Positions 1 to 64,000 of a stretch of DNA of 64,000 bases are shown piece after piece (the stretch's first letter is position 1; every line of letters starts with the position of its first letter). The DNA comes from Octopus sinensis (Eukaryota). The position numbers and the translations under genes are program-made. Where the stretch lies: positions 32,674,001 to 32,738,000 of the forward strand of contig NC_043005.1 in assembly GCF_006345805.1 (NCBI RefSeq). The letters are read 5' to 3'. The notes under the pieces are model-generated. The model was not told where the DNA came from, did no database searches, and worked only from the letters and a program-made list of their open reading frames with translations.

Positions 1-1638
1 TATCATCCATGAATTTATTCCATATATTTTTCTTCATTTGACTTCACTCACATTAACCTTTTAGGTTCTCTCACCTTTTATTTGTGTTTATGTGTATATT
101 TTATACTGTTGGGTGTTACTGTTGGGTGCCCTATTATCTAATATATAAATCCCGTTCTGTCTGTTTTTTTGTGCGCTTATAACTCGAGTATTGTTCATAC
201 AATTGTGCTGAAATTTTAAACATGGATACTTGAGAGAGCAAGGCGTTCCGTAATCTAAAACATTTTTCAAAATTGTCAGCTTCAAAGTGAGAATCGCTAT
301 TTTTGTAATCTTTTCGTTCTGCTTCTTTCACCATCCTGTTCATTAACCGGTGTTCTAAACAATTCATTTCTATGTTTTCACATTTAAATGACAGTTATAT
401 GTAACTAAAGCTTGCTATTTGTAAATACAGTCTTATTTTAATTTAAATATTATACCACAAACAACTGTATTCATTTCCGCATTTTCACATGTTTGTAAGC
501 AGCCAAACTCTTGATATCACTCTAACTTTAATTAACAGTAATCAATCACATGCATTCACAGTCAAATGTGTTCTTATGGCTGTTTTACATGCAATAAACC
601 AGCTGACATGAAAAACTGCTTGGAAAAGGCACTTAATTCAAGTGAGCAAAAAAGTGAAAATAAAGCAAATAAATAACTGGTGATGACTCAATTTTCTGAA
701 GATATTCTCAACAAAATTCAATTGAAAGTAGAAAAGACTAATTAATTACTAATGAAATGTGAAAAATTGGAGGGATTACATCTAAAATCTTGCCTCACAT
801 TTCTCATTCAACTTTAAAAAAATAAATGGTATTGTTCAATTTTTGAGATAAAATTGATTTGCAAAGTACATGCCTTATGCTATTTTATTGCACATTGTGT
901 TTTTTCACCTCTGAGTTTCAATTCTTTTTGTGTCAGTTTTTGAGAGAGGAGAGACTTCCCTAAGCATTTTTGCGCCTTTATTGAGTAACAGTTTCTACTT
1001 GCCTGTCCATCAGGTGATTAAAACTTCCATTTATATTTTTATTTGAAATTAATGTTACTTATCTCGTAATTCTTACCACTTTGACAGTGAAAATCGAAAT
1101 AAAATATGTGAAGCAACAGTTGTCAAATACAAAAGCCAAAGAACTGTTTATTACTTAAATATCACTTGCAATATTCACTTTGGAGATAAAACAGCATTCA
1201 GTCTGACATATAGGTGTTAACATGAGGTATTTACTATGGAAGAGTACATTGTGCTTATCCTAATATGAAAGTTTTTGAGTGTAAAAAGTTTTAGGTTAAT
1301 TATGATGTCCGATTCCAGTGGAAGTTGTATATATTGTGGGCTGAACAACTTTCCTTCATTTTATTGGCCTCATGACAAATTTGAAAAAGTTCAATCAGTT
1401 TTCCTTTTTTTAGAAGAAACAAGCAACAATGTTTCAAGAATCTTTAATGCCCTAACCAAAAGTAACAGCCCCATACAATCACCAAACATCTTCACAACGT
1501 TTCTTGACTTTTTACTTCCTCCCCTTTGGTTTTTTCCCCCTTATTTAATGGTCATTCTAATAGCTCTTTTGTCTTAATAACGGTCAATTACATAGTAATT
1601 TCCCTTTGTTTAACTGTCATTTTCATAGCATATTTTGA

Positions 1639-1709
1639 TTGCCTCCATAACTGAAGAGATGCCGAAGCAGGTTTCCACCGACATCTGAAACTCAGTCTTA
1701 CTATGGCAA
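1639..1709 (+). ncRNA. Type-I hammerhead ribozyme-like motif (variant with extra U before GAAA)
   Basis: CTGAAGA 1651-1657; stem II GATGCCG/CGACATC; T-GAAA 1686-1690; pseudo-palindromic stem III ACT-C-AGT; GTC cleavage triplet ending 1697; imperfect stem I ttgcc..ataa / ttac..ggcaa. Confidence 0.6.
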
Positions 1710-1739
1710 CCGAATAATTGTGTATTATGTATATGTATG

Positions 1740-1780
<41 letters not shown>

Positions 1781-1840
1781 GTGTGTGTGTATGTATGTGT
1801 ATACACACACACACATATATATATACATATCATATATATA

Positions 1841-1987
1841 TGTGGTAAGTAGCTTCTTTACCCACCACATGGTTCCGGGTTCAGTCCCACTGCATGGAAA
1901 CTTGTGCAAGTGTCTTCTACTATAGCCTCGGGCTAACCAAAGCCTTGTGAGTGGATTTGGTAGACAGAAACTGAAAGGAGACCGTCT

Positions 1988-2024
<37 letters not shown>

Positions 2025-2208
2025 TTGTGTTTGTCCCCTAGCATCACTTCACAACCGATACTTGTGTGTTTACAGTTCAGCAAAAGAGACCAATAGAATA
2101 AGTACTAGACTTACAAAGAATAAGTTTTGGGATCGATTTGCTCTACGAAAGGCGGTGCTCCAGCATGGCCACAGTCAAATTACTAAAACAAATAAAAGAC
2201 TAAAAGAA
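1841..2208 (+). mobile_element. tRNA-derived SINE family A (octopus-type, internal TA/TG microsatellite)
   Basis: tRNA-like head tgtggtaag..ccacatggttccgggttcagtccc, central gcaagtgtcttctactatagcc, tail cagtcaaat..aaaagaata; many homologous copies in window. Confidence 0.85.
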
Positions 2209-2230
2209 TATACGTGTGTGTGTGTATGTA

Positions 2231-2281
<51 letters not shown>

Positions 2282-2284
<3 letters not shown>

Positions 2285-2661
2285 AAAGTAACCACCATGT
2301 GGTCTACTCTCACACTAAAAATAGATCTGCTAGGTTTCAGCCACAAAAGAATTGTTTCCGATGAAAGTTAGCACGACTACTACCGCAAACGAACAGGGCA
2401 AATAAACATAACAAAAATGCAGATTAGTTCAGGACAATTGTTTCGCTATTAATAAATTATGTAATTTTACTCACATAACATATATCTGTAGCTCTTCAGC
2501 CGAACCCGTCCAGAATACAATTTACTCGACCGCACGCTAGATTTCACCATAACGATAAACACACGTTTATTGTAATCCGGGTTTTTTATGCACTAAGCCA
2601 CTTGGTGTTAAATGGATGTACTATTAAATTAGTATCCAATTTTCTCACCCTTATTAGTTGA
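2282..2661 (-). mobile_element. Penelope-like pseudo-LTR fragment carrying a hammerhead
   Basis: Non-coding unit bounded on both sides by (TA)n, contains the canonical hammerhead at 2426-2506, adjacent to a PLE RT. Confidence 0.6.
2426..2506 (-). ncRNA. Type-I hammerhead ribozyme, canonical core
   Basis: Minus strand reads GGTTCGG-CTGAAGA-GCTA-(40 nt loop)-TAGC-GAAA-CAATTG-TC-CTGAACT; 7-bp stem I, 4-bp stem II with G10.1-C11.1, palindromic CAATTG helix III, GUC cleavage between plus-strand 2433 and 2432. Confidence 0.85.
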
Positions 2662-2697
<36 letters not shown>

Positions 2698-2705
<8 letters not shown>

Positions 2706-3094
2706 TTATGTGTATATTTTATTTTATCCTTATAACCTGCATTTGCCAAGGCTATGTTGTATTGGTCCTTATGCTTGTTAAATATATCCTCATTCAGTGA
2801 CAGGTATGATAGTCTACTGTTGATAGTTTTAATTAAAGCATTTTTTATTGATGTTGGGTGATTACTTTGGGAGTGTATGTACTTAATATTGGAGTGAGGT
2901 TTTTTAATAGGTTCATGGAGTTCTGTTACTAAATTAACATTTGCATCTAAGAAGTTTATAGAATTATACCCTCTTTCAATGGTGATGGGAAATCCAAACC
3001 TTTTAAAATATTTATATAATTGTTTCTTAATTAGTTCCATGCGTCTATTAGAGACGGTTTTTACGATGAATAATGCATCATCTCTATACAAACC
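2698..3094 (-). mobile_element. Penelope-like element reverse transcriptase fragment
   Basis: ORF 2654..3091: YRDD catalytic motif, INFLD (RT domain 7) and YIHSQSNHP thumb motif typical of PLE RTs; truncated into (TA)n. Confidence 0.85.
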
Positions 3095-3100
3095 TTACTA

Positions 3101-3175
3101 CTTCTGAAAACATTCATCTTATAATTATTTTAATTTCATAAAAGATTTCTGAATCGAAACAGCTGTCAGAGATGT
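3101..3175 (+). ncRNA. Degenerate type-I hammerhead in an inverted pLTR of the Penelope fragment
   Basis: CTGAAAA (G8A) 3104-3110, stem II ATTCA/TGAAT, GAAA 3156-3159, palindrome CAGCTG, TC 3166-3167; the 5' arm of stem I is lost at the junction with the RT. Confidence 0.55.
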
Positions 3176-3278
3176 TGTCATATTTTATGATTAAAAAAGT
3201 AATTTTATTAATTGCTTCTCCATTTTTTCCTTATTCTTTAAATATATATTTATTTGTATGTATATATATATGTTCATA

Positions 3279-3316
<38 letters not shown>

Positions 3317-3342
3317 CTTTATTTAAAAGCAGCAGAAAATAT

Positions 3343-3395
3343 AACAAAAGCTGTCACTCAGAGTTTCATGTTCCCATTCATCTGACAGTTTTGTT
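3343..3395 (-). ncRNA. Degenerate minimal hammerhead (same family as 9657-9705)
   Basis: Minus: AACAAAA-CTGT-CAGATGA-ATG-GGAA-CAT-GAAA-CTC-T-GAG-TG-ACAG-C-TTTTGTT; U4A and GUG triplet suggest inactivation. Confidence 0.6.
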
Positions 3396-3676
3396 AAAAT
3401 AGAACTGAAATAACAATATGATCAAAACTAGTTAAAGGATACACCTTTAAAAATGGATTTATTTCATTGGTTCTTTCAATTAACGGTCTTAAGTATGCAA
3501 TGAACAAAATAAACAAAATAAATGAATTCAATAAATACTCATCCTATTATAAAAATCTATATATATATTCATTTATATATACATGTATATATGGGTACAG
3601 GATGTCACCAACTGTAAACAACGTGAAATACGAAACAAGGAAGTTTAAGTACACAAACGAGTTAAATACATAAACA

Positions 3677-4086
3677 GGGCTGTCTTATGAAGAAAGGCTG
3701 AAGACGCTTGACCGTTATTCTCTAGAAAAACGACGACGCCGTGGTGATCTCATTCTTGCTCACAACATCATAAGCGGAAAGTGTAACCTCTCGAAAGAGC
3801 TGTTCTTCCCTCCTGCTCCAGAGCGTCGGCTGCGGGGTCATTCCGAAAAGCTCTATCTGCGACGATTTCATCTCAATCGAAGGAGAGGGGCTTTTTCCGT
3901 CTGGGTTGCAGATCCGTGGAATAAGCAGCTAGACGAGATGGTGAAGATGCCGACGACCGCTCGGTTCAAAGTCTCCCTTGACCACAAGTGGCCTGAACTC
4001 TTTACATGAACACCACCCTGTACATAACTCCATGTCCCCCTACATGGCCTTGCTTTTTGAGCCAAAAAATTAACTAACTAACTAAC
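3677..4086 (+). mobile_element. CR1-clade LINE 3' end (young, 5'-truncated)
   Basis: Open frame 3677-4009 GLSYEERLKTLDRYSLEKRRRRGDLI...RGHSEKL...WNK...LD, typical CR1 ORF2 C-terminus; (TAAC)n tail; CpGs intact. Confidence 0.9.
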
Positions 4087-4090
4087 ATAT

Positions 4091-4147
<57 letters not shown>

Positions 4148-4169
4148 CACACACACACACATGTATATA

Positions 4170-4392
4170 TTTGTATGCTTGTGTCTCTGTTTGTCCCCTC
4201 CACCACCACCATTACTTGATAACTGATGTTGATGTGTTTACGTCCCCATAACTTAGCAGCTCAGCAAAAGAGACCAATAGAATAAATACTAGGCTTACAA
4301 AAAATAAGTCCTGGGGTCAAATTGTTCAACTAAATCTCCTTAAGGTGGTGCACCAGCATGGCCACGGTGAAATGACTGAAACAGGTAAAAGA
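4170..4392 (+). mobile_element. SINE family A, 3' half
   Basis: gtttacgtcccc..cagcaaaagagaccaatagaataaatact..cagcatggccac..aaatgactgaaac matches 2030-2200. Confidence 0.75.
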
Positions 4393-4648
4393 ACATGTGT
4401 GTGTGTGTGTGTGTGTGTTTTTGTTTGTTTCCCACCTGCCTTCGTCTTTTGTCTATTTTCATAAAGCTTCCCGTTATATATATATATATATATATATAGA
4501 AAGAGAGAGGGTAAAGTGGCAGTCCTGATTAGGATAGTGTTACTACCTTTTTTCAGCCCCAGGAAAACATCTTTTCCAGCTGGCTATCGGGACACAACTG
4601 CATCCTTATACCTCGAACAAGGGAGGTAATATTCCCACTCAGCCTTAT

Positions 4649-4694
4649 CCTGTGCCGATGAAGAGAAATAACCCAGAAACCATTGGTGTGTGGG
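4649..4694 (+). ncRNA. Hammerhead-like motif, tandem copy 1
   Basis: CCTGTG-CCGATGA-AGAG-AAATAA-CCCA-GAAA-CCA-T-TGG-TG-TGTGGG. Confidence 0.55.
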
Positions 4695-4967
4695 TACTGT
4701 TTAAGGCTGAGTAGAGACATTAGCTCCTTTACTTGAGGTATAAAGACACATTTTCCTGGGGCTAAAATTGCTAGTAACACCATCCTAATCAGAACTGTCA
4801 CTTTAATTTGGCAAATAGACTTTACTCTGTGGTACTGTTTCCACTGATTTCTTTCTCAGTGATTTAAAACTAATTGTTTTTCTCCTTATGTGATTAGTAA
4901 CTGTGTGTCACTTTAAAAGTATATACTCGAGCAAGGCTTAGAGTTGCTATTTCTAGCCAATGGTTAT

Positions 4968-5013
4968 CCTGTGTCGATGAAGGGAAATAACCCAGAAAGC
5001 ATTGGTCTGCAGG
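4968..5013 (+). ncRNA. Hammerhead-like motif, tandem copy 2
   Basis: CCTGTG-TCGATGA-AGGG-AAATAA-CCCA-GAAA-GCA-T-TGG-TC-TGCAGG; stem I CCTGTG/TGCAGG, GUC at 5005-5007. Confidence 0.6.
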
Positions 5014-5239
5014 TATTGTTTAAGGCTGAGTCAGAACATTACTTCCCTTGTTCGAGGTATAAGGATGCAATTGTGTGCTGAGAGCCGTTTGGAAAAGTGT
5101 TTTCTTGGAGCTAAAAAACGTACTAACAATATCTTAATCAGGACTGTCATTTTATGTTGGCAAATAGATTTTACTCTGTAGTACTGTTACTACTTACTTC
5201 TCGCTCAGAGATTTAAAACTAATTGTTTTTTTCCCTATA

Positions 5240-5295
5240 TCATCATCATCATCGTTGTTTATATCTGCTTTCCATGCTGACATGTGTCGAACGGA
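5240..5295 (-). mobile_element. RTE LINE 3' tail fragment
   Basis: catcatcatcg..tctgctttccatgctgacatg matches the 3' end of the RTE at 62320-62370. Confidence 0.6.
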
Positions 5296-5495
5296 TATAT
5301 ATAGATATATATATATATATTCATGTGTTTTGTTTGTCCCCCTTGATGCTTAATAATTGATGTTAGTTTGTTTACATTCCCTTAACTTAATGGTTCAGTA
5401 AAAGAGACCAGTGGAATAAGTGCCAGAATTGAAATAAGTACTGGAGTTGAATTGTTTGATGATAAATCTAACAGTACAATGACCCATTATTGTTG

Positions 5496-5529
<34 letters not shown>

Positions 5530-5885
5530 ATTGTAGAATCATTAGACTATCAAAGTACCTCACAGTACTTTAAGTTTTGAGATCATATCTTGCTACGGTT
5601 AATTTTGCTTTTCAATCCTCTAGCAAGTTCTGGTCTTTTAATCAATGCCACCCTCTTCCCTCTTCTGATCTTGTGGAAATTATAAGGATGATGGATTGGC
5701 AGAAAAGTTTGGGTCAGAAAATTCTCTTGTAGTATTTCTTGCAGCTTTTGATTTTGTGAGTCTAGTTCCAGCCACTGTCAACTTTCATCCTTTTAGGGTA
5801 CCAGTTGAACACTAAGGTTGATGTAATTCACTTGCCCCTCACCCCAAAATTGCTGGCCTTGTGTCAAAATTGAAAGCTATTATTA
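5530..5885 (+). mobile_element. SINE family B, two degenerate tandem copies
   Basis: tggcagaa..ttgagt..ctttcatcc..gatgtaat..gctggccttgtg with (att)n tails. Confidence 0.6.
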
Positions 5886-5889
5886 TTGT

Positions 5890-7175
5890 TTTTGTTTTTA
5901 TTTGCTAGTGCATGCTAATTTAGTTAGCAGGTATTTTATCATGAGATTTGTTGACAAGTCTCTTCAAATCTCGAGAATCTTTCTTAGGACTCTTACAGCA
6001 AGTTTCAATTCTAGTTTTCTTTCAGTCTTGTAGGTAGCAGTTTGATTGTTGTGTCAAGTGCACTAATTCCTACTGCAATAAATATTGTCTTGATCTTCTA
6101 CAGTCTCCTCAGTTCTCTGGCTAGATCTGGATATTTCTCAGTTTTTTTCTATTTCTTTGCTATCAACTCTGCTATCATAGGAAATTACAAAATCTATGAG
6201 TTTTCATTGTCTTCTATGATCATATCTGGCCTTCTGGCTTCAATAGTGTGGTTATTTTTTTAATGAGGAAATCCTGCAAGATCTTGTAACTCTCTTTTTC
6301 TGTCAGATACTCTGGTTTGTGTTCTTTATTGCTTTTAGGGTGGAGTGCATTGTGAGCAGTTCTTAGTTCTGTAGCTGAACCTTTGTTTTAGAATGGGAGC
6401 AGAGTATCTCTCTATGAGTATAGCCCATGTATTTATGGTTTCAACCCTTTCATTACCATATTTAATTTGAGATGCTCTGTGTTTCTTTCAATTACTTTGA
6501 ATATAACGAAGAATTTAGTAAAATAACTTATTTATCATTCAGTTAGTGTTAGGAACATAAATTGTAACTAAGGTTTGGTGGAAGATTTTAATTCAAAACT
6601 TATGAAAACAAGACATTTGTACTACAGAGCCAGAGCCGGATTCAGCTGGATTGGTAACAAAAGGGTTAATGGTGCTCCCACCATTTAATTTTGAGTGCCC
6701 TCTTAATTCTCTTGTACTTTCTCTCTCATTTCTTCTTCTGTTATCCTGTTGTTTTGCAGCACTCTTAAATATATGTACCACTCATTATTCCACAGAAATC
6801 AAATGATGTTGTCTTGTGGCAATGTTATGCCATCAGAGTTTACCTTCTGGCCTCTCTTCATAATTAGTACTGTGCATTTATTTACCTCAAACTGTATTCC
6901 AGTATCTTTACTCAGTGTTTGGATTGAAAAGTCCAAGTTTGTTTCATTTTTTTGTATACAACTTGAGGTCATCACCTATGGATGACCTCCATAAGTGATT
7001 TATTCTTATCTTGATTTTGGTAAACTCATAGGCAAGTCTGAATTTTCTCAGTATATTTGTCACGGGGATTTGTGTAATGACAAAGAGTAATGGAGAGAGT
7101 GAGTCTCCTTGGAAAATGTCCCTGTGTATTTTCGTGATACCTAACGATTCATTTGCACATGTCAGTTCTACTTGC
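5890..7175 (-). mobile_element. R4/Dong-like (RLE) non-LTR retrotransposon, degenerate, interrupted by a MITE
   Basis: Minus frames give IFQGDSLSPLLFVI, INHL..DDLKLY, GIQFEVNKC..MKRG..GITLP (RT) and KKTEKYPDLARELRRL (restriction-like endonuclease). Confidence 0.8.
6478..6669. mobile_element. Non-autonomous DNA transposon (TTAA-ended, piggyBac-like MITE), partial
   Basis: Ends ggtaacaaaagggTTAA; a related copy at 30302-30445 begins TTAAatcctttgttacc. Confidence 0.55.
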
Positions 7176-7347
7176 TTGATATTTCATATATGCATAACAA
7201 TTAAACTGTTGGAAAAGAATTCTTAACATCAGGCTACAACAGGTAATGTTAGATAGCAAGAATTTTCCTCAGTCTCCTAGCTGTCCCTAATTACATTTTT
7301 TTCTGGAGTTGTTGCTATTATTATTATGAGTTTTATTATTATTATTA

Positions 7348-7990
7348 TATGTTCTGAGTTCAAATGTCACTGAGGTTGACTTTGTCTTTCATCCTTTCAG
7401 GGTTGATAAATTAAGTACCAGTCAAGTACTGGGGTCGATATAATTGACTATCCCTCTCCCCTAAATTTCAGGCCTAGTACCCAAGGTAGAAAGGGTTGCT
7501 GTTATGATGATGATGATGAAAAAGGCAGCAAGCTGGTAGAACCGTTAGCAGGACATGCCTTTCATCCTTTTGGGGTCAATAAAATAAGTAGCAGTTGAGT
7601 ACTGAAGTTGGTATAACCAACTAACCCCGTACCCACATAGTTCAGGCCTTGCGCCTATAGTAGAAAGGATTATTATTATTATTGTTGTTATTTTGTTGCT
7701 TTTAGGTGAGCTGACACAACCATTAGCATGCTTAGAGGAATTTCTTCTAGCCGGTTAGATTCTGAGTTCTCATCCTGCTGTAGTCAGTTTCACCTTTCAT
7801 CCTTTTGGTGGTGGTGGTGGTGGTGTCAATAAAATAAAATATCAGTCCACAAACAATAATTATAACTAAGAGATTCATCATAAAATGAACTTTCAATTCA
7901 ATTTAAATAGTTATTTTTGATGCAATTGACTTATCCCCCACACCCTCAAATTTCTGGGCTTCTGCCAAAATTAGAAAGGATTATTATTAT
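7348..7990 (+). mobile_element. SINE family B, three tandem copies
   Basis: ttctgagttcaaat..gaggttgactttg..tttcatcctttc.ggg..gataaa..agtaccag..ggggtcgat repeated, (att)n tails. Confidence 0.85.
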
Positions 7991-8254
7991 TATCAGCATC
8001 ATTTCCCTATCTCATGTCAATGTTCTGCTCCTCACCCTAGTAACTCACTTTTTGTGTGTGTGTGTGCGTGAAATCATCCTGGGGTGAAAAGAGAGATGTA
8101 CAAGACAGCAGACAGTTTGTCTTCACTCTCTTTCTTATACACATACACATACACGTACACATTCTCCTGCATACATTCACGCATGTGCACACACACGCAC
8201 ACTTTCAAGCCATTTCAACAAGCCAAGCAGCAGCTCACTGCTCAGTCAGTCTGA

Positions 8255-8285
<31 letters not shown>

Positions 8286-8579
8286 ACTTATTATTTATCC
8301 TACTTCGCCACCACCCCTTCTCTCATCTCTCCCTCCCCTGAAGGCAAGTAGATAGAAAGAAGTCAGAAGATAAGACTTTTTTCTTTGGAGTTTTGGAGTA
8401 AAGCACTCAATTTTAACATTTACAGGACTCTTTGAGGGGATTCCTTCCTCCCCACTACTTAATCACTTCATTTAGTTTACTGTTAAATTAGAGGAAAAAA
8501 AAATCTTGCGGATGGGGAGGATGGAGGAGGAGGATTTTGAAATGTATTGGGCTTTCTTCTGTTTTTAGATTCCACATAA

Positions 8580-8646
8580 CTTATTCTCTGTGTGTGTATA
8601 CATATCTTACACTACACATATACACACACACACACACAGAGAATAA

Positions 8647-8689
<43 letters not shown>

Positions 8690-8757
8690 CGATGTATATA
8701 TACACACACACAGAGAATAAGTTTATATATATATATATATATATTGGTAAAACGGTA

Positions 8758-8802
<45 letters not shown>

Positions 8803-8838
8803 ATATATATACATACACACACACACACACAGAATAAG

Positions 8839-8885
<47 letters not shown>
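8580..8885. repeat. Compound (CA)n-GAATAAG-(TA)n minisatellite
   Basis: cacacaga(ga)ataag followed by (ta)n three times, plus an inverted copy at 8580. Confidence 0.7.
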
Positions 8886-8891
<6 letters not shown>

Positions 8892-9077
8892 AATTCTATT
8901 AGAGGTTATAAAAACTGTCTAGGGTATTTGTATCCAATGAATTACTGGTGTTTTACCTATATGTGATTATGTGTATTATCATTAATGCTCATAAATGATA
9001 GGTAAGGAAAGGAATAAACTGAACATATATATATATATATATATATAGTCCATGTCTGTAATTATTTTTACTGTTTA

Positions 9078-9130
<53 letters not shown>

Positions 9131-9131
9131 T

Positions 9132-9269
9132 AGGAGTGGCTGTGTGGTAAGTACCTTGCTTACCAACCACATCCTTCGGGGTTCAGTCCCACTGCATGGC
9201 ATCTTGGGTAAGTGTCTTCTACTGTAGCCTTGTGAGTGGATTTGAAAGATAGAAACTGAAAGAAGCCTG

Positions 9270-9309
<40 letters not shown>

Positions 9310-9500
9310 TTGTGTTTGTTCCCCCACCACCACCATCGCTTGACAACCGAATGCTGGTGTGTTTACATCCCCCGTAACTTATCAGTTTGGCAAAAGGGTT
9401 TAATAGAATAAGTACTAGACTTACGAAGAATAAGTCCTGGGGTTGATTTGTTTGTCTAAAGGTGGTACTGTAGTCAAATGACTGAAATGAGTAAAAGAGT
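9132..9500 (+). mobile_element. SINE family A, near full length
   Basis: gtggctgtgtggtaag..gggttcagtcccactgcatggc..gtcaaatgactgaaatgagtaaaagag. Confidence 0.85.
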
Positions 9501-9533
<33 letters not shown>

Positions 9534-9596
9534 GCAATAATAATTCTCTAAACGAGATTTAGACAAGCCACATTCAAATGGCTAATGTCCCTTATG

Positions 9597-9629
<33 letters not shown>

Positions 9630-9630
<1 letters not shown>

Positions 9631-9808
9631 TTTATTTAAAGCAGCAGAAAATTCAACAAAACCTGTTACTCTGAGTTTCCCGTTGCCGTTCATCGGACAG
9701 TTTTTGCTAGCAAATTTTCTGCTGCTTTAAATAAAGCATATTACTCTACCACTGGTATTTGAGTACTCTTTTTCCCACTTTGTTTCACATTTATGTGTTT
9801 ACTCCGGT
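9630..9808. mobile_element. PLE pLTR-like unit with a perfect 24-bp inverted repeat enclosing a hammerhead
   Basis: 9630-9653 is the exact reverse complement of 9713-9736; homologous to 3317-3395; flanked by (TA)n on both sides. Confidence 0.65.
9657..9705 (-). ncRNA. Minimal type-I hammerhead (U4C core variant, GUA site)
   Basis: Minus: AAAA-CTGT-CCGATGA-ACG-GCAA-CGG-GAAA-CTC-A-GAG-TA-ACAG-G-TTTT. Confidence 0.65.
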
Positions 9809-10187
9809 ATATATATATATATATATAATATATGTGTGTGTGTGTGTGTGTGTCTTATATATCTATATATACAGTGTATATATGTATCTTACACTATATA
9901 TATATAACACTACACACACACGCACATCTTTTACTGAAAATACTCATACATATGTTCACTCACCCACACACATTCAAGCGTACACTGCATATTCTCATAC
10001 TACACACATATACATACACACACAACCTTCATTCTTTCTCCCCTCTTTCTGTCTCTGCGAACGTCTTTCTCCTCATTAAAAAAAAAATTCTGTTAATTAT
10101 TAATCTGTTTTGTTAACCCGCCTCTTTGTCAAATGTTTACAGATATTCTTTAAGTCTATTGAGTTTATTAGCCTCTAGTCTCTTTAA

Positions 10188-10229
<42 letters not shown>

Positions 10230-10479
10230 GGCCCCTGCAACTTGATTTGATTTAGGCAGCTGGCCAGAAGCATGCCTCTCTGCTATTTTTATCTCTCCTG
10301 ATTAATGTTTGCCACATGTATCCAATCAAAAGTTGGGGGATGCCTGCTGCTGCTGATGTTGTCAATGATGATGATGATGATGATGATGATGCTTTCCTGC
10401 CTCCTCTAATAGTGAAACAAATAGATGGCAGTTCCTTCACTCCTTGTTATTCTCTTGACACTCCTCACAGCTGCTTCTG

Positions 10480-10700
10480 TGAGGGGAGAGGGGGAGAGAG
10501 AGGAAGAGTGAGAGAGAGAGAAAAAGAGAGAGCTGGTTGAAGTTAGAGAGGAAGTGAGAGAATTGGGGATGGGATTGGTTTGTGGAGTGGGGTGTTATCA
10601 ACCTAGATTAAGGCCAGCTAGTATATACATTCCTGTTGAAATGCTCAGTGTGAGCAGACACAGAGAGCAAGCAGCTCTGTAGTGGCTCCTGTAGTGGTCT
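10480..10700 (+). promoter_or_regulatory. Putative MRTF promoter region
   Basis: GA-rich tract 10482-10560, TCAGT Inr-like motif near 10645, repeat-free DNA leading to the first coding exon; TSS not determined. Confidence 0.35.
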
Positions 10701-11579
10701 AGAAGAAGCTAGACAGATAGCTGTCCAGGGTCTGTCTCTCTCACACACACATACACACAAACCCATCTGTACTCACACATACATAATCTTATTAATTTAT
10801 CTTTCTCATTATCCTAGTTAGTGGGGTGATTCCTATATTGCTGTTTGGAATTGTCAACATTACACTTTAGTGTGAAGCAGTGAGAAGCTGCAACAAAGCT
10901 AATCATTTTATATCTAAAGCTTTCAACTTCAAAACCTCACAAATTAAATTGATTTATTTTAAAACTTGTTAAACTTTCTATTCAAAAACATTAGGTGCAT
11001 TACACGTTGTGCTTCCTTCTAAGCTTGGGTAACTTATTTACTTCTGGGTTTCTGTTTAATGAATTTTTCTTCCTATTTACACTAATGATGATGATGACAA
11101 TGATGGAAAATTACTTTTATTGACTGTGTCTGGGGCCAGAAAACCAATTTACCACAGCAACTGCTACAATCTTTAATACTACTGAACATCGTCTGGAGGA
11201 ATTTTCTGACCAGTGACCAGCAACCAAGTAATCCAACCAGCCTGTGATTCAACTATCACCAGCCGGTTTATTAAAAGCTTGGCTATATATCCTCTCATCT
11301 CTTCTCTACTACTAATGCAAAAAGATCAATGGCCACTTCAACTGTATTTATTCATTATTATTTTTATTGTTATCATTACTCTTGACCAATACACACTACT
11401 AAGTTAGAATTCAGTGATTATGATCAGCTGTTTCACTCTAACTTCCTGCTGGCCACATATTTTGGTTGACCAGTTTTAAAAACAATTGTTGGTGACATTT
11501 TTACCTGTGATTTGTGTATGTTTATATATATATATTTATATATATACACATACATATAAATATATTTTAAAGTATCGTG

Positions 11580-11616
11580 ATGGCTTGCCTTGTTCAGAAA
11601 TCCTCTTCTGGAGTGG
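11580..11616 (+). CDS. Mrtf: MRTF first coding exon (MACLVQKSSSGV+G)
   Basis: ATG at 11580 followed by G (+4), consensus donor G|GTAAGT, phase 1 joins exon 40784 as G|AA=Glu. Confidence 0.65.
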
Positions 11617-11877
11617 GTAAGTTTTTGTGTGGCTGTCTGTTCTATTGTTCAAGTGATTTGTAAACATTTAACATTTTGTAATAAGTTGTTCTTTAAACTC
11701 CTCTTGGAGTATTGGGCAGTATAAGCTAAGATAAAAGCAAAGAAAAAAAATAAGCAAAAACAAAAAGTTCAGTGCAAAGAATAATAAAAAAAATGTTTGA
11801 CAAAGACTATTATTTTATAGTGTAGTAGCTAGTGTGGATTGAATTGACTTCAATTATAATATTTTACTTATTAATGT

Positions 11878-12092
11878 GACAAGCTGGCAGAATTGTTAGC
11901 ACACTGGACAAAATGCTTTTCAGCCCTTCTTGTGACTTTTTCTAAGTTAAAATTCTACCAAACTCTGCTTTGCCTTTCATCCTTTCGGGGTCGATAAAAT
12001 AAGTATCAGTTGAACATTGGGGGTAGATGTAATCAGGTAGCTCCCCTCCCCGCAACATTTCAAACCTTGTGTCTGTAATAGAAAGAACTATT
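11878..12092 (+). mobile_element. SINE family B
   Basis: aagctggcagaattgttagc..tttgcctttcatcctttcggggtcgataaaataagta.. Confidence 0.85.
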
Positions 12093-12565
12093 TTACTTTC
12101 GAGTATATTTAACAATCTTTTCATATATATAAAGAATAAATAAAATTGTTTCTAGTGAAAGTAGTGAGGTGCCAAATTGGATAGTATTAAGAAACATTAT
12201 GGGAGAGAGGACTTGACCAAGGCAGTCAATACAGACCAAAGTCCTGTCAACACATATGCTGTATGAATCTAGTTTCTTCAACTACAACTATCATGGAAAG
12301 TACTGTTGTTAGGTTTTGTTGGGGTAGGCTGTGTGTATTATTGCTGTCTGTATTCCTTCATCAGCTGGTAGAACGGATTAAATTTCTGCTCCCTTTACTG
12401 AAGGATGTGTGCAAGCATATGCACACACTTGTATATACACTGTTGTAGCCACACTATTGCTAGTTGTATTCACATCTACAACAGAAGTTTCTTCTCTGCT
12501 GCTATATCTTTCACATAACTTCTAAAAATCTCTGCTACTATATTCTGCACTTACCCAATAAATCC

Positions 12566-12601
<36 letters not shown>

Positions 12602-12713
12602 ACATGTGTATGTGTGTGTATAGATATATATATGATATATAATATATATATATATTATATATATATATATACACACATACACATGTGTATGTGTGTGTAT
12701 AGATATATATATG

Positions 12714-12757
<44 letters not shown>

Positions 12758-12771
12758 CATACATACATACA

Positions 12772-12818
<47 letters not shown>

Positions 12819-12825
12819 ATATAAA
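12566..12825. repeat. Compound TA/CA/TG microsatellite with ~75 nt tandem duplication
   Basis: tacacacatacacatgtgtatgtgtgtgtatagatatatatatgatatataat occurs twice. Confidence 0.8.
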
Positions 12826-12919
12826 ACCATTTACAACAATCTTTTGTTATAGTAATGTCTTTTTTTAAGAATTAACAATAAGCCTTAGGCTTATGTTTTA
12901 GGGGAAAGTGCTGCTGCTG

Positions 12920-12952
<33 letters not shown>

Positions 12953-13474
12953 ACTAGTAGTTGTTTATTTCCCTCAAGGGTACTCTGCATCAAAATTTAT
13001 TAGTTTTGCTGGAGAAACACCATTATCTCCAACCCTGCCATGCCTTACCAGCCACCAGAAGAGTGTTTATCTTTTAATGTTAGGGTCACTTAAAGCAGTT
13101 GATTATAAATAATCATAATTTAGATGAGAGATGGTGGTTGAAACATGCTTGCAAGTAAGTAGGATAATTGCCAAATGTTTTGTGTGTATTTATGAATTAG
13201 AATTAAATTTATCAGCCCAACAAATTCAATTTATTTTATATCATCTTTTTTAATTTCGTCATTAATGAATCATCAAGTTAAATAACTGCAACTTTCTTAA
13301 AAGTTTTTATTTTAAACACTTGAATACTTGTTTCATAGCCTTGTAATATCAATTATATTCTGTAAAATTAGTGATGTAGGTTTTTATGGGTGTGTGTGTG
13401 AGAGAAGGTGTATGTGTGTGTTTTCTTATTAGTGTTTGTTGTTGAACTGTCACTGTTTAACAGAACAGCTGATT

Positions 13475-13790
13475 ATTTTAACCCCAGACTAGTTATTATA
13501 TATTTTATCAACCATGAAAGGTTGAATTGGAACAATTGCCCCAGATAGGGTTTGAATTAAGAACCTACAAGGATATGACTAGATATTGGTTTCAAATTTT
13601 GGCACAAGGTCAGCAGGTTTTGGTGAGGGATTAAGCCAATTACATCGATCCTCAGTATTCAGCTGGTACTTATTTTATCAACCCTGAAAGGATGAAAGGC
13701 AAAGTTAACCTCACAGGAATTTGAACTCAGAATGCACAGACAGTTGAAATGCCACTAAGCATTTTGCCTGGTACCAGCTTGCTGCCTTGA
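13475..13790 (-). mobile_element. SINE family B (partial plus full copy)
   Basis: ggcacaagg..ctggtacttattttatc..gaaaggatgaaaggcaaag..atttgaactcagaa..ccagcttgctgcc. Confidence 0.85.
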
Positions 13791-13959
13791 CATGATTAAA
13801 TGTTACAAGATATTTTGTCAAATTCTGATGGATTATCCCTGGTATTAGAAGAATTATTGTTTTCCATAGCAATATGCAAATCAGAGACAGTTCTTCCTCA
13901 TCATAGAAAAGTTAACTGCTAAAGGTAACTTTCTGCTCTCCCCTCACATCATCTTCAAG

Positions 13960-14125
13960 TTTGAACGAAGCTCTATGTAGTCACTTGATAGTTCCTTAAA
14001 ACCACATCTTACCATCTTACAGACAAACCAGATAATGTATTTCTAAAATGATGGTGTGGTCACAGTTGGAATGCCTTTGATCATAGGTTTGTTGGTCATT
14101 AGTGTTGACTTGGAGCTGAATGATC
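13960..14125 (+). repeat. Old dispersed repeat 3' end (SINE-like), related to 44905-45082
   Basis: Shared gtcacag..ggaat..ttgg.gct.aa tail. Confidence 0.4.
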
Positions 14126-14542
14126 ACTGAGTTGACAGTTGGAATTGTTCATTGTATGAAGACAACAAAAAAAGATCCATCTGTCTGCAAACTCATTGAA
14201 GCATGAAACGAACACACTTGAACATGCACACATGTGTACAATCACACTCTCTCTCTCTCTTCACGCAACAATTTGATCCCAACATTACATTAATACTTTC
14301 TACATGGTCCACCTCAGAATCCCAGTTTTGTTTGTAAAAGAAAGGAGCATTACAGTCGTTTGGTTCTTGATAAGCTTAATGAGTTTTCCTTTTTCTAAAT
14401 AACAACCAGTAAAATAAAAATAAAAAGATAAATAGGAGCAAAACAAGTTTCCCTACTCCAAAAATAACTATTTAAATTGAATTGAAAGTTCATTTTATGA
14501 TGAATCTCTTAGTTATAATTATTGTTTACACTAGCAGAGATT

Positions 14543-15039
14543 ATCTCTCTGTCTGTTCATCTATGTTTGTTTGCCTGTTTGTCTGTCCATTCATCCATCC
14601 ATCTGTCAATCTGTCTGTTTGTCATCTATCAATCTATCTATCCATCTTTCCATCTGTTTGACCATCTGCCTGTCTATCTGTCCATGTCTGCCTGTCTTTC
14701 TACCTATCTATCTGTCTGTCTGTTTATTCATCTATATATCTACCTACCTACCTATCTATATAGCTGTCTGTCTATCTTTCTGTCTATTTTTCTGTCTGTC
14801 TGTCTATCTTTCTTCCCATCCATCTGTGGGTCTGTATAATCTGTCTGCCTATCTGTCCATCCATCTATCTTTCTGTTTACCTATCTGTCTGCCTATGTCT
14901 GCCTGCCTGCCTGTCTGTCCGTCTAGCTGTCTACCTATCAGTCTGTCTGTCTTTCTATGTCTATCTATCTATCCATCCATCTGTCTATCTGTCTACCTGT
15001 CTAGCTGTTGATCTGCCTGCCTGCCTGCCTGCCTGCCTG

Positions 15040-15132
<93 letters not shown>

Positions 15133-15340
15133 ATCTGTCTACGTCTGTCTACTTTTCTATCTCTCTCTGTTCTATCTATCTTTCTATCTCTCAGTCTGTC
15201 TACTTTTCTATCTATCTATCTATCTGTCTGTCTGTCTATCTGTCTATTTATCCATCTTTTTGTATCTATCTCACCATCTCTCTGTCTACCTACCTACCTC
15301 TCTGTTTGTCTGTATGTCTGACTGTCTCCTGCTTTCTTTT
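14543..15340. repeat. Long degenerate (TCTA/TCTG/CCTG)n tetranucleotide array
   Basis: ~800 nt with a pure (TCTA)n core at ~15040-15130. Confidence 0.95.
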
Positions 15341-15623
15341 TCTCTTCCTCCTCTCCAAATCTATTTGTTATTTAGCTTCATGTTAGTACCGGTAAAGGTA
15401 ACCTATAGGGAATTATTCTCATTGTGACCATCCTGTCTTATTTTCAGACAATATATATAGGACCACAAGTTGTCCCTATATTGTGATTGTGGCAGTAGAG
15501 TAAGTGGTCCCTGTATTATGGTTGTAGTTGTAGTGAATATGGCCCTTATACTATGTTTTGGTCCTTGTGTTCTTTTAGCAGAATTCTCTTTGTTGTGAAC
15601 TTTTGGCCCAAACTTCCCCATAG

Positions 15624-17037
15624 CCCATTGTGCCTAGATTGGCTAATTCAGGAAAAAAAAATTCTTATCTTGGGCTAAAATAATCACCTGATAGAGGTTG
15701 GCTCGTTTTGAACCATAATTTTAAGGGCTGTCAGCTGGAACCAAAATTATTTGTTTTTTCTTTGTTTATGGGTGTCTTGGTTCAAATAACGAAATCAAGG
15801 CATATCAACCAAAATTGCCTTTTTGGTGTATTGCAGTTAAAAAATGATTATCTGCAAGATCTCGCCAGCTTTCAATCCATGACATTTCCAGAAGAATGTC
15901 CATCATGTCGCATCCAGCAACTGCTTCGAAACATCGCAACCCAAGTTGTTCTGTTTGTGGTGAAGTTGGTCACACAGCTTTTTCTTCAAAACATAAGGTG
16001 CCTGCTTCGACAGAAGTACAATCAAGAACCATATCACTATATTACTGACTGGTCTATGTTACGCATATTTATTGTTTGGCATTGTTGTTTCAATATTTGT
16101 TGTGAATAATAAGTGATCACTTTTCACAATTTAGTGCAAATGATTCTGATTTTCTTTGTGAATCATAGGAGTGTGGGGTTTATTGTATGTTTTCCTTTTT
16201 TTGGGGTGGAAGTAGGCTATGGTAAAGATTCAATCCAGGGATTTGTTTGGAATATTTCTTTTTGTTATCTCATGTTTTGACCCTTCTTTAATTTTGGCGT
16301 TAGCAAGGCAAAATCCTCCAAGTTGGAATCTGACCTTCCTAATCAGATTTTTACTCCATAAAATAGGTTAAATACTAAAAAAAAGTGCATTTAAGATAAA
16401 TTATTTCAAGAAATTTATGAGGTTTTGAATCCATTTTATGTTTCCTGTTTCTATACTTGTTTAATCATTTTGGGGGTCAATAACTACCGATTTTACCCAA
16501 TTTTGGTTGGTTTTGATGTTGAGTACTCAAATTGGAATTATACTTTCTGTGTGGCCTTTTAACTCCTTTGAACTGATTTTTTTCCACAGTTTACATAAAA
16601 TGTCGAGGATATCAAATATGTTGGCCCTTAATATGTCAAAATTTGTCATTTAAAAAAAAAAATTATCAAGTTTGAGGGGTTTTAGCAAAAATTTGGATAT
16701 TTCTATCAAAAACTTAAATTTTTCATGCATTCCGTATTTTCTCAGATTTCTCAAATTATGCTGGCCTATGCACTCTGAAAGAGAATAAAAAATGCTTTTA
16801 AATAAGTTCAAACAAAGGTTAAAGAAAATATGTTCAATTTTATTTTTTTTTCAAAAAAAAGTAAATTTTGTTAAATTGGCTAACTTTAAAGAACTATGAA
16901 ATTGAACCGTACATTATTTTAAGCTCAAGTTTTTTGCTATGTAATCTCTTGAGTTTAGAGAGCCAGAAAATATGCATTTTAAATATCTGGGAGGAAACTT
17001 CCAAAACTGATAGATTCCCTGCTCTGGGCACAATGTG
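15624..17037 (+). mobile_element. Internally deleted CMC-type (Chapaev/Transib-like) DNA transposon
   Basis: 15-bp TIRs cccattgtgcctaga / tctgggcacaatgtg (13/15 match); transposase C-terminal remnant ARSRQLSIHDISRRMSIMSHP..CSVCGEVGH..ISLYY* at ~15850-16048. Confidence 0.55.
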
Positions 17038-17689
17038 CACCACGGGTGCTTTGCAGATGGATTAACCTGTAAATATTCAGGCTGGAGATATGTGCATCAG
17101 CTTGGAATATTCACTAAGTTCCTGAGCTATACCCTTTATTTCCTAAGCTATTGATGAATTTTCATACATATTCACACACACATGCACACACACGCGCATA
17201 CCACACACACACATGTTGAAGAACTAACACTATTTTGTCCTTGTAATGAAGTATCAGGGAAATCCAAAGATTGATTTAGAGCAAAGTAGAAAAATGTTTT
17301 TAATAATTCTTCTTGAAATAAGGTTGTTTACCTGTATCTCCCACACTTCCCACTCTCAGCAAGGTATTTTCTATAATTATGCAGTTTAAATTACTTTGTG
17401 AATTACTTTTGACCTCTGGTCAATTTCCATTTATTGTGTGTGCTTCTCTCCAACTGATTTGTGGCTTGGTGCCAATTGAATTATATATATATATATATAT
17501 AGGACAATATGAATATTAGAGCAGTGGATAAAACACCATTAGATGTTTACTGACATCCCTTCATTTTCTGTGATTGACTCTTTTCATTACCAAATCAATA
17601 AGCACCAATCATGTATCAGAGTAAACCACTCTCCTCCCCCAATGTCCGTAGCCTTTTTCTTGCATTACATATCATTATGATGCATTGGT

Positions 17690-18390
17690 AGATGTGTTAG
17701 AGTATCAAAGAAAAAAAAAATGTGTTGTGCTGTTTAGTTATGGTACTTCATGTTCTGTGTTTAAATACTGTAGAGGTCAACTATGCCTTTCATCCATCCT
17801 TTGAGAGTCAATAGAATACAGCTCCAGTGAAGTAGTGGGATTCATGTAATTGACTAGCTCCCTCTCCCTCCTAGATTGCTGGTCTTGTGCCAAAATTTGA
17901 AACCATTATTGGCTGGCAGAATCATTAGCATGCCGGACAAAATGCTTAACAGCATTTCATTTGTCACAACATTCTGAGTTCAAATTCCACTAAGGTTGAT
18001 TTTCATGTGATAAAATAAATACCAGTTCAGTACTGGGGTTGATGTAGTCAACTCATTCCCTTCCTCAAACTTGCTGGCTTTGGAGCAAAATTTGAAATCA
18101 TCATCATCATCATCATCATCATTATTATCATCATCATCATCATCATTATTATTATTATCATCATTATTATTAAGGAGGCAAGCTGGCAGAATTGTTAGCA
18201 TGCCATATGAAATACTTAGCAGTATTTTGCCTGTCGCTATGTTCTGAGTTCAAATTCTGCCAGGGTCGACTTTGCCTTTCGTCCTTTTGGGGTTGATAAA
18301 ATAAGTACCAGTTGAACATTAAGGTCAATGTAATAGACTCATCTCCACCCCCAAAATGGCTGCCCTTGTAGCAAAATTTGAAACCATTAT
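17690..18390 (+). mobile_element. SINE family B, three tandem copies
   Basis: Repeated ctggcagaa..ttagcatgcc..aaatgctta..ttctgagttcaaattc..gaaaccattatt with (cat)/(att) tails. Confidence 0.9.
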
Positions 18391-19619
18391 TATTATTATT
18401 ATTTGAAGTTTGGCAGAATAGGCTGATCACAAAAACTAATGGCTTAGAATAGTTTACCTTTTATCTGATTGAGGGTTTATAAATAAGTACAAGTAGTGTA
18501 TTAATTGACCAGCATGGTTACATAAAACCAATTTCCTAGTAAGTCTAATTTGTTTAGAATCATTTCACTTCATATTTATTGGTCAACTTGTGTTGAAGGC
18601 ATGAATGTCACCTTATCTTCAATTTCATTACCTTCAAACTAAAGATTTGAATATCTTTTATATTGGAGGAAACTGTTTGCTGTAGTAATAAATAAATAGT
18701 ATCGTAATTTTCAAGGTAATTAAGTAATTAATTGAGCTGTTATCTCCTATGTATCACATAATTAGAATTATTCCACACCCACTAATTACTGCTAAATTGG
18801 TTTCTAAAAGCATTTGATGACCACCACAGTTGAAGGAGAATCCATTATTTCCACGATTTTACCACTAAACTTTCACCAACACAGTTTATTTTCTTTTCAG
18901 TTCCTCACTGGAATTTTAATAATTGCAACTTGATGTAAGTTGTGCTGATAGTTTTGTGAAATGGATGCAGTGTACAAGTGGGGACGTGATGAGATGTAGT
19001 GTGAGTGAGGGCATAATGTGTTGTGTGACTGATAAAAGAAAAATATAATGAAGCACAGTTTCTTAGCATTTTGAGTTTGTTATAAAATCCTTTGGTATGT
19101 TTTGATGAAGTTGGCTGTTTGTGAGGGTATACAAATATATGTAAGCCTCTGTGTATGTATGAGCTTGTGTGTGTATATGTTTATTAATGAAAATATTTTC
19201 AGAGAAAGTTGTAAATAAATTGATAATTAAAATTACAGATAGATAGGAAGAGAGGTAAATAATCCTGCAGTTACTTGGGTTTTTAGTAGAGATGTTTAGG
19301 CTATATAGAACTCTGTCACAGCTGATAGACTGATTATTCTCTTATTATAGCACCACCAACTGATAGATTGCTTTATTTTTCATTTTAATAGTTGAACTAG
19401 TTTATTTTTTTTAGCTGGTATGGTAATAGTGTCTAAGGAATTGGTTGCTCTTGGCCAGAGTGAATCTCTATGTATAATTATCTCCACAATTAGACATCTC
19501 TCCTCCTCATGGCACATGAAAATATTCCACTTTGTAAACTTTATTCAACTGATATTTGTACAACATAGACAACACATCGGCTCCTTCATATCCTAACCTT
19601 TTTACTCATTATTATTATT

Positions 19620-20160
19620 GAGAGAGAGCAGCACAATGCATGCCATCAAAGTAACACTGGGGTATAAATATATGAGGCCAAATATACCCATCATGACTAA
19701 TTGTTTGATAAAGGTATACCAGGCACATGCATCACAACCATATGTGTGTGACATGGTGATCTCATCTCAAGATAAACAGGAGATGACCTTGTAGGTGGGT
19801 CCCAATCAAAATTTTTTTCAAGTTGAGTAACCCATCCTGCTCAAAAGGTCCTTGAATGGGGTTTGTTTCAGAATGATGAATGAAACACCCATGTTTTCAG
19901 AGTTGAATTATTCAAACTCCAAAGAATTCCACTCAACACATGGCTATGATGCTCCCCCACTACTCCTGCTTGAGATCAAAGATGCACATATCAGCCACTA
20001 AGGGACATGCTCAACTGGTTATGGTCAAGCAACTAACAAGCAAATCTGTGGTATTGAGCAGAATATTATACCGAGACAAAACATGTACATGATAACACTT
20101 CCAGTCAGTTAAGAGCAAAAGCCATAAGAGCCACAGTTTGGTGTTGCATCAAGGCATTTA
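19620..20160. repeat. Unclassified dispersed repeat (partial inverted copy at 26545-26648)
   Basis: gagagagcagc..tgccatcaaagtaacactggggta..ccaggcacatg matches the reverse complement of 26545-26648. Confidence 0.6.
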
Positions 20161-20529
20161 TTGTTGTCATCAATAATATTAATACGCTTAGTTTTGTTTG
20201 TTTTTGTATGTACCTGTCATGTGTATTACACTTACTCCAAAGGAAGAAGTGAGTGGCAAGACGAGAGAGGGAGGAGGACAGAGGAAGTAAGTGAGAGAAA
20301 AAGAGTGAAAGAGGCAGTGAATGGTGACGGCATTTGTTTTGTGTTTTTGAATGGTTCAGAGAACAAGTAAGCAAGAGTGAAAGAGACAGTGTTCATTTTG
20401 TGTTTTTAAATGTTTATCACATCATAAGAAAATAGATACATAGATCCAAAGGAAAGTTGATACATACACACAACAAATATTGGATATCACTTTCACTTTT
20501 CATTACCACACAAGGATAAGATTAACTCA

Positions 20530-21135
20530 CTAGTGGCTGAGTACTCCACAGACATGCATACCATTAACGTAGTTCTCAGGGTGATTCAGCCTCACACAGA
20601 ATATGATAAGGCTGACCCCTTTGAATTACAGCTACAACTCATTTTGGCTAGCTGAGTGGACTGGAGCAAGATAAACCTTCAGGTGGTTGGAAGAACATGA
20701 AAAAAGATCCTATATAGGGGCAGGAAAATCTTTTTAGTTGTTAGGATCACTATGGTTGTTAATCCAGTCCTAACAGCGGTATTTGTGGGTCTCACAGATT
20801 TGGAGGTTAAGCCCCCAGATAAACTGAGTGACGGAATAGTAATTATTTCGCCTTAGCTTTCACTGCTTATGCTAAACAAATATGGAGCATTTCCTTTTCT
20901 CTCACTCTTTTTTAAAAAATGGCACTCTGTAGGTTATGACGACAAGTTTATTGTGTATCTGATCAATGGAACAATCTGTTTGTAAAATTAACACACAAGT
21001 GGCTGAGCACTCCACAGACATGCATACCAAAATGTAGTTTTCAAAGATATTCAGCCTCACACACAATGTGACATGGTTGACCCTTTGAATTACAGTTACA
21101 ACTCATTTTTGTCAGCTGAGTGGACTGCAGCAAGG
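20530..21135 (-). mobile_element. SINE family C, two truncated copies (20530-20670, 20920-21135)
   Basis: Direct repeat gtggctgag.actccacagacatgcatacc..ctttgaattacag..cagctgagtggactg.agcaa. Confidence 0.7.
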
Positions 21136-21345
21136 AGACCATGTTTTTTTCAGGCAAGTTTAACGTTTTCTCTACAAACTACAAACAAGCCCCCCCCCTT
21201 TTTTTTCGTGCAAAGACTAATGCAAATTTCAAACAGGGTACAGTTGTGAAAAGAGCCTAGAAATTTGAGTAATACCTCTTACAAAATGGGTGGGGGAGAA
21301 AAGTGGCCAACAAGTAGCTACATGAAATTCAACTCTATACTTTAA

Positions 21346-21643
21346 AGAGTGCCTTCTACTATAACCTCTGGCTGACCAAAACCTCATGAGTGAATTTGGT
21401 AGACAAAAACTGAAAGGAGCCCGTTATATATGTGTGTGTCTGTGTTTGTGTGTCCCCCCACCCCCTGTTGTTTGACATCTGATGTTGGTGTGTTTGCCTC
21501 TTTGTAACTTAGCTGTTCAGCATGAAGAGACTGATAGAATAAGTACCAGGCTTATAGTGAAAAAGTTCAGGGATCGATTTCTTTGATTAGAGAGCGGTGC
21601 TCCAGCACAGCCACTGTCAAATGACAGAAACAAATAAAAGAAT
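21346..21643 (+). mobile_element. SINE family A (headless)
   Basis: ttctactataacct..tttggtagac..aactgaaaggagcccg..gcggtgctccagc..gtcaaatgac. Confidence 0.8.
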
Positions 21644-22146
21644 ACCAGAAGAACATTCTGTACTATTAAATCAAGAAGGTTCTTTGAATATGCATGTTGT
21701 ATTTTAAGGCTAAATAGTAATTCTGTTTATGTTTGCATAATGAGATATTTTGGTTGGATGATATCGTTATTGGTTTTACACTTCTTTCTATATTCTGTAA
21801 CTGTCACAATATAGAAACATTTCTCATGGCACCAGAAGCTTACATTTTTTATGTTTACTGTGAATTTTTCATGGGTCCAGCAAGTTGTTATTATTATTAT
21901 TATGACGACTGCAACGGTGAAGAAGCTGGTGAGCTTGCAGAATTGTCAGACAAAATGTTTAATGTCATTTCTTCTGGCTCTTTACATGCTGGGATCAAGT
22001 TTGCCTTTCATCTTTTTTTTCGGGGGGTGGGTAAAGAAAGTTCCAGCTGTTCTATACAAACACAGAACAGTGAACATTAGAATGATGATAATGATACATA
22101 TATATTTTGGTGTGTGTATGTGTGTGTATAGATAGAAATAGATATG

Positions 22147-22188
<42 letters not shown>

Positions 22189-22221
22189 ACACACACACAC
22201 ACACACATACACACACATATA

Positions 22222-22835
22222 CAGGGTGCATCAGTATTTTGATGTCATTTGTAGGAATGAAGAAAAAGAAGTTTAGCACATCAAAGAAAAACTTTGATTA
22301 AATGAAAATTGGTACAAATAATTTTGAGAGTCCTTACAATAGTTCTGTTCAATAAATCCACCATTAGCCTTAATGATGGCTTTAGTTCAGGTCTGAAGAG
22401 TTGACATGAATGAATCAGATGATCTTTATCAATTTTGGACATAATCTTTATTATAGCGGATTTGAGAGATTGAATGGTATTATGAGAGTGTTGATTGACC
22501 TTTCTTTCGATGATGCCCCATACGTAATAGTTCAGTGGGTAGAGGTCGGGTGAGTTAGGGGACCATGTGTCCAGGATGATATGATCGTGGAAATTGGTAA
22601 GCATCCGAGCTTGGGTTGTTTTAGCCTTATGAGATGGTGCAGAGTCGTGTTGGAAGATGTAAGATTAAAGTTCTTCTTATCAGAGAAAAACCAAAGCATT
22701 CCAGTTTCTTGATGTTTCAAAATGTAGAGCAAGCGCTTTCCACAGATCAAACAATTATCTTTCGTTGTACTTGATATGAACTGACCTCTTCACATCACAT
22801 ACAACCTGTAACGGATATCTTTATGCACCATCTTG
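22222..22835 (-). mobile_element. Tc1/mariner (maT, DD37D-like) transposase remnant with one TIR
   Basis: WFFSDKKNF, HDSAPSHKA, WSPNSPDLYPLNYYVWG motifs; TA|CAGGGTG terminus at 22222. Confidence 0.85.
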
Positions 22836-23149
22836 TGTTGTGAGGTTTTTGTGTGTAAACAGGTTTAATGAAAAGATTAAAAAAATCATTTTGATAATGT
22901 GTAATCCTCAATAAGGGCTGCTCATAGAAAATCCCATAAAGCCATGGTTGCCTTGACTTCTGGGGCAGGTGCCTTTTCTCATTTCCTCGCCTCTGATTAA
23001 AAACATATACTCAGAGCAGGTCCATTCACTTGCACCATGCTCACCACTCTCATCCACCCTTCAGCTGCGTGACTGTCAGAATGTGTCCCTTCCACAAGAA
23101 GCAAAAAAATATATACTCCATTGCAATCAAATGAGGACTAGAACACAGC

Positions 23150-23915
23150 ATGACAGTCAGGTGGTAATAGATGATGGATGTGATGTATGCATTAGCCACC
23201 TCAGTCTGATCTTTCAGGGATAGCTTCCTTTTGGCTCATTTCTGGGTAAGATTCGTCATCCTGCTTGTTATCTTGTCTCAGTTTTTGTCCTCTGGGGGGT
23301 CTGGACCAAAGCAGACCCTGAGCAATTTAACTGGTCCATCCATCCATCCAATGAAGCATAGACTTGCTTCTCCTAGTTAACCTCTGCTCCTTATATCACA
23401 TAATCCCTGATAACAGTGCTGATTATCTCAATGTATTTACTTTCCAACACCTAAGGTGATGTCAGTATATGCTGACATGGATCTCCTACATCCTAGGTCA
23501 TGTGTGATGTCCTTACTGTCTCCAACTTGTGTTGTAGTAGCTTGAGAGTCAGTATGAGAGGGTGAGAGGTGAGGAAACCTTGGCAGATTGAGCGCTTGAT
23601 GTTAACTGTTTCTGAGAGGTGACTGTTCACTTTGATAACTGAACTGATGTCACTGTGTATTGCAGTGATCCATCTTCTGAATACAGGCCTGAAACTGGCT
23701 GCTTTGAAGACTGCTGCCATGTACAGCTTGTTGACTCTATTGAAAGCTTAGGATTGATGTAAATTGATTGGGGCTCCACCTTTGCCAGATTCTTTAGCCA
23801 CTTTCTCTATGATGTATCACGTAAGGTTGTTGTGGATGAATCTTTTTGGGATGGCACACATCTGCACTTCTACCAAACCACTGACGACAAGTGCCAACCT
23901 TGTAGCTGACACCTT
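23150..23915 (-). mobile_element. L1/Tx1-like LINE RT remnant
   Basis: FRRWITAIHSDISSVIKVNSHLSETVNIKRSICQG.. (RT domains 3-4). Confidence 0.7.
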
Positions 23916-24209
23916 GGAATAATGATGATGATGATAATAATAATAATGATTTCATTTATTTGCCAAAATGATGAAGGATGAGGGGGGGGTAGAATACAAA
24001 GACAGACAAAGTGTGGGGGTTAACATATAATGAAATGATAAAAAAAAAAAATTCAAAAATGAAAGAAAGAAAGTATTCAGAGTATACGCTGAAAAAGAAG
24101 AGGCATATACATAGCATACAAAGGTTTAAAAAAAAAGTGGCAGGGAGGATGATAGAGATGTGGCCCTCCTGGTACAGGAAGGCCTCTAGGGATAATCAAG
24201 GAACCCCAC

Positions 24210-24640
24210 TGTCTGAGATTTCCCTGAAATCCCAGGAACAATTACCCTCTCCAATTCCTTTTCTCTGATTCACAGGTCTACACTCAGAGAGGTACCAGCC
24301 ACTCCTGCCATTTTCACAACTTTCACCCACCTTTCAATAAACTCACTCGAGGACAGCACTTTCCTCTCCACTCTCAATTTCCTTTTCAAGTGAAACTCGA
24401 AGAAGCCAATGAGAGCTCCACCAAAGAGGAATGTACCTGTCCTCATGCCTTTCAGCCTTGTCCTATAAGCAACCTCTTTCGCTACAGCCACCAGGCAAAG
24501 GAAAACTACCTTGCCTGCTTGATTGAAGGAGGGTGGTGGTGCAATCATCGTTACAGACTCGGCCAACAGACAGATCCATCCCACTCATGAAAGCAGCTGT
24601 TCGACATAACCCCACAAGTCAGCAATGCCCAGACACTGAA
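24210..24640 (-). mobile_element. L1/Tx1-like LINE ORF2 C-terminal remnant
   Basis: VAVAKEVAYRTRLKG..FFEFHLKRKLRVERKVLSSSEFIERWV resembles L1-type ORF2 C-terminus; next to the RT remnant. Confidence 0.55.
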
Positions 24641-24694
24641 CAAGGGTGTGTAATAATAATAATAGCAATTACTATTACTGTTATGATTATTATT

Positions 24695-24812
24695 CTGCTG
24701 AGGTCGATTTTGCCTTTCATTTTGTTCAATTAAGTACCAGTTGAGTACTGGGGTTACTGCAATTGACTAGCTTTCTCCCTTGAACTTGCTGGTCCTTACC
24801 AAAATTTTAAAT
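24695..24812 (+). mobile_element. SINE family B partial
   Basis: gaggtcgattttgcctttcat..aagtaccagttgagtactggg. Confidence 0.75.
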
Positions 24813-26004
24813 TATTATTATTATTATTATATTCCTAATTGAGTGAAAAATTATGTTAGGAATAGAACTGAAGTGAAATTTCTAAAATAGGGTTAACTCT
24901 TTTACTGCCGAAATCTGAAATATCCCTATGCGTAGTAAGCAGTTTTATATACCAATCTATATTTTGTTGAGGGAAACCATATTTGACATTGATTTTTTTT
25001 TTTTTTTTGAGGTATGTCAAGTTTATTCAGTCACTTGCAGAAAAATCTGACTATTTTTGGAATATTTTAACATAATTTCTGGAATAACCAATAATTTCAA
25101 TATAAAAAGGTTAAAGAGGTTTGACTTTTCTCCAAATAGTCTTTGGTCTCAAGTATGTAAAGGGATGTAACATAACACTATAAGGTATTCTTTGTCAATT
25201 CTATCTCTTTAATTGCCAATGGCACTATACAATCAATATGTGCAAACTGGTGTTTTACTCGATTTACCTCAGTATATATCTGATACCTGACTGGTTTACT
25301 ATTGGGAACATGAAGAAGGTGGTAGGAAATACTAGATCTTGTCAGATGTGCAATTGTTTAACTGTCACTTAACTAATTACTGCTTGACCCCATAACATAT
25401 CGAGCTTAGATGAATAAAGAGTCAATAGATGTATACTAGCCATGTATCTGTGTGAGGCTGTATGGGCTGTCGTATTGATGTCATAATGTTAATGTCTCAA
25501 TTAGAAAGATGTTATAAGCAATATTTTAATTATGAGTTGGTAGCAGAAATATATACGCAAAACAAGGTTGAATTTATAAAAGGGTTTAAAGCAAAATAAA
25601 TATATAAATATAAGGAATTAAGATTAATATTAACATTTAAAAAAAAAAATCATTGATAAATGCATCCTTCTCCAAAAATTGTCTGCTGAGAGTTACCTCC
25701 CTTAACATTGATCGTCTTTATTGTTGCTATTTTGAATGTTTTGTCATCAGTAACCACCTCCTCACTGAATACGATCGCCCCCTAATGTCACAATGTATCT
25801 TTTTATTCCTTCGAAAACAGCGTGATGGTCGGGGAGTCACGACATATTCTATTGATATGCTTAGCATTCCTAGATGTTTATCTATAATCGCGTGTCGTGT
25901 ACGTAAACGACTCCATGTTATTTAGTAAACACTGTTTCTTAAAATCGGCAATATTTAACCTCTTTAGAAAATAATCACAGCGGCATCAACAGAAGTAGTT
26001 AATC

Positions 26005-26148
26005 ATGGTTTATGATTCGGGCACAAGGCCAGCAATTTTGAGGGGAAGAGGTTAGTCGATATCTTCGACCCCCAGTCCTTGACTTTTATTTTATTTTACC
26101 AAAAGGATGAAAGGCAAAGTTGACTTTGATGGGATTTGAATGTAATGA
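26005..26148 (-). mobile_element. SINE family B partial
   Basis: ggcacaaggccagcaattttg..gaccccca..aaggatgaaaggcaaagttgac. Confidence 0.75.
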
Positions 26149-26261
26149 GCCAAATAATAATAATAATAATAAAATAATAATAATAATAATAATAATAATA
26201 ATCACAGGCGAAAAGATAGATAGATACAACCCTCTTAAGTACGAAACAGTCTGGTGAAAAT

Positions 26262-26538
26262 AGTGCCAATTGTTGTTGGATCCTTAGGAACAGTATCAAA
26301 AGGCATCAAGAGGAATATAAAGTAAATTGGAATAGAGTCCCAGTAGAACTGTTACAAAAGGTTTGTCTCCTTGGTACAGCCAGAATAATCAGGAAAGTAT
26401 TAGGTAGCTGAAAAGAATGAATAGCATGGTACTGTAGTAATAGCATGGTACAGTTAGTAAGCCTGCTACACACACAAGACTCCAGGAGCTCCAACAAAAC
26501 ATGTGATAAAGAAAAAATATAAATAATAATAATAATCA
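26262..26538 (+). mobile_element. R4/Dong-like LINE 3' end
   Basis: VPIVVGSLGTVSK..ELLQKVCLLGTARIIRKVL* followed by (taa)n tail. Confidence 0.8.
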
Positions 26539-26659
26539 CATAAGGTTGTGTTACATGTGCCTGGTGTACTCTTATCAGATGGGTATATTGGGCTTTGTAT
26601 ATTTGTACCCCAGTGTCACTTCAATGGTATGCGCTGCTCTCTCACTTGATAATGATAAT

Positions 26660-26862
26660 AATCCTTCCTAATATAGGCACAAGGCCTGAAATATGGAGAA
26701 ACGAGCTAGTCAATTACATCAACCCCAGTACACAGTACTTATTTCATTGACCCAGTAAAGATGAAAGACAAAGTTGACCTCAGTAGAATTTGGACTCAGA
26801 ATGTAGAGACAGATTAAATTCCACTCATTTTGCCCAGTATGCTAATGATTTTGCCAACTCAC
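26660..26862 (-). mobile_element. SINE family B
   Basis: aatccttcc..ggcacaaggcctgaaa..gatgaaagacaaagttgacctc..gccaactcacc. Confidence 0.85.
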
Positions 26863-26864
26863 CA

Positions 26865-27168
26865 GGTGCAGGCATGGCTGTGTGGTAAGAAGTTTGCTTT
26901 CCAACCACATAGTTCCAGGTTCAGTCCTATTATGTGACACCCCGGGCAAGTACCTTCTATTATAGTCTTGGATCGCCCATGTTGTTTGTCTCCCATCACC
27001 AGTGTTGGTGTATTTACGTCCCTGTAACAGTTCAGCAAAAGTGACCAATAGGATAAGTAACAGGCTTTAACAATAATAAGTACTGAGTTTCATTCTTTTG
27101 ACTAAAAGTTCTTTTGTGTGATGCCCCAGCGTGGCTGTGGCTAATGACTGAAACATGTAAAAGATAAA
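26865..27168 (+). mobile_element. SINE family A with internal deletion
   Basis: ggtgcaggcatggctgtgtggtaagaag..ggttcagtcc..aatgactgaaac. Confidence 0.8.
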
Positions 27169-28678
27169 TAATAATATTTGTTTCTGGCATAGATATGCTG
27201 TAGTCCGAGTTAGGTGTAATCAGGTTGTTGTAAGTTTTTTTCTTTTTCTTTTTTTTGTAAGATTAGTATCATTAAAATGTTTTCAAATAAGATGTTTGAA
27301 ATGTATTCTGTCTTAACAGCATCTTAACTTGTGACCTGGGAAGCCTGCGAGATGCTTCAAATTATAATAATTATTAGTGTTCTGAGGAAAATGTATAATA
27401 TCTTACTTATTTCGCAATACATGTGTGTATATCAGTGTGTGTGCATGTGTGTATTGTCTGAGTCTGTCTGTCCATCTATGCATCTAAACTATTTCTAAAA
27501 ATATAAACCTGCACTTAATGAAAAATGGTATTGTTTACTCGTTATCCTCTCTCTCTCTCCCCTCCCTCCTCGCCCCCCTCTCTCACACACACACACGCAC
27601 ACACGCACGTACATATACACACAAGCTCATAATATATATATCTCCAGTAAAACTCTTTTATTTTTAATCATAACATTCTTATTTACTTTCTGCCTATTTC
27701 TCCCTCAATTTTATTTCACATACAGCTTTATTTATATTAGCAATAGTCATTTTTTTTTTCTGTTCAGTTATATTTTGTATTTATTTTATTTTTAATTAAA
27801 GTATCTTTTTAGTTTTCCTTTGCTAACAATATTTCTATTTAGTAGATGTTCTGTTGTTAACTAGTTTTGACCACATTATTATTTACTTGAGATAGGATTC
27901 TACTCAGATGTAATATTTTTAGAAATTCACTACTTGATAAATTTATAAATTCATATTTGGTTTTCACCTATTAATCATTGAGAAAGTAAATTTGCTAAAA
28001 CTGGAAGTCAGTCATCTATATTTCTTTTTACAAAAAAAGAAAAACAAATCAAACCTTGTTTAGAGTAAGATCCATAATGAACCAATATGACTATCGAGTC
28101 ATCACCCTGGAGAATAGAATTAAATTCTGTTTGGTGCCAATGCAACCAATTTATAGTTTGCACTGGCATTGGTGATATAAGGACAAGTTTTGTTATGATG
28201 GAATGAGGAAGCTAAGTTTAATATCTGTGTTGGTGGTGGAATAAATATAGCTGTTGTATGAATATCTCTTGGCCAGTTAGATTTATTAATTGGGTTTCAA
28301 CATGAGATAATGCTTGCATTTCATAGCCACGACAAGTGACTGGGCAATTTCTACTTGATTGATTATTAATTGATTGATCCATATCTCTGATAACTGTGCT
28401 TGTTTCAACAGTTATATGAAACATTTGTGTGAAGTGGGGAACATTCAATATCTCCCAAAGTATGTAGTTATAATAAGTCAACAGAACAAATCTTCATCAT
28501 ATCAATTTGGATAGTGGGAGTCTTAAAAAAAAAAAAAAGATGAAATTGTAATATATTTGAAAACTATCTTCTTATTGCAAACTATTCTTTAATAAAACAT
28601 CCTTATTTCTACCCCCAGGGCCTTTTCAGAAAGATAAACTCAAACTAATTCTAAAGTTAATTCATTAGCTTGTATTTG

Positions 28679-28733
<55 letters not shown>

Positions 28734-29154
28734 ATGATGATATATATATATATATATAAATACACATAGTTTGTGTATAGATATATTCTCATCTGGTGCA
28801 TCGATAATTTTAGCCAGCATTTGTAATAATGTTTCCAATGTTTGATATTGCTGTTGGATAGTATTTTCATCTTGTGAGTTGATTGTTTTAGCATTTAGAT
28901 GTTAATGATTCTTGTAATTATTACACACTTAATGGCTGCAAACATTGCTGCTGTGTGTTAGTGGGATAAGACACTGAAGTTACAAATGTGTAATGTTATC
29001 TGTTCATTAAGTACTCTTCAGAGAAAGTGGTAAATTGGCAGAAGCAGTCAAGCATCAGATAGACTGTCTTGTAGCATTAATTCCAGTTCTTTTTGTTTTG
29101 AGTTTAAACTCTGTCGAGGTCAACTTTTTCCTTCATGCTTTGGGGCGGGTTTTA

Positions 29155-29577
29155 TCTTTTTGTTTTTACTGGTTTTAGTCATTAGACTCTGGCCATGTTG
29201 GGGCACCACCTTGAATTTTTTAGTCGAATGAATTGACCAGTATTTATTTATTTTTTTTAAAGCCTGGTACTTATTTTATCTCAATGTCTGGTACTTTAAG
29301 CCTGGTATTTATTCTAACTTAGTGCCAAACCACTAAGTTATATGAACGTAAGCACACTAGCACCTCTTGTCAAGTGGTGGAGGGGGACAGTAGAGGCACA
29401 AAGATACACACATGCCCACACACTCACATAGAGGCTTCTTTCAGTTTCTGTCTACCAAATCCACTCACAAGGCTTTGGTTGGGCTGAGGTTATAGTAGAA
29501 GATGCTTGTCCACACAATGAGATTGAACCAGGAACCATGTTGTTGGGAAGCAAATGTTTTACTACATGGTCACACCT
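29155..29577 (-). mobile_element. SINE family A
   Basis: Reverse complement of the family A head, core and tail (ggcttctttcagtttctgtctaccaaatccactcacaaggctttgg). Confidence 0.85.
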
Positions 29578-30301
29578 GATGATTAAAATAAAAAGAAAGT
29601 AGCAGTCCATGGTAGTGAATTTACAGGAATGTTAGAATATTGAATTAGATTCTCCAGGTTCAGCTGTCTGTGGCCTGAGTTCAAATTCCTCTTGCTCTTG
29701 CCAGTGTTACTAGTACTTAGCAACTGACAGATAACAAGTGTTTAAAAGATAAAATTGAATTTCTGGTGTAAGAAAGATTTAATGCTTTACAAAATGTTAA
29801 AGTAAAATGTGACAAGTCCTGGTACCATAATGAAAGATCAATGTACAATTTCTTATGAAATTCTATAGAAATTTTGACTGGCACTGATAAACAAACATTA
29901 CTTGTGTTTGTTTGATGTTTCATTGCAGTCTTTCTAGTTATCCAAAACATTTCGATTGTTTAAAACAACATGCAAATTGTTTGGTCATTATTGTTTATAT
30001 TTTAAAATTTGCCAATCAATGCCATCATAACAATGGTTGTTAAAACAACAATGATGGTGATGGTGATGACAGACATTTCACTCTTTCACTTTCTACACTT
30101 CGTTTAAATGGTGATCCATCTGTAATAAACCTACTCCAGTTGTTCATGGAAGCAGAAATGTCAATTTGCATTTTTGGAGGAAATTCTCTACTAAGTTGCC
30201 AACTCTTTACAATAAACCATGAAGGAATTGATGTTGTCAGGAACTGACCAATACAAGCTCACTAGCATCTCTTAAATCATCACTGAAATTCCTGTAATTT
30301 A

Positions 30302-30445
30302 TTAAATCCTTTTGTTACCATATTCCTGTTGAAATACATTGCTTGTATTTCAATTAATTTTTGAAAATAATGAGGAATTTATAGGAACATAAATTGGCAT
30401 GAAATTTTGATGGAAGGTTTTAATTTAGATCACTGTAAAACAGCT
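30302..30445. mobile_element. TTAA-MITE partial copy related to 6478-6669
   Basis: Shared ggaacataaattg..tggaag.ttttaatt. Confidence 0.5.
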
Positions 30446-33302
30446 CTCAGTCAAGTTTAGAAGCATTGAAGTAAAGTTAAGGCATTAAGTATTCTTTTAT
30501 ATTTTTATTTATTACATTGAGATAGTGTAATATGGTGTGTCTAAAGTTGCACAGTAACAGCAAAAACAATGTAGAAATAATTCCTGACACTGGTCTTAAG
30601 AGTCAGAACCTCTGAAAGGGATAAGTCATTATCGAAATAGAGAACTAAATGCTTGTGTTTTCTAATCTGGAAGTATTCCATTTCTACAGACAACATGGTA
30701 GGTAATATTTAGGATATCAGTGTGGTGTGAGTTCTTTCCAGGTTCTTCCAGAAACTGGTGATTTAATCTAATTTGAGTGAGATCATCCACCTCAAAGTTT
30801 AGTGTACATAGCTAGTCTTTGAGAGACATTGTGTACAAGAGATGAGGTGTATCAGAGCTTAGTTCATCTTTCATAAGATTGAGCAGTAGCTGAGATGATT
30901 CTTTAATAGAAACTTTGGTCACAGTAGAATTTGAACTAATGCTCTTCTTGTTAACAAAGTATTCAACAGCAGCTATACAATATGATTCCTGTGTTTGGGT
31001 GAACAGTACTTCCACATGGTACTTATTAATAGTTAGTTGAATGGTTAAATGAGTATTGTTTTTGTTATAGGTAGAAAGTACCATTGATGAAGATTTAAAT
31101 TATCATAACTCAGGCACGAATTGAATTTGACAAACTTTTAAATCTTACTAACAATTATTTCCTAGATTGGTCAACTTTACTTTTGTTTTAGACCAGATTT
31201 TTTCTGTAGTATTGTTTTGTGTTGATTTTTTTTTATTAATTTTAGTTTTGTTAATTTTCTGGGTCTTTTTTTCCTGCTTTTTTATTATGATCTCTAACCT
31301 CCTGCAAGGTGTGTGTGTGTGTGTGTTTTCGTGAGTTCCATTATATTTTTGTTACCAATAATTGATTTGAAGTTGTGTTAAATGTTGATACAGACCCTAC
31401 AAACAATTTATGAGGTAGGTTTTCAATATCAGGTTTTCAATTTACCAACTGAGTAAGCTTGCAGGCATTTTCTGGCATTGTCAACATTCAACTCATGTTG
31501 CTTGCTGCTGCTGCTGTGTGTGTGTGGGTGGACAGTTACATTCCCAGACATTCTTTGCCTGGCTATTCTTCTCTTCTAATCTCTGCCAGTTGTAGAGTTC
31601 TCTGATTTACTGATTCTGCTTCATGTCTGCAGTTTTGTTGCAGCTGCTGTTGTTGTTGTTGCTGCCAGAAACCACAAAGTGTCAGATTAACTATTTATAG
31701 TATCTGCTTTCAGTCCTCTGTTATCTCAGGTCAGATTGTGTTGAGGGTCAGTAAAATACCTGTAATATACTGGGGTTATTCAATCTCTCCCCACTCTATG
31801 GAAATTGGCTTTGTGCCTAGTCAGAAGAAACCAGAATTGATAGTTTTTATAGTGCTTCACTGTGTGTGTGTGTGTGTGTGTGGTGTGTGTGTGTGTGTGT
31901 GTGTTGTGTGTGTGTGTGTAAAGTACTTCCTCTCTTACAACACTAGACTTGTGTTGTCATATGTTTGCTACATGCACAGCTGTTTTATTAGCAGTGCATG
32001 TGTGTGTGTCTACACACATACTTGTAGTTGAATGTCCTATAAAGAATAGGATTATTATCATCATTCTCTCCCATTAGTGTTCTTCTAAACCAATTACATC
32101 CTCCTCTATACTTGGTTCTTGTGAAAAACAAATCTCTTCTCAGCTGCCACTGTTTGAGTTAAGGATTCATGTTTTCTCTAAATTCTCCACCTCCTACATC
32201 TGCCCGTTTACTGCTGTTGTCTGAGACTGTTTCATATCCAAAGGTCCATTTTTTGTTTTGTTTTTCTCTGTTGTTTGATATTTAATCAACTTTTAATGCC
32301 ACTACCTACACTGGAAATCTCTATTTCAGCTTATGTAATAATATCTAATATGGTGTGTTTAGTTAATTTAAATCCTCTTCAAACCACTGTAACTTCTCGT
32401 TAATCAAAAAGTAAAGTAAGATACCATGAAGTAACATGTTTATATCTCTGTTGAGTTGGGTGGGGTAATTGTTCTTTTATAAGCTATATTTGTTAGTCTG
32501 TCTAAAATCTTTTAAATCTTTAATCTTTTCAATCACTTCACTTGAGACAAAATACTTTGTGCTATTTGGTTATGGCTCTTTACATTCTGAATTCAAATTG
32601 TGTTGGGGCCAAGTTTGCCTGTCAACCATCTAGGGTCAATAAAATATACATCAGTCAATTACCGGTGTCAATCTAATCAATTAATCCTCTCCCCTTCATC
32701 ACTACGTTATTTCAAGCTCTGTTGGAAACAATTATATTGCATGTTAGTTAAAGAAATAGTGGTAATTGTTTGTGAGTCTGGAAGCAGAAGGGAGATAACT
32801 TGAAGATATTAAGGTTCAATTTCACAGAAAACTGTATTCATCGTTGCGGGAGAATATGATGCTTCAGTGCAATATAAAACTTTTACAAGTCAAGAGATTT
32901 ACAAAGAATTTTGGTTGCTGTAATTCACATGATTAATGAAATACCTTCATAAGCTCTGTTTCTCCACGTAAAAGTTTCTGTCCACTAATCACAGTAAGAT
33001 TAAGACAACTAGTTTACTGATAAGACCTAATAAGACTGAAGCTTGTACCACTCACCTTGCCTGTTAACAACAGTTGATTTTCTCTCCAAGCATAAGATTT
33101 CAATTTTCTGTGTATTCAATTTTGAATTAACTGAAATTATCCCCCCGCCTTTTTTTTTGTTAGTTACTGACAATTCCTGCTAAGTTGTTGTTTTCTTTCT
33201 CCAACTAAGAGGTAGATTAATTTGTAATTTTCTATATTTAGCATTAAATCCTACTTACAGCTTTGTTTTCCTGGTGTTAAGATTATTCAAAGACCTAGAC
33301 AG

Positions 33303-33500
33303 AATCATCACCATATAATGTCCATTTTCCATACTGGCATGGGTTGGATGATGCAACAGGGACCAATAAGCCAGAGGACTGTGCCAAGCTCCCATGTCTG
33401 CTTTGGCATGGTTTATGACTGGATGCCCTTCCTAGCACTGATAACTTTGAAGAGTGTACTGGGTACTAGCACAAGTGAGGTCACCAAGTAACTCACGGAT
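33303..33500 (-). mobile_element. RTE-type 3' tail fragment
   Basis: ctggcatgggttggatg..ctggatgcccttcct matches 62350-62455. Confidence 0.7.
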
Positions 33501-33864
33501 GAAGTGGGAGTGCTGTATTAAGGGGCAAGGCTTTGTACCAGGTTGAAAGATTAAAGTATGGTAGAGAGACAGGAACAGATGGCTTGCTGTAGAGGAGATA
33601 CATGGCTTCCACAGTGGGAAAGAAAGAACAGAAATGTCAAAATATACTTTAGTTATTTACCTACCTTGTATAGAGCATCTGCTTATTACTGTGGTCAGTG
33701 GCTGTGTTGCCTTTACTGAAGGTGAGTGTAAAAGGCTATGGATATTCCACTTGGTTTCTTGGCAGCCCTGATACTATTTTACTTTCTCAATGGAATTGCT
33801 TTAGTACATTCATTATTTTCTTCACTTTGTTGTGTTTACAAGGTACAATCTACTGTAGTGAAGG

Positions 33865-34100
33865 TATGTGACCTAGTGGTTAGGGTGTTTCACTTGCCAC
33901 CACAAGATCATAGTTTCAATTCCCAAACAACACAATGAATTGTGTTCTTGAGCAAAACACTACATTTCATGTTGCTCCAGTTCATTCAGCTGTAAACGAG
34001 TAACTCTGGCATGGACAGGTGTCCTGTTCAAGAGGAATTTCTCAGGGATTTCATTTGTTTATATGCCATGGAAACCAGGTAATCAGCCCTTTCAGTTCTG
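33865..34100 (+). mobile_element. SINE family C with tRNA-like head
   Basis: tgacctagtggttagggtg (A box)..gtttcaattccc (B box)..ttgagcaaaacac..gttgctccagttcattcagctg. Confidence 0.7.
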
Positions 34101-34259
34101 GGACCCTAAACAAAAATGTCCAGTAGTTCATGATGATGAATCTGTTGTACCTGTTTCTTACTTTATGCACTATTGAGTTTTTCAGCTGAGTTCTGAGCGA
34201 AACGTTTTACTCAGTTATTCATTCTGAACACTCCCTCATCATGGGACCATAAGTTGATG

Positions 34260-34660
34260 CCATTGATCCCAGTCCTTGATTGGTACTTATTTTATCAATC
34301 CTGAAAAGATGAAAGGCAAGGCTGACCTTGGCAGCATATGGACTCAGAATGTAAAACCAGAAGAAATGCTACTAAGCATTTTGTCTGGAACAGTAATGAT
34401 TCTGTCAGTTTGCCACCTGAATAATAATAGCAACAATGATGATCCTTTCTATTATAAGCACAAAGCCTGAACTTTTGTTGGTAGGGGGTTAGTTGGTTAC
34501 ATCAACTCCATTATTCAACTGTTACTTATTCCAGTGACTCCGAAAGGATGAAAGACAAAGTTGACCTCAGCAGAACTTGGACTCAGAATGTAAAATTGGA
34601 AGAAATGCTGCTCAGAATTTTGTCTGGCACAGTAGTGATTCTGCCAGCTTGCCACCTTGA
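34260..34660 (-). mobile_element. SINE family B, two tandem copies
   Basis: gaaaggatgaaag.caaag..gactcagaatgtaaa..ctgccagcttgccacc twice. Confidence 0.85.
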
Positions 34661-35799
34661 TGATGATGATGATTAAAAAAAAAAAAAAATTAAATACTTG
34701 AGCCATAAACAACTTATATTACTTTGCATCTGTTTAATCTCCAATATACAGGAGGAATGTTTCACACACACATGCATGTGTATACACACACATACAAACA
34801 CACACTATGTGTGTAAACAAATGTATACTTATAGAATGTTTCTTTAATTTTTTTACACTTCAGAAGCAAACACAGACTTTTTAGAAAATTTTCCTCTTTA
34901 GTAATTTAGTTTGCAGTATTTCATTTAAAGTTTAATATTTTTTGCTTTTTACACAAAATTAGTTAAAAGAGGGAACAAGTTTCTATAGTGTAAGCCCTTT
35001 CTATAGTAAGAAATGTCAGTATATTACTGGTACATACATACACACACATTTTAAAACAAGTTCTAGAGAGGAAGACTGCTTGTTTGCCTCTGACACTTTG
35101 CAATAGGTCAAACTCCTTAAAGGAATTTCTGTTTACAGACACTGAACAGCTCTAAACACTTCCTGAAAACATTATTCAAAAATATTTTTTCTATCTTTTT
35201 GTACATACATATATAAATGTATGTGTGTGTAGTTTTGATAAAATAAACAAAGGCTGTTTAAAAATAGAGAAAAATTCCAACTTTTTCAACAATAGAATCA
35301 ACTTATAAACTTGTAGGATGTTCCAAATATGGCCATTCTGAAAATAATTACACTGCTGCTATTATTCTTTTAATGGTTGAACTGACTGTCGATAATCTCT
35401 CTGTCCTATTCCCAAAATATAAATACCAACCACCTTTTTTAATTTAGTTAATGTTGAGAGAAAGAGGTAGGTGGTGGCAGTGAGATGATAACTTATAATT
35501 CAGAATAGACATTATTATTAACAGTGTTTTTATGCAATTTTTATTTTAATGCATCAATAGAAGAGGTTTCCTTCTTTTCTACAATCCATCATCATTCACA
35601 TATGAACTGATAACTATGTGGCACAGATAGGTGACAACCATTTCCACCTATGGCACACAAGCATTCTGCTTACAGATATTATGAAACACTTGCTAGTGGC
35701 TGTATCCATTTGACTATTTTATTTCAAAATTTGTAAGTTTGTGAGTTACACAACAAAACCAAACTGTGTGTGTGTGGTCATTATTGTTGCACTTGCCTT

Positions 35800-36900
35800 T
35801 TCTATTTACACGTACAGTATCTTACCGTTTGTTACAGTCCTTTGTCAGTTCGTTTATATGGTCCTTGAGATCAGTTTTCACCATTTCTTTCTATCTCTTC
35901 GGTCTACAGTCTCATTCCACTGGCCCCATCTTTACCAAACCCTAACCTCCTTATCTATCACATATTTGTTCTACTACTGTCTTTTCTCTCTCATACAATA
36001 CATCAGTTTTACATTCTTATCTTTCTCTCAGCTCATTTTTGCTCTATTATACACACATACCAACATTACGCATCTAGTCAAGATGCATGCTTGCCTCATT
36101 TTCAACTTTCCCACATCATCCACATTTAATGCCTGTATTTCACAGTCATGTGACATCACACTTCATGCATTAACACCAAATATAATTTAATTTGACCATC
36201 AACTGGAGACAGATAACTCTTAATTAACAGTGAAGGTAAAAGTTTCCTAAAATGTTACTGCCATTAATATTACTAAACTATTACTATTAATTAGCCTGTC
36301 CACTCCCCACGTTATGTCCCTACTGTTTATATTGGCTACACTGGATGAAAATCTTACTTACTCATCTATATATCGGACAGGATTGTTCCCTGGTGGTAGT
36401 ATTTTCCTCCATGGGCTTGTTTCCTCATTAAGTTGTCACAGTTGAAATCTTTGTTTTCCTTGATCACTGATAGACAAATACAATGTGTGTATGATTATGT
36501 GATCATGTATATGAATGTATTTATGTGTTTACAGTTGCATGTATATATATGAGTGTATGTATATGGTGAAGCACTGACAGAATTGTTAGCCAAGTTGGGA
36601 TAAATACTGCAGTGCAGTATTTATCCCAACTGTTCTTAAAGTTTACTTAGGGTGCATCATATGGAATCCCTACCTACTCCTTTTCTACATATCAAACATG
36701 GTTTCTTCCAGATCTTGTCTTCATTTCCTGTTGACTAAAATTGTGTCTTTCAAACATTTACTTTGAGGTTTCCCAATATCTGGTGTCTCTGTTTGGAGTT
36801 TCTTCTTTAAAGTCTTCCATAGATTTCTGTGACAGCTAATGTCATTGGTATAGAAGTGAACTCCATCCCCCACACAGCCAGTTTTTAAACCTCTGTTATG
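35800..36900 (-). mobile_element. Old RTE LINE fragments (35800-36390 and 36640-36900)
   Basis: KPCLICRKGVGRDSI*CTL matches the WPCS.CRKG.GRN.IRCTQC segment of the younger RTE copies; ENEASM motif. Confidence 0.6.
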
Positions 36901-37954
36901 GCCTGAGGAACTATAATAGGTAACGTATGTGGACATTATGTGGACAAAATGCCTCTGGTATTTCTTCCAGGTTCTCACATTTTGAGTTCAAATCCAGCTG
37001 AAGTTGATTGTATCAACCCCTTCTACATGTCTATTTTAACAACCCTCTTTGAATGGAAGGCAAAATAAACCTTGGTGCGATTTGAACTCTGAATGTAAAG
37101 ATTTGGAAAAAATAAATGTTAATGATTCTGCCAACCCACCAAAATATGAAATAATAATAAAAAAAAACTATTTTTCTTATTCTTTTAAACTCATGTGTGT
37201 GTACGCACGCGCGCACACACACACACACACACACGTGCACACAGTTTTTATGTTATATGAGATTTCAAATCCATATTGAAATCTTCATACTGATCTTTTC
37301 AGTCTAAGTTGATTGTAACAGACCACATCCTCTGATGTATTTTACTGTCTCCACAATTCAGGGTTGTGTGTGTGTGTGTGTGTGTGTACCTTTATTTCCC
37401 CCTGACAGTATTTTCTCTTTCATATTTTCTTATTCTTTTTACTCCTTTTTTCTCCTTGATTAAAGAGTGAAACCACAAAAATTGACTTTTAGCTGCTTTA
37501 TCTTATTCCACTTTCTTTGTCCTTTCTTCTGTTTTGTTGTTGTTGTTAGTAGTAGTAATAGTAGTAGTAGTAATTTGTGTGTATATTTGATTTATTGTTC
37601 CCAGGTTTTGGTTTCTCAGCTTGATGCTGAAATGGTGCTAATGGCCCACTTCCTTATTATTCTCTCTCTCTCTCTCTATTGCTTCATATATTTCTACTCC
37701 ATGTAGGAGGCAATGATTCTTATTTTGTTAGATTAATTAGAACCTTCAATAAGTTTCCTGGTTAATTAGAATTAAACGAGGTGTCAGTGAGTGTGGTAGA
37801 AATGATGATGATTGTTTATATAGGAGCATATATATGTAAATTGTTTGGCCTTCAATTTTAGTTGGAATTTATGTAATTTGAAATGTAATTAATGTCCTTG
37901 TCATAAAGACTAATATTTCGTTAGGTAATATATGGCGGGGAGGAGGGTGGGAAG

Positions 37955-38176
37955 CCAGCAGAATCGTTAGCTTGCTGGGGGAAATGGCTAGTGGTATTTC
38001 ATCTGCCATTACGTTTTGAGATCAAATTCCGCTCTAGTTGACTTCACCTTTCACTCTTTTGGGTCGATTAAATAAGTACCAGTTACGCACTGCGGTTGAT
38101 GTTATTGACTTAATCCCTTTGTCTGTCCTTGTTTGTCCTCTATATGTTTAGCCTCCTGTGGGCAATAAAGAAATAA
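37955..38176 (+). mobile_element. SINE family B variant
   Basis: gcagaatcgttagc..gaaatggctagtggtatttc..gggtcgattaaataagtaccag. Confidence 0.85.
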
Positions 38177-38984
38177 ATAATTGGTGGCGGAATGCTCACA
38201 AGTAAAACAGTAATGAAGCCCATATAAAGCTGGTAATTGTCCCATAACCCCAGGTCAACAGTAAAATGTAGGTCCCTTTTCAAACTATTCATTACTTATT
38301 TTAGTAATAAGTGTTAAATATGTATGACTCATATTAGGATTATGGGTTTGTACTTGTACTTGATGCTCCACACTTACAAGGAAACACACTAAAAGAGTTA
38401 GAGTGAGTTAGAAAGAAAAGTAATTCATTTTCAAAGTGCTCTTCCTTTGCTTCCAAAAAGTAGAGTGGCTTCTTTTAAATTGTAGGCTCATACCAACTGC
38501 CCCTGCCCCCAACTTGCTTGTCATTTAGTTCTAGTCTGAGGGCATATATGTCTGTCTATATAAAAATAATTAAATTTGTCTGTATGTTTTGTAATGGAAG
38601 TGACACAATTTGTGAATTTACAATCACATCATAAATGGATTTGATGTTCCTTCCTGCACTACAGTGAAACTTTTTTTACCCCTTGCACATACACACATTC
38701 AATTATTTCATTTTCAATATTTTGTTTCATCATTTTGTGTGTGCATGTTATTTCAAAAATGTTTGACTTCATTTCCCATTGTCTGAAGTAGAATGTTGAC
38801 TAGCAACATTATGAAATCTTTGGTTTTTCATTACTCAGTTAATCGGCTTACTTAGGTAGTCTAGTTGCTAAGTCTAGAGATTGTTTTCATACACAAAGAC
38901 TTGTCATCTAATGGTAGATTAAAAAGATTTTAAAGATAACCCTTTTAGAATGTGTGTGTTCTGTCTTGAACCTTAGGACTCACC

Positions 38985-39208
38985 AGGCCAATTACCTGGC
39001 GTCCAGGGCATGTGATTGACTGAGTGCACAATTTTCCCTTTGAAGAGAATGCTGGTCCATTGCAGGGTTACTCCTTTACTGCTGAATGGACTTAAGCAAT
39101 ATGAAATGAAGTGTTTTGTTCAACAACTCAATGCCATGTGTGGCCCAAGAATTGAAACCATGATATTGTGATCATGAGTACAGCACTCTAACTGCTATGC
39201 CACATCCT
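38985..39208 (-). mobile_element. SINE family C, degenerate
   Basis: gctgaatggac..agcaatatgaaatgaagtgttttgttcaa..aattgaaacc..cactctaac. Confidence 0.55.
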
Positions 39209-39335
39209 TTCAGAATATTTTTTTTTTTATTTTATTACTTTACAAAGTTGTTTTTAAATTAAAATAATCTATTGTTTCTCATCTGTACCTACTAAGACTT
39301 TTCTAGAAACTTTTAAAATAATATCAGTATTATAC

Positions 39336-39371
<36 letters not shown>

Positions 39372-39930
39372 TAAGCTTCCATATAATTTCCATTTACCAG
39401 TTTTACTCAGAAAGTATTGGTTGACCCAAACCATCATAAAAAGATATTTGCCCAAGGTGCCAAACAATGGATAGAACCCAAATGTATTTCTTGATCATTG
39501 ACAGTTTTCTCCAGTTGGAAACTTCGATATCAACGAACAGGTTGTCTATATAGGATGGAATATTCTCATAATTAATAACACAAAATAATAATGTGTGTGA
39601 ATATGGTGCATTTCAGGTGAGTGGACATAACTGCGCAGAGAGAAAGAAAGATTTAGTGATGTCACACTGATGGGAAATAATAATAGTGACTCACTCAAAT
39701 TTAACATTGAATATTCGATATCTGGGAAGGAGATTATTATAATTCTGTTAAACATAGCATTTGGTGGAAGAAGACATTGTAGATGTTAGGGATTAAAATA
39801 AAATGATCAGTTACTTATTTCGTGTTTAGAATTAAGTCCATATGTAATATAAATCATGGTAATTAATTTTATGGAAGAAATTAGAAGTGATATAACGATG
39901 TTTGTTCCTGGTAGATTTGGAGTGTTTGCA

Positions 39931-40151
39931 TAACACTTTAGCATTTAAACCAGCCTTATTCAGCCCAAATATTCTTCCTGTTTTATGTTCAAACTGACTA
40001 GATCTGGCTTCTCACATTTACCCTTCAATGTCATTCTAAAAGTAAGCAATTACATCATCAAAATCTCACAGCTATGAGACAATCTATGATTAATACAAAA
40101 CAAAGTGTACAAATAAGAATTACATGAGTAATCTGAATGCTAAAGAATTAA
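39931..40151. mobile_element. MITE with short TIRs (TTAA-type)
   Basis: taacactttagcatt ... aatgctaaagaatta inverted termini. Confidence 0.65.
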
Positions 40152-40783
40152 ATATACAGTTGAAGGCAGTTTCTAAAGTTACTTGTGGGACTGAACTCCA
40201 TTAAAAATAATTATTAATGTACCTTGAAAATGAAATGCACATATTCTAATGTCAACACACACATGTACACTGGTCCATTCATAATGGCACACATACTTTG
40301 AGATAAATGTAACCATATGTGCATAGTATCATTTTTACCATTCCAGAAAGCTGTCCCTATAACATCCAAAACCATTTCTTTGAAGTAACTAAAAGTCTTG
40401 GTAAAATATTGATTTCTTCAATTTTTTTAAAATTTATTTAATGGAAATTATAATTAGTTTCATTAACTTAGAATATTGTTTACACTTTTTGTTTTAATTA
40501 ACCTGAGGGGCAGTGGTCATAACTTTTGCATGCTCCCTTCAAAGCTGAGTTTTTTGTAAGAATATGACTTATTCTACAAATGATGCACTAACATGGCCAC
40601 AACTACTGGGTGAAACAGGTGAAGATTAAACCTTAAAAGGACATAAAATGTTTGACTTAATTTTTGATGACTTTTGAAAAAAAAATGTTTTTTGATGATG
40701 TTTTGGCTTTTTTGTACTTTTGCAAGTACTTTTATTTTGATAGTTTTTACTTATGTTTTTCTCTTGTTTTTGTGTACTTGCAG

Positions 40784-41053
40784 AATCTAGCAGCTCATCA
40801 AACTGGACCCCCCTCTATGGGGGAGCACGGTTAGACCAGGATACCATCCAGTACTTCCATAAATTCTACTGTAAAGATTGCCGTATGGAGAAACAAGCTG
40901 CTGAGCGTGCCAAAGCATCGTCAGTAGTGGGGGGAGAGAATGCACTTGGTGGGACATCACCAACAGCAGGATACACCAGTCAACAACCATCAAGTCCACA
41001 AAATTCTCTGGACGAACTCTCACTACAACAAGCCATGGATAAAAATAAAGAAT
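40784..41053 (+). CDS. Mrtf: MRTF coding exon 2 (N-terminal extension to MDKNKE)
   Basis: Long polypyrimidine tract + TTGCAG acceptor, AAT|GTAAGT donor, 270 nt, phase 1-1, open frame ending SLQQAMDKNKE as in invertebrate MRTFs. Confidence 0.9.
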
Positions 41054-41410
41054 GTAAGTAAATGCCGGAGCAAAAGTGGTTCTATTTGATTGTGGAAAGT
41101 AAATGTTTATTGTTGTTTCCTTTTTAACTCTTTGAATTCCAGAGCCTCTTCCATTATAGGTACTAAAAAAAGGGGGATTTATCTTCATCCATTACATTAA
41201 CATTGTTATTCAGTGGATGAGAGATAATCTCTCATCTACTGAATTCAAATTGACTTTCTGCTGTCTTACATGAAATATATGTCACCTTTGTTTAATGAAA
41301 ATTAACAATTTCAAGGGTATATTTATATATAGCCATAGAAATATTGCAAAAAGTTAGAGCAGCCCCTGACAAGTGCTCAGATAGCTTGGTTATATGTCTA
41401 TATATATACT

Positions 41411-41710
41411 GTACAATAACTGTATATAATCTATATCATAATGATATTTATTCTCCGATTTTGAAGCGACAATATTATTTGTGTAGTATTAAGACAGTTT
41501 AAGTATATATTAACTAAATTTGACTGAAATTGATGGGTGAGCGTTTGGCCAATCAGATTCGCAAGGAGCCATGAAAGCATCGATTTGTGGGTTCGATTCA
41601 GTCTGAGGTTAGCTCATCATTTTTTGGTCATTTGTTTATATTTAAAAATTGTCGCTTCAAAATCGGAGAATAAATATCACTATGATATATATTATATACA
41701 GTTATTGTAC
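41411..41710. mobile_element. MITE/foldback element with ~63-bp terminal inverted repeats
   Basis: gtacaataactgtatataat..gatatttattctccgattttgaagcgacaat mirrored at 41648-41710. Confidence 0.8.
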
Positions 41711-41820
41711 AATTATTATTCTATGAGCCTTCCATAGTAGCTTTCTCTCTGTAACTCGCAAAGCCTTTTGGGTTTGTTTATAAAAGTATTATTTATATAG
41801 TTGTATATATACATATATAT

Positions 41821-42114
41821 CACATCACCATCACATGACCGACCAGTCCATCAGATGTAGTTACACATCGCTGGTCACAATGCGTTTGCATTGTTTTAGC
41901 CTTCGAAAGATGCCACCCCGCTGGCTAAGCGAGCAGGCCAACAGAAGAAAGAGTGGTGAAAGAGTACAGCAGGGATCACCACCCCCTGCCGGAGCCTTGT
42001 GGAGCTTTTTAGGTGTTTTCGCTCAATAAACACTCACAACGCCCGGTCTGGGAATCGAAACCACGATCCTACGACCGCGAGTCCGCTGCCCTAACCACTA
42101 GGCCATTGCGCCTC

Positions 42115-42115
<1 letters not shown>
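41821..42115 (-). mobile_element. Young tRNA-derived SINE family D
   Basis: Minus head ggaggcgcaatggcctagtggttagggcagcggactcgcgg..ggtttcgattcccagaccgggcg with A and B boxes; CpGs intact; (gtgat)n tail. Confidence 0.85.
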
Positions 42116-42170
<55 letters not shown>

Positions 42171-44277
42171 AGCACACACATACACTTGACGTCTGAAAAT
42201 GACAGTATGAGTTTCCATTGAAGGAAAATATAGGGTATAGGGTCCAGTTAAACAAAATAATGGATCACATACAAACCGATAAAAAATGAAGTCCCTCTTC
42301 TCTGTCAAAGAAAAAGGCAGTGACTTAAGTTAGGCTACATATGTTGGTTTGAGTCTCAGATGTCTACAGCCTCAGCTCTACATGTTTATCCTGTCCCTGA
42401 CATCATTTTCCTTGAGCCAGATACTTAGATCTGTTTCCTGAACTTTAGTTAAACCTTTTTTTTTAAAGGTTCTTTATTATATATAGATTAGCAAAGACAT
42501 CTCTAAGTACAATTTCATAAATTGTATTAGTTTATAGAGAAAAGGAGATGAGATTGAATCATGTCTATATTTCTGTCTCAGTGATATTGCTGAATCAGTG
42601 AATTAGTTGTAACTGGGCATCAAGTTTGCCTTGTTAATTTGGTTTGCCAGGAGCTGATGGTAGTAGCAGCAGCATTAGTAATTTATTACGTAAGCTCAGT
42701 TCACATTTTTAGGTGAGAGAAAGAAAGGAATATTGGAACAGATGTAATAGTTTTACTATTTCTAAGTGAAATGGTTTTAAGTTGAAGGTGAAGTCAGGTG
42801 AGAGTTATTGCGAAGTTAGGATAACCATTAAAATAATAATATTCAACTCTAGCAGCAATATAAGGAATAGAAATATTGCTGTATTACTGAAGATAGTTTA
42901 AAGTGTGTAGTGGGAAGAATTAAACTTCCAAAGTAAGTATAATTTTTCTCTTTATTTTCTATTGAATTTCACTGATTCCTATAAATTTGTACAATTTATT
43001 TTCTGCTTTTTTAATTTTAATATTGACTCACAAAGGCAGATTTATATTAATACAGATATATTAATAAAGCAATCACTTGACATGTTTCATTACTTATAAC
43101 TCTAATCTACAAGTATTTAAAAGTTAGGAAGAAAGGGGGAGGGTTTTTTTTTGGCATCATGCAAAATTTTTAAAAAGTATTCTTTCAATAGTTTTTTTTT
43201 CTTTCTTTTTTGTTTTGTTATTTATAATTCAGTTCTCAGTTACCATTTTTAGTTTCTGCTAGAAATCTCACTCACTTTCTTCTGTCTTGTGGATAGGACT
43301 TGCATCATGAAATATGGCATTGTCAGAATTTAGTTGTTGCATGTTTGCAGTTTGGTTTAAAATAAAATTATAAAGGACCAGTATAACCAGTTAGTATTTT
43401 TGACTGCTGTAGTCTGGCTGTGGTAAATTTTGTTATATCTCTCTATTAACAGCTCACTTCTCTTCCATCCATCCTCTCTCTTGAAATATTCTTTGGCAGG
43501 TTATGAACAAACAACTGAATTCCTCGTTATCCCTAACTTGTCTTACTGCATTAGCATTTCACATTGCATATATTTTGCATCTAACAATTTGGCTGGCTAT
43601 GCTTACTGCCCCGCCCCACCCTCTTTCTGTAGACCAGAAATAGCAACAAATATGAACATTTGGAATTATTCTCTTATTTTTCTTTTTTCTCCTTTCAATT
43701 ATTATTATTATTATTATTGCTATTTATAGCATTAGGGGAGTGGGGATGATGTAGATAGATTAAAGCTGGACTAAAACCATTTTGGTTAACAAGTCTGGTG
43801 CCTCATCTTTCTGCATCATCCCTTCAGTGTCAAAAATTTTTTATTTAGAATCACTTTAATCAGCAAATGCCTTGTGTGTGTGTGTGTGTGTATGTTTATA
43901 TATAGTGTGTATTTTGTGTGTATTTGTATATATATATATGTGTATTTGTATATATGTATATGCATATATATCTATCTATCTCTCTATCTATAATGTGATA
44001 GAAAATTCAACCAAAAAAGTACTCCATCAGATGAGAAATAAATATTATATATACATGTTTGTGTGTGTCTGTATGGTTGATTTGCTGCAACCTCTAGTCT
44101 TTCCAGATTCTCTTTTAGACAATTTACTCAAAAAAACCAAATGCACCATTTACTGTAGGTATGAATGTAAATTTACAATCTGGATATAAATGTTGAGGGT
44201 TTTGAAGCAGTTGTCTATAGTTATTGTCTTCCTCAGTAATTGTGTGCATTCATGTCTTTGCAAACATATGTGTGCGT

Positions 44278-44310
<33 letters not shown>

Positions 44311-45377
44311 AAAAACACATATTGAATAGAGGGAATGAATACTGAACATTGCATTCTCTCTCTGTGACTTTACCATGCTACCATTGGTTTCATGTAATAC
44401 ATTACTATTATCAACTGTTTCACTTGAAAATGTTTGTAATTCATCTCCACTTTGGATAAAGCTATGAAGCCTTATCCAAGCTAGAGATGAATTATCTACG
44501 TTTTTTAAATGGAATAAGTAAATAAATAAATATATAAATTGCGTATGTATTTAAATATAGGTATATACATATTGTATTTAAAGAAAATATGTACTTTTGC
44601 TGTATTTTGTCAACCTGATAGCTAAATGTTTATATTCCCAAATCTTTAATGTTAATATAGTATGTGATAGATAAATCTAGCTGAAAATCTTAATCAATCA
44701 CCATTGTTAATGCTTTTTCTATCTAACAGACACAAAGTTTCTTGCCCTTTCAACTCCTGTTTTAGCTTTATGTATTTAATAGAGGCATCTGTGTGGGTTA
44801 GTAGAAATGATGTAGATCACGGAACATCAGAGTGTTTAAAGACAGTTGTCTTGGTTCTGTGTTCAAATCACATATTTCTTGAAGTAACCTCTCTCTGATC
44901 TCTCAGCCTGCTAAAAATAACAGTAAAATCACTTTTGAATCAGTACTTACTGTCTTAAATGAACATATTGGCTTATGTAGTCCAAACTACACTGTCTAGA
45001 AAAACGGAAAAGACAGGATAGTCACAGTGGGAATAATCTTAAATTTGCTTAATCAGCCAACTTGGGGGCTAAATAACAACTTCATCTCTCATTCATCTGG
45101 AGTCAATATAAAATGAGATTCAATTGATTGTATCTCTCATGCTCAAAAATTGGCCATGTATCTATCTAGTTAGTAGATTTCATTAATTATATTTTCCATC
45201 TTTTTTTTTTTTTTGGCAAGGAATTAGGAGTAAAGTTAAATTCTACCATTTATCATTCAAAAAGTTGTTCCTTGTTAACAAAATCAGTCCAACTCAGATG
45301 GTCTCCATCTTTGATTACTAGCAACAGTGGTTCTTCTTTTTTTTTTTTTCAAAATACCTTCCCTGTTTTTGTTCCAG

Positions 45378-45491
45378 GTGGTCTCTTGTCAAATCAGTTT
45401 AATGGGGCACTGTTGCACAATGAAGAGATGCCAGACTCACAAATGACTTTACTCCAAACTGCCCCAGCAACTAGGTTTGATGCCACAACAG
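45378..45491 (+). CDS. Candidate MRTF alternative exon (114 nt cassette, or terminal exon to stop 45532)
   Basis: ccctgtttttgttccAG acceptor, CAG|GTGAAC donor, phase 1-1, open in the MRTF frame. Confidence 0.45.
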
Positions 45492-46281
45492 GTGAACTTT
45501 TCATTGCCCCTACCCATCAACCAACATTCTGAGAATGCCTCTCTCTTATAGACTCCTCCATTAACTTTCATTTCTTCTGCCTCTTGTCCAAACAACTTAA
45601 CCAGGTCCACTCACTCGCTGCGCTGATGAGATGGGGATGACGGGAGGAAAACTACTGAATAACATTACAGTGAAACAATTGACATTATTATTGCTATCTA
45701 AATATATTATTATTATTATTATTAGTAGTAGTAGTAGTACTGTTTGCATTATTAATATTTAGAATTCTGGATTACTGAAACTTTTATCTACTTAAAAGCA
45801 AAGAGTTTATTAATAAAGCTATTAACCAACTCAAGTGGATTTCCAAATTGTCTAAGTTGGCATAGGTTTGTTCCAGTTCTAAGAAAAGCTTTTAGTTTAA
45901 TGTAGATACCCACCCCACCTCTACACCCATCGTATTTGGCTTCATTTCAATAAATTTGGGAGTTAAAAATTAGAGAAAAGAAAGTCAATTCTAAAATTAT
46001 GTTTTGGAATGTGATATTGTAAATTACTTTGAGAACTATAATTATTTAGTTTGCAGACTTTAGTGAAGGTTGATATTGTCTGGGAAGTAGGGTGAAGATG
46101 GAATGGCAGAATTAAGAGGAGACCATAGTAGAGTCATACATAATTTTAATGCAAACATTTTAATATTTAAAAAAAATGTTTTGTATATCTTTTGATGGAA
46201 GTGTTTCATCATAGATGGCCATCATAGCATGAAATGACCAGAAAACATACATAGTATAATAGTAGTAATGTTAGGCAATAC

Positions 46282-46312
<31 letters not shown>

Positions 46313-48823
46313 TGGAAGGAAAGACTTTGGCTTAGAACTAAGAAAAGACTTCCGTTAATAGTTACACAACTTCAGTATCTAGGTAAGATGGACACAACCT
46401 TGATGTAGAAGTGTGTCTTTGTGTATGGAAGAGAGAGAGAGAGAAGTATGGTTTGATATTTGTTTAAAATACTAGGCTATTTTCTGGTGAATACTGGAGT
46501 ATCAGTGGACTAGGTAGAAGGTGGCCAATTCCTTGTGGTCTTTAGTTAACAACAGCTGCTAAACTAATTGTATTGTCAAGAACATTGTGAATTTATTAAA
46601 GTTGTGGAAGAGGAATTATCTAATGAGAGATGTGTGAGAATTGACTGCTGGCAATAAACTAGTGTATACTGTGAGAAAACAAATTGAGTTAGCTGCAGCA
46701 GCATTAGAGAGTGAGCTAGAAGGGTATCTGGAGAAAGACAAAATGGGTTGTCAAGAAAAAATGTTATGATGAGGTTATAGATCTAATAAGGTTTTACACT
46801 GTTCCCTAGAATTCAGATTTGTGAATCTTTTTAACAAATAGGCAAAAAACAAAATAAAATATGAATCAAAGCAAATTCTTCAACTTCTGGAGAACCTGTT
46901 CTGATGATACTCAGTCTTCAGGCCTAAAGATTTTGATAGACCACCAGCATTAAAAGAGTCCAACCTAAGTCTGGCATTTATATAAGTCATTATTACAAAT
47001 ATTCACTGTGTCAGAAAGTACATGAGAGTTGTAGATGTATACAAGGGAACTGACAACTCTTACGTATTCTTGTATCAGTCAGGATAATGATGCAGTTGGG
47101 AGAAAAGTCCGTTAGGTGGGGATCCAATAGTTGGTACCCACAGCTGTGTTTAGACCCAAGAAAATCTTTGGCATTAATCTCTCCTTTGAACTAAACACAA
47201 ATATGTATTTACTCTGTTAAAACCAACTTCAGCAAATATAGTCTTACTTCAAAAACAAACTGGCTTTAAATCTGTGTAAAAGAATTGTAAATTATTTACA
47301 TCTATAAAGGGAACAGGGAACTTCGGGGAGGGGGGACACACAGAAAAGTGAATAGTAAGGAACTTACATTTCTGAGTTTAAATTTGACCAGGATTGATGA
47401 ATGTCAACAAGATTTTTAGGTGGTATCTGTACTTGGGGGCAGGAAAATCACATGGCTATAACATTAGTGCTGATGTGTATAGGACTATCTATTAAAGGGC
47501 AGTGGAATAGGCTGAGACATAATTTGATTTTTTTTCTTTAGAGTCTAATAATTCTGTGAATGTGAAGTAACCACGTGGCTAAGCCCACACCATTCTGGTT
47601 CGTGTCTGGCCAGAGTTGACTTTCTATTTATCATTTTAGGACTGATAGAATATATATCATAATGGTAGATTGTAATGGCTATATTCACACAGCTCTGACA
47701 AGATTAATTAGCTTACTATTGCTGCTGCTACTGCTGCTACTACTACTACTAATACTAATACTATTACTGTTTTTAATTGTTACTGTCATCATTTATTCAT
47801 TTAACTATATAGGGACCTGTGGCAGATGTTGCTTTTTTATTCCAACTCCAAACTAATAATGATCAGATATGTTGTGGTGTCTAACCTCTAAGCTTTCTTT
47901 TTCACTCTCTGTCTCTTTCTTTTTTTTTTTTTTCTCAAATATTTTAAGCATCTCCTCATGCCAGTATATACGTTTATAATATATACATTATATGGAGATA
48001 TAATGGACATATAATATAACTCTTTGCTTCTTATAAAAAGCCACACATCTACACCTTTACTAGTAGCTGCTTATTTTCCTTTTGAAGCTTTTTCTTTTTA
48101 TTTAAATTTTTTTTTTCCTTACCTTTACTCAAAGCTGTTCCTTTTAATCTGAATTAAAGGGATTTTTTTCATTGTTGCTTAACTCTATTTCCCTTCTGTT
48201 ATCTTTGCTTTACAGTTCTTGACTTTTTCTCTCTTGCTTTTCCTCTTCTTTGGTGACTTCTAAGCAACTGACTCCTTTCTATTTTTTTTACTGGGTTATA
48301 TTGTTTTTTTTCTTCCCTATTTTCTTTTTGTTTTCTAGTTTTTACTTTTCTTTGTTTTGTATTTTGCTTATTAATGTTTACTTTTTTTCCTTTATCTATT
48401 TTTACTTAATTCTGTTATTTTATGTTTATTTTATCTGTGTGGGGATTTGGGTATTAAGGTAGGGGGTGAGGGTTGGTTACTTCTAGCCTGGAAGACACTT
48501 TATTTATTTACACCTGGGACATTTGGGTATATGTTACAGCTGAGAGATACACCTGTGTAAAATTAATGGGTGAAGGGCATAACTGGAATATGGGGTACAG
48601 CTGGAGTTATAAGCATTGCTTATGTAATGTACAGTTAATGAAGATATCACCCTTATATAAGTTACACCTTGGGTAGTACACACACACACTTGTGGGCAGT
48701 TTTCTTTCAATATCTTGCCAGTATTTCTTCTTTTATTAATCCTTAATGAGTGAACTATCTACTCTCACATATGTATGTATTTACAGCTGGATGGGGACAG
48801 ACACGTACACATGCGCGTGTGCG

Positions 48824-48862
<39 letters not shown>

Positions 48863-50745
48863 TTTCATTTTCTCACATACACACTCTCTTACACATTTCA
48901 TCTCTCTCTTTCACACACACATACACACTCACCCTCACTCTCTCTCTTTTGCACACCCCTAATACATGCATCTTTGAATTATTACCCTTACAATTTTTCT
49001 TACTTTCTTATACATACATCCTTTCTGCTAGTTCTTGTGTGTATGTTGTTTTTTTTTTCAAGGTGTCCTGTAAAGGGAACTAAAAGATTAGGACTGATTA
49101 TAATAATATTTACAGTATAATCTGCCACACCATGACTACATGGAGGAACTGTTGTAGAAGGAGAAGTGACTTCATTGAGAGACTCTTGTATAAGTTGTGG
49201 TGTTCATAATGTGCAGTAATTATTATAGAATAACTATGACACTGTTGTGTGTCTGCAATATTATATAATGAATATGTCAAGTGTAATTGCTGTATGCCAA
49301 CACTATGATAGCGTGGTTACTATGTAACTGGTGGCTGGTATATAGTATATACTATACTATGGTGTATTGTATGATGTAGTATGACTGACTTATGCATAGG
49401 ACATATTGACAGCTTGATGTGTAGTCAACAACACTCGTAATGACTATGTAATATTGGAGTGTAAGCTTGTGTTTATGGCTTATTGTTTACTTCAGTTCTT
49501 GAAAAGTAGAAAATCTGTTTTGACAAAGCTGTAACAGGAAGCTGGAAGTTGCAAATTTGCTACTTTAACAGTTGAGTCTGTTATCTTATATTCAAGTTAT
49601 ACAGCCCTTGTGTTTAGTTTATCTAGAAGTAAATCTGCCCAAGTTGTAGGCGTACCAAATAACCAAACACCCCCACACCTCAATTACTACACTTTCACTT
49701 CTCTGCTCACTCAACCAAATATTGAAAGTCTTGTATTTATAAGTGTTTTAATCCTCTTTGCATCAGTAATACAAATAAAATTCTCTTTGCTGTATCCTCT
49801 GGCTTTCTCCAACAACTGATCAACCATGTATATTTAAGTCCATTCTTTTTGATCTAATTTTCCCACTTACAAGTTTGTTTTCATCATCTTCCTTTCTTGC
49901 ATTTTTTTTCTCTGTTAGCCTAAGTTCCTTGTATTAAAACACTACATAACCAATTCAGCGTTCTCATCATGCCTTTGAGGTTTTTTCTGTTCCTGGCCTC
50001 CTACAAAGTCCTGAAGTGTTGTTTATAATGTTTTTATCATTATGTTTTGCTGTTTTTATTATCATATTCTGTCAAATTACTTAAACCTTTCCTTCCTCCT
50101 CCATCATTCTATGCTTTGACTTTTAACAGGCTTCACTACTAAAGGGAATTCCCTATCTTCCTTAAAATTCCCCGTGTAGAACTCTCAGCATAGAACTTAC
50201 TGAAGATCAATATTTGTGTGTGCGTGTTGATGTATATTTTGGGCTGCAATTAGCTTTTGACTAGTGGTGGATGACAAATAATTAGATATATTGAGAAAAG
50301 GTTTTAGATGGGAAGAAGAGATCCCCTTTCAACTTTACACAGACCGTGATATGTTTGTGAAGGTATGGGATAGAAGTTGATAAATTAAACTCTATAATTA
50401 GTTCCTACTCTGTGGTTCTCTAGTATGACTGGGAATTAAAAAAGTACTTCACTACTTTACTGTTCATCTTGATTGTATGGTGGAGGTATAGAAGAAGAGA
50501 AAAAAAAAAAGCAAGTTTCTATTAGCAATAATGTTAATGCCACAACTATTAGTAATATGATATATTGTGTGCAGCAATAAAACAAATAGATTTGTAAGAG
50601 ATTGTCATTCACCAAATCATCTTAATCATGCCCCCCCCCCTCCACCCCTCCACACCAAATTCTGTTTATCAATTCATCAGAGTTTGTTAGCTGGTGTTTG
50701 CCCTACTTTCTCTTGTGCTTATCCCAATTCTATTTCTTTAAAGAT

Positions 50746-51003
50746 ATTGATTTCAAATTTTGGCTCAAGGCCAGCAATTTCAGAGGAGTGGGTAAGTCAA
50801 TTACATCGACCCCACTGCTTAACTGATACTTATTTTATCAACCCTGAAAGGATCAAAGAGAAAGTTCAGCTCAGTGGAATGTGAATTCAAGACATCCAGC
50901 TGTAGAAACTCTGCCAGATCATATTGGAGCCTGGTGCAGCCATCTGGCTCGCCAGTCCTTAGTCAAACCGTCCAATCCATGCCACCATGGAAAGCGGACA
51001 TTA
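50746..51003. mobile_element. SINE family B (-, 50746-50890) abutting an RTE-type 3' tail (+, 50893-51003)
   Basis: Family B core; catccagctgtagaaac..tccaatccatgcc.catggaaagcggacatt. Confidence 0.75.
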
Positions 51004-52065
51004 GAAAGCTTAGAAAACTTAGCAAAACACCCAGAATGGATTTGATCTGAGAAAGTTGTTGTAACCCTTTCATTGTTGTATGTCAAACAAATATAGACTG
51101 TTTGAAAGTTTCAAAAGAATTCATGTTTAGAATAAGATTATGAAATTTAATTTTTTTTTTTTGAAAAAAAAAAAAAAGAAGCTTTTGATATTGTGTGTTT
51201 GTGTGCAGACAGTTATGTGTATGTGTGTACACATCTTTGTCCATCATTGAATGTATGTTTATGTATGTTGATTATTAAATGCTGTTTATCAACAAATACA
51301 CTCCAGTTATAAAATTACAGGATTGTTAAACTCATTAACTACATGAAAAAAAAAAAAAGTAGTTTTAAAGACTTTCCTCTAGATTTTGATTAACCTCCTG
51401 AGAATTGATGCATAAACATGTTATTAATTTGTAAGCTTGTCCTTACTACTTGAAAAACACCCCTGTGTGTGTGTGTGGTATTTATCCTCAAGAGTTCTTT
51501 CAGAAAAAACGTGTGCCAGTGTTGAAAAGTTTAGTGCTTATTGGTGAAAGAAATTCAGTGAAATGTTTTGATTCTTAGTAGAAACAACTTTCATATTTTT
51601 CATATTATTATTAATGGATTTACAAGTACCACAACTTCCCAGTCTTCTTGCATACATTGAAGGCTCTGAAAATGTGTGTTTGTGTGCATGTATAATGCAC
51701 ATGTTAAATGCAGGTGTAGATAAACATGCAAACAGGCTTATCATCTAATATTATATTCAATTTTGAATTATGACCTATGTCCCTGTATTCTCTTGTTCCA
51801 CAGTCTTTCTCATGATTTTTCTCTACCACCGTATGCTGTATTTTATTGAGTCAAACATGTGTTTGTATATTTGTGTATCCTCCAAGAAAACCACTGACAG
51901 GAATATTATTGTCTGTTTGCATGTTTTACAAATATTTCTATCATGATTGGTTTTCTTGCCTTTCTTCCATCTCACACACATGTGTTTGTTTGTGTGTGTG
52001 TGTTGTATGTTTATGTGTGTGTGATAAGCACAAGCATGTGTATAGACACTAGCATGATCATAAGA

Positions 52066-52485
52066 ACATGCATGGCTGTGTGGTTAAGAAGTTCACTATG
52101 CAGTTATGTGATTTCAGGTTCACTCCCACTGCATAGCACCTCAGAGATGTTTAGTCTCACAGAAGTGATGACAAGTGACCAAAACTTCTGGCACTCTGCT
52201 GTGCTTGAGAAGACATGTCAAGCTAAGTGAAATTGTGGTCATGACCAGTGCAAGTGACACATAAAAGGTACCTATGCTGGTGACGCATAAAAAGCAAGCA
52301 TGCCAGTGACATGTAAAAGATGCCCATTACACTCTATGGAGTGGTTAACGTTAAGAAGGGCATCTGGCCATAGAAACCAAGCCAAAACAGACTGGAGCTT
52401 GATGTAGCTCTCTGGCTTATCAGCTCCACTCAAACTGTCTAACCCAGGCTAGCTTGGAAAACAGACCCTAAATGATGTTGATGAC
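52066..52485 (+). mobile_element. SINE with family A tRNA head and RTE-derived 3' tail
   Basis: catggctgtgtggttaagaag..ggttcactcccactgcat then gtgcttgagaagac..aagggcatctggcc.tagaaacc..aaatgatgttgatg. Confidence 0.7.
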
Positions 52486-52689
52486 TCTCAGATTAGATAC
52501 AATGTTAATACAACATTATTGCAATATCGAAAAATTTTCTGTTCAGTATGATGAAGATGTAATCATTTCAATATAAAGTTAAAGTTGTTATTTATTGTGG
52601 TGATAGACATTAGCACCCCCATGTGATTAAAAGATGGACTTGTCAAACTCTTATAAAGAGTATTGTTATCGTTGAGACGACAGAGGGGG

Positions 52690-54082
52690 TTTGGAGTTTT
52701 GCACCAGGCTTCAGTCTGATCTTGCAAGGTTTCTACAGCTGGATGCCCTTCCTAATGCCAACAACTCCGAGATTGTAGTGAGTACTTTTTACATGCCACT
52801 GGCATGGGAGCCAGTCAGGCAGCATTGGCATTGATCACATTCGGATGGTGCTTTTTACATAGCACTGGTACAGGAGCCAGTCAGGGGTCACTGGCTTAGA
52901 CCACATTCAGAAGATGCTTTTTATGTATCACCAGCATGGTAGCCACTCGGTGGGCAGTGGTATTGACCATGTTCAAGTCGTGCTTTATATGTGCCACTGG
53001 CATGGGGAGCTAGTCAGGCAGCACTGGCATCAATCCATCCTTGAACGATGCTTATCACATGCCACTAGCACAGGTGCCAGTCAGACAGCACTAGCGTCGG
53101 CCACAACTACAATTTCACTTGACTCAACAGGTCTTCTCAAGTACAGTGTGTCATCTGATGATTCAGAGATACTTTTAAATGGGCTGGTTATGTAACACTG
53201 GTATCGGCCACAGCTGCGATGTTACTTTACTTACTGGCTCTTCTCAATCTCAGCATATCTCCAAAGGTCTCGATCTCTTGCCACTGCGAGACCCAATGTT
53301 CGAAGGTCATGCCTCACCACCTCATCCCAGGTCTTTCTGAGTCTACCTCTTCCACAGTGTTCCCTCTACTGCTAGGGTGTGGTACTTCTTCACACAGCTG
53401 TCCTCATCCATATGCAACACATGACCATACCAGCGCAGTCATCTCTCTTGCCCACTACATTTGATGCTTCTTATGTCCAACCTTTCTCTCAGGGTGCTTA
53501 CACTCTGTTGTGTATGCACACTGACATTATACATCCAGTGGATCATCCTAGCTTCATTTCTTTCAAGCCTACGCATGTCCTCAGCAGTCACAGCCCATGT
53601 TTCACTGATGTGTAGCATGGCTGTTCACACACAGGCATCATACAGTCTACTTTTCACTCTGAGCGAGAGGCCCTTTGTTACCAGCAGAGGTAGGAGCTTT
53701 CTAAACTTGCTCATGCTATTCTTATTCTAGCAGCTATGCTCTCCAAGCAGCCACCTCTGCTAGAGACTTGGTCACTTAGATAGTGGAAGCTATCAACTAC
53801 TTCTAGTTTCTTTCCCTGGCATGTGATGGAATTTGTTTTCTGTACATTTTCAGTATTTATTGCCTTTGTGCATCTGCCACACACAAAAACTGTCTTCCTG
53901 GTTAACTTTCCTTTGATATTGCTGCATCTCTTATGTGTCCATTGCTTGCACTGGGTATATCGTATGGAGTTTCTACCTATGCCTTTTCTACAGTTCGAGC
54001 AGGGCCATCTACCTGAAGATTTGTCTGCCTTCCTTCTTACTAGGACTTTGCTTTTTGCTAGATTGACTTAAAGGCCCTTCAA
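52690..54082 (-). mobile_element. RTE-clade LINE, 5'-truncated, degenerate
   Basis: Homologous to 62320-63700; LEVVDSF.YL, GLSLRVK.RLYDACV, SETWAVT motifs. Confidence 0.9.
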
Positions 54083-56194
54083 TTCATTATCATCAAAAAC
54101 AGAAGTGGGAAATCTTTGTACGCTGTAACACCATGTTGTTCTTAATTGCCATTTGACAAGAAAAAAAAAATTCCTGCAAATTATTTTATCAGTTATTATT
54201 CTTAAAACTTTGACAAAGTGTACTTTTAACTATGACTTTGTTTTTGCCATTGCATAGCATGCTTGACTATAAAAATGCCAATAGTCACCCTTGAAGAAGC
54301 ATACATGGTAACACAGCAATGTGTGTGCTAAGTCACAGTTCATTTTACATTTTCTAAACATAATTACAAGTATAGATAAAGAAATATAAATAGATGTATC
54401 AAAAATCCCATTAGTTCAAAGGATAAACTTTTAATGTAATTAAATCAACAAAAATATACTCTGTAAAAGAGTAAAGAGTAAAGAGTAGTATAATGAGTTT
54501 TCACTCAAAATGTATTTCTTTGAGAAGGCTGCTAGTTTTCTACTTCTGATTTCAAATCATAGCAATATAGAAATGAATTAATTTAAACATTATCTAAAAT
54601 CATGGCAATTTGAAAATTAGAAATGGATATAAAATCATGGTTTCATAATACTAAAACTGTGATGAGAACTTCCTTGTATTGGAAAGACATATTGAGTGCT
54701 TAGGGAGGGAAGTAACTCCAAATATCAATGGACTTAAACTATGGATGACTTTTCCAGCTGAAGCTATCACACACATGCACGCATGCGCGCGCGCGAGAAT
54801 AGAGATAAAAACTGTCAAGTAGGCACACATGCATATTGGCAGCTATATGTAGTGCTAGGGAGGAAAGAGGAATAAAGGCCAGATAGAGAAAGAAAGAAAG
54901 GAAGATGCAAAGATGAAAGAAAAGGGAAGAAAGGAAAAACAAAGGAGAATAATAAGAGAGAAAGAGATGTAGGGAGTGGGGTAGAAGATAGAAGTCATTC
55001 TCCAGCCATGAACATGTTAGTGCACAAACAAGTTGCTAAAAACACACACACACACAGTTGCTAACAACTAACTAGCACAGAAGGAAGATAAAGGATGAAA
55101 GCATGCCACATGAAGAATTACCAATACATGTGTATTTATGCTTTTTTTAGTGTGTATGTGTGTGTGCATCACATGCATACGTATAAAACTAAATGTTATA
55201 ATAGTGTTTTTATTATAAAGTATTTTTAAGAACAACATCAAAACAATTACTGATGGTCTGATTCTTTAATGAGAGTAGAATCACATTTGTTGGGAAAACC
55301 ATGTTTACTGGAGCTTCACTCTTCTCTTTCTCTCTCTCTCTCTCTCTCCCGTCTGTGTGGATGTCTGTCTGTCTCTTTCTCTCTCTCTCTCTCTCTATCT
55401 AGTGTAGATTAAAATAAAAAATGAAAAAGCAAAACCTTTGACATCACTTGAAAAAAAAACATTTGATTTAAATAGAGAGTATAAACATATAGCCTCTTAC
55501 AGCTGTTTCTAGAATAACCAAACATGTGGATCAGGGTATTGAGTAAGGATTCCATAAGCTGAGTAATCTGTCATCAGAATGGGAGAAGTTAGAGAAATTT
55601 AAAAATAAAGAAATATCCAATCAAGGATATTATATTCCAGTTTGTCAAAAGTGAAGGATGAATCAGAGTAAAATGGGTATGTGTTTTGCTGTTCCATGAT
55701 ATGCTGTTCCATAATTAAATTGTAGGTAAGGTCCATTAGCAGTTTCAAACAAGAATGTTCAATGATAATCCATAGCAAAGAATAGAGGAAGTTACCAGTT
55801 TCATTTTTGAATGGAGTGTGAATGAGGGGTTAAGTAGGAAGAATATACTATAGTGTGGAGGAAGACAGACTGATAGATGTACTAATGTAGATATATACTT
55901 GTCGAGAGCATAGTTGGGGTATGCTTGTCTAAGCATACCAAAAACGTCTGATGCCAAATGTTTTGCTTTTTCAATTTTTCAATTTAATCTATATCTGCCT
56001 GCTCGAGAAGAAACCACTTCAAGCCACCTTCAATAAGCAGTCTCAACATTACACTTTTCAATTGCATTTGAAACTGGAGCTTTAGTGGTATACCAAACTG
56101 AGCACTTATAAGTACTTACCTATTTCATAACATCAGTTGTTGAAAACCTCTTGCATATTCTGTGTGTAATTCCAAGCCAACCACTGCCCTGTGA

Positions 56195-56452
56195 GAACAT
56201 TTGGCAGATGGAAACTGTGTGGAAGGGTGCCACATGTGTGTGTGTGTCTTTTTTCTGTGTTTGTCTCTCACTCTATGGCTTGACAACTGGTGTTGTTTGG
56301 GTTTGTTTACATCCCCATAATTTAGTAGTTCAACAAAAGAGACGGAATAAGTACCGAAATGAATAAAAGTACTAGGGTCAATTTGTTCAACTTATACCTT
56401 TCAAAGTAGTACTCCAGCATGGCTATGGTCCCGTGACTGAAACAGGTAAAAA
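56195..56452 (+). mobile_element. SINE family A 3' part, degenerate
   Basis: ttgacaactggtgtt..tttacatcccc..aataagtac..ccagcatggct..gactgaaacaggtaaaa. Confidence 0.7.
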
Positions 56453-56813
56453 AATATAGATAACAGTTATATTGTTTTCATTGTGTTATTTTACATTTCA
56501 ATATGTGTGTGTATATATGTATATATATGAGAAGCTGTTTATATGTGAATATATTGATGTGTATATATGCATTATATGTATACATTCTCAAGCATATATT
56601 CTCTGTATATTCTCCATTTATTTCTCTCTCTCTCTCTCTCCCTCCTTCCTTCTTTCCGGCATCATTTCTACTAATAGATGCAATGCTTGAGGTTGTTTTT
56701 CTTTGAATCTATAAATCTAATATAAAATGCAAGTTATATTATTTTAAAATTTTAGATGAATCCCATTTAAATTAAATTATTTATTTATAATTATTTTCTC
56801 TTTTTTCTTTCAG

Positions 56814-56879
56814 CATTGAAGCGCAAGTTGATGCTTCGGCGATCTGTTACTGAACTGGTTGACCGAGGCATTTATCCAC
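56814..56879 (+). CDS. Mrtf: MRTF coding exon containing RPEL1 (SLKRKLMLRRSVTELVDRGIYP)
   Basis: Strong acceptor ttttttctttcAG, donor CAC|GTAAGT, 66 nt, phase 1-1; RRxxxEL RPEL1 signature. Confidence 0.95.
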
Positions 56880-57499
56880 GTAAGTTGCAATTTTTTCTCC
56901 CATTCTTGTTCTTGTTGAATGTCTTATCCACTTTTTGTGGAAGGAATGTATTCCATTTATTAGGCACATCATTTGCTGTCAATGCCCACTGAGTGGAGGG
57001 AGGAGCATGTTGTAGCTGATGCAGGCATGCCACAGGGGGTTGCAATATTTCCAACAATTCTGTGTAAGGTAGAGGTTTGACTCAGTCATTTGTACTCTTC
57101 TTTTTCTCTAAGAACTGTTATAATGGAAATAAATGGCCATTTCTCCTGGATAAGCTCTCACCTCTCACAGTTTTTTTTTTTTACCTTGCATAGAAAACAA
57201 CAACATTTGAAACCTTGAATCCTAAATATCAGATTGATATTCAGTGTTGAATTATTCCCTTCAACTTTTTATGAATAATATAGAGTTATGGAAAAATGGC
57301 CTTACCCTCATTACCCATAGAAGAAATTAGGATGTAGGTATCTTTGAAAACACAATTTAAAAGTGGACTACTTGTTTGTTGCTGCAGGTGACAATGGCAG
57401 CCTCAGTTGGTCTGCAGAGTTAAGCAGATAAAACACCAAACCCAGCTGCAGCTGGATAAAATTATTTAGTGATAAAGCTAATCATACAAATAAAATTAA

Positions 57500-57935
57500 T
57501 AACCCTTTCTACTATAGGCACAAAGCCTGAAATTTGGGGGAGGGATATAGTTGATTATATTGACCCCAGTGTGTCACTGATACTTAAGTTATTGATCCTG
57601 AAAGGATGAAAGGTAATGTTGACCTCAGTGGAATTTGAACTCAGGACGTAGCGACAGACGAAATATCACTAAGCATTTCACCCAACATGCTAACAATTCT
57701 GCTAGCTTGCCACCTTAAAAATAATAATAATTTTGAATTTTGGTACAAGTCAGCAATTTCAGGGGTTGGGGTAAGTTGATTACCTCTACCCCGGTGTTCA
57801 ACTGGTACTTATTTTATCAACCTTGAAAGGATGAAAGACAAAGTCAACCTCAGTGGCATTTGAACTCAGATTGTAAAGACGGATGAAATGCCACTAAACA
57901 CTTTGCTCAGCTTGCTAATGGTTCTGCCAGCTCAC
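57500..57935 (-). mobile_element. SINE family B, two tandem copies
   Basis: gaaaggatgaaag..atttgaactcag..gaaat.cact..ctgc.agct twice. Confidence 0.9.
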
Positions 57936-58064
57936 AACAACAATAGCAGTAATAAACTAAAAGGGGAAGGCAAAAATCCTCTGGCACTTTGACTTCCAAA
58001 CAGACAAGGTATTAGAGCACCAAGGGTGGGATATAGTAACCTTTTGGAGGGACAAACAAGAGTG

Positions 58065-58360
58065 CCTTCCAATTGAGATTGCTAAGATGTGTCAGCTATG
58101 AGAGTCAAGCATAAAGGTTATCCCTACTGTCATTGTAGCATTGGGTTCAATACCACCCAATCTGAAAACTTTAGAAATACCCTACAATCTGGGTGTATAG
58201 CAAAAGTCAGCATTACTTGGAACTGCATGCATATTGTGTAAAGTACTTTCTGTCTGAGGTCCTTGTTGTGACTTGACAAACAGTCAGACCCCCGATAGAC
58301 ACAATATCTTCAGTCAACAACCTCACGATATTGTATACTGTGTGATGTCTATAATAATAA
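58065..58360 (+). mobile_element. R4/Dong-like LINE 3' end
   Basis: IEIAKM..KVIPTVIVALGSIP..QKSALLGTACILCKVLSV* with (taa)n tail split by the Helitron. Confidence 0.75.
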
Positions 58361-59497
58361 CTAGCAGGCATACCCGGCATTGCCTGGGGCTGTTTGTTAA
58401 GTATGCCTGGTCAGCATAGTCTCCCACAAAGTAGAGCTGAAGAAACTGAGGTGGGGCAGCGTCATGCGGGTGCAGGGAACCAATTCTATGGTAAATCTGC
58501 CCCTGCACTTTAAAGGAAGGCATGAAATGCCCATCTTGTATGATGTTGGCGCTGAAGGAAGTCATTTAGAACACGCAGTTGTAGGCATGTATCTGCTTGA
58601 GAAAGTCATGACAATAAGGAGATGCCCCTGTCAAAAGGGGTGGAGCAGCACATGCTGGGAGTTGAGGAAGCATCTCTTGTAATTTGATCTGCATGTTGTG
58701 CTGCAGTGTTTGAAGCTTGTGCTGCAGCAGTAGAAGAAGCATTTCTTGTTCAGTGTGCTGAACATTGCTCATTGCAGCTTGTTGCACAGCAATACATGCT
58801 AACTGATCACAATGCTGCTCTTCACTTTCCCTTCTTCGCACTGAGGCCATCCTAAGTACATTGAGAGAGTTCCTCCTGGCGGCATCCTCAGCAGATTTAT
58901 TTGCACACATACGTTTACTTTTCTTTGCAGCATTTGTTTGCCAACCTATATTGGTGGAAAATTATCAGATTACACAACAGAAAATGTCCTAAGTAAAAGT
59001 GGTGAACGTGTATCACCCAAAAAATAGTAAAATGTAGTTTGCAAAAATGTTAATCAAACAGACCGAATTAAGGATTTTTTTATTTTGCTTAAGAGTTTTG
59101 AAGTGGTTAGTTTAAGTTGGAATAATTATATAAAAAAGAGCGCTCATGTGAAAACAGAGGCAAATCGTAACTTGCAAATGAATACTGCTGGCAGTACTGT
59201 GCAAGCAGTCGATAAGAACTCGCCACAGCTGACAAAGTAAAGTATTGATTTTTTTCCAGCTGGGTGTGTGTCACGTTTTTTTTTTTGCTGGCTCAAGCAA
59301 AATTGTTGGTGAATTTAGAATAATCTATTTATGTTGGGGGCATGGAATTTCGAGGAAAAAATTATAAGAAAAAGCGTCCTCAGTCAAAGAGAGCACACAT
59401 GTCAAATTTGGTGAAATTCAGTTGAAAATTGTAGGAGTAGAAGTGTTTCACACAACACACACACAGGCAGATAACTTGCCTTTTAATATATATAAGA
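58361..59497 (-). mobile_element. Internally deleted Helitron with both termini
   Basis: 5' TC at 59497, 3' hairpin cccaggcaatgccggg then CTAG at 58361, A|T target; Rep remnant YNCVF*MTSF..FKVQGQIYHRIGSL..PQFLQLYF. Confidence 0.92.
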
Positions 59498-59513
59498 TAA
59501 TAATAATAATAAT

Positions 59514-59722
59514 AATCCTTTCTACTAAAGGCACAAAGCCTAAAATTATGGGAGAGAAGACTAGTCGATTACATTGACCCCAGTATTTCACTGGTACTTA
59601 CTTTATTGACCCCCGAAAGGATGAAAGGCAAAGTTGACCTCAACAGAATTTGAATTCAGAACATAGTGACAGGCGAAATACCACTAAGCATTTTGTCCAG
59701 CTTGCTAACAATTCTGTTAGTT
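59514..59722 (-). mobile_element. SINE family B
   Basis: aatcctttctact..gaccccgaaaggatgaaaggcaaagttgacc..ggcgaaatacc.ctaagcattt. Confidence 0.9.
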
Positions 59723-60025
59723 CACAGACTCCTCCTCCTCCTCCTTCTTCTTCTTATAATAATAATAATAATAGAATATGCTTTTAACTACATTTATGAG
59801 TAGGTATTAGTTCCAAGACCTGCAATGAAAAATCAGGCTGTATATCAGAATTAAGTAACTCTTTTAGCGTGATTTACACTGTAGTTGACTCTGAAATATT
59901 GACTGATAGTTGTAATGTCAATTAATATGGCAATACTAATGATTATGAGAGCTTAGTGCCTAGAAAAAGTTGATTGATTATCTCTAATGGTCATAAAACG
60001 ATTTTTAAAAAAAATATTTTATATT

Positions 60026-60393
60026 AGGTGCAGACGTGGCTGTGTGGTAAGAAGCTTGCTTCCCAACCACATGATTCAGGGTTCAGTCTCACTGTGTGGC
60101 ACTTTAGACAAGTGTCTTCTACTATGGCCTCAGGCTGACCAAAGTCTTGTGAGTGGATTTGGCAGACAGAAACTGAAAGAAGCCTGTCATATATATATAT
60201 GTGTGTGTGTATTGTGTGGGTTGTGTGTTAATGTCCCTGTAACTTAGCAGTTTGGCAAATAGGCTGAGAGAATAAGTAGTAGACTTAACAAAAAGTAAGT
60301 ACTAGGATCAATTCATTCAACTAAAAGTTCTTCATCATGCTGGTACCTCAGTATGGCTGCAGTCAAATGACTAAAATAAGTAAACGATAAAAG
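60026..60393 (+). mobile_element. SINE family A, near full length
   Basis: ggtgcagacgtggctgtgtggtaagaagcttgcttcccaaccacatg..gcagtcaaatgact. Confidence 0.9.
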
Positions 60394-61123
60394 ATTATGG
60401 GTTTCTTTAAAAAAAAAAAAAAAGTAATGCAGGATGTTTAATAATCAGTTTTATTTTTGTTTTGTTACTGTATCTAGTATTGAAATAAGTAGGTGAATAC
60501 TAGTTGGTGTTGATCTTCAAAGTGAGGTAATACTGTAACATGTTCCAGATGACTCACCCCCCCTCTCTCTCTCCCTCTCTTTATCTTTCTATCTCTCTCA
60601 AGCTTCAACCTTTGCTTTCTCTCTCTCAAGCGTTGCTTTCACTTCCATTTCTGAAGGAATCTATACCTTAGAATGTTTTCATAATCTACTTCTTGAGTTA
60701 AAGAAACAAAAAGTTTTGAAATGGGGTGGGGTGGGGTGGGGGGCGGCAGACATTACAAAACACAACTGAAATCCTGCATTGTGTTTAACGGAGATTTAGC
60801 TATTGGTGTGTGTGTATGTGTATGCATAGGCTTGTGTATGTACACATACACTTGTGATTTTACATATACAAACATAGATACATGTATATAGACCTATACA
60901 TGCAAACACACACACACACACACACACACAATATATATAAGAAAAAAATTTTATGCCAGCTCACAGGCACACACACATATATATGTACATACACACACAT
61001 ACAATTGAATGCTAGCTTTCCAAACTACTAATCACTCTTTTATCAATTTATGTAATTTTTACTTTATTTAATTCTGTTTTTAATATGTTATTAATACTTC
61101 ATTTGTTGTTGTTGTTGTTGCAG

Positions 61124-61179
61124 CTCTTAAAACACCTCCTGCATATGCAGAACAAAGAAAGCAGCTGGAACGGGCAAAG
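61124..61179 (+). CDS. Mrtf: MRTF coding exon (PLKTPPAYAEQRKQLERAK), RPEL1-RPEL2 spacer
   Basis: (ttg)n-CAG acceptor, AAG|GTAGAG donor, phase 1-0; matches MRTF consensus PLK(T/S)PxAFxEQRxxLERA(K/R). Confidence 0.95.
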
Positions 61180-62319
61180 GTAGAGTACTTCTGCTATTAT
61201 AAAGCTGTCTACCACTAATAAGACAACCACCCTCTCTAAGACCACCCTCACTGCTCCCTTCCTTTTCTTATTGCTTTTTTTTTCTTCTAGGGAAAGGTTA
61301 TAACGATTTACAACTTGGTCTGTTTTATGTTGACTTTATATTGGGTGTTTCACATGTTTTTATATACACACACAGCAAATATATATGCACATGTGTGTAT
61401 GTGAAAATGAGAAGGTATGTGTATGTATTGCTTTAGATTTGTTCTAGTTCTGAGACAAACAGACAACCATGTGTTCTCAAGCACATATGTACACTGAATC
61501 ACTCACACACATATATACTTGTACAAAACAACATAAACATAGATAAGCACTCATTTACCCAGATGCATGCTCACAACATACATGCATAAACAGATAAATC
61601 CTCACAGAAATGTGCACCCGTCCAAACCCAGATATGTGCTGTGAAATTCTCCTTTAGTTGAGGTGTCTTAGTTTAAGGTTAGTTAGCTGTTTTGACATCA
61701 ACACAAAAAAATATTGTTTAAATAAATATCAAACATGAAACAGTGAATTGTTGTTCTCAACCCTCTTTTGTTTTCACTTCTGTTATCCAATGTCTACCAT
61801 GACCTTCTCTACAAGATCATCTATTCTCAGTCATAGACCTGGTTTTTAACAGTTACATAATGGAATATCTGTTAAATTATTGGTTCTTATAGTATGAAAC
61901 TCTCAACAGTTTTGATGTATGAGGAGAACATGAAGCTTCTTATAAACTAACAACATTCTTCTTCCTAACAGTTAAACACCATTGCTGTTAGATTTGTTGA
62001 TTTTATTCATTCCTCTTACCATGTCGAGCTTTTAGGGTTCTCTCACCAACTCCTGTTCTGGTCCTCTCTGTTGAAGCAGGGCTGTCATTGTCAGTTCAGT
62101 CTGAAGAGAATATGTATCTAATTATATAGATCCATATATACAATTAAAGAATTATGTAGTGCTACAAATGTGGGTTTTACAAGGAGTTGATGACGAAACA
62201 GTCAAATTGAATTTCTCTTGTAAAAAGTTCTCTCATTTTTTTTTCAAATTTAAAGTTAGCTCCTCATTAATTGATTTCTGTAAAAATTGGAGGAGACTAA
62301 GTAAGAAAATTACTCTACA

Positions 62320-64000
62320 TTCATCATCATCGTTTAATGTCTGTTTTCGATGCTGGCATGGGTTGGATGGTTTGACTGGGGACTGGCAAGCCACGAGGCC
62401 TCACCAGCTTCCAATCTGATCTGGCAATGTTTCTACAGCTGGATGCTCTTCCTAACACCAACCACTCTGAGAGTGTAGTGGGTGCTTTTTATGTGCCACT
62501 GGCACAGGAGCCAGTCGGGGCAGGGGCGGGGCTGGCATTGACTACATTCGGATGGTTCTTTTTACGTGCCACCAGCATGGGGAGCCAATCAGATGGCACT
62601 GGCAATGATCCATGCATGCATGGTGCTTATTGTGTGCCACCAGCATGGGAGCCAGTCAGGTGGCACTGGCATCGGCCACAACTACTATTTCCATTTGATT
62701 GTGATTAGATTTGATTTGTTCTTTTCAAGCACAGCATGTTGCCCACTGATTCAGAGGTAGTTTTTAAATGGGCTGGTTATGCAACTCTGGTGTAGGCTAC
62801 GGCTGTGATCTCACCTTACTCGCTGGGTTTTCTCAATCACAGCATATCTCCAGAGGTCTCGGTCTTTCGTCATTGCCTCTGTGAAGCCCAACATTTGAAG
62901 CTCATGCTTCACCACCTCATCCCATGTCTTCCTGGGTCTCCCTCTTCAACGGGTTCCTTCCACTGTTAGGGAGTGACACTTCTTCACACAGCTCTGCTCA
63001 TCCATACACAGCACATGACCATACCAGTGCAGTTGTCTCTCTTGCACACCACATCTGATGCTTCTTGTGTCCAACATTTCTTTCAGGGTGCTTATACTCT
63101 GTTGTGTGTGCACACTGACATTACACATCCAGCGGATCATACTAGCTTCATTTCTTTCAAGCCTATGTATGTCTTCAGCAGTCACAGCCCATGTCTCACT
63201 GACATGTAGCATAGCAGTTCGCACACATGCATCATACAACCTACCTTTCTTTCTGAGTGAGAGGCCCTTTGTCACCAGCAGAGGTAAGAGGTTTCTGAAC
63301 TTTGCCCAGGCTATTCTTATACTAGTAGCAACGCTCTCATAGCATCTACCCCCACTACAGACTTGATCATCAAGGTAGCGGAAGCTATCAACTACTTCTA
63401 GTTTCTCCCCGTGGTATGTGATGGAGTCAGTTTTCTGAGCATCTGTGGTGTTTATTGCCCCCATGCATCAGCTGCACACAAAAGCTATCTTCCCAGTTAA
63501 CCTTCCTTTGATGTTGCTGCACCTCTTATGTCTCCATAGCTTACACTGGGTACATCTTATGAAGTTTCTGCCTATGCCTTTTCTGCTGATCGAGCAGGGC
63601 CACCTACTTGAAGGGGTTTGTGATGTGTTTGCCTTCCTACTTACTAGGACTTTTTTTGTTTCTAGATTGACTCTAAGGCTCTTCGATTCTAAACCTTGCT
63701 TCCACATCTGAAATTCCTTCTCTAGTTCTGGTAGTGATTCCGCTATGGAAACATGGTCATCAGCAAAGAGGAGCTCCCAGGAGCAACCTGTCTTGAATTC
63801 CTCTGTTATAGCCTGGAGGACTATGATGAATAAGAGGGGGATGAGGGTTGATCCTTGGTGGACTCCTACTTCTACCCTGAATTCTTCACTATACTCATTG
63901 CTGACCCTTACCTTACTAGCGGCATCGCTGTACAGGGCTTATTAACCACTCATCAATCCCCAGTTTCTGCATCACCCACCAGATAAGGGATCGGGGGACC
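62320..64000 (-). mobile_element. RTE-clade LINE (RT plus 3' UTR), continues past window end
   Basis: GVHQGS..PLLF, ELLFADD, Cys-rich insert WPCS..RCTQCKLW.HKRC, RIAWAKFR..GRLYDACVR; (TGA)n tail. Confidence 0.95.

Follow-up and report, generated by a model that had tools for sequence, protein, structure and literature searches.

Hammerhead motifs at the locus and the neighbouring gene

We analysed a 64,000-nt stretch of the Octopus sinensis genome (GCF_006345805.1, NC_043005.1:32,674,001-32,738,000, forward strand), hereafter the window. It holds a cluster of hammerhead motifs (H1-H7), a reverse-transcriptase (RT) fragment of a Penelope-like element (PLE) and exons of the MRTF gene (Table 1). 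All seven motifs that an initial annotation had picked out by eye were found, each in its place and on its strand, and its estimate of about five families was borne out, the motifs sorting into dispersed repeat families A-E. Profiles built from other genomic copies recovered 7/7 motifs (E 3e-13 to 2e-27) and had no match in a reversed 474 kb control. The motifs are real as repeat-family members; the evidence is weaker when each is judged alone, and to that extent the annotation is confirmed in part. A strict descriptor was passed by H2 alone and by none of 30 shuffles, whereas loose forms stayed at chance level, with 14 matches against a shuffled mean of 7.7 and a maximum of 13. Because loose descriptors did no better than shuffles, motifs chosen by eye cannot be judged one by one. 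A bulge-tolerant descriptor, composed after the families were known, was passed by H1, H2 and H7, its three matches in 1-10 kb, and by nothing in 100 shuffles. An Rfam scan at E<=10 gave 130 matches, none of them to a hammerhead family; the minimal PLE motifs are defined by separate descriptors.

Table 1. Features of the window (positions within the 64,000-nt stretch)
Feature	Position	Strand	Details
Family A, 3' end of likely Hydra-type PLE, H1	1501..1721	+	Hammerhead 1639-1709, C3 at 1651; then (TA)n
Family B insertion, H2	2285..2661	-	Hammerhead 2426-2506, C3 at 2499; sense piece 2566->2285 plus inverted tail piece 2566-2661; predicted cut between 2433 and 2432; (TA)n on both flanks
PLE reverse-transcriptase fragment	2705..3094	-	YRDD to thumb; head to head with family D
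Family D, 3' end, H3 (broken)	3093..3235	+	Hammerhead 3101-3175; G8>A, G10.1>C
Family C, older subfamily, 3' end, H4 (broken)	3316..3508	-	Hammerhead 3343-3395; A at 4, G at 17
Family E insertion, H5 and H6	4511..5229	+	Inverted piece 4511-4647, then tandem units; H5 4649-4694 (+), C3 at 4655, G at 17; H6 4968-5013 (+), C3 at 4974, U3 opposite G8, palindrome mismatch
Family C, young subfamily, hairpin insertion, H7	9625..9808	-	Hammerhead 9657-9705, C3 at 9696
MRTF coding exon	40781..41053	+	Start approximate; GT donor in phase with next exon (splice phase read from sequence)
Family F insertion in MRTF intron, H8	55405..56163	-	Hammerhead 55,490-55,585, C3 at 55,577; inverted piece 55,949-56,163
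MRTF RPEL1 exon	56814..56879	+	PF02755 E=4e-4, below Pfam cut-off

The neighbouring gene is indeed MRTF, with three RPEL repeats and a basic, Q-rich, SAP-like exon whose motifs we take to be B1 and SAP. RPEL2 and RPEL3 score above the Pfam cut-off at window-equivalent positions 73.2 and 76.6 kb. The cluster presumably lies upstream of the gene. The annotation erred in finding no hammerhead in 10-64 kb: a copy of a further family, F, lies antisense within the MRTF intron 41,054-56,813, with core and palindrome intact and helix I decayed. The form of this family was taken from the alignment, and regex tallies for it were set aside because of false matches.

This intronic copy also bears on the earlier proposal that selection bars PLE or retrozyme hammerheads from the MRTF pre-mRNA, where cleavage in sense would be harmful. 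The proposal would fit the absence of sense-strand copies of families A-F in 10-98 kb, the antisense orientation of the sole intronic copy, and the modest enrichment of Xenopus retrozymes in intergenic DNA as given in 10.64898/2026.07.22.740005. However, zero sense copies could readily arise by chance, with 0.6-0.9 intact ones predicted over MRTF (P(0)=0.39-0.54), and the 210 kb upstream of the window likewise contain no descriptor match, nor any match to A-E. The same Xenopus source places 42-44% of copies in introns, and minimal hammerheads are described as uncleaved as monomers and poorly cleaved as dimers (PMC4209133), so that isolated copies would be nearly harmless. We consider exclusion by selection unlikely; the scarcity in MRTF introns likely reflects a sparse genomic background and a shortage of (TA)n targets, and for MRTF itself the cluster is most likely meaningless.

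Architecture of the hammerhead families

The commonest forms of families A-E are minimal type-I hammerheads with a palindromic helix III. Their consensuses carry CUGANGA, GAAA and UH in order in A, B and D, and those of C and E differ at position 4 alone, where C replaces U in 19/25 and 25/35 copies, respectively; in an older C subfamily the core is canonical, with U4. By comparison, U occupies this position in every Hydra row of File S2 of PMC8557442. Core and palindrome are both intact in 23/36 (A), 23/28 (B), 20/25 (C), 17/25 (D) and 10/35 (E) of the non-window copies tallied, which were picked by likeness to the window copy.

The commonest helix III insert is palindromic in all six families (A-F), and at one locus (L144) it remains so despite the loss of 2 nt. 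Inserts measure 6-7 nt here, against little or none in the minimal motif as described in PMC4209133. Helix II is only 2-3 bp long in C and E; family D has 6 bp in helix II and 6 nt in its palindrome, beside a core-proximal helix I of just 2 bp. Covariation, checked in the B lineage only, is seen as changes on both sides in 5/7 pairs of helix I and 1/4 pairs of helix II. Across the eight sequences 6/14 pairs were double-changed and 98% of cells were paired, a result reached by 0/500 shuffles, with slid alignments 27-40% paired.

Cofolding predicted a palindrome-paired dimer for H2 (-8.6 kcal/mol) and H7 (-11.0 kcal/mol); as dimers were predicted for broken copies too, cofolding does not discriminate between them. 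The hammerheads are predicted to self-cleave only as dimers. They resemble the minimal hammerheads, of type I and dimer-dependent, that metazoan PLEs carry (Cervera and de la Pena 2014, PMC4209133) and the small PLE variants with a short palindromic helix III and dimer cleavage (Lunse, Weinberg and Breaker 2016, as reviewed in PMC6765202). A 3' hammerhead, odd or even palindromes in helix III and spare bases beside helix II are also seen in the Hydra-clade PLEs of File S2 of PMC8557442, whereas the hammerhead sequences of our families are other than those listed there.

Among the window copies, only H2 and H7 have the intact family form. H7 is identical to the commonest family C form, including C at core position 4; exact matches to the 34-nt family C core pattern number 1,542 in the genome, with none to the reversed pattern. 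H1 is weakened, with intact core boxes, a palindrome cut from 7 to 5 nt that is still palindromic, and a weaker helix I. The remaining copies, H3-H6, are altered in the core or the cleavage site and lack the full set of core boxes. With 4/7 copies broken, the cluster consists mostly of relics.

Insertion anatomy and coding partners

The families share a fixed 3' end, an inverted 5'-truncated copy, a one-sided tail and (TA)n targets. In all but two of the rows listed, the opposite-strand copies of a pair diverge, their 3' ends facing outward; divergent inverted copies of this kind are described for PLEs, and (TA)n targets with inverted 5'-truncated copies for Hydra-clade endonuclease-bearing (EN+) PLEs, in PMC8557442. 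Opposite-strand pairs 100-700 bp apart also appear in PMC4209133. Tails are about 65-105 nt long here, against the 30-40 nt described for PLEs (PMC8557442). In the window, the H7 insertion has an inverted tail and (TA)n on both sides, and one (TA)n tract is common to the older-C copy (H4) and the family D copy. In family B, most pieces terminate near unit position 164 or 268.

The RT fragment shares 57% identity with an intact 960-aa Hydra-type ORF (L181). This and two further intact relatives (L182 and L186) carry DKT, a CxCx5C linker and a C-terminal EN with CxxC and CxH, features they have in common with Hydra-clade EN+ PLEs (PMC8557442); their RWK-type motif reads RWR or KWK. The open frames of the intact ORFs, at 748-960 aa, are longer than those of the Hydra-clade PLEs as given in PMC8557442. 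At L186/L187 a minimal hammerhead lies 270-520 nt upstream of the open frame. A Hydra-type endonuclease is found 0.7-1.0 kb upstream, in sense, in 4/29 other A loci (L100, L117, L118 and L120), and a Hydra-type RT upstream in sense in 1/19 other F loci (L331); the tie between family D and the RT is adjacency in one window copy only. Matches to PLE proteins were found in 0/59 C loci and 0/29 E loci, and the sole match in family B (L084) falls on low-complexity sequence, leaving B, C and E with no autonomous partner among the loci examined. Pfam recognised nothing relevant in the PLE ORFs, so the clade assignment rests on motifs and on by-eye comparison with a published alignment, not on a tree. 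Families A-E are likely Hydra-clade PLEs and ORF-less derivatives.

A competing reading of C, D and E takes them for MITE-like DNA elements, whose inverted repeats enclose a chance or vestigial hammerhead-like centre. It would account for the long inverted repeats around H5 and H7 and suits the short helices of these families (helix II in C and E, core-proximal helix I in D), as well as the deviation of C and E at core position 4 and their missing coding partners. Against it, arm length varies from copy to copy while the outer 3' ends are fixed and the tail one-sided, which is the PLE inversion anatomy; moreover, E units follow one another in tandem, 307-383 nt apart, and the older C subfamily keeps its U4 core. 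The variable arm lengths led us to drop this reading for C and E, and we regard it as improbable as a whole.

Returning to PLEs, families B and E are likely retrozyme-like non-autonomous members. The B unit is 507 nt long, with a longest stop-free frame of 65 aa and copies at 93-97% identity; the E unit is 319 nt long with a longest frame of 73 aa, as seen in the window, where H5 and H6 lie 319 nt apart and the unit 4689-5007 has no ORF. Both families consist of ORF-less tandem units with one type-I hammerhead per unit, and the unit lengths lie within the range of about 150-1000 nt expected of retrozymes. At 507 nt (B) and 319-383 nt (E), they fit the ORF-less tandem units of a few hundred nucleotides described for non-LTR retrozymes, for which an origin as non-autonomous derivatives of PLEs has been proposed (Cervera and de la Pena 2020, PMC7229834; Li et al., 10.64898/2026.07.22.740005). 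In having no ORF they differ from the Hydra-clade PLEs described in PMC8557442. They also differ from classical retrozymes, which as described in PMC7229834 have canonical hammerheads and long arrays and are expressed as circles: the motifs of B and E are, by inspection, PLE-type minimal forms, and both families are seen as about 1-2.5 units that keep the PLE marks of inversion and tail.

We looked at insertion 5' ends for a cleavage footprint, which found no support in family E: after parsing of 77 pieces, 6/66 ended within -6..+5 of the predicted cut (expected 3.1, P=0.085), no excess over the neighbouring bins (8 and 6). For family B, a hand count gave about 31 distinct long pieces that cross the tail junction, five of which extend into the final 20 nt ahead of the upstream site; four stop at about -10, -5, 0 and +11 (P=0.007, for an interval picked afterwards), but two of these four have their start 5' of the cut, and one piece continues through it. 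In family C, microhomology in helix I confounds the reading of 5' ends. Parts of the stretch are covered by assembled contigs of uncertain kind, from which neither ends nor circles can be read.

Genomic distribution and origin of the cluster

Across a genome sample of 60 x 10 kb the descriptor had 13 matches, against 0 in the reversed sample, a mean of 0.42 in 12 shuffles and 0-2 for each of five decoy cores. C...G palindrome ends, which the descriptor does not demand, were present in 11/13 sample matches vs 0/5 shuffled ones. Extrapolation from 13 per 600 kb gives roughly 30,000-100,000 minimal hammerheads genome-wide, provided the sample is representative; PMC4209133 likewise describes several families per genome, with thousands of copies that are mostly single.

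Locally, the cluster forms a genuine hot spot, in (TA)n-rich DNA. It has three descriptor matches in 8 kb vs 0.18 expected (Poisson P=8e-4), in a window chosen because a cluster was visible there, and the densest of the 60 sample loci has at most two. Tracts of (TA)8+ number 19 in 1-10 kb vs a mean of 5.8 per 10 kb, and 0-3 per 4 kb over 16-64 kb; across the 60 loci, descriptor matches and (TA)n correlate weakly (rho 0.19, p 0.16), and the 210 kb upstream of the window include (TA)n-rich bins that contain no match. Host co-option, say for terminating or processing transcripts that approach the MRTF promoter from upstream, would suit this local density but is very improbable given the broken majority of copies, their mixed strands (4 plus, 3 minus), the origin of the intact H2 and H7 from young, different families with different palindromes, and the selection of the window for its cluster.

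We consider it highly probable that the seven motifs are the hammerhead-shaped 3' ends of five dispersed families, likely Hydra-clade PLEs and ORF-less derivatives, with cleavage predicted in dimers only and most copies already broken. The five families, the Hydra-type remnants, the palindromes and the covariation in B support the annotated view that the genome hosts several unrelated families of PLE/retrozyme type, whose hammerheads are minimal, type-I and of the dimer kind. In the mechanism we propose, element RNA would be transcribed as a tandem, in which two hammerheads would pair via the palindrome and cleave at a slow rate. From its fixed 3' end, this RNA would be copied into (TA)n tracts by a Hydra-type RT/endonuclease, leaving a 5'-truncated copy together with an inverted one and a tail. 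With (TA)n on both sides of each insertion, targets would stay available and a local cluster could be seeded in microsatellite-rich DNA, its copies then decaying neutrally.

Hydra-clade PLEs with such hammerheads have been published, including Hydra-1_Obim of Octopus bimaculoides (Craig et al. 2021, PMC8557442). The window families are new members of this previously described kind of element and leave knowledge of it unchanged. The portion of Cervera and de la Pena 2014 (PMC4209133) available to us contains no cephalopod case of a minimal hammerhead, and the literature searched yielded no survey of cephalopod hammerheads, which does not establish its absence from print. As a tentative and rather doubtful suggestion, the genome may hold tens of thousands of PLE-type minimal hammerheads, including ORF-less units of 320-510 nt that would be a visible PLE-retrozyme intermediate, together with three or more families whose spread took place with a weakened C4 core.

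According to PMC8557442, it is unclear what hammerheads do in endonuclease-bearing PLEs. With its many young families, of which some are ORF-less and others have a non-standard core, the genome offers material for testing dimer cleavage and circle formation, and also the PLE origin of retrozymes outside vertebrates. If a slow ribozyme favours transposition, an uncut 3' hammerhead would keep the end from which RT is primed and the upstream one would set the 5' limit; should this idea be true, the young families B and C would directly test the purpose of PLE hammerheads.

Family evidence for the hammerhead motifs

We confirmed in the window sequence all seven hammerhead motifs of the initial annotation (H1-H7), which belong to families A (H1), B (H2), C (H4 and H7), D (H3) and E (H5 and H6). 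The window scan gave no hammerhead match to Rfam, H2 was the sole window motif to pass a strict descriptor, and loose descriptors returned 14 matches versus 7.7 in shuffled sequence, which is chance level; the case therefore rests on families. Profiles built from non-window copies recovered 7/7 motifs in the 474 kb searched, with one partial A copy elsewhere, and matched nothing on the reversed 474 kb control.

Genome searches, each limited to scoring the top 40 candidates and retrieving 30 loci, found many copies of each of the five families. A 34-nt pattern of the intact young C core had 1,542 exact genomic matches and its reverse had none. Among copies parsed by regular expression, core boxes and palindrome were intact in 23/36 (A), 23/28 (B), 20/25 (C), 17/25 (D) and 10/35 (E). 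Within the window, H2 and H7 have the intact family form, and H1 keeps its boxes, though its palindrome is shorter and its helix I weak. The broken copies carry G8>A (H3), A4 and G17 (H4), G17 (H5) or U3 opposite G8 (H6), and judging from these changes H3, H4, H5 and H6 are likely dead as ribozymes.

The stem covariation that the initial annotation had suggested checking was present in the B lineage (H2 with four near copies and three more remote relatives), where 6/14 pairs showed two-sided change, several changes were other than CpG decay, and 98% of cells were paired. This pairing was equalled in 0/500 shuffles, a test on a small sample and inflated by kinship among the sequences, and slid controls were 27-40% paired. 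Cofolding predicted palindrome-paired dimers for H2 and H7, and also for some broken copies. One distant B relative (genomic locus L144:2773-2860) has lost two central palindrome bases with palindromy kept, as in H1.

A bulge-tolerant descriptor, devised after the families were known, had 13 matches in 60 fixed-position 10-kb stretches of the 2.72-Gb genome, counted as descriptor matches irrespective of repeat-family membership. Controls gave 0 (reversed), a mean of 0.42 (12 shuffles) and 0-2 (five decoy cores). The palindrome ends C...G, which the descriptor does not ask for, occurred in 11/13 sample matches versus 0/5 shuffled matches.

Features of the window
Feature	Position	Strand	Remark
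Hammerheads H1-H7	1639-9705		families A-E
Reverse transcriptase (RT) fragment	2,705-3,094	minus	head to head with D
MRTF exon	ends 41,053		in-phase splice to next exon
Hammerhead H8	55,490-55,585	minus	family F
MRTF RPEL exon	56,814-56,879

Probable Penelope-like elements and units without coding sequence

For the RT fragment, 150 genomic relatives were scored, and some of them have 960-aa frames that contain DKT, an RWK-like motif, CxCx5C, CxxC and CxH, given as marks of the Hydra clade of Penelope-like elements (PLEs) in PMC8557442. By eye, the PLE proteins of this genome resemble the published Hydra-1_Obim. A minimal hammerhead lies 5' of the frame in 2/9 long PLE loci. Family A loci include 4/29 with a sense-oriented Hydra-type endonuclease 0.7-1.0 kb upstream, and 1/19 F loci have an upstream RT. 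Among the loci searched, families B, C and E showed no link to coding sequence. Two contigs hold near-identical intact 960-aa Hydra-type frames with a long Asn-rich linker (L181:3249-6128 and L182:3193-6072), a finding that suggests recent PLE activity. A descriptor search found no hammerhead beside either frame.

The insertions form divergent inverted pairs whose 3' ends are fixed; they have a tail on one side and are flanked by (TA)n, an anatomy described for PLEs (PMC8557442). Copies of B map to a repeated 507-nt unit and those of E to a 319-383 nt unit, both without ORF, and the H5-H6 spacing equals one E unit. Because these repeated units lack an ORF and bear PLE insertion marks, B and E resemble retrozymes and would be non-autonomous derivatives of PLEs.

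In a tandem transcript, two hammerheads may pair via helix III and cleave slowly; minimal hammerheads are reported as inactive monomers and weak dimers (PMC4209133). A Hydra-type RT/endonuclease would prime at (TA)n and copy from the fixed 3' end, and template switching could produce the inverted copy. Copies often extend across the 3' hammerhead, so in most templates this site would have been left uncut or been ligated again. Insertion 5' ends were examined as possible marks of the cut. Those of family E fell within -6..+5 of the predicted cut in 6/66 cases versus 3.1 expected (P=0.085); in family B, 4/5 longest pieces end at most about 11 nt from the upstream site, but two start 5' of it. 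At 4713-4793, within the family E inverted repeat, one contig of run X1 (RNA, by our guess) has eight A>G differences, five of them absent from the large run X18; an allele, a paralogue or A-to-I editing in a hairpin of the plus strand could account for them.

The cluster and the MRTF gene

The cluster is real and is made mostly of decayed copies. Its 8 kb hold three descriptor motifs versus 0.18 expected (P=8e-4, for a window that had been picked for its cluster). Cross-family insertions of A-E numbered about 12 in 615 kb around other copies, a manual count over partly overlapping loci (19 rows minus duplicates and F rows), versus 4 in the 600-kb sample; family copies show a mild tendency to cluster. 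Long (TA)n tracts number 19 in the cluster's 10 kb versus a mean of 5.8, and 0-3 per 4 kb at 16-64 kb; across samples, descriptor matches correlated weakly with (TA)n (rho 0.19, p 0.16).

A very abundant SINE-like repeat (1840-2200, 4170-4460 and 9130-9500; up to 83 matches in the 600-kb sample) frequently adjoins the (TA)n tracts flanking hammerhead insertions. Between the C and E insertions, a LINE-like ORF is represented by its 3' end, which carries a tail of short repeats (3674-4085); it is presumably CR1-like, and no Pfam match was found for it. Downstream of the window, counted on its scale, a small cluster at 196.7 and 197.4 kb consists of two hammerheads that look intact, belong to different families and are separated by 700 nt; one of them matches the motif found 5' of the ORF at locus L187.

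The gene is MRTF. Two further RPEL repeats lie at 73.2 and 76.6 kb on the same scale, followed 3' by a 961-aa frame (88-91 kb) with what we take to be basic, Q-rich and SAP-like motifs. The cluster would lie upstream of this gene. The idea that hammerheads are excluded from MRTF pre-mRNA is not supported, since H8 sits antisense within the 41,054-56,813 intron, only 0.6-0.9 sense copies are expected across the gene, and the 210 kb upstream are just as empty. A further descriptor match lies at 111.8 kb, past the last exon observed. Also noted were 4.6 degenerate tandem copies of a 66-nt repeat in an MRTF intron (52785-53092) and, downstream of MRTF, an inverted pair of Hydra-type endonuclease fragments (131.0-131.8 kb).

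Relation to known hammerhead elements

Descriptions exist of minimal hammerheads of PLEs (PMC4209133), Hydra-clade PLEs with such motifs, octopus included (PMC8557442), retrozymes (PMC7229834) and their PLE origin (10.64898/2026.07.22.740005); the window families are new members of a known element type. Core position 4 is C in 19/25 copies of family C and 25/35 of family E, whereas the published Hydra hammerheads in File S2 of PMC8557442 have U4 in all Hydra rows. An older C subfamily has U at this position, and a third C4 family occurs at L289:1930(+) and at 255.7 kb on the window's scale. The U4C change is reported to lower in vitro activity and still allow viroid infectivity (PMC3088659). 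The aspects worth following are the C4 cores, the units that bear PLE marks yet lack an ORF, and a hammerhead load that appears high across the genome.
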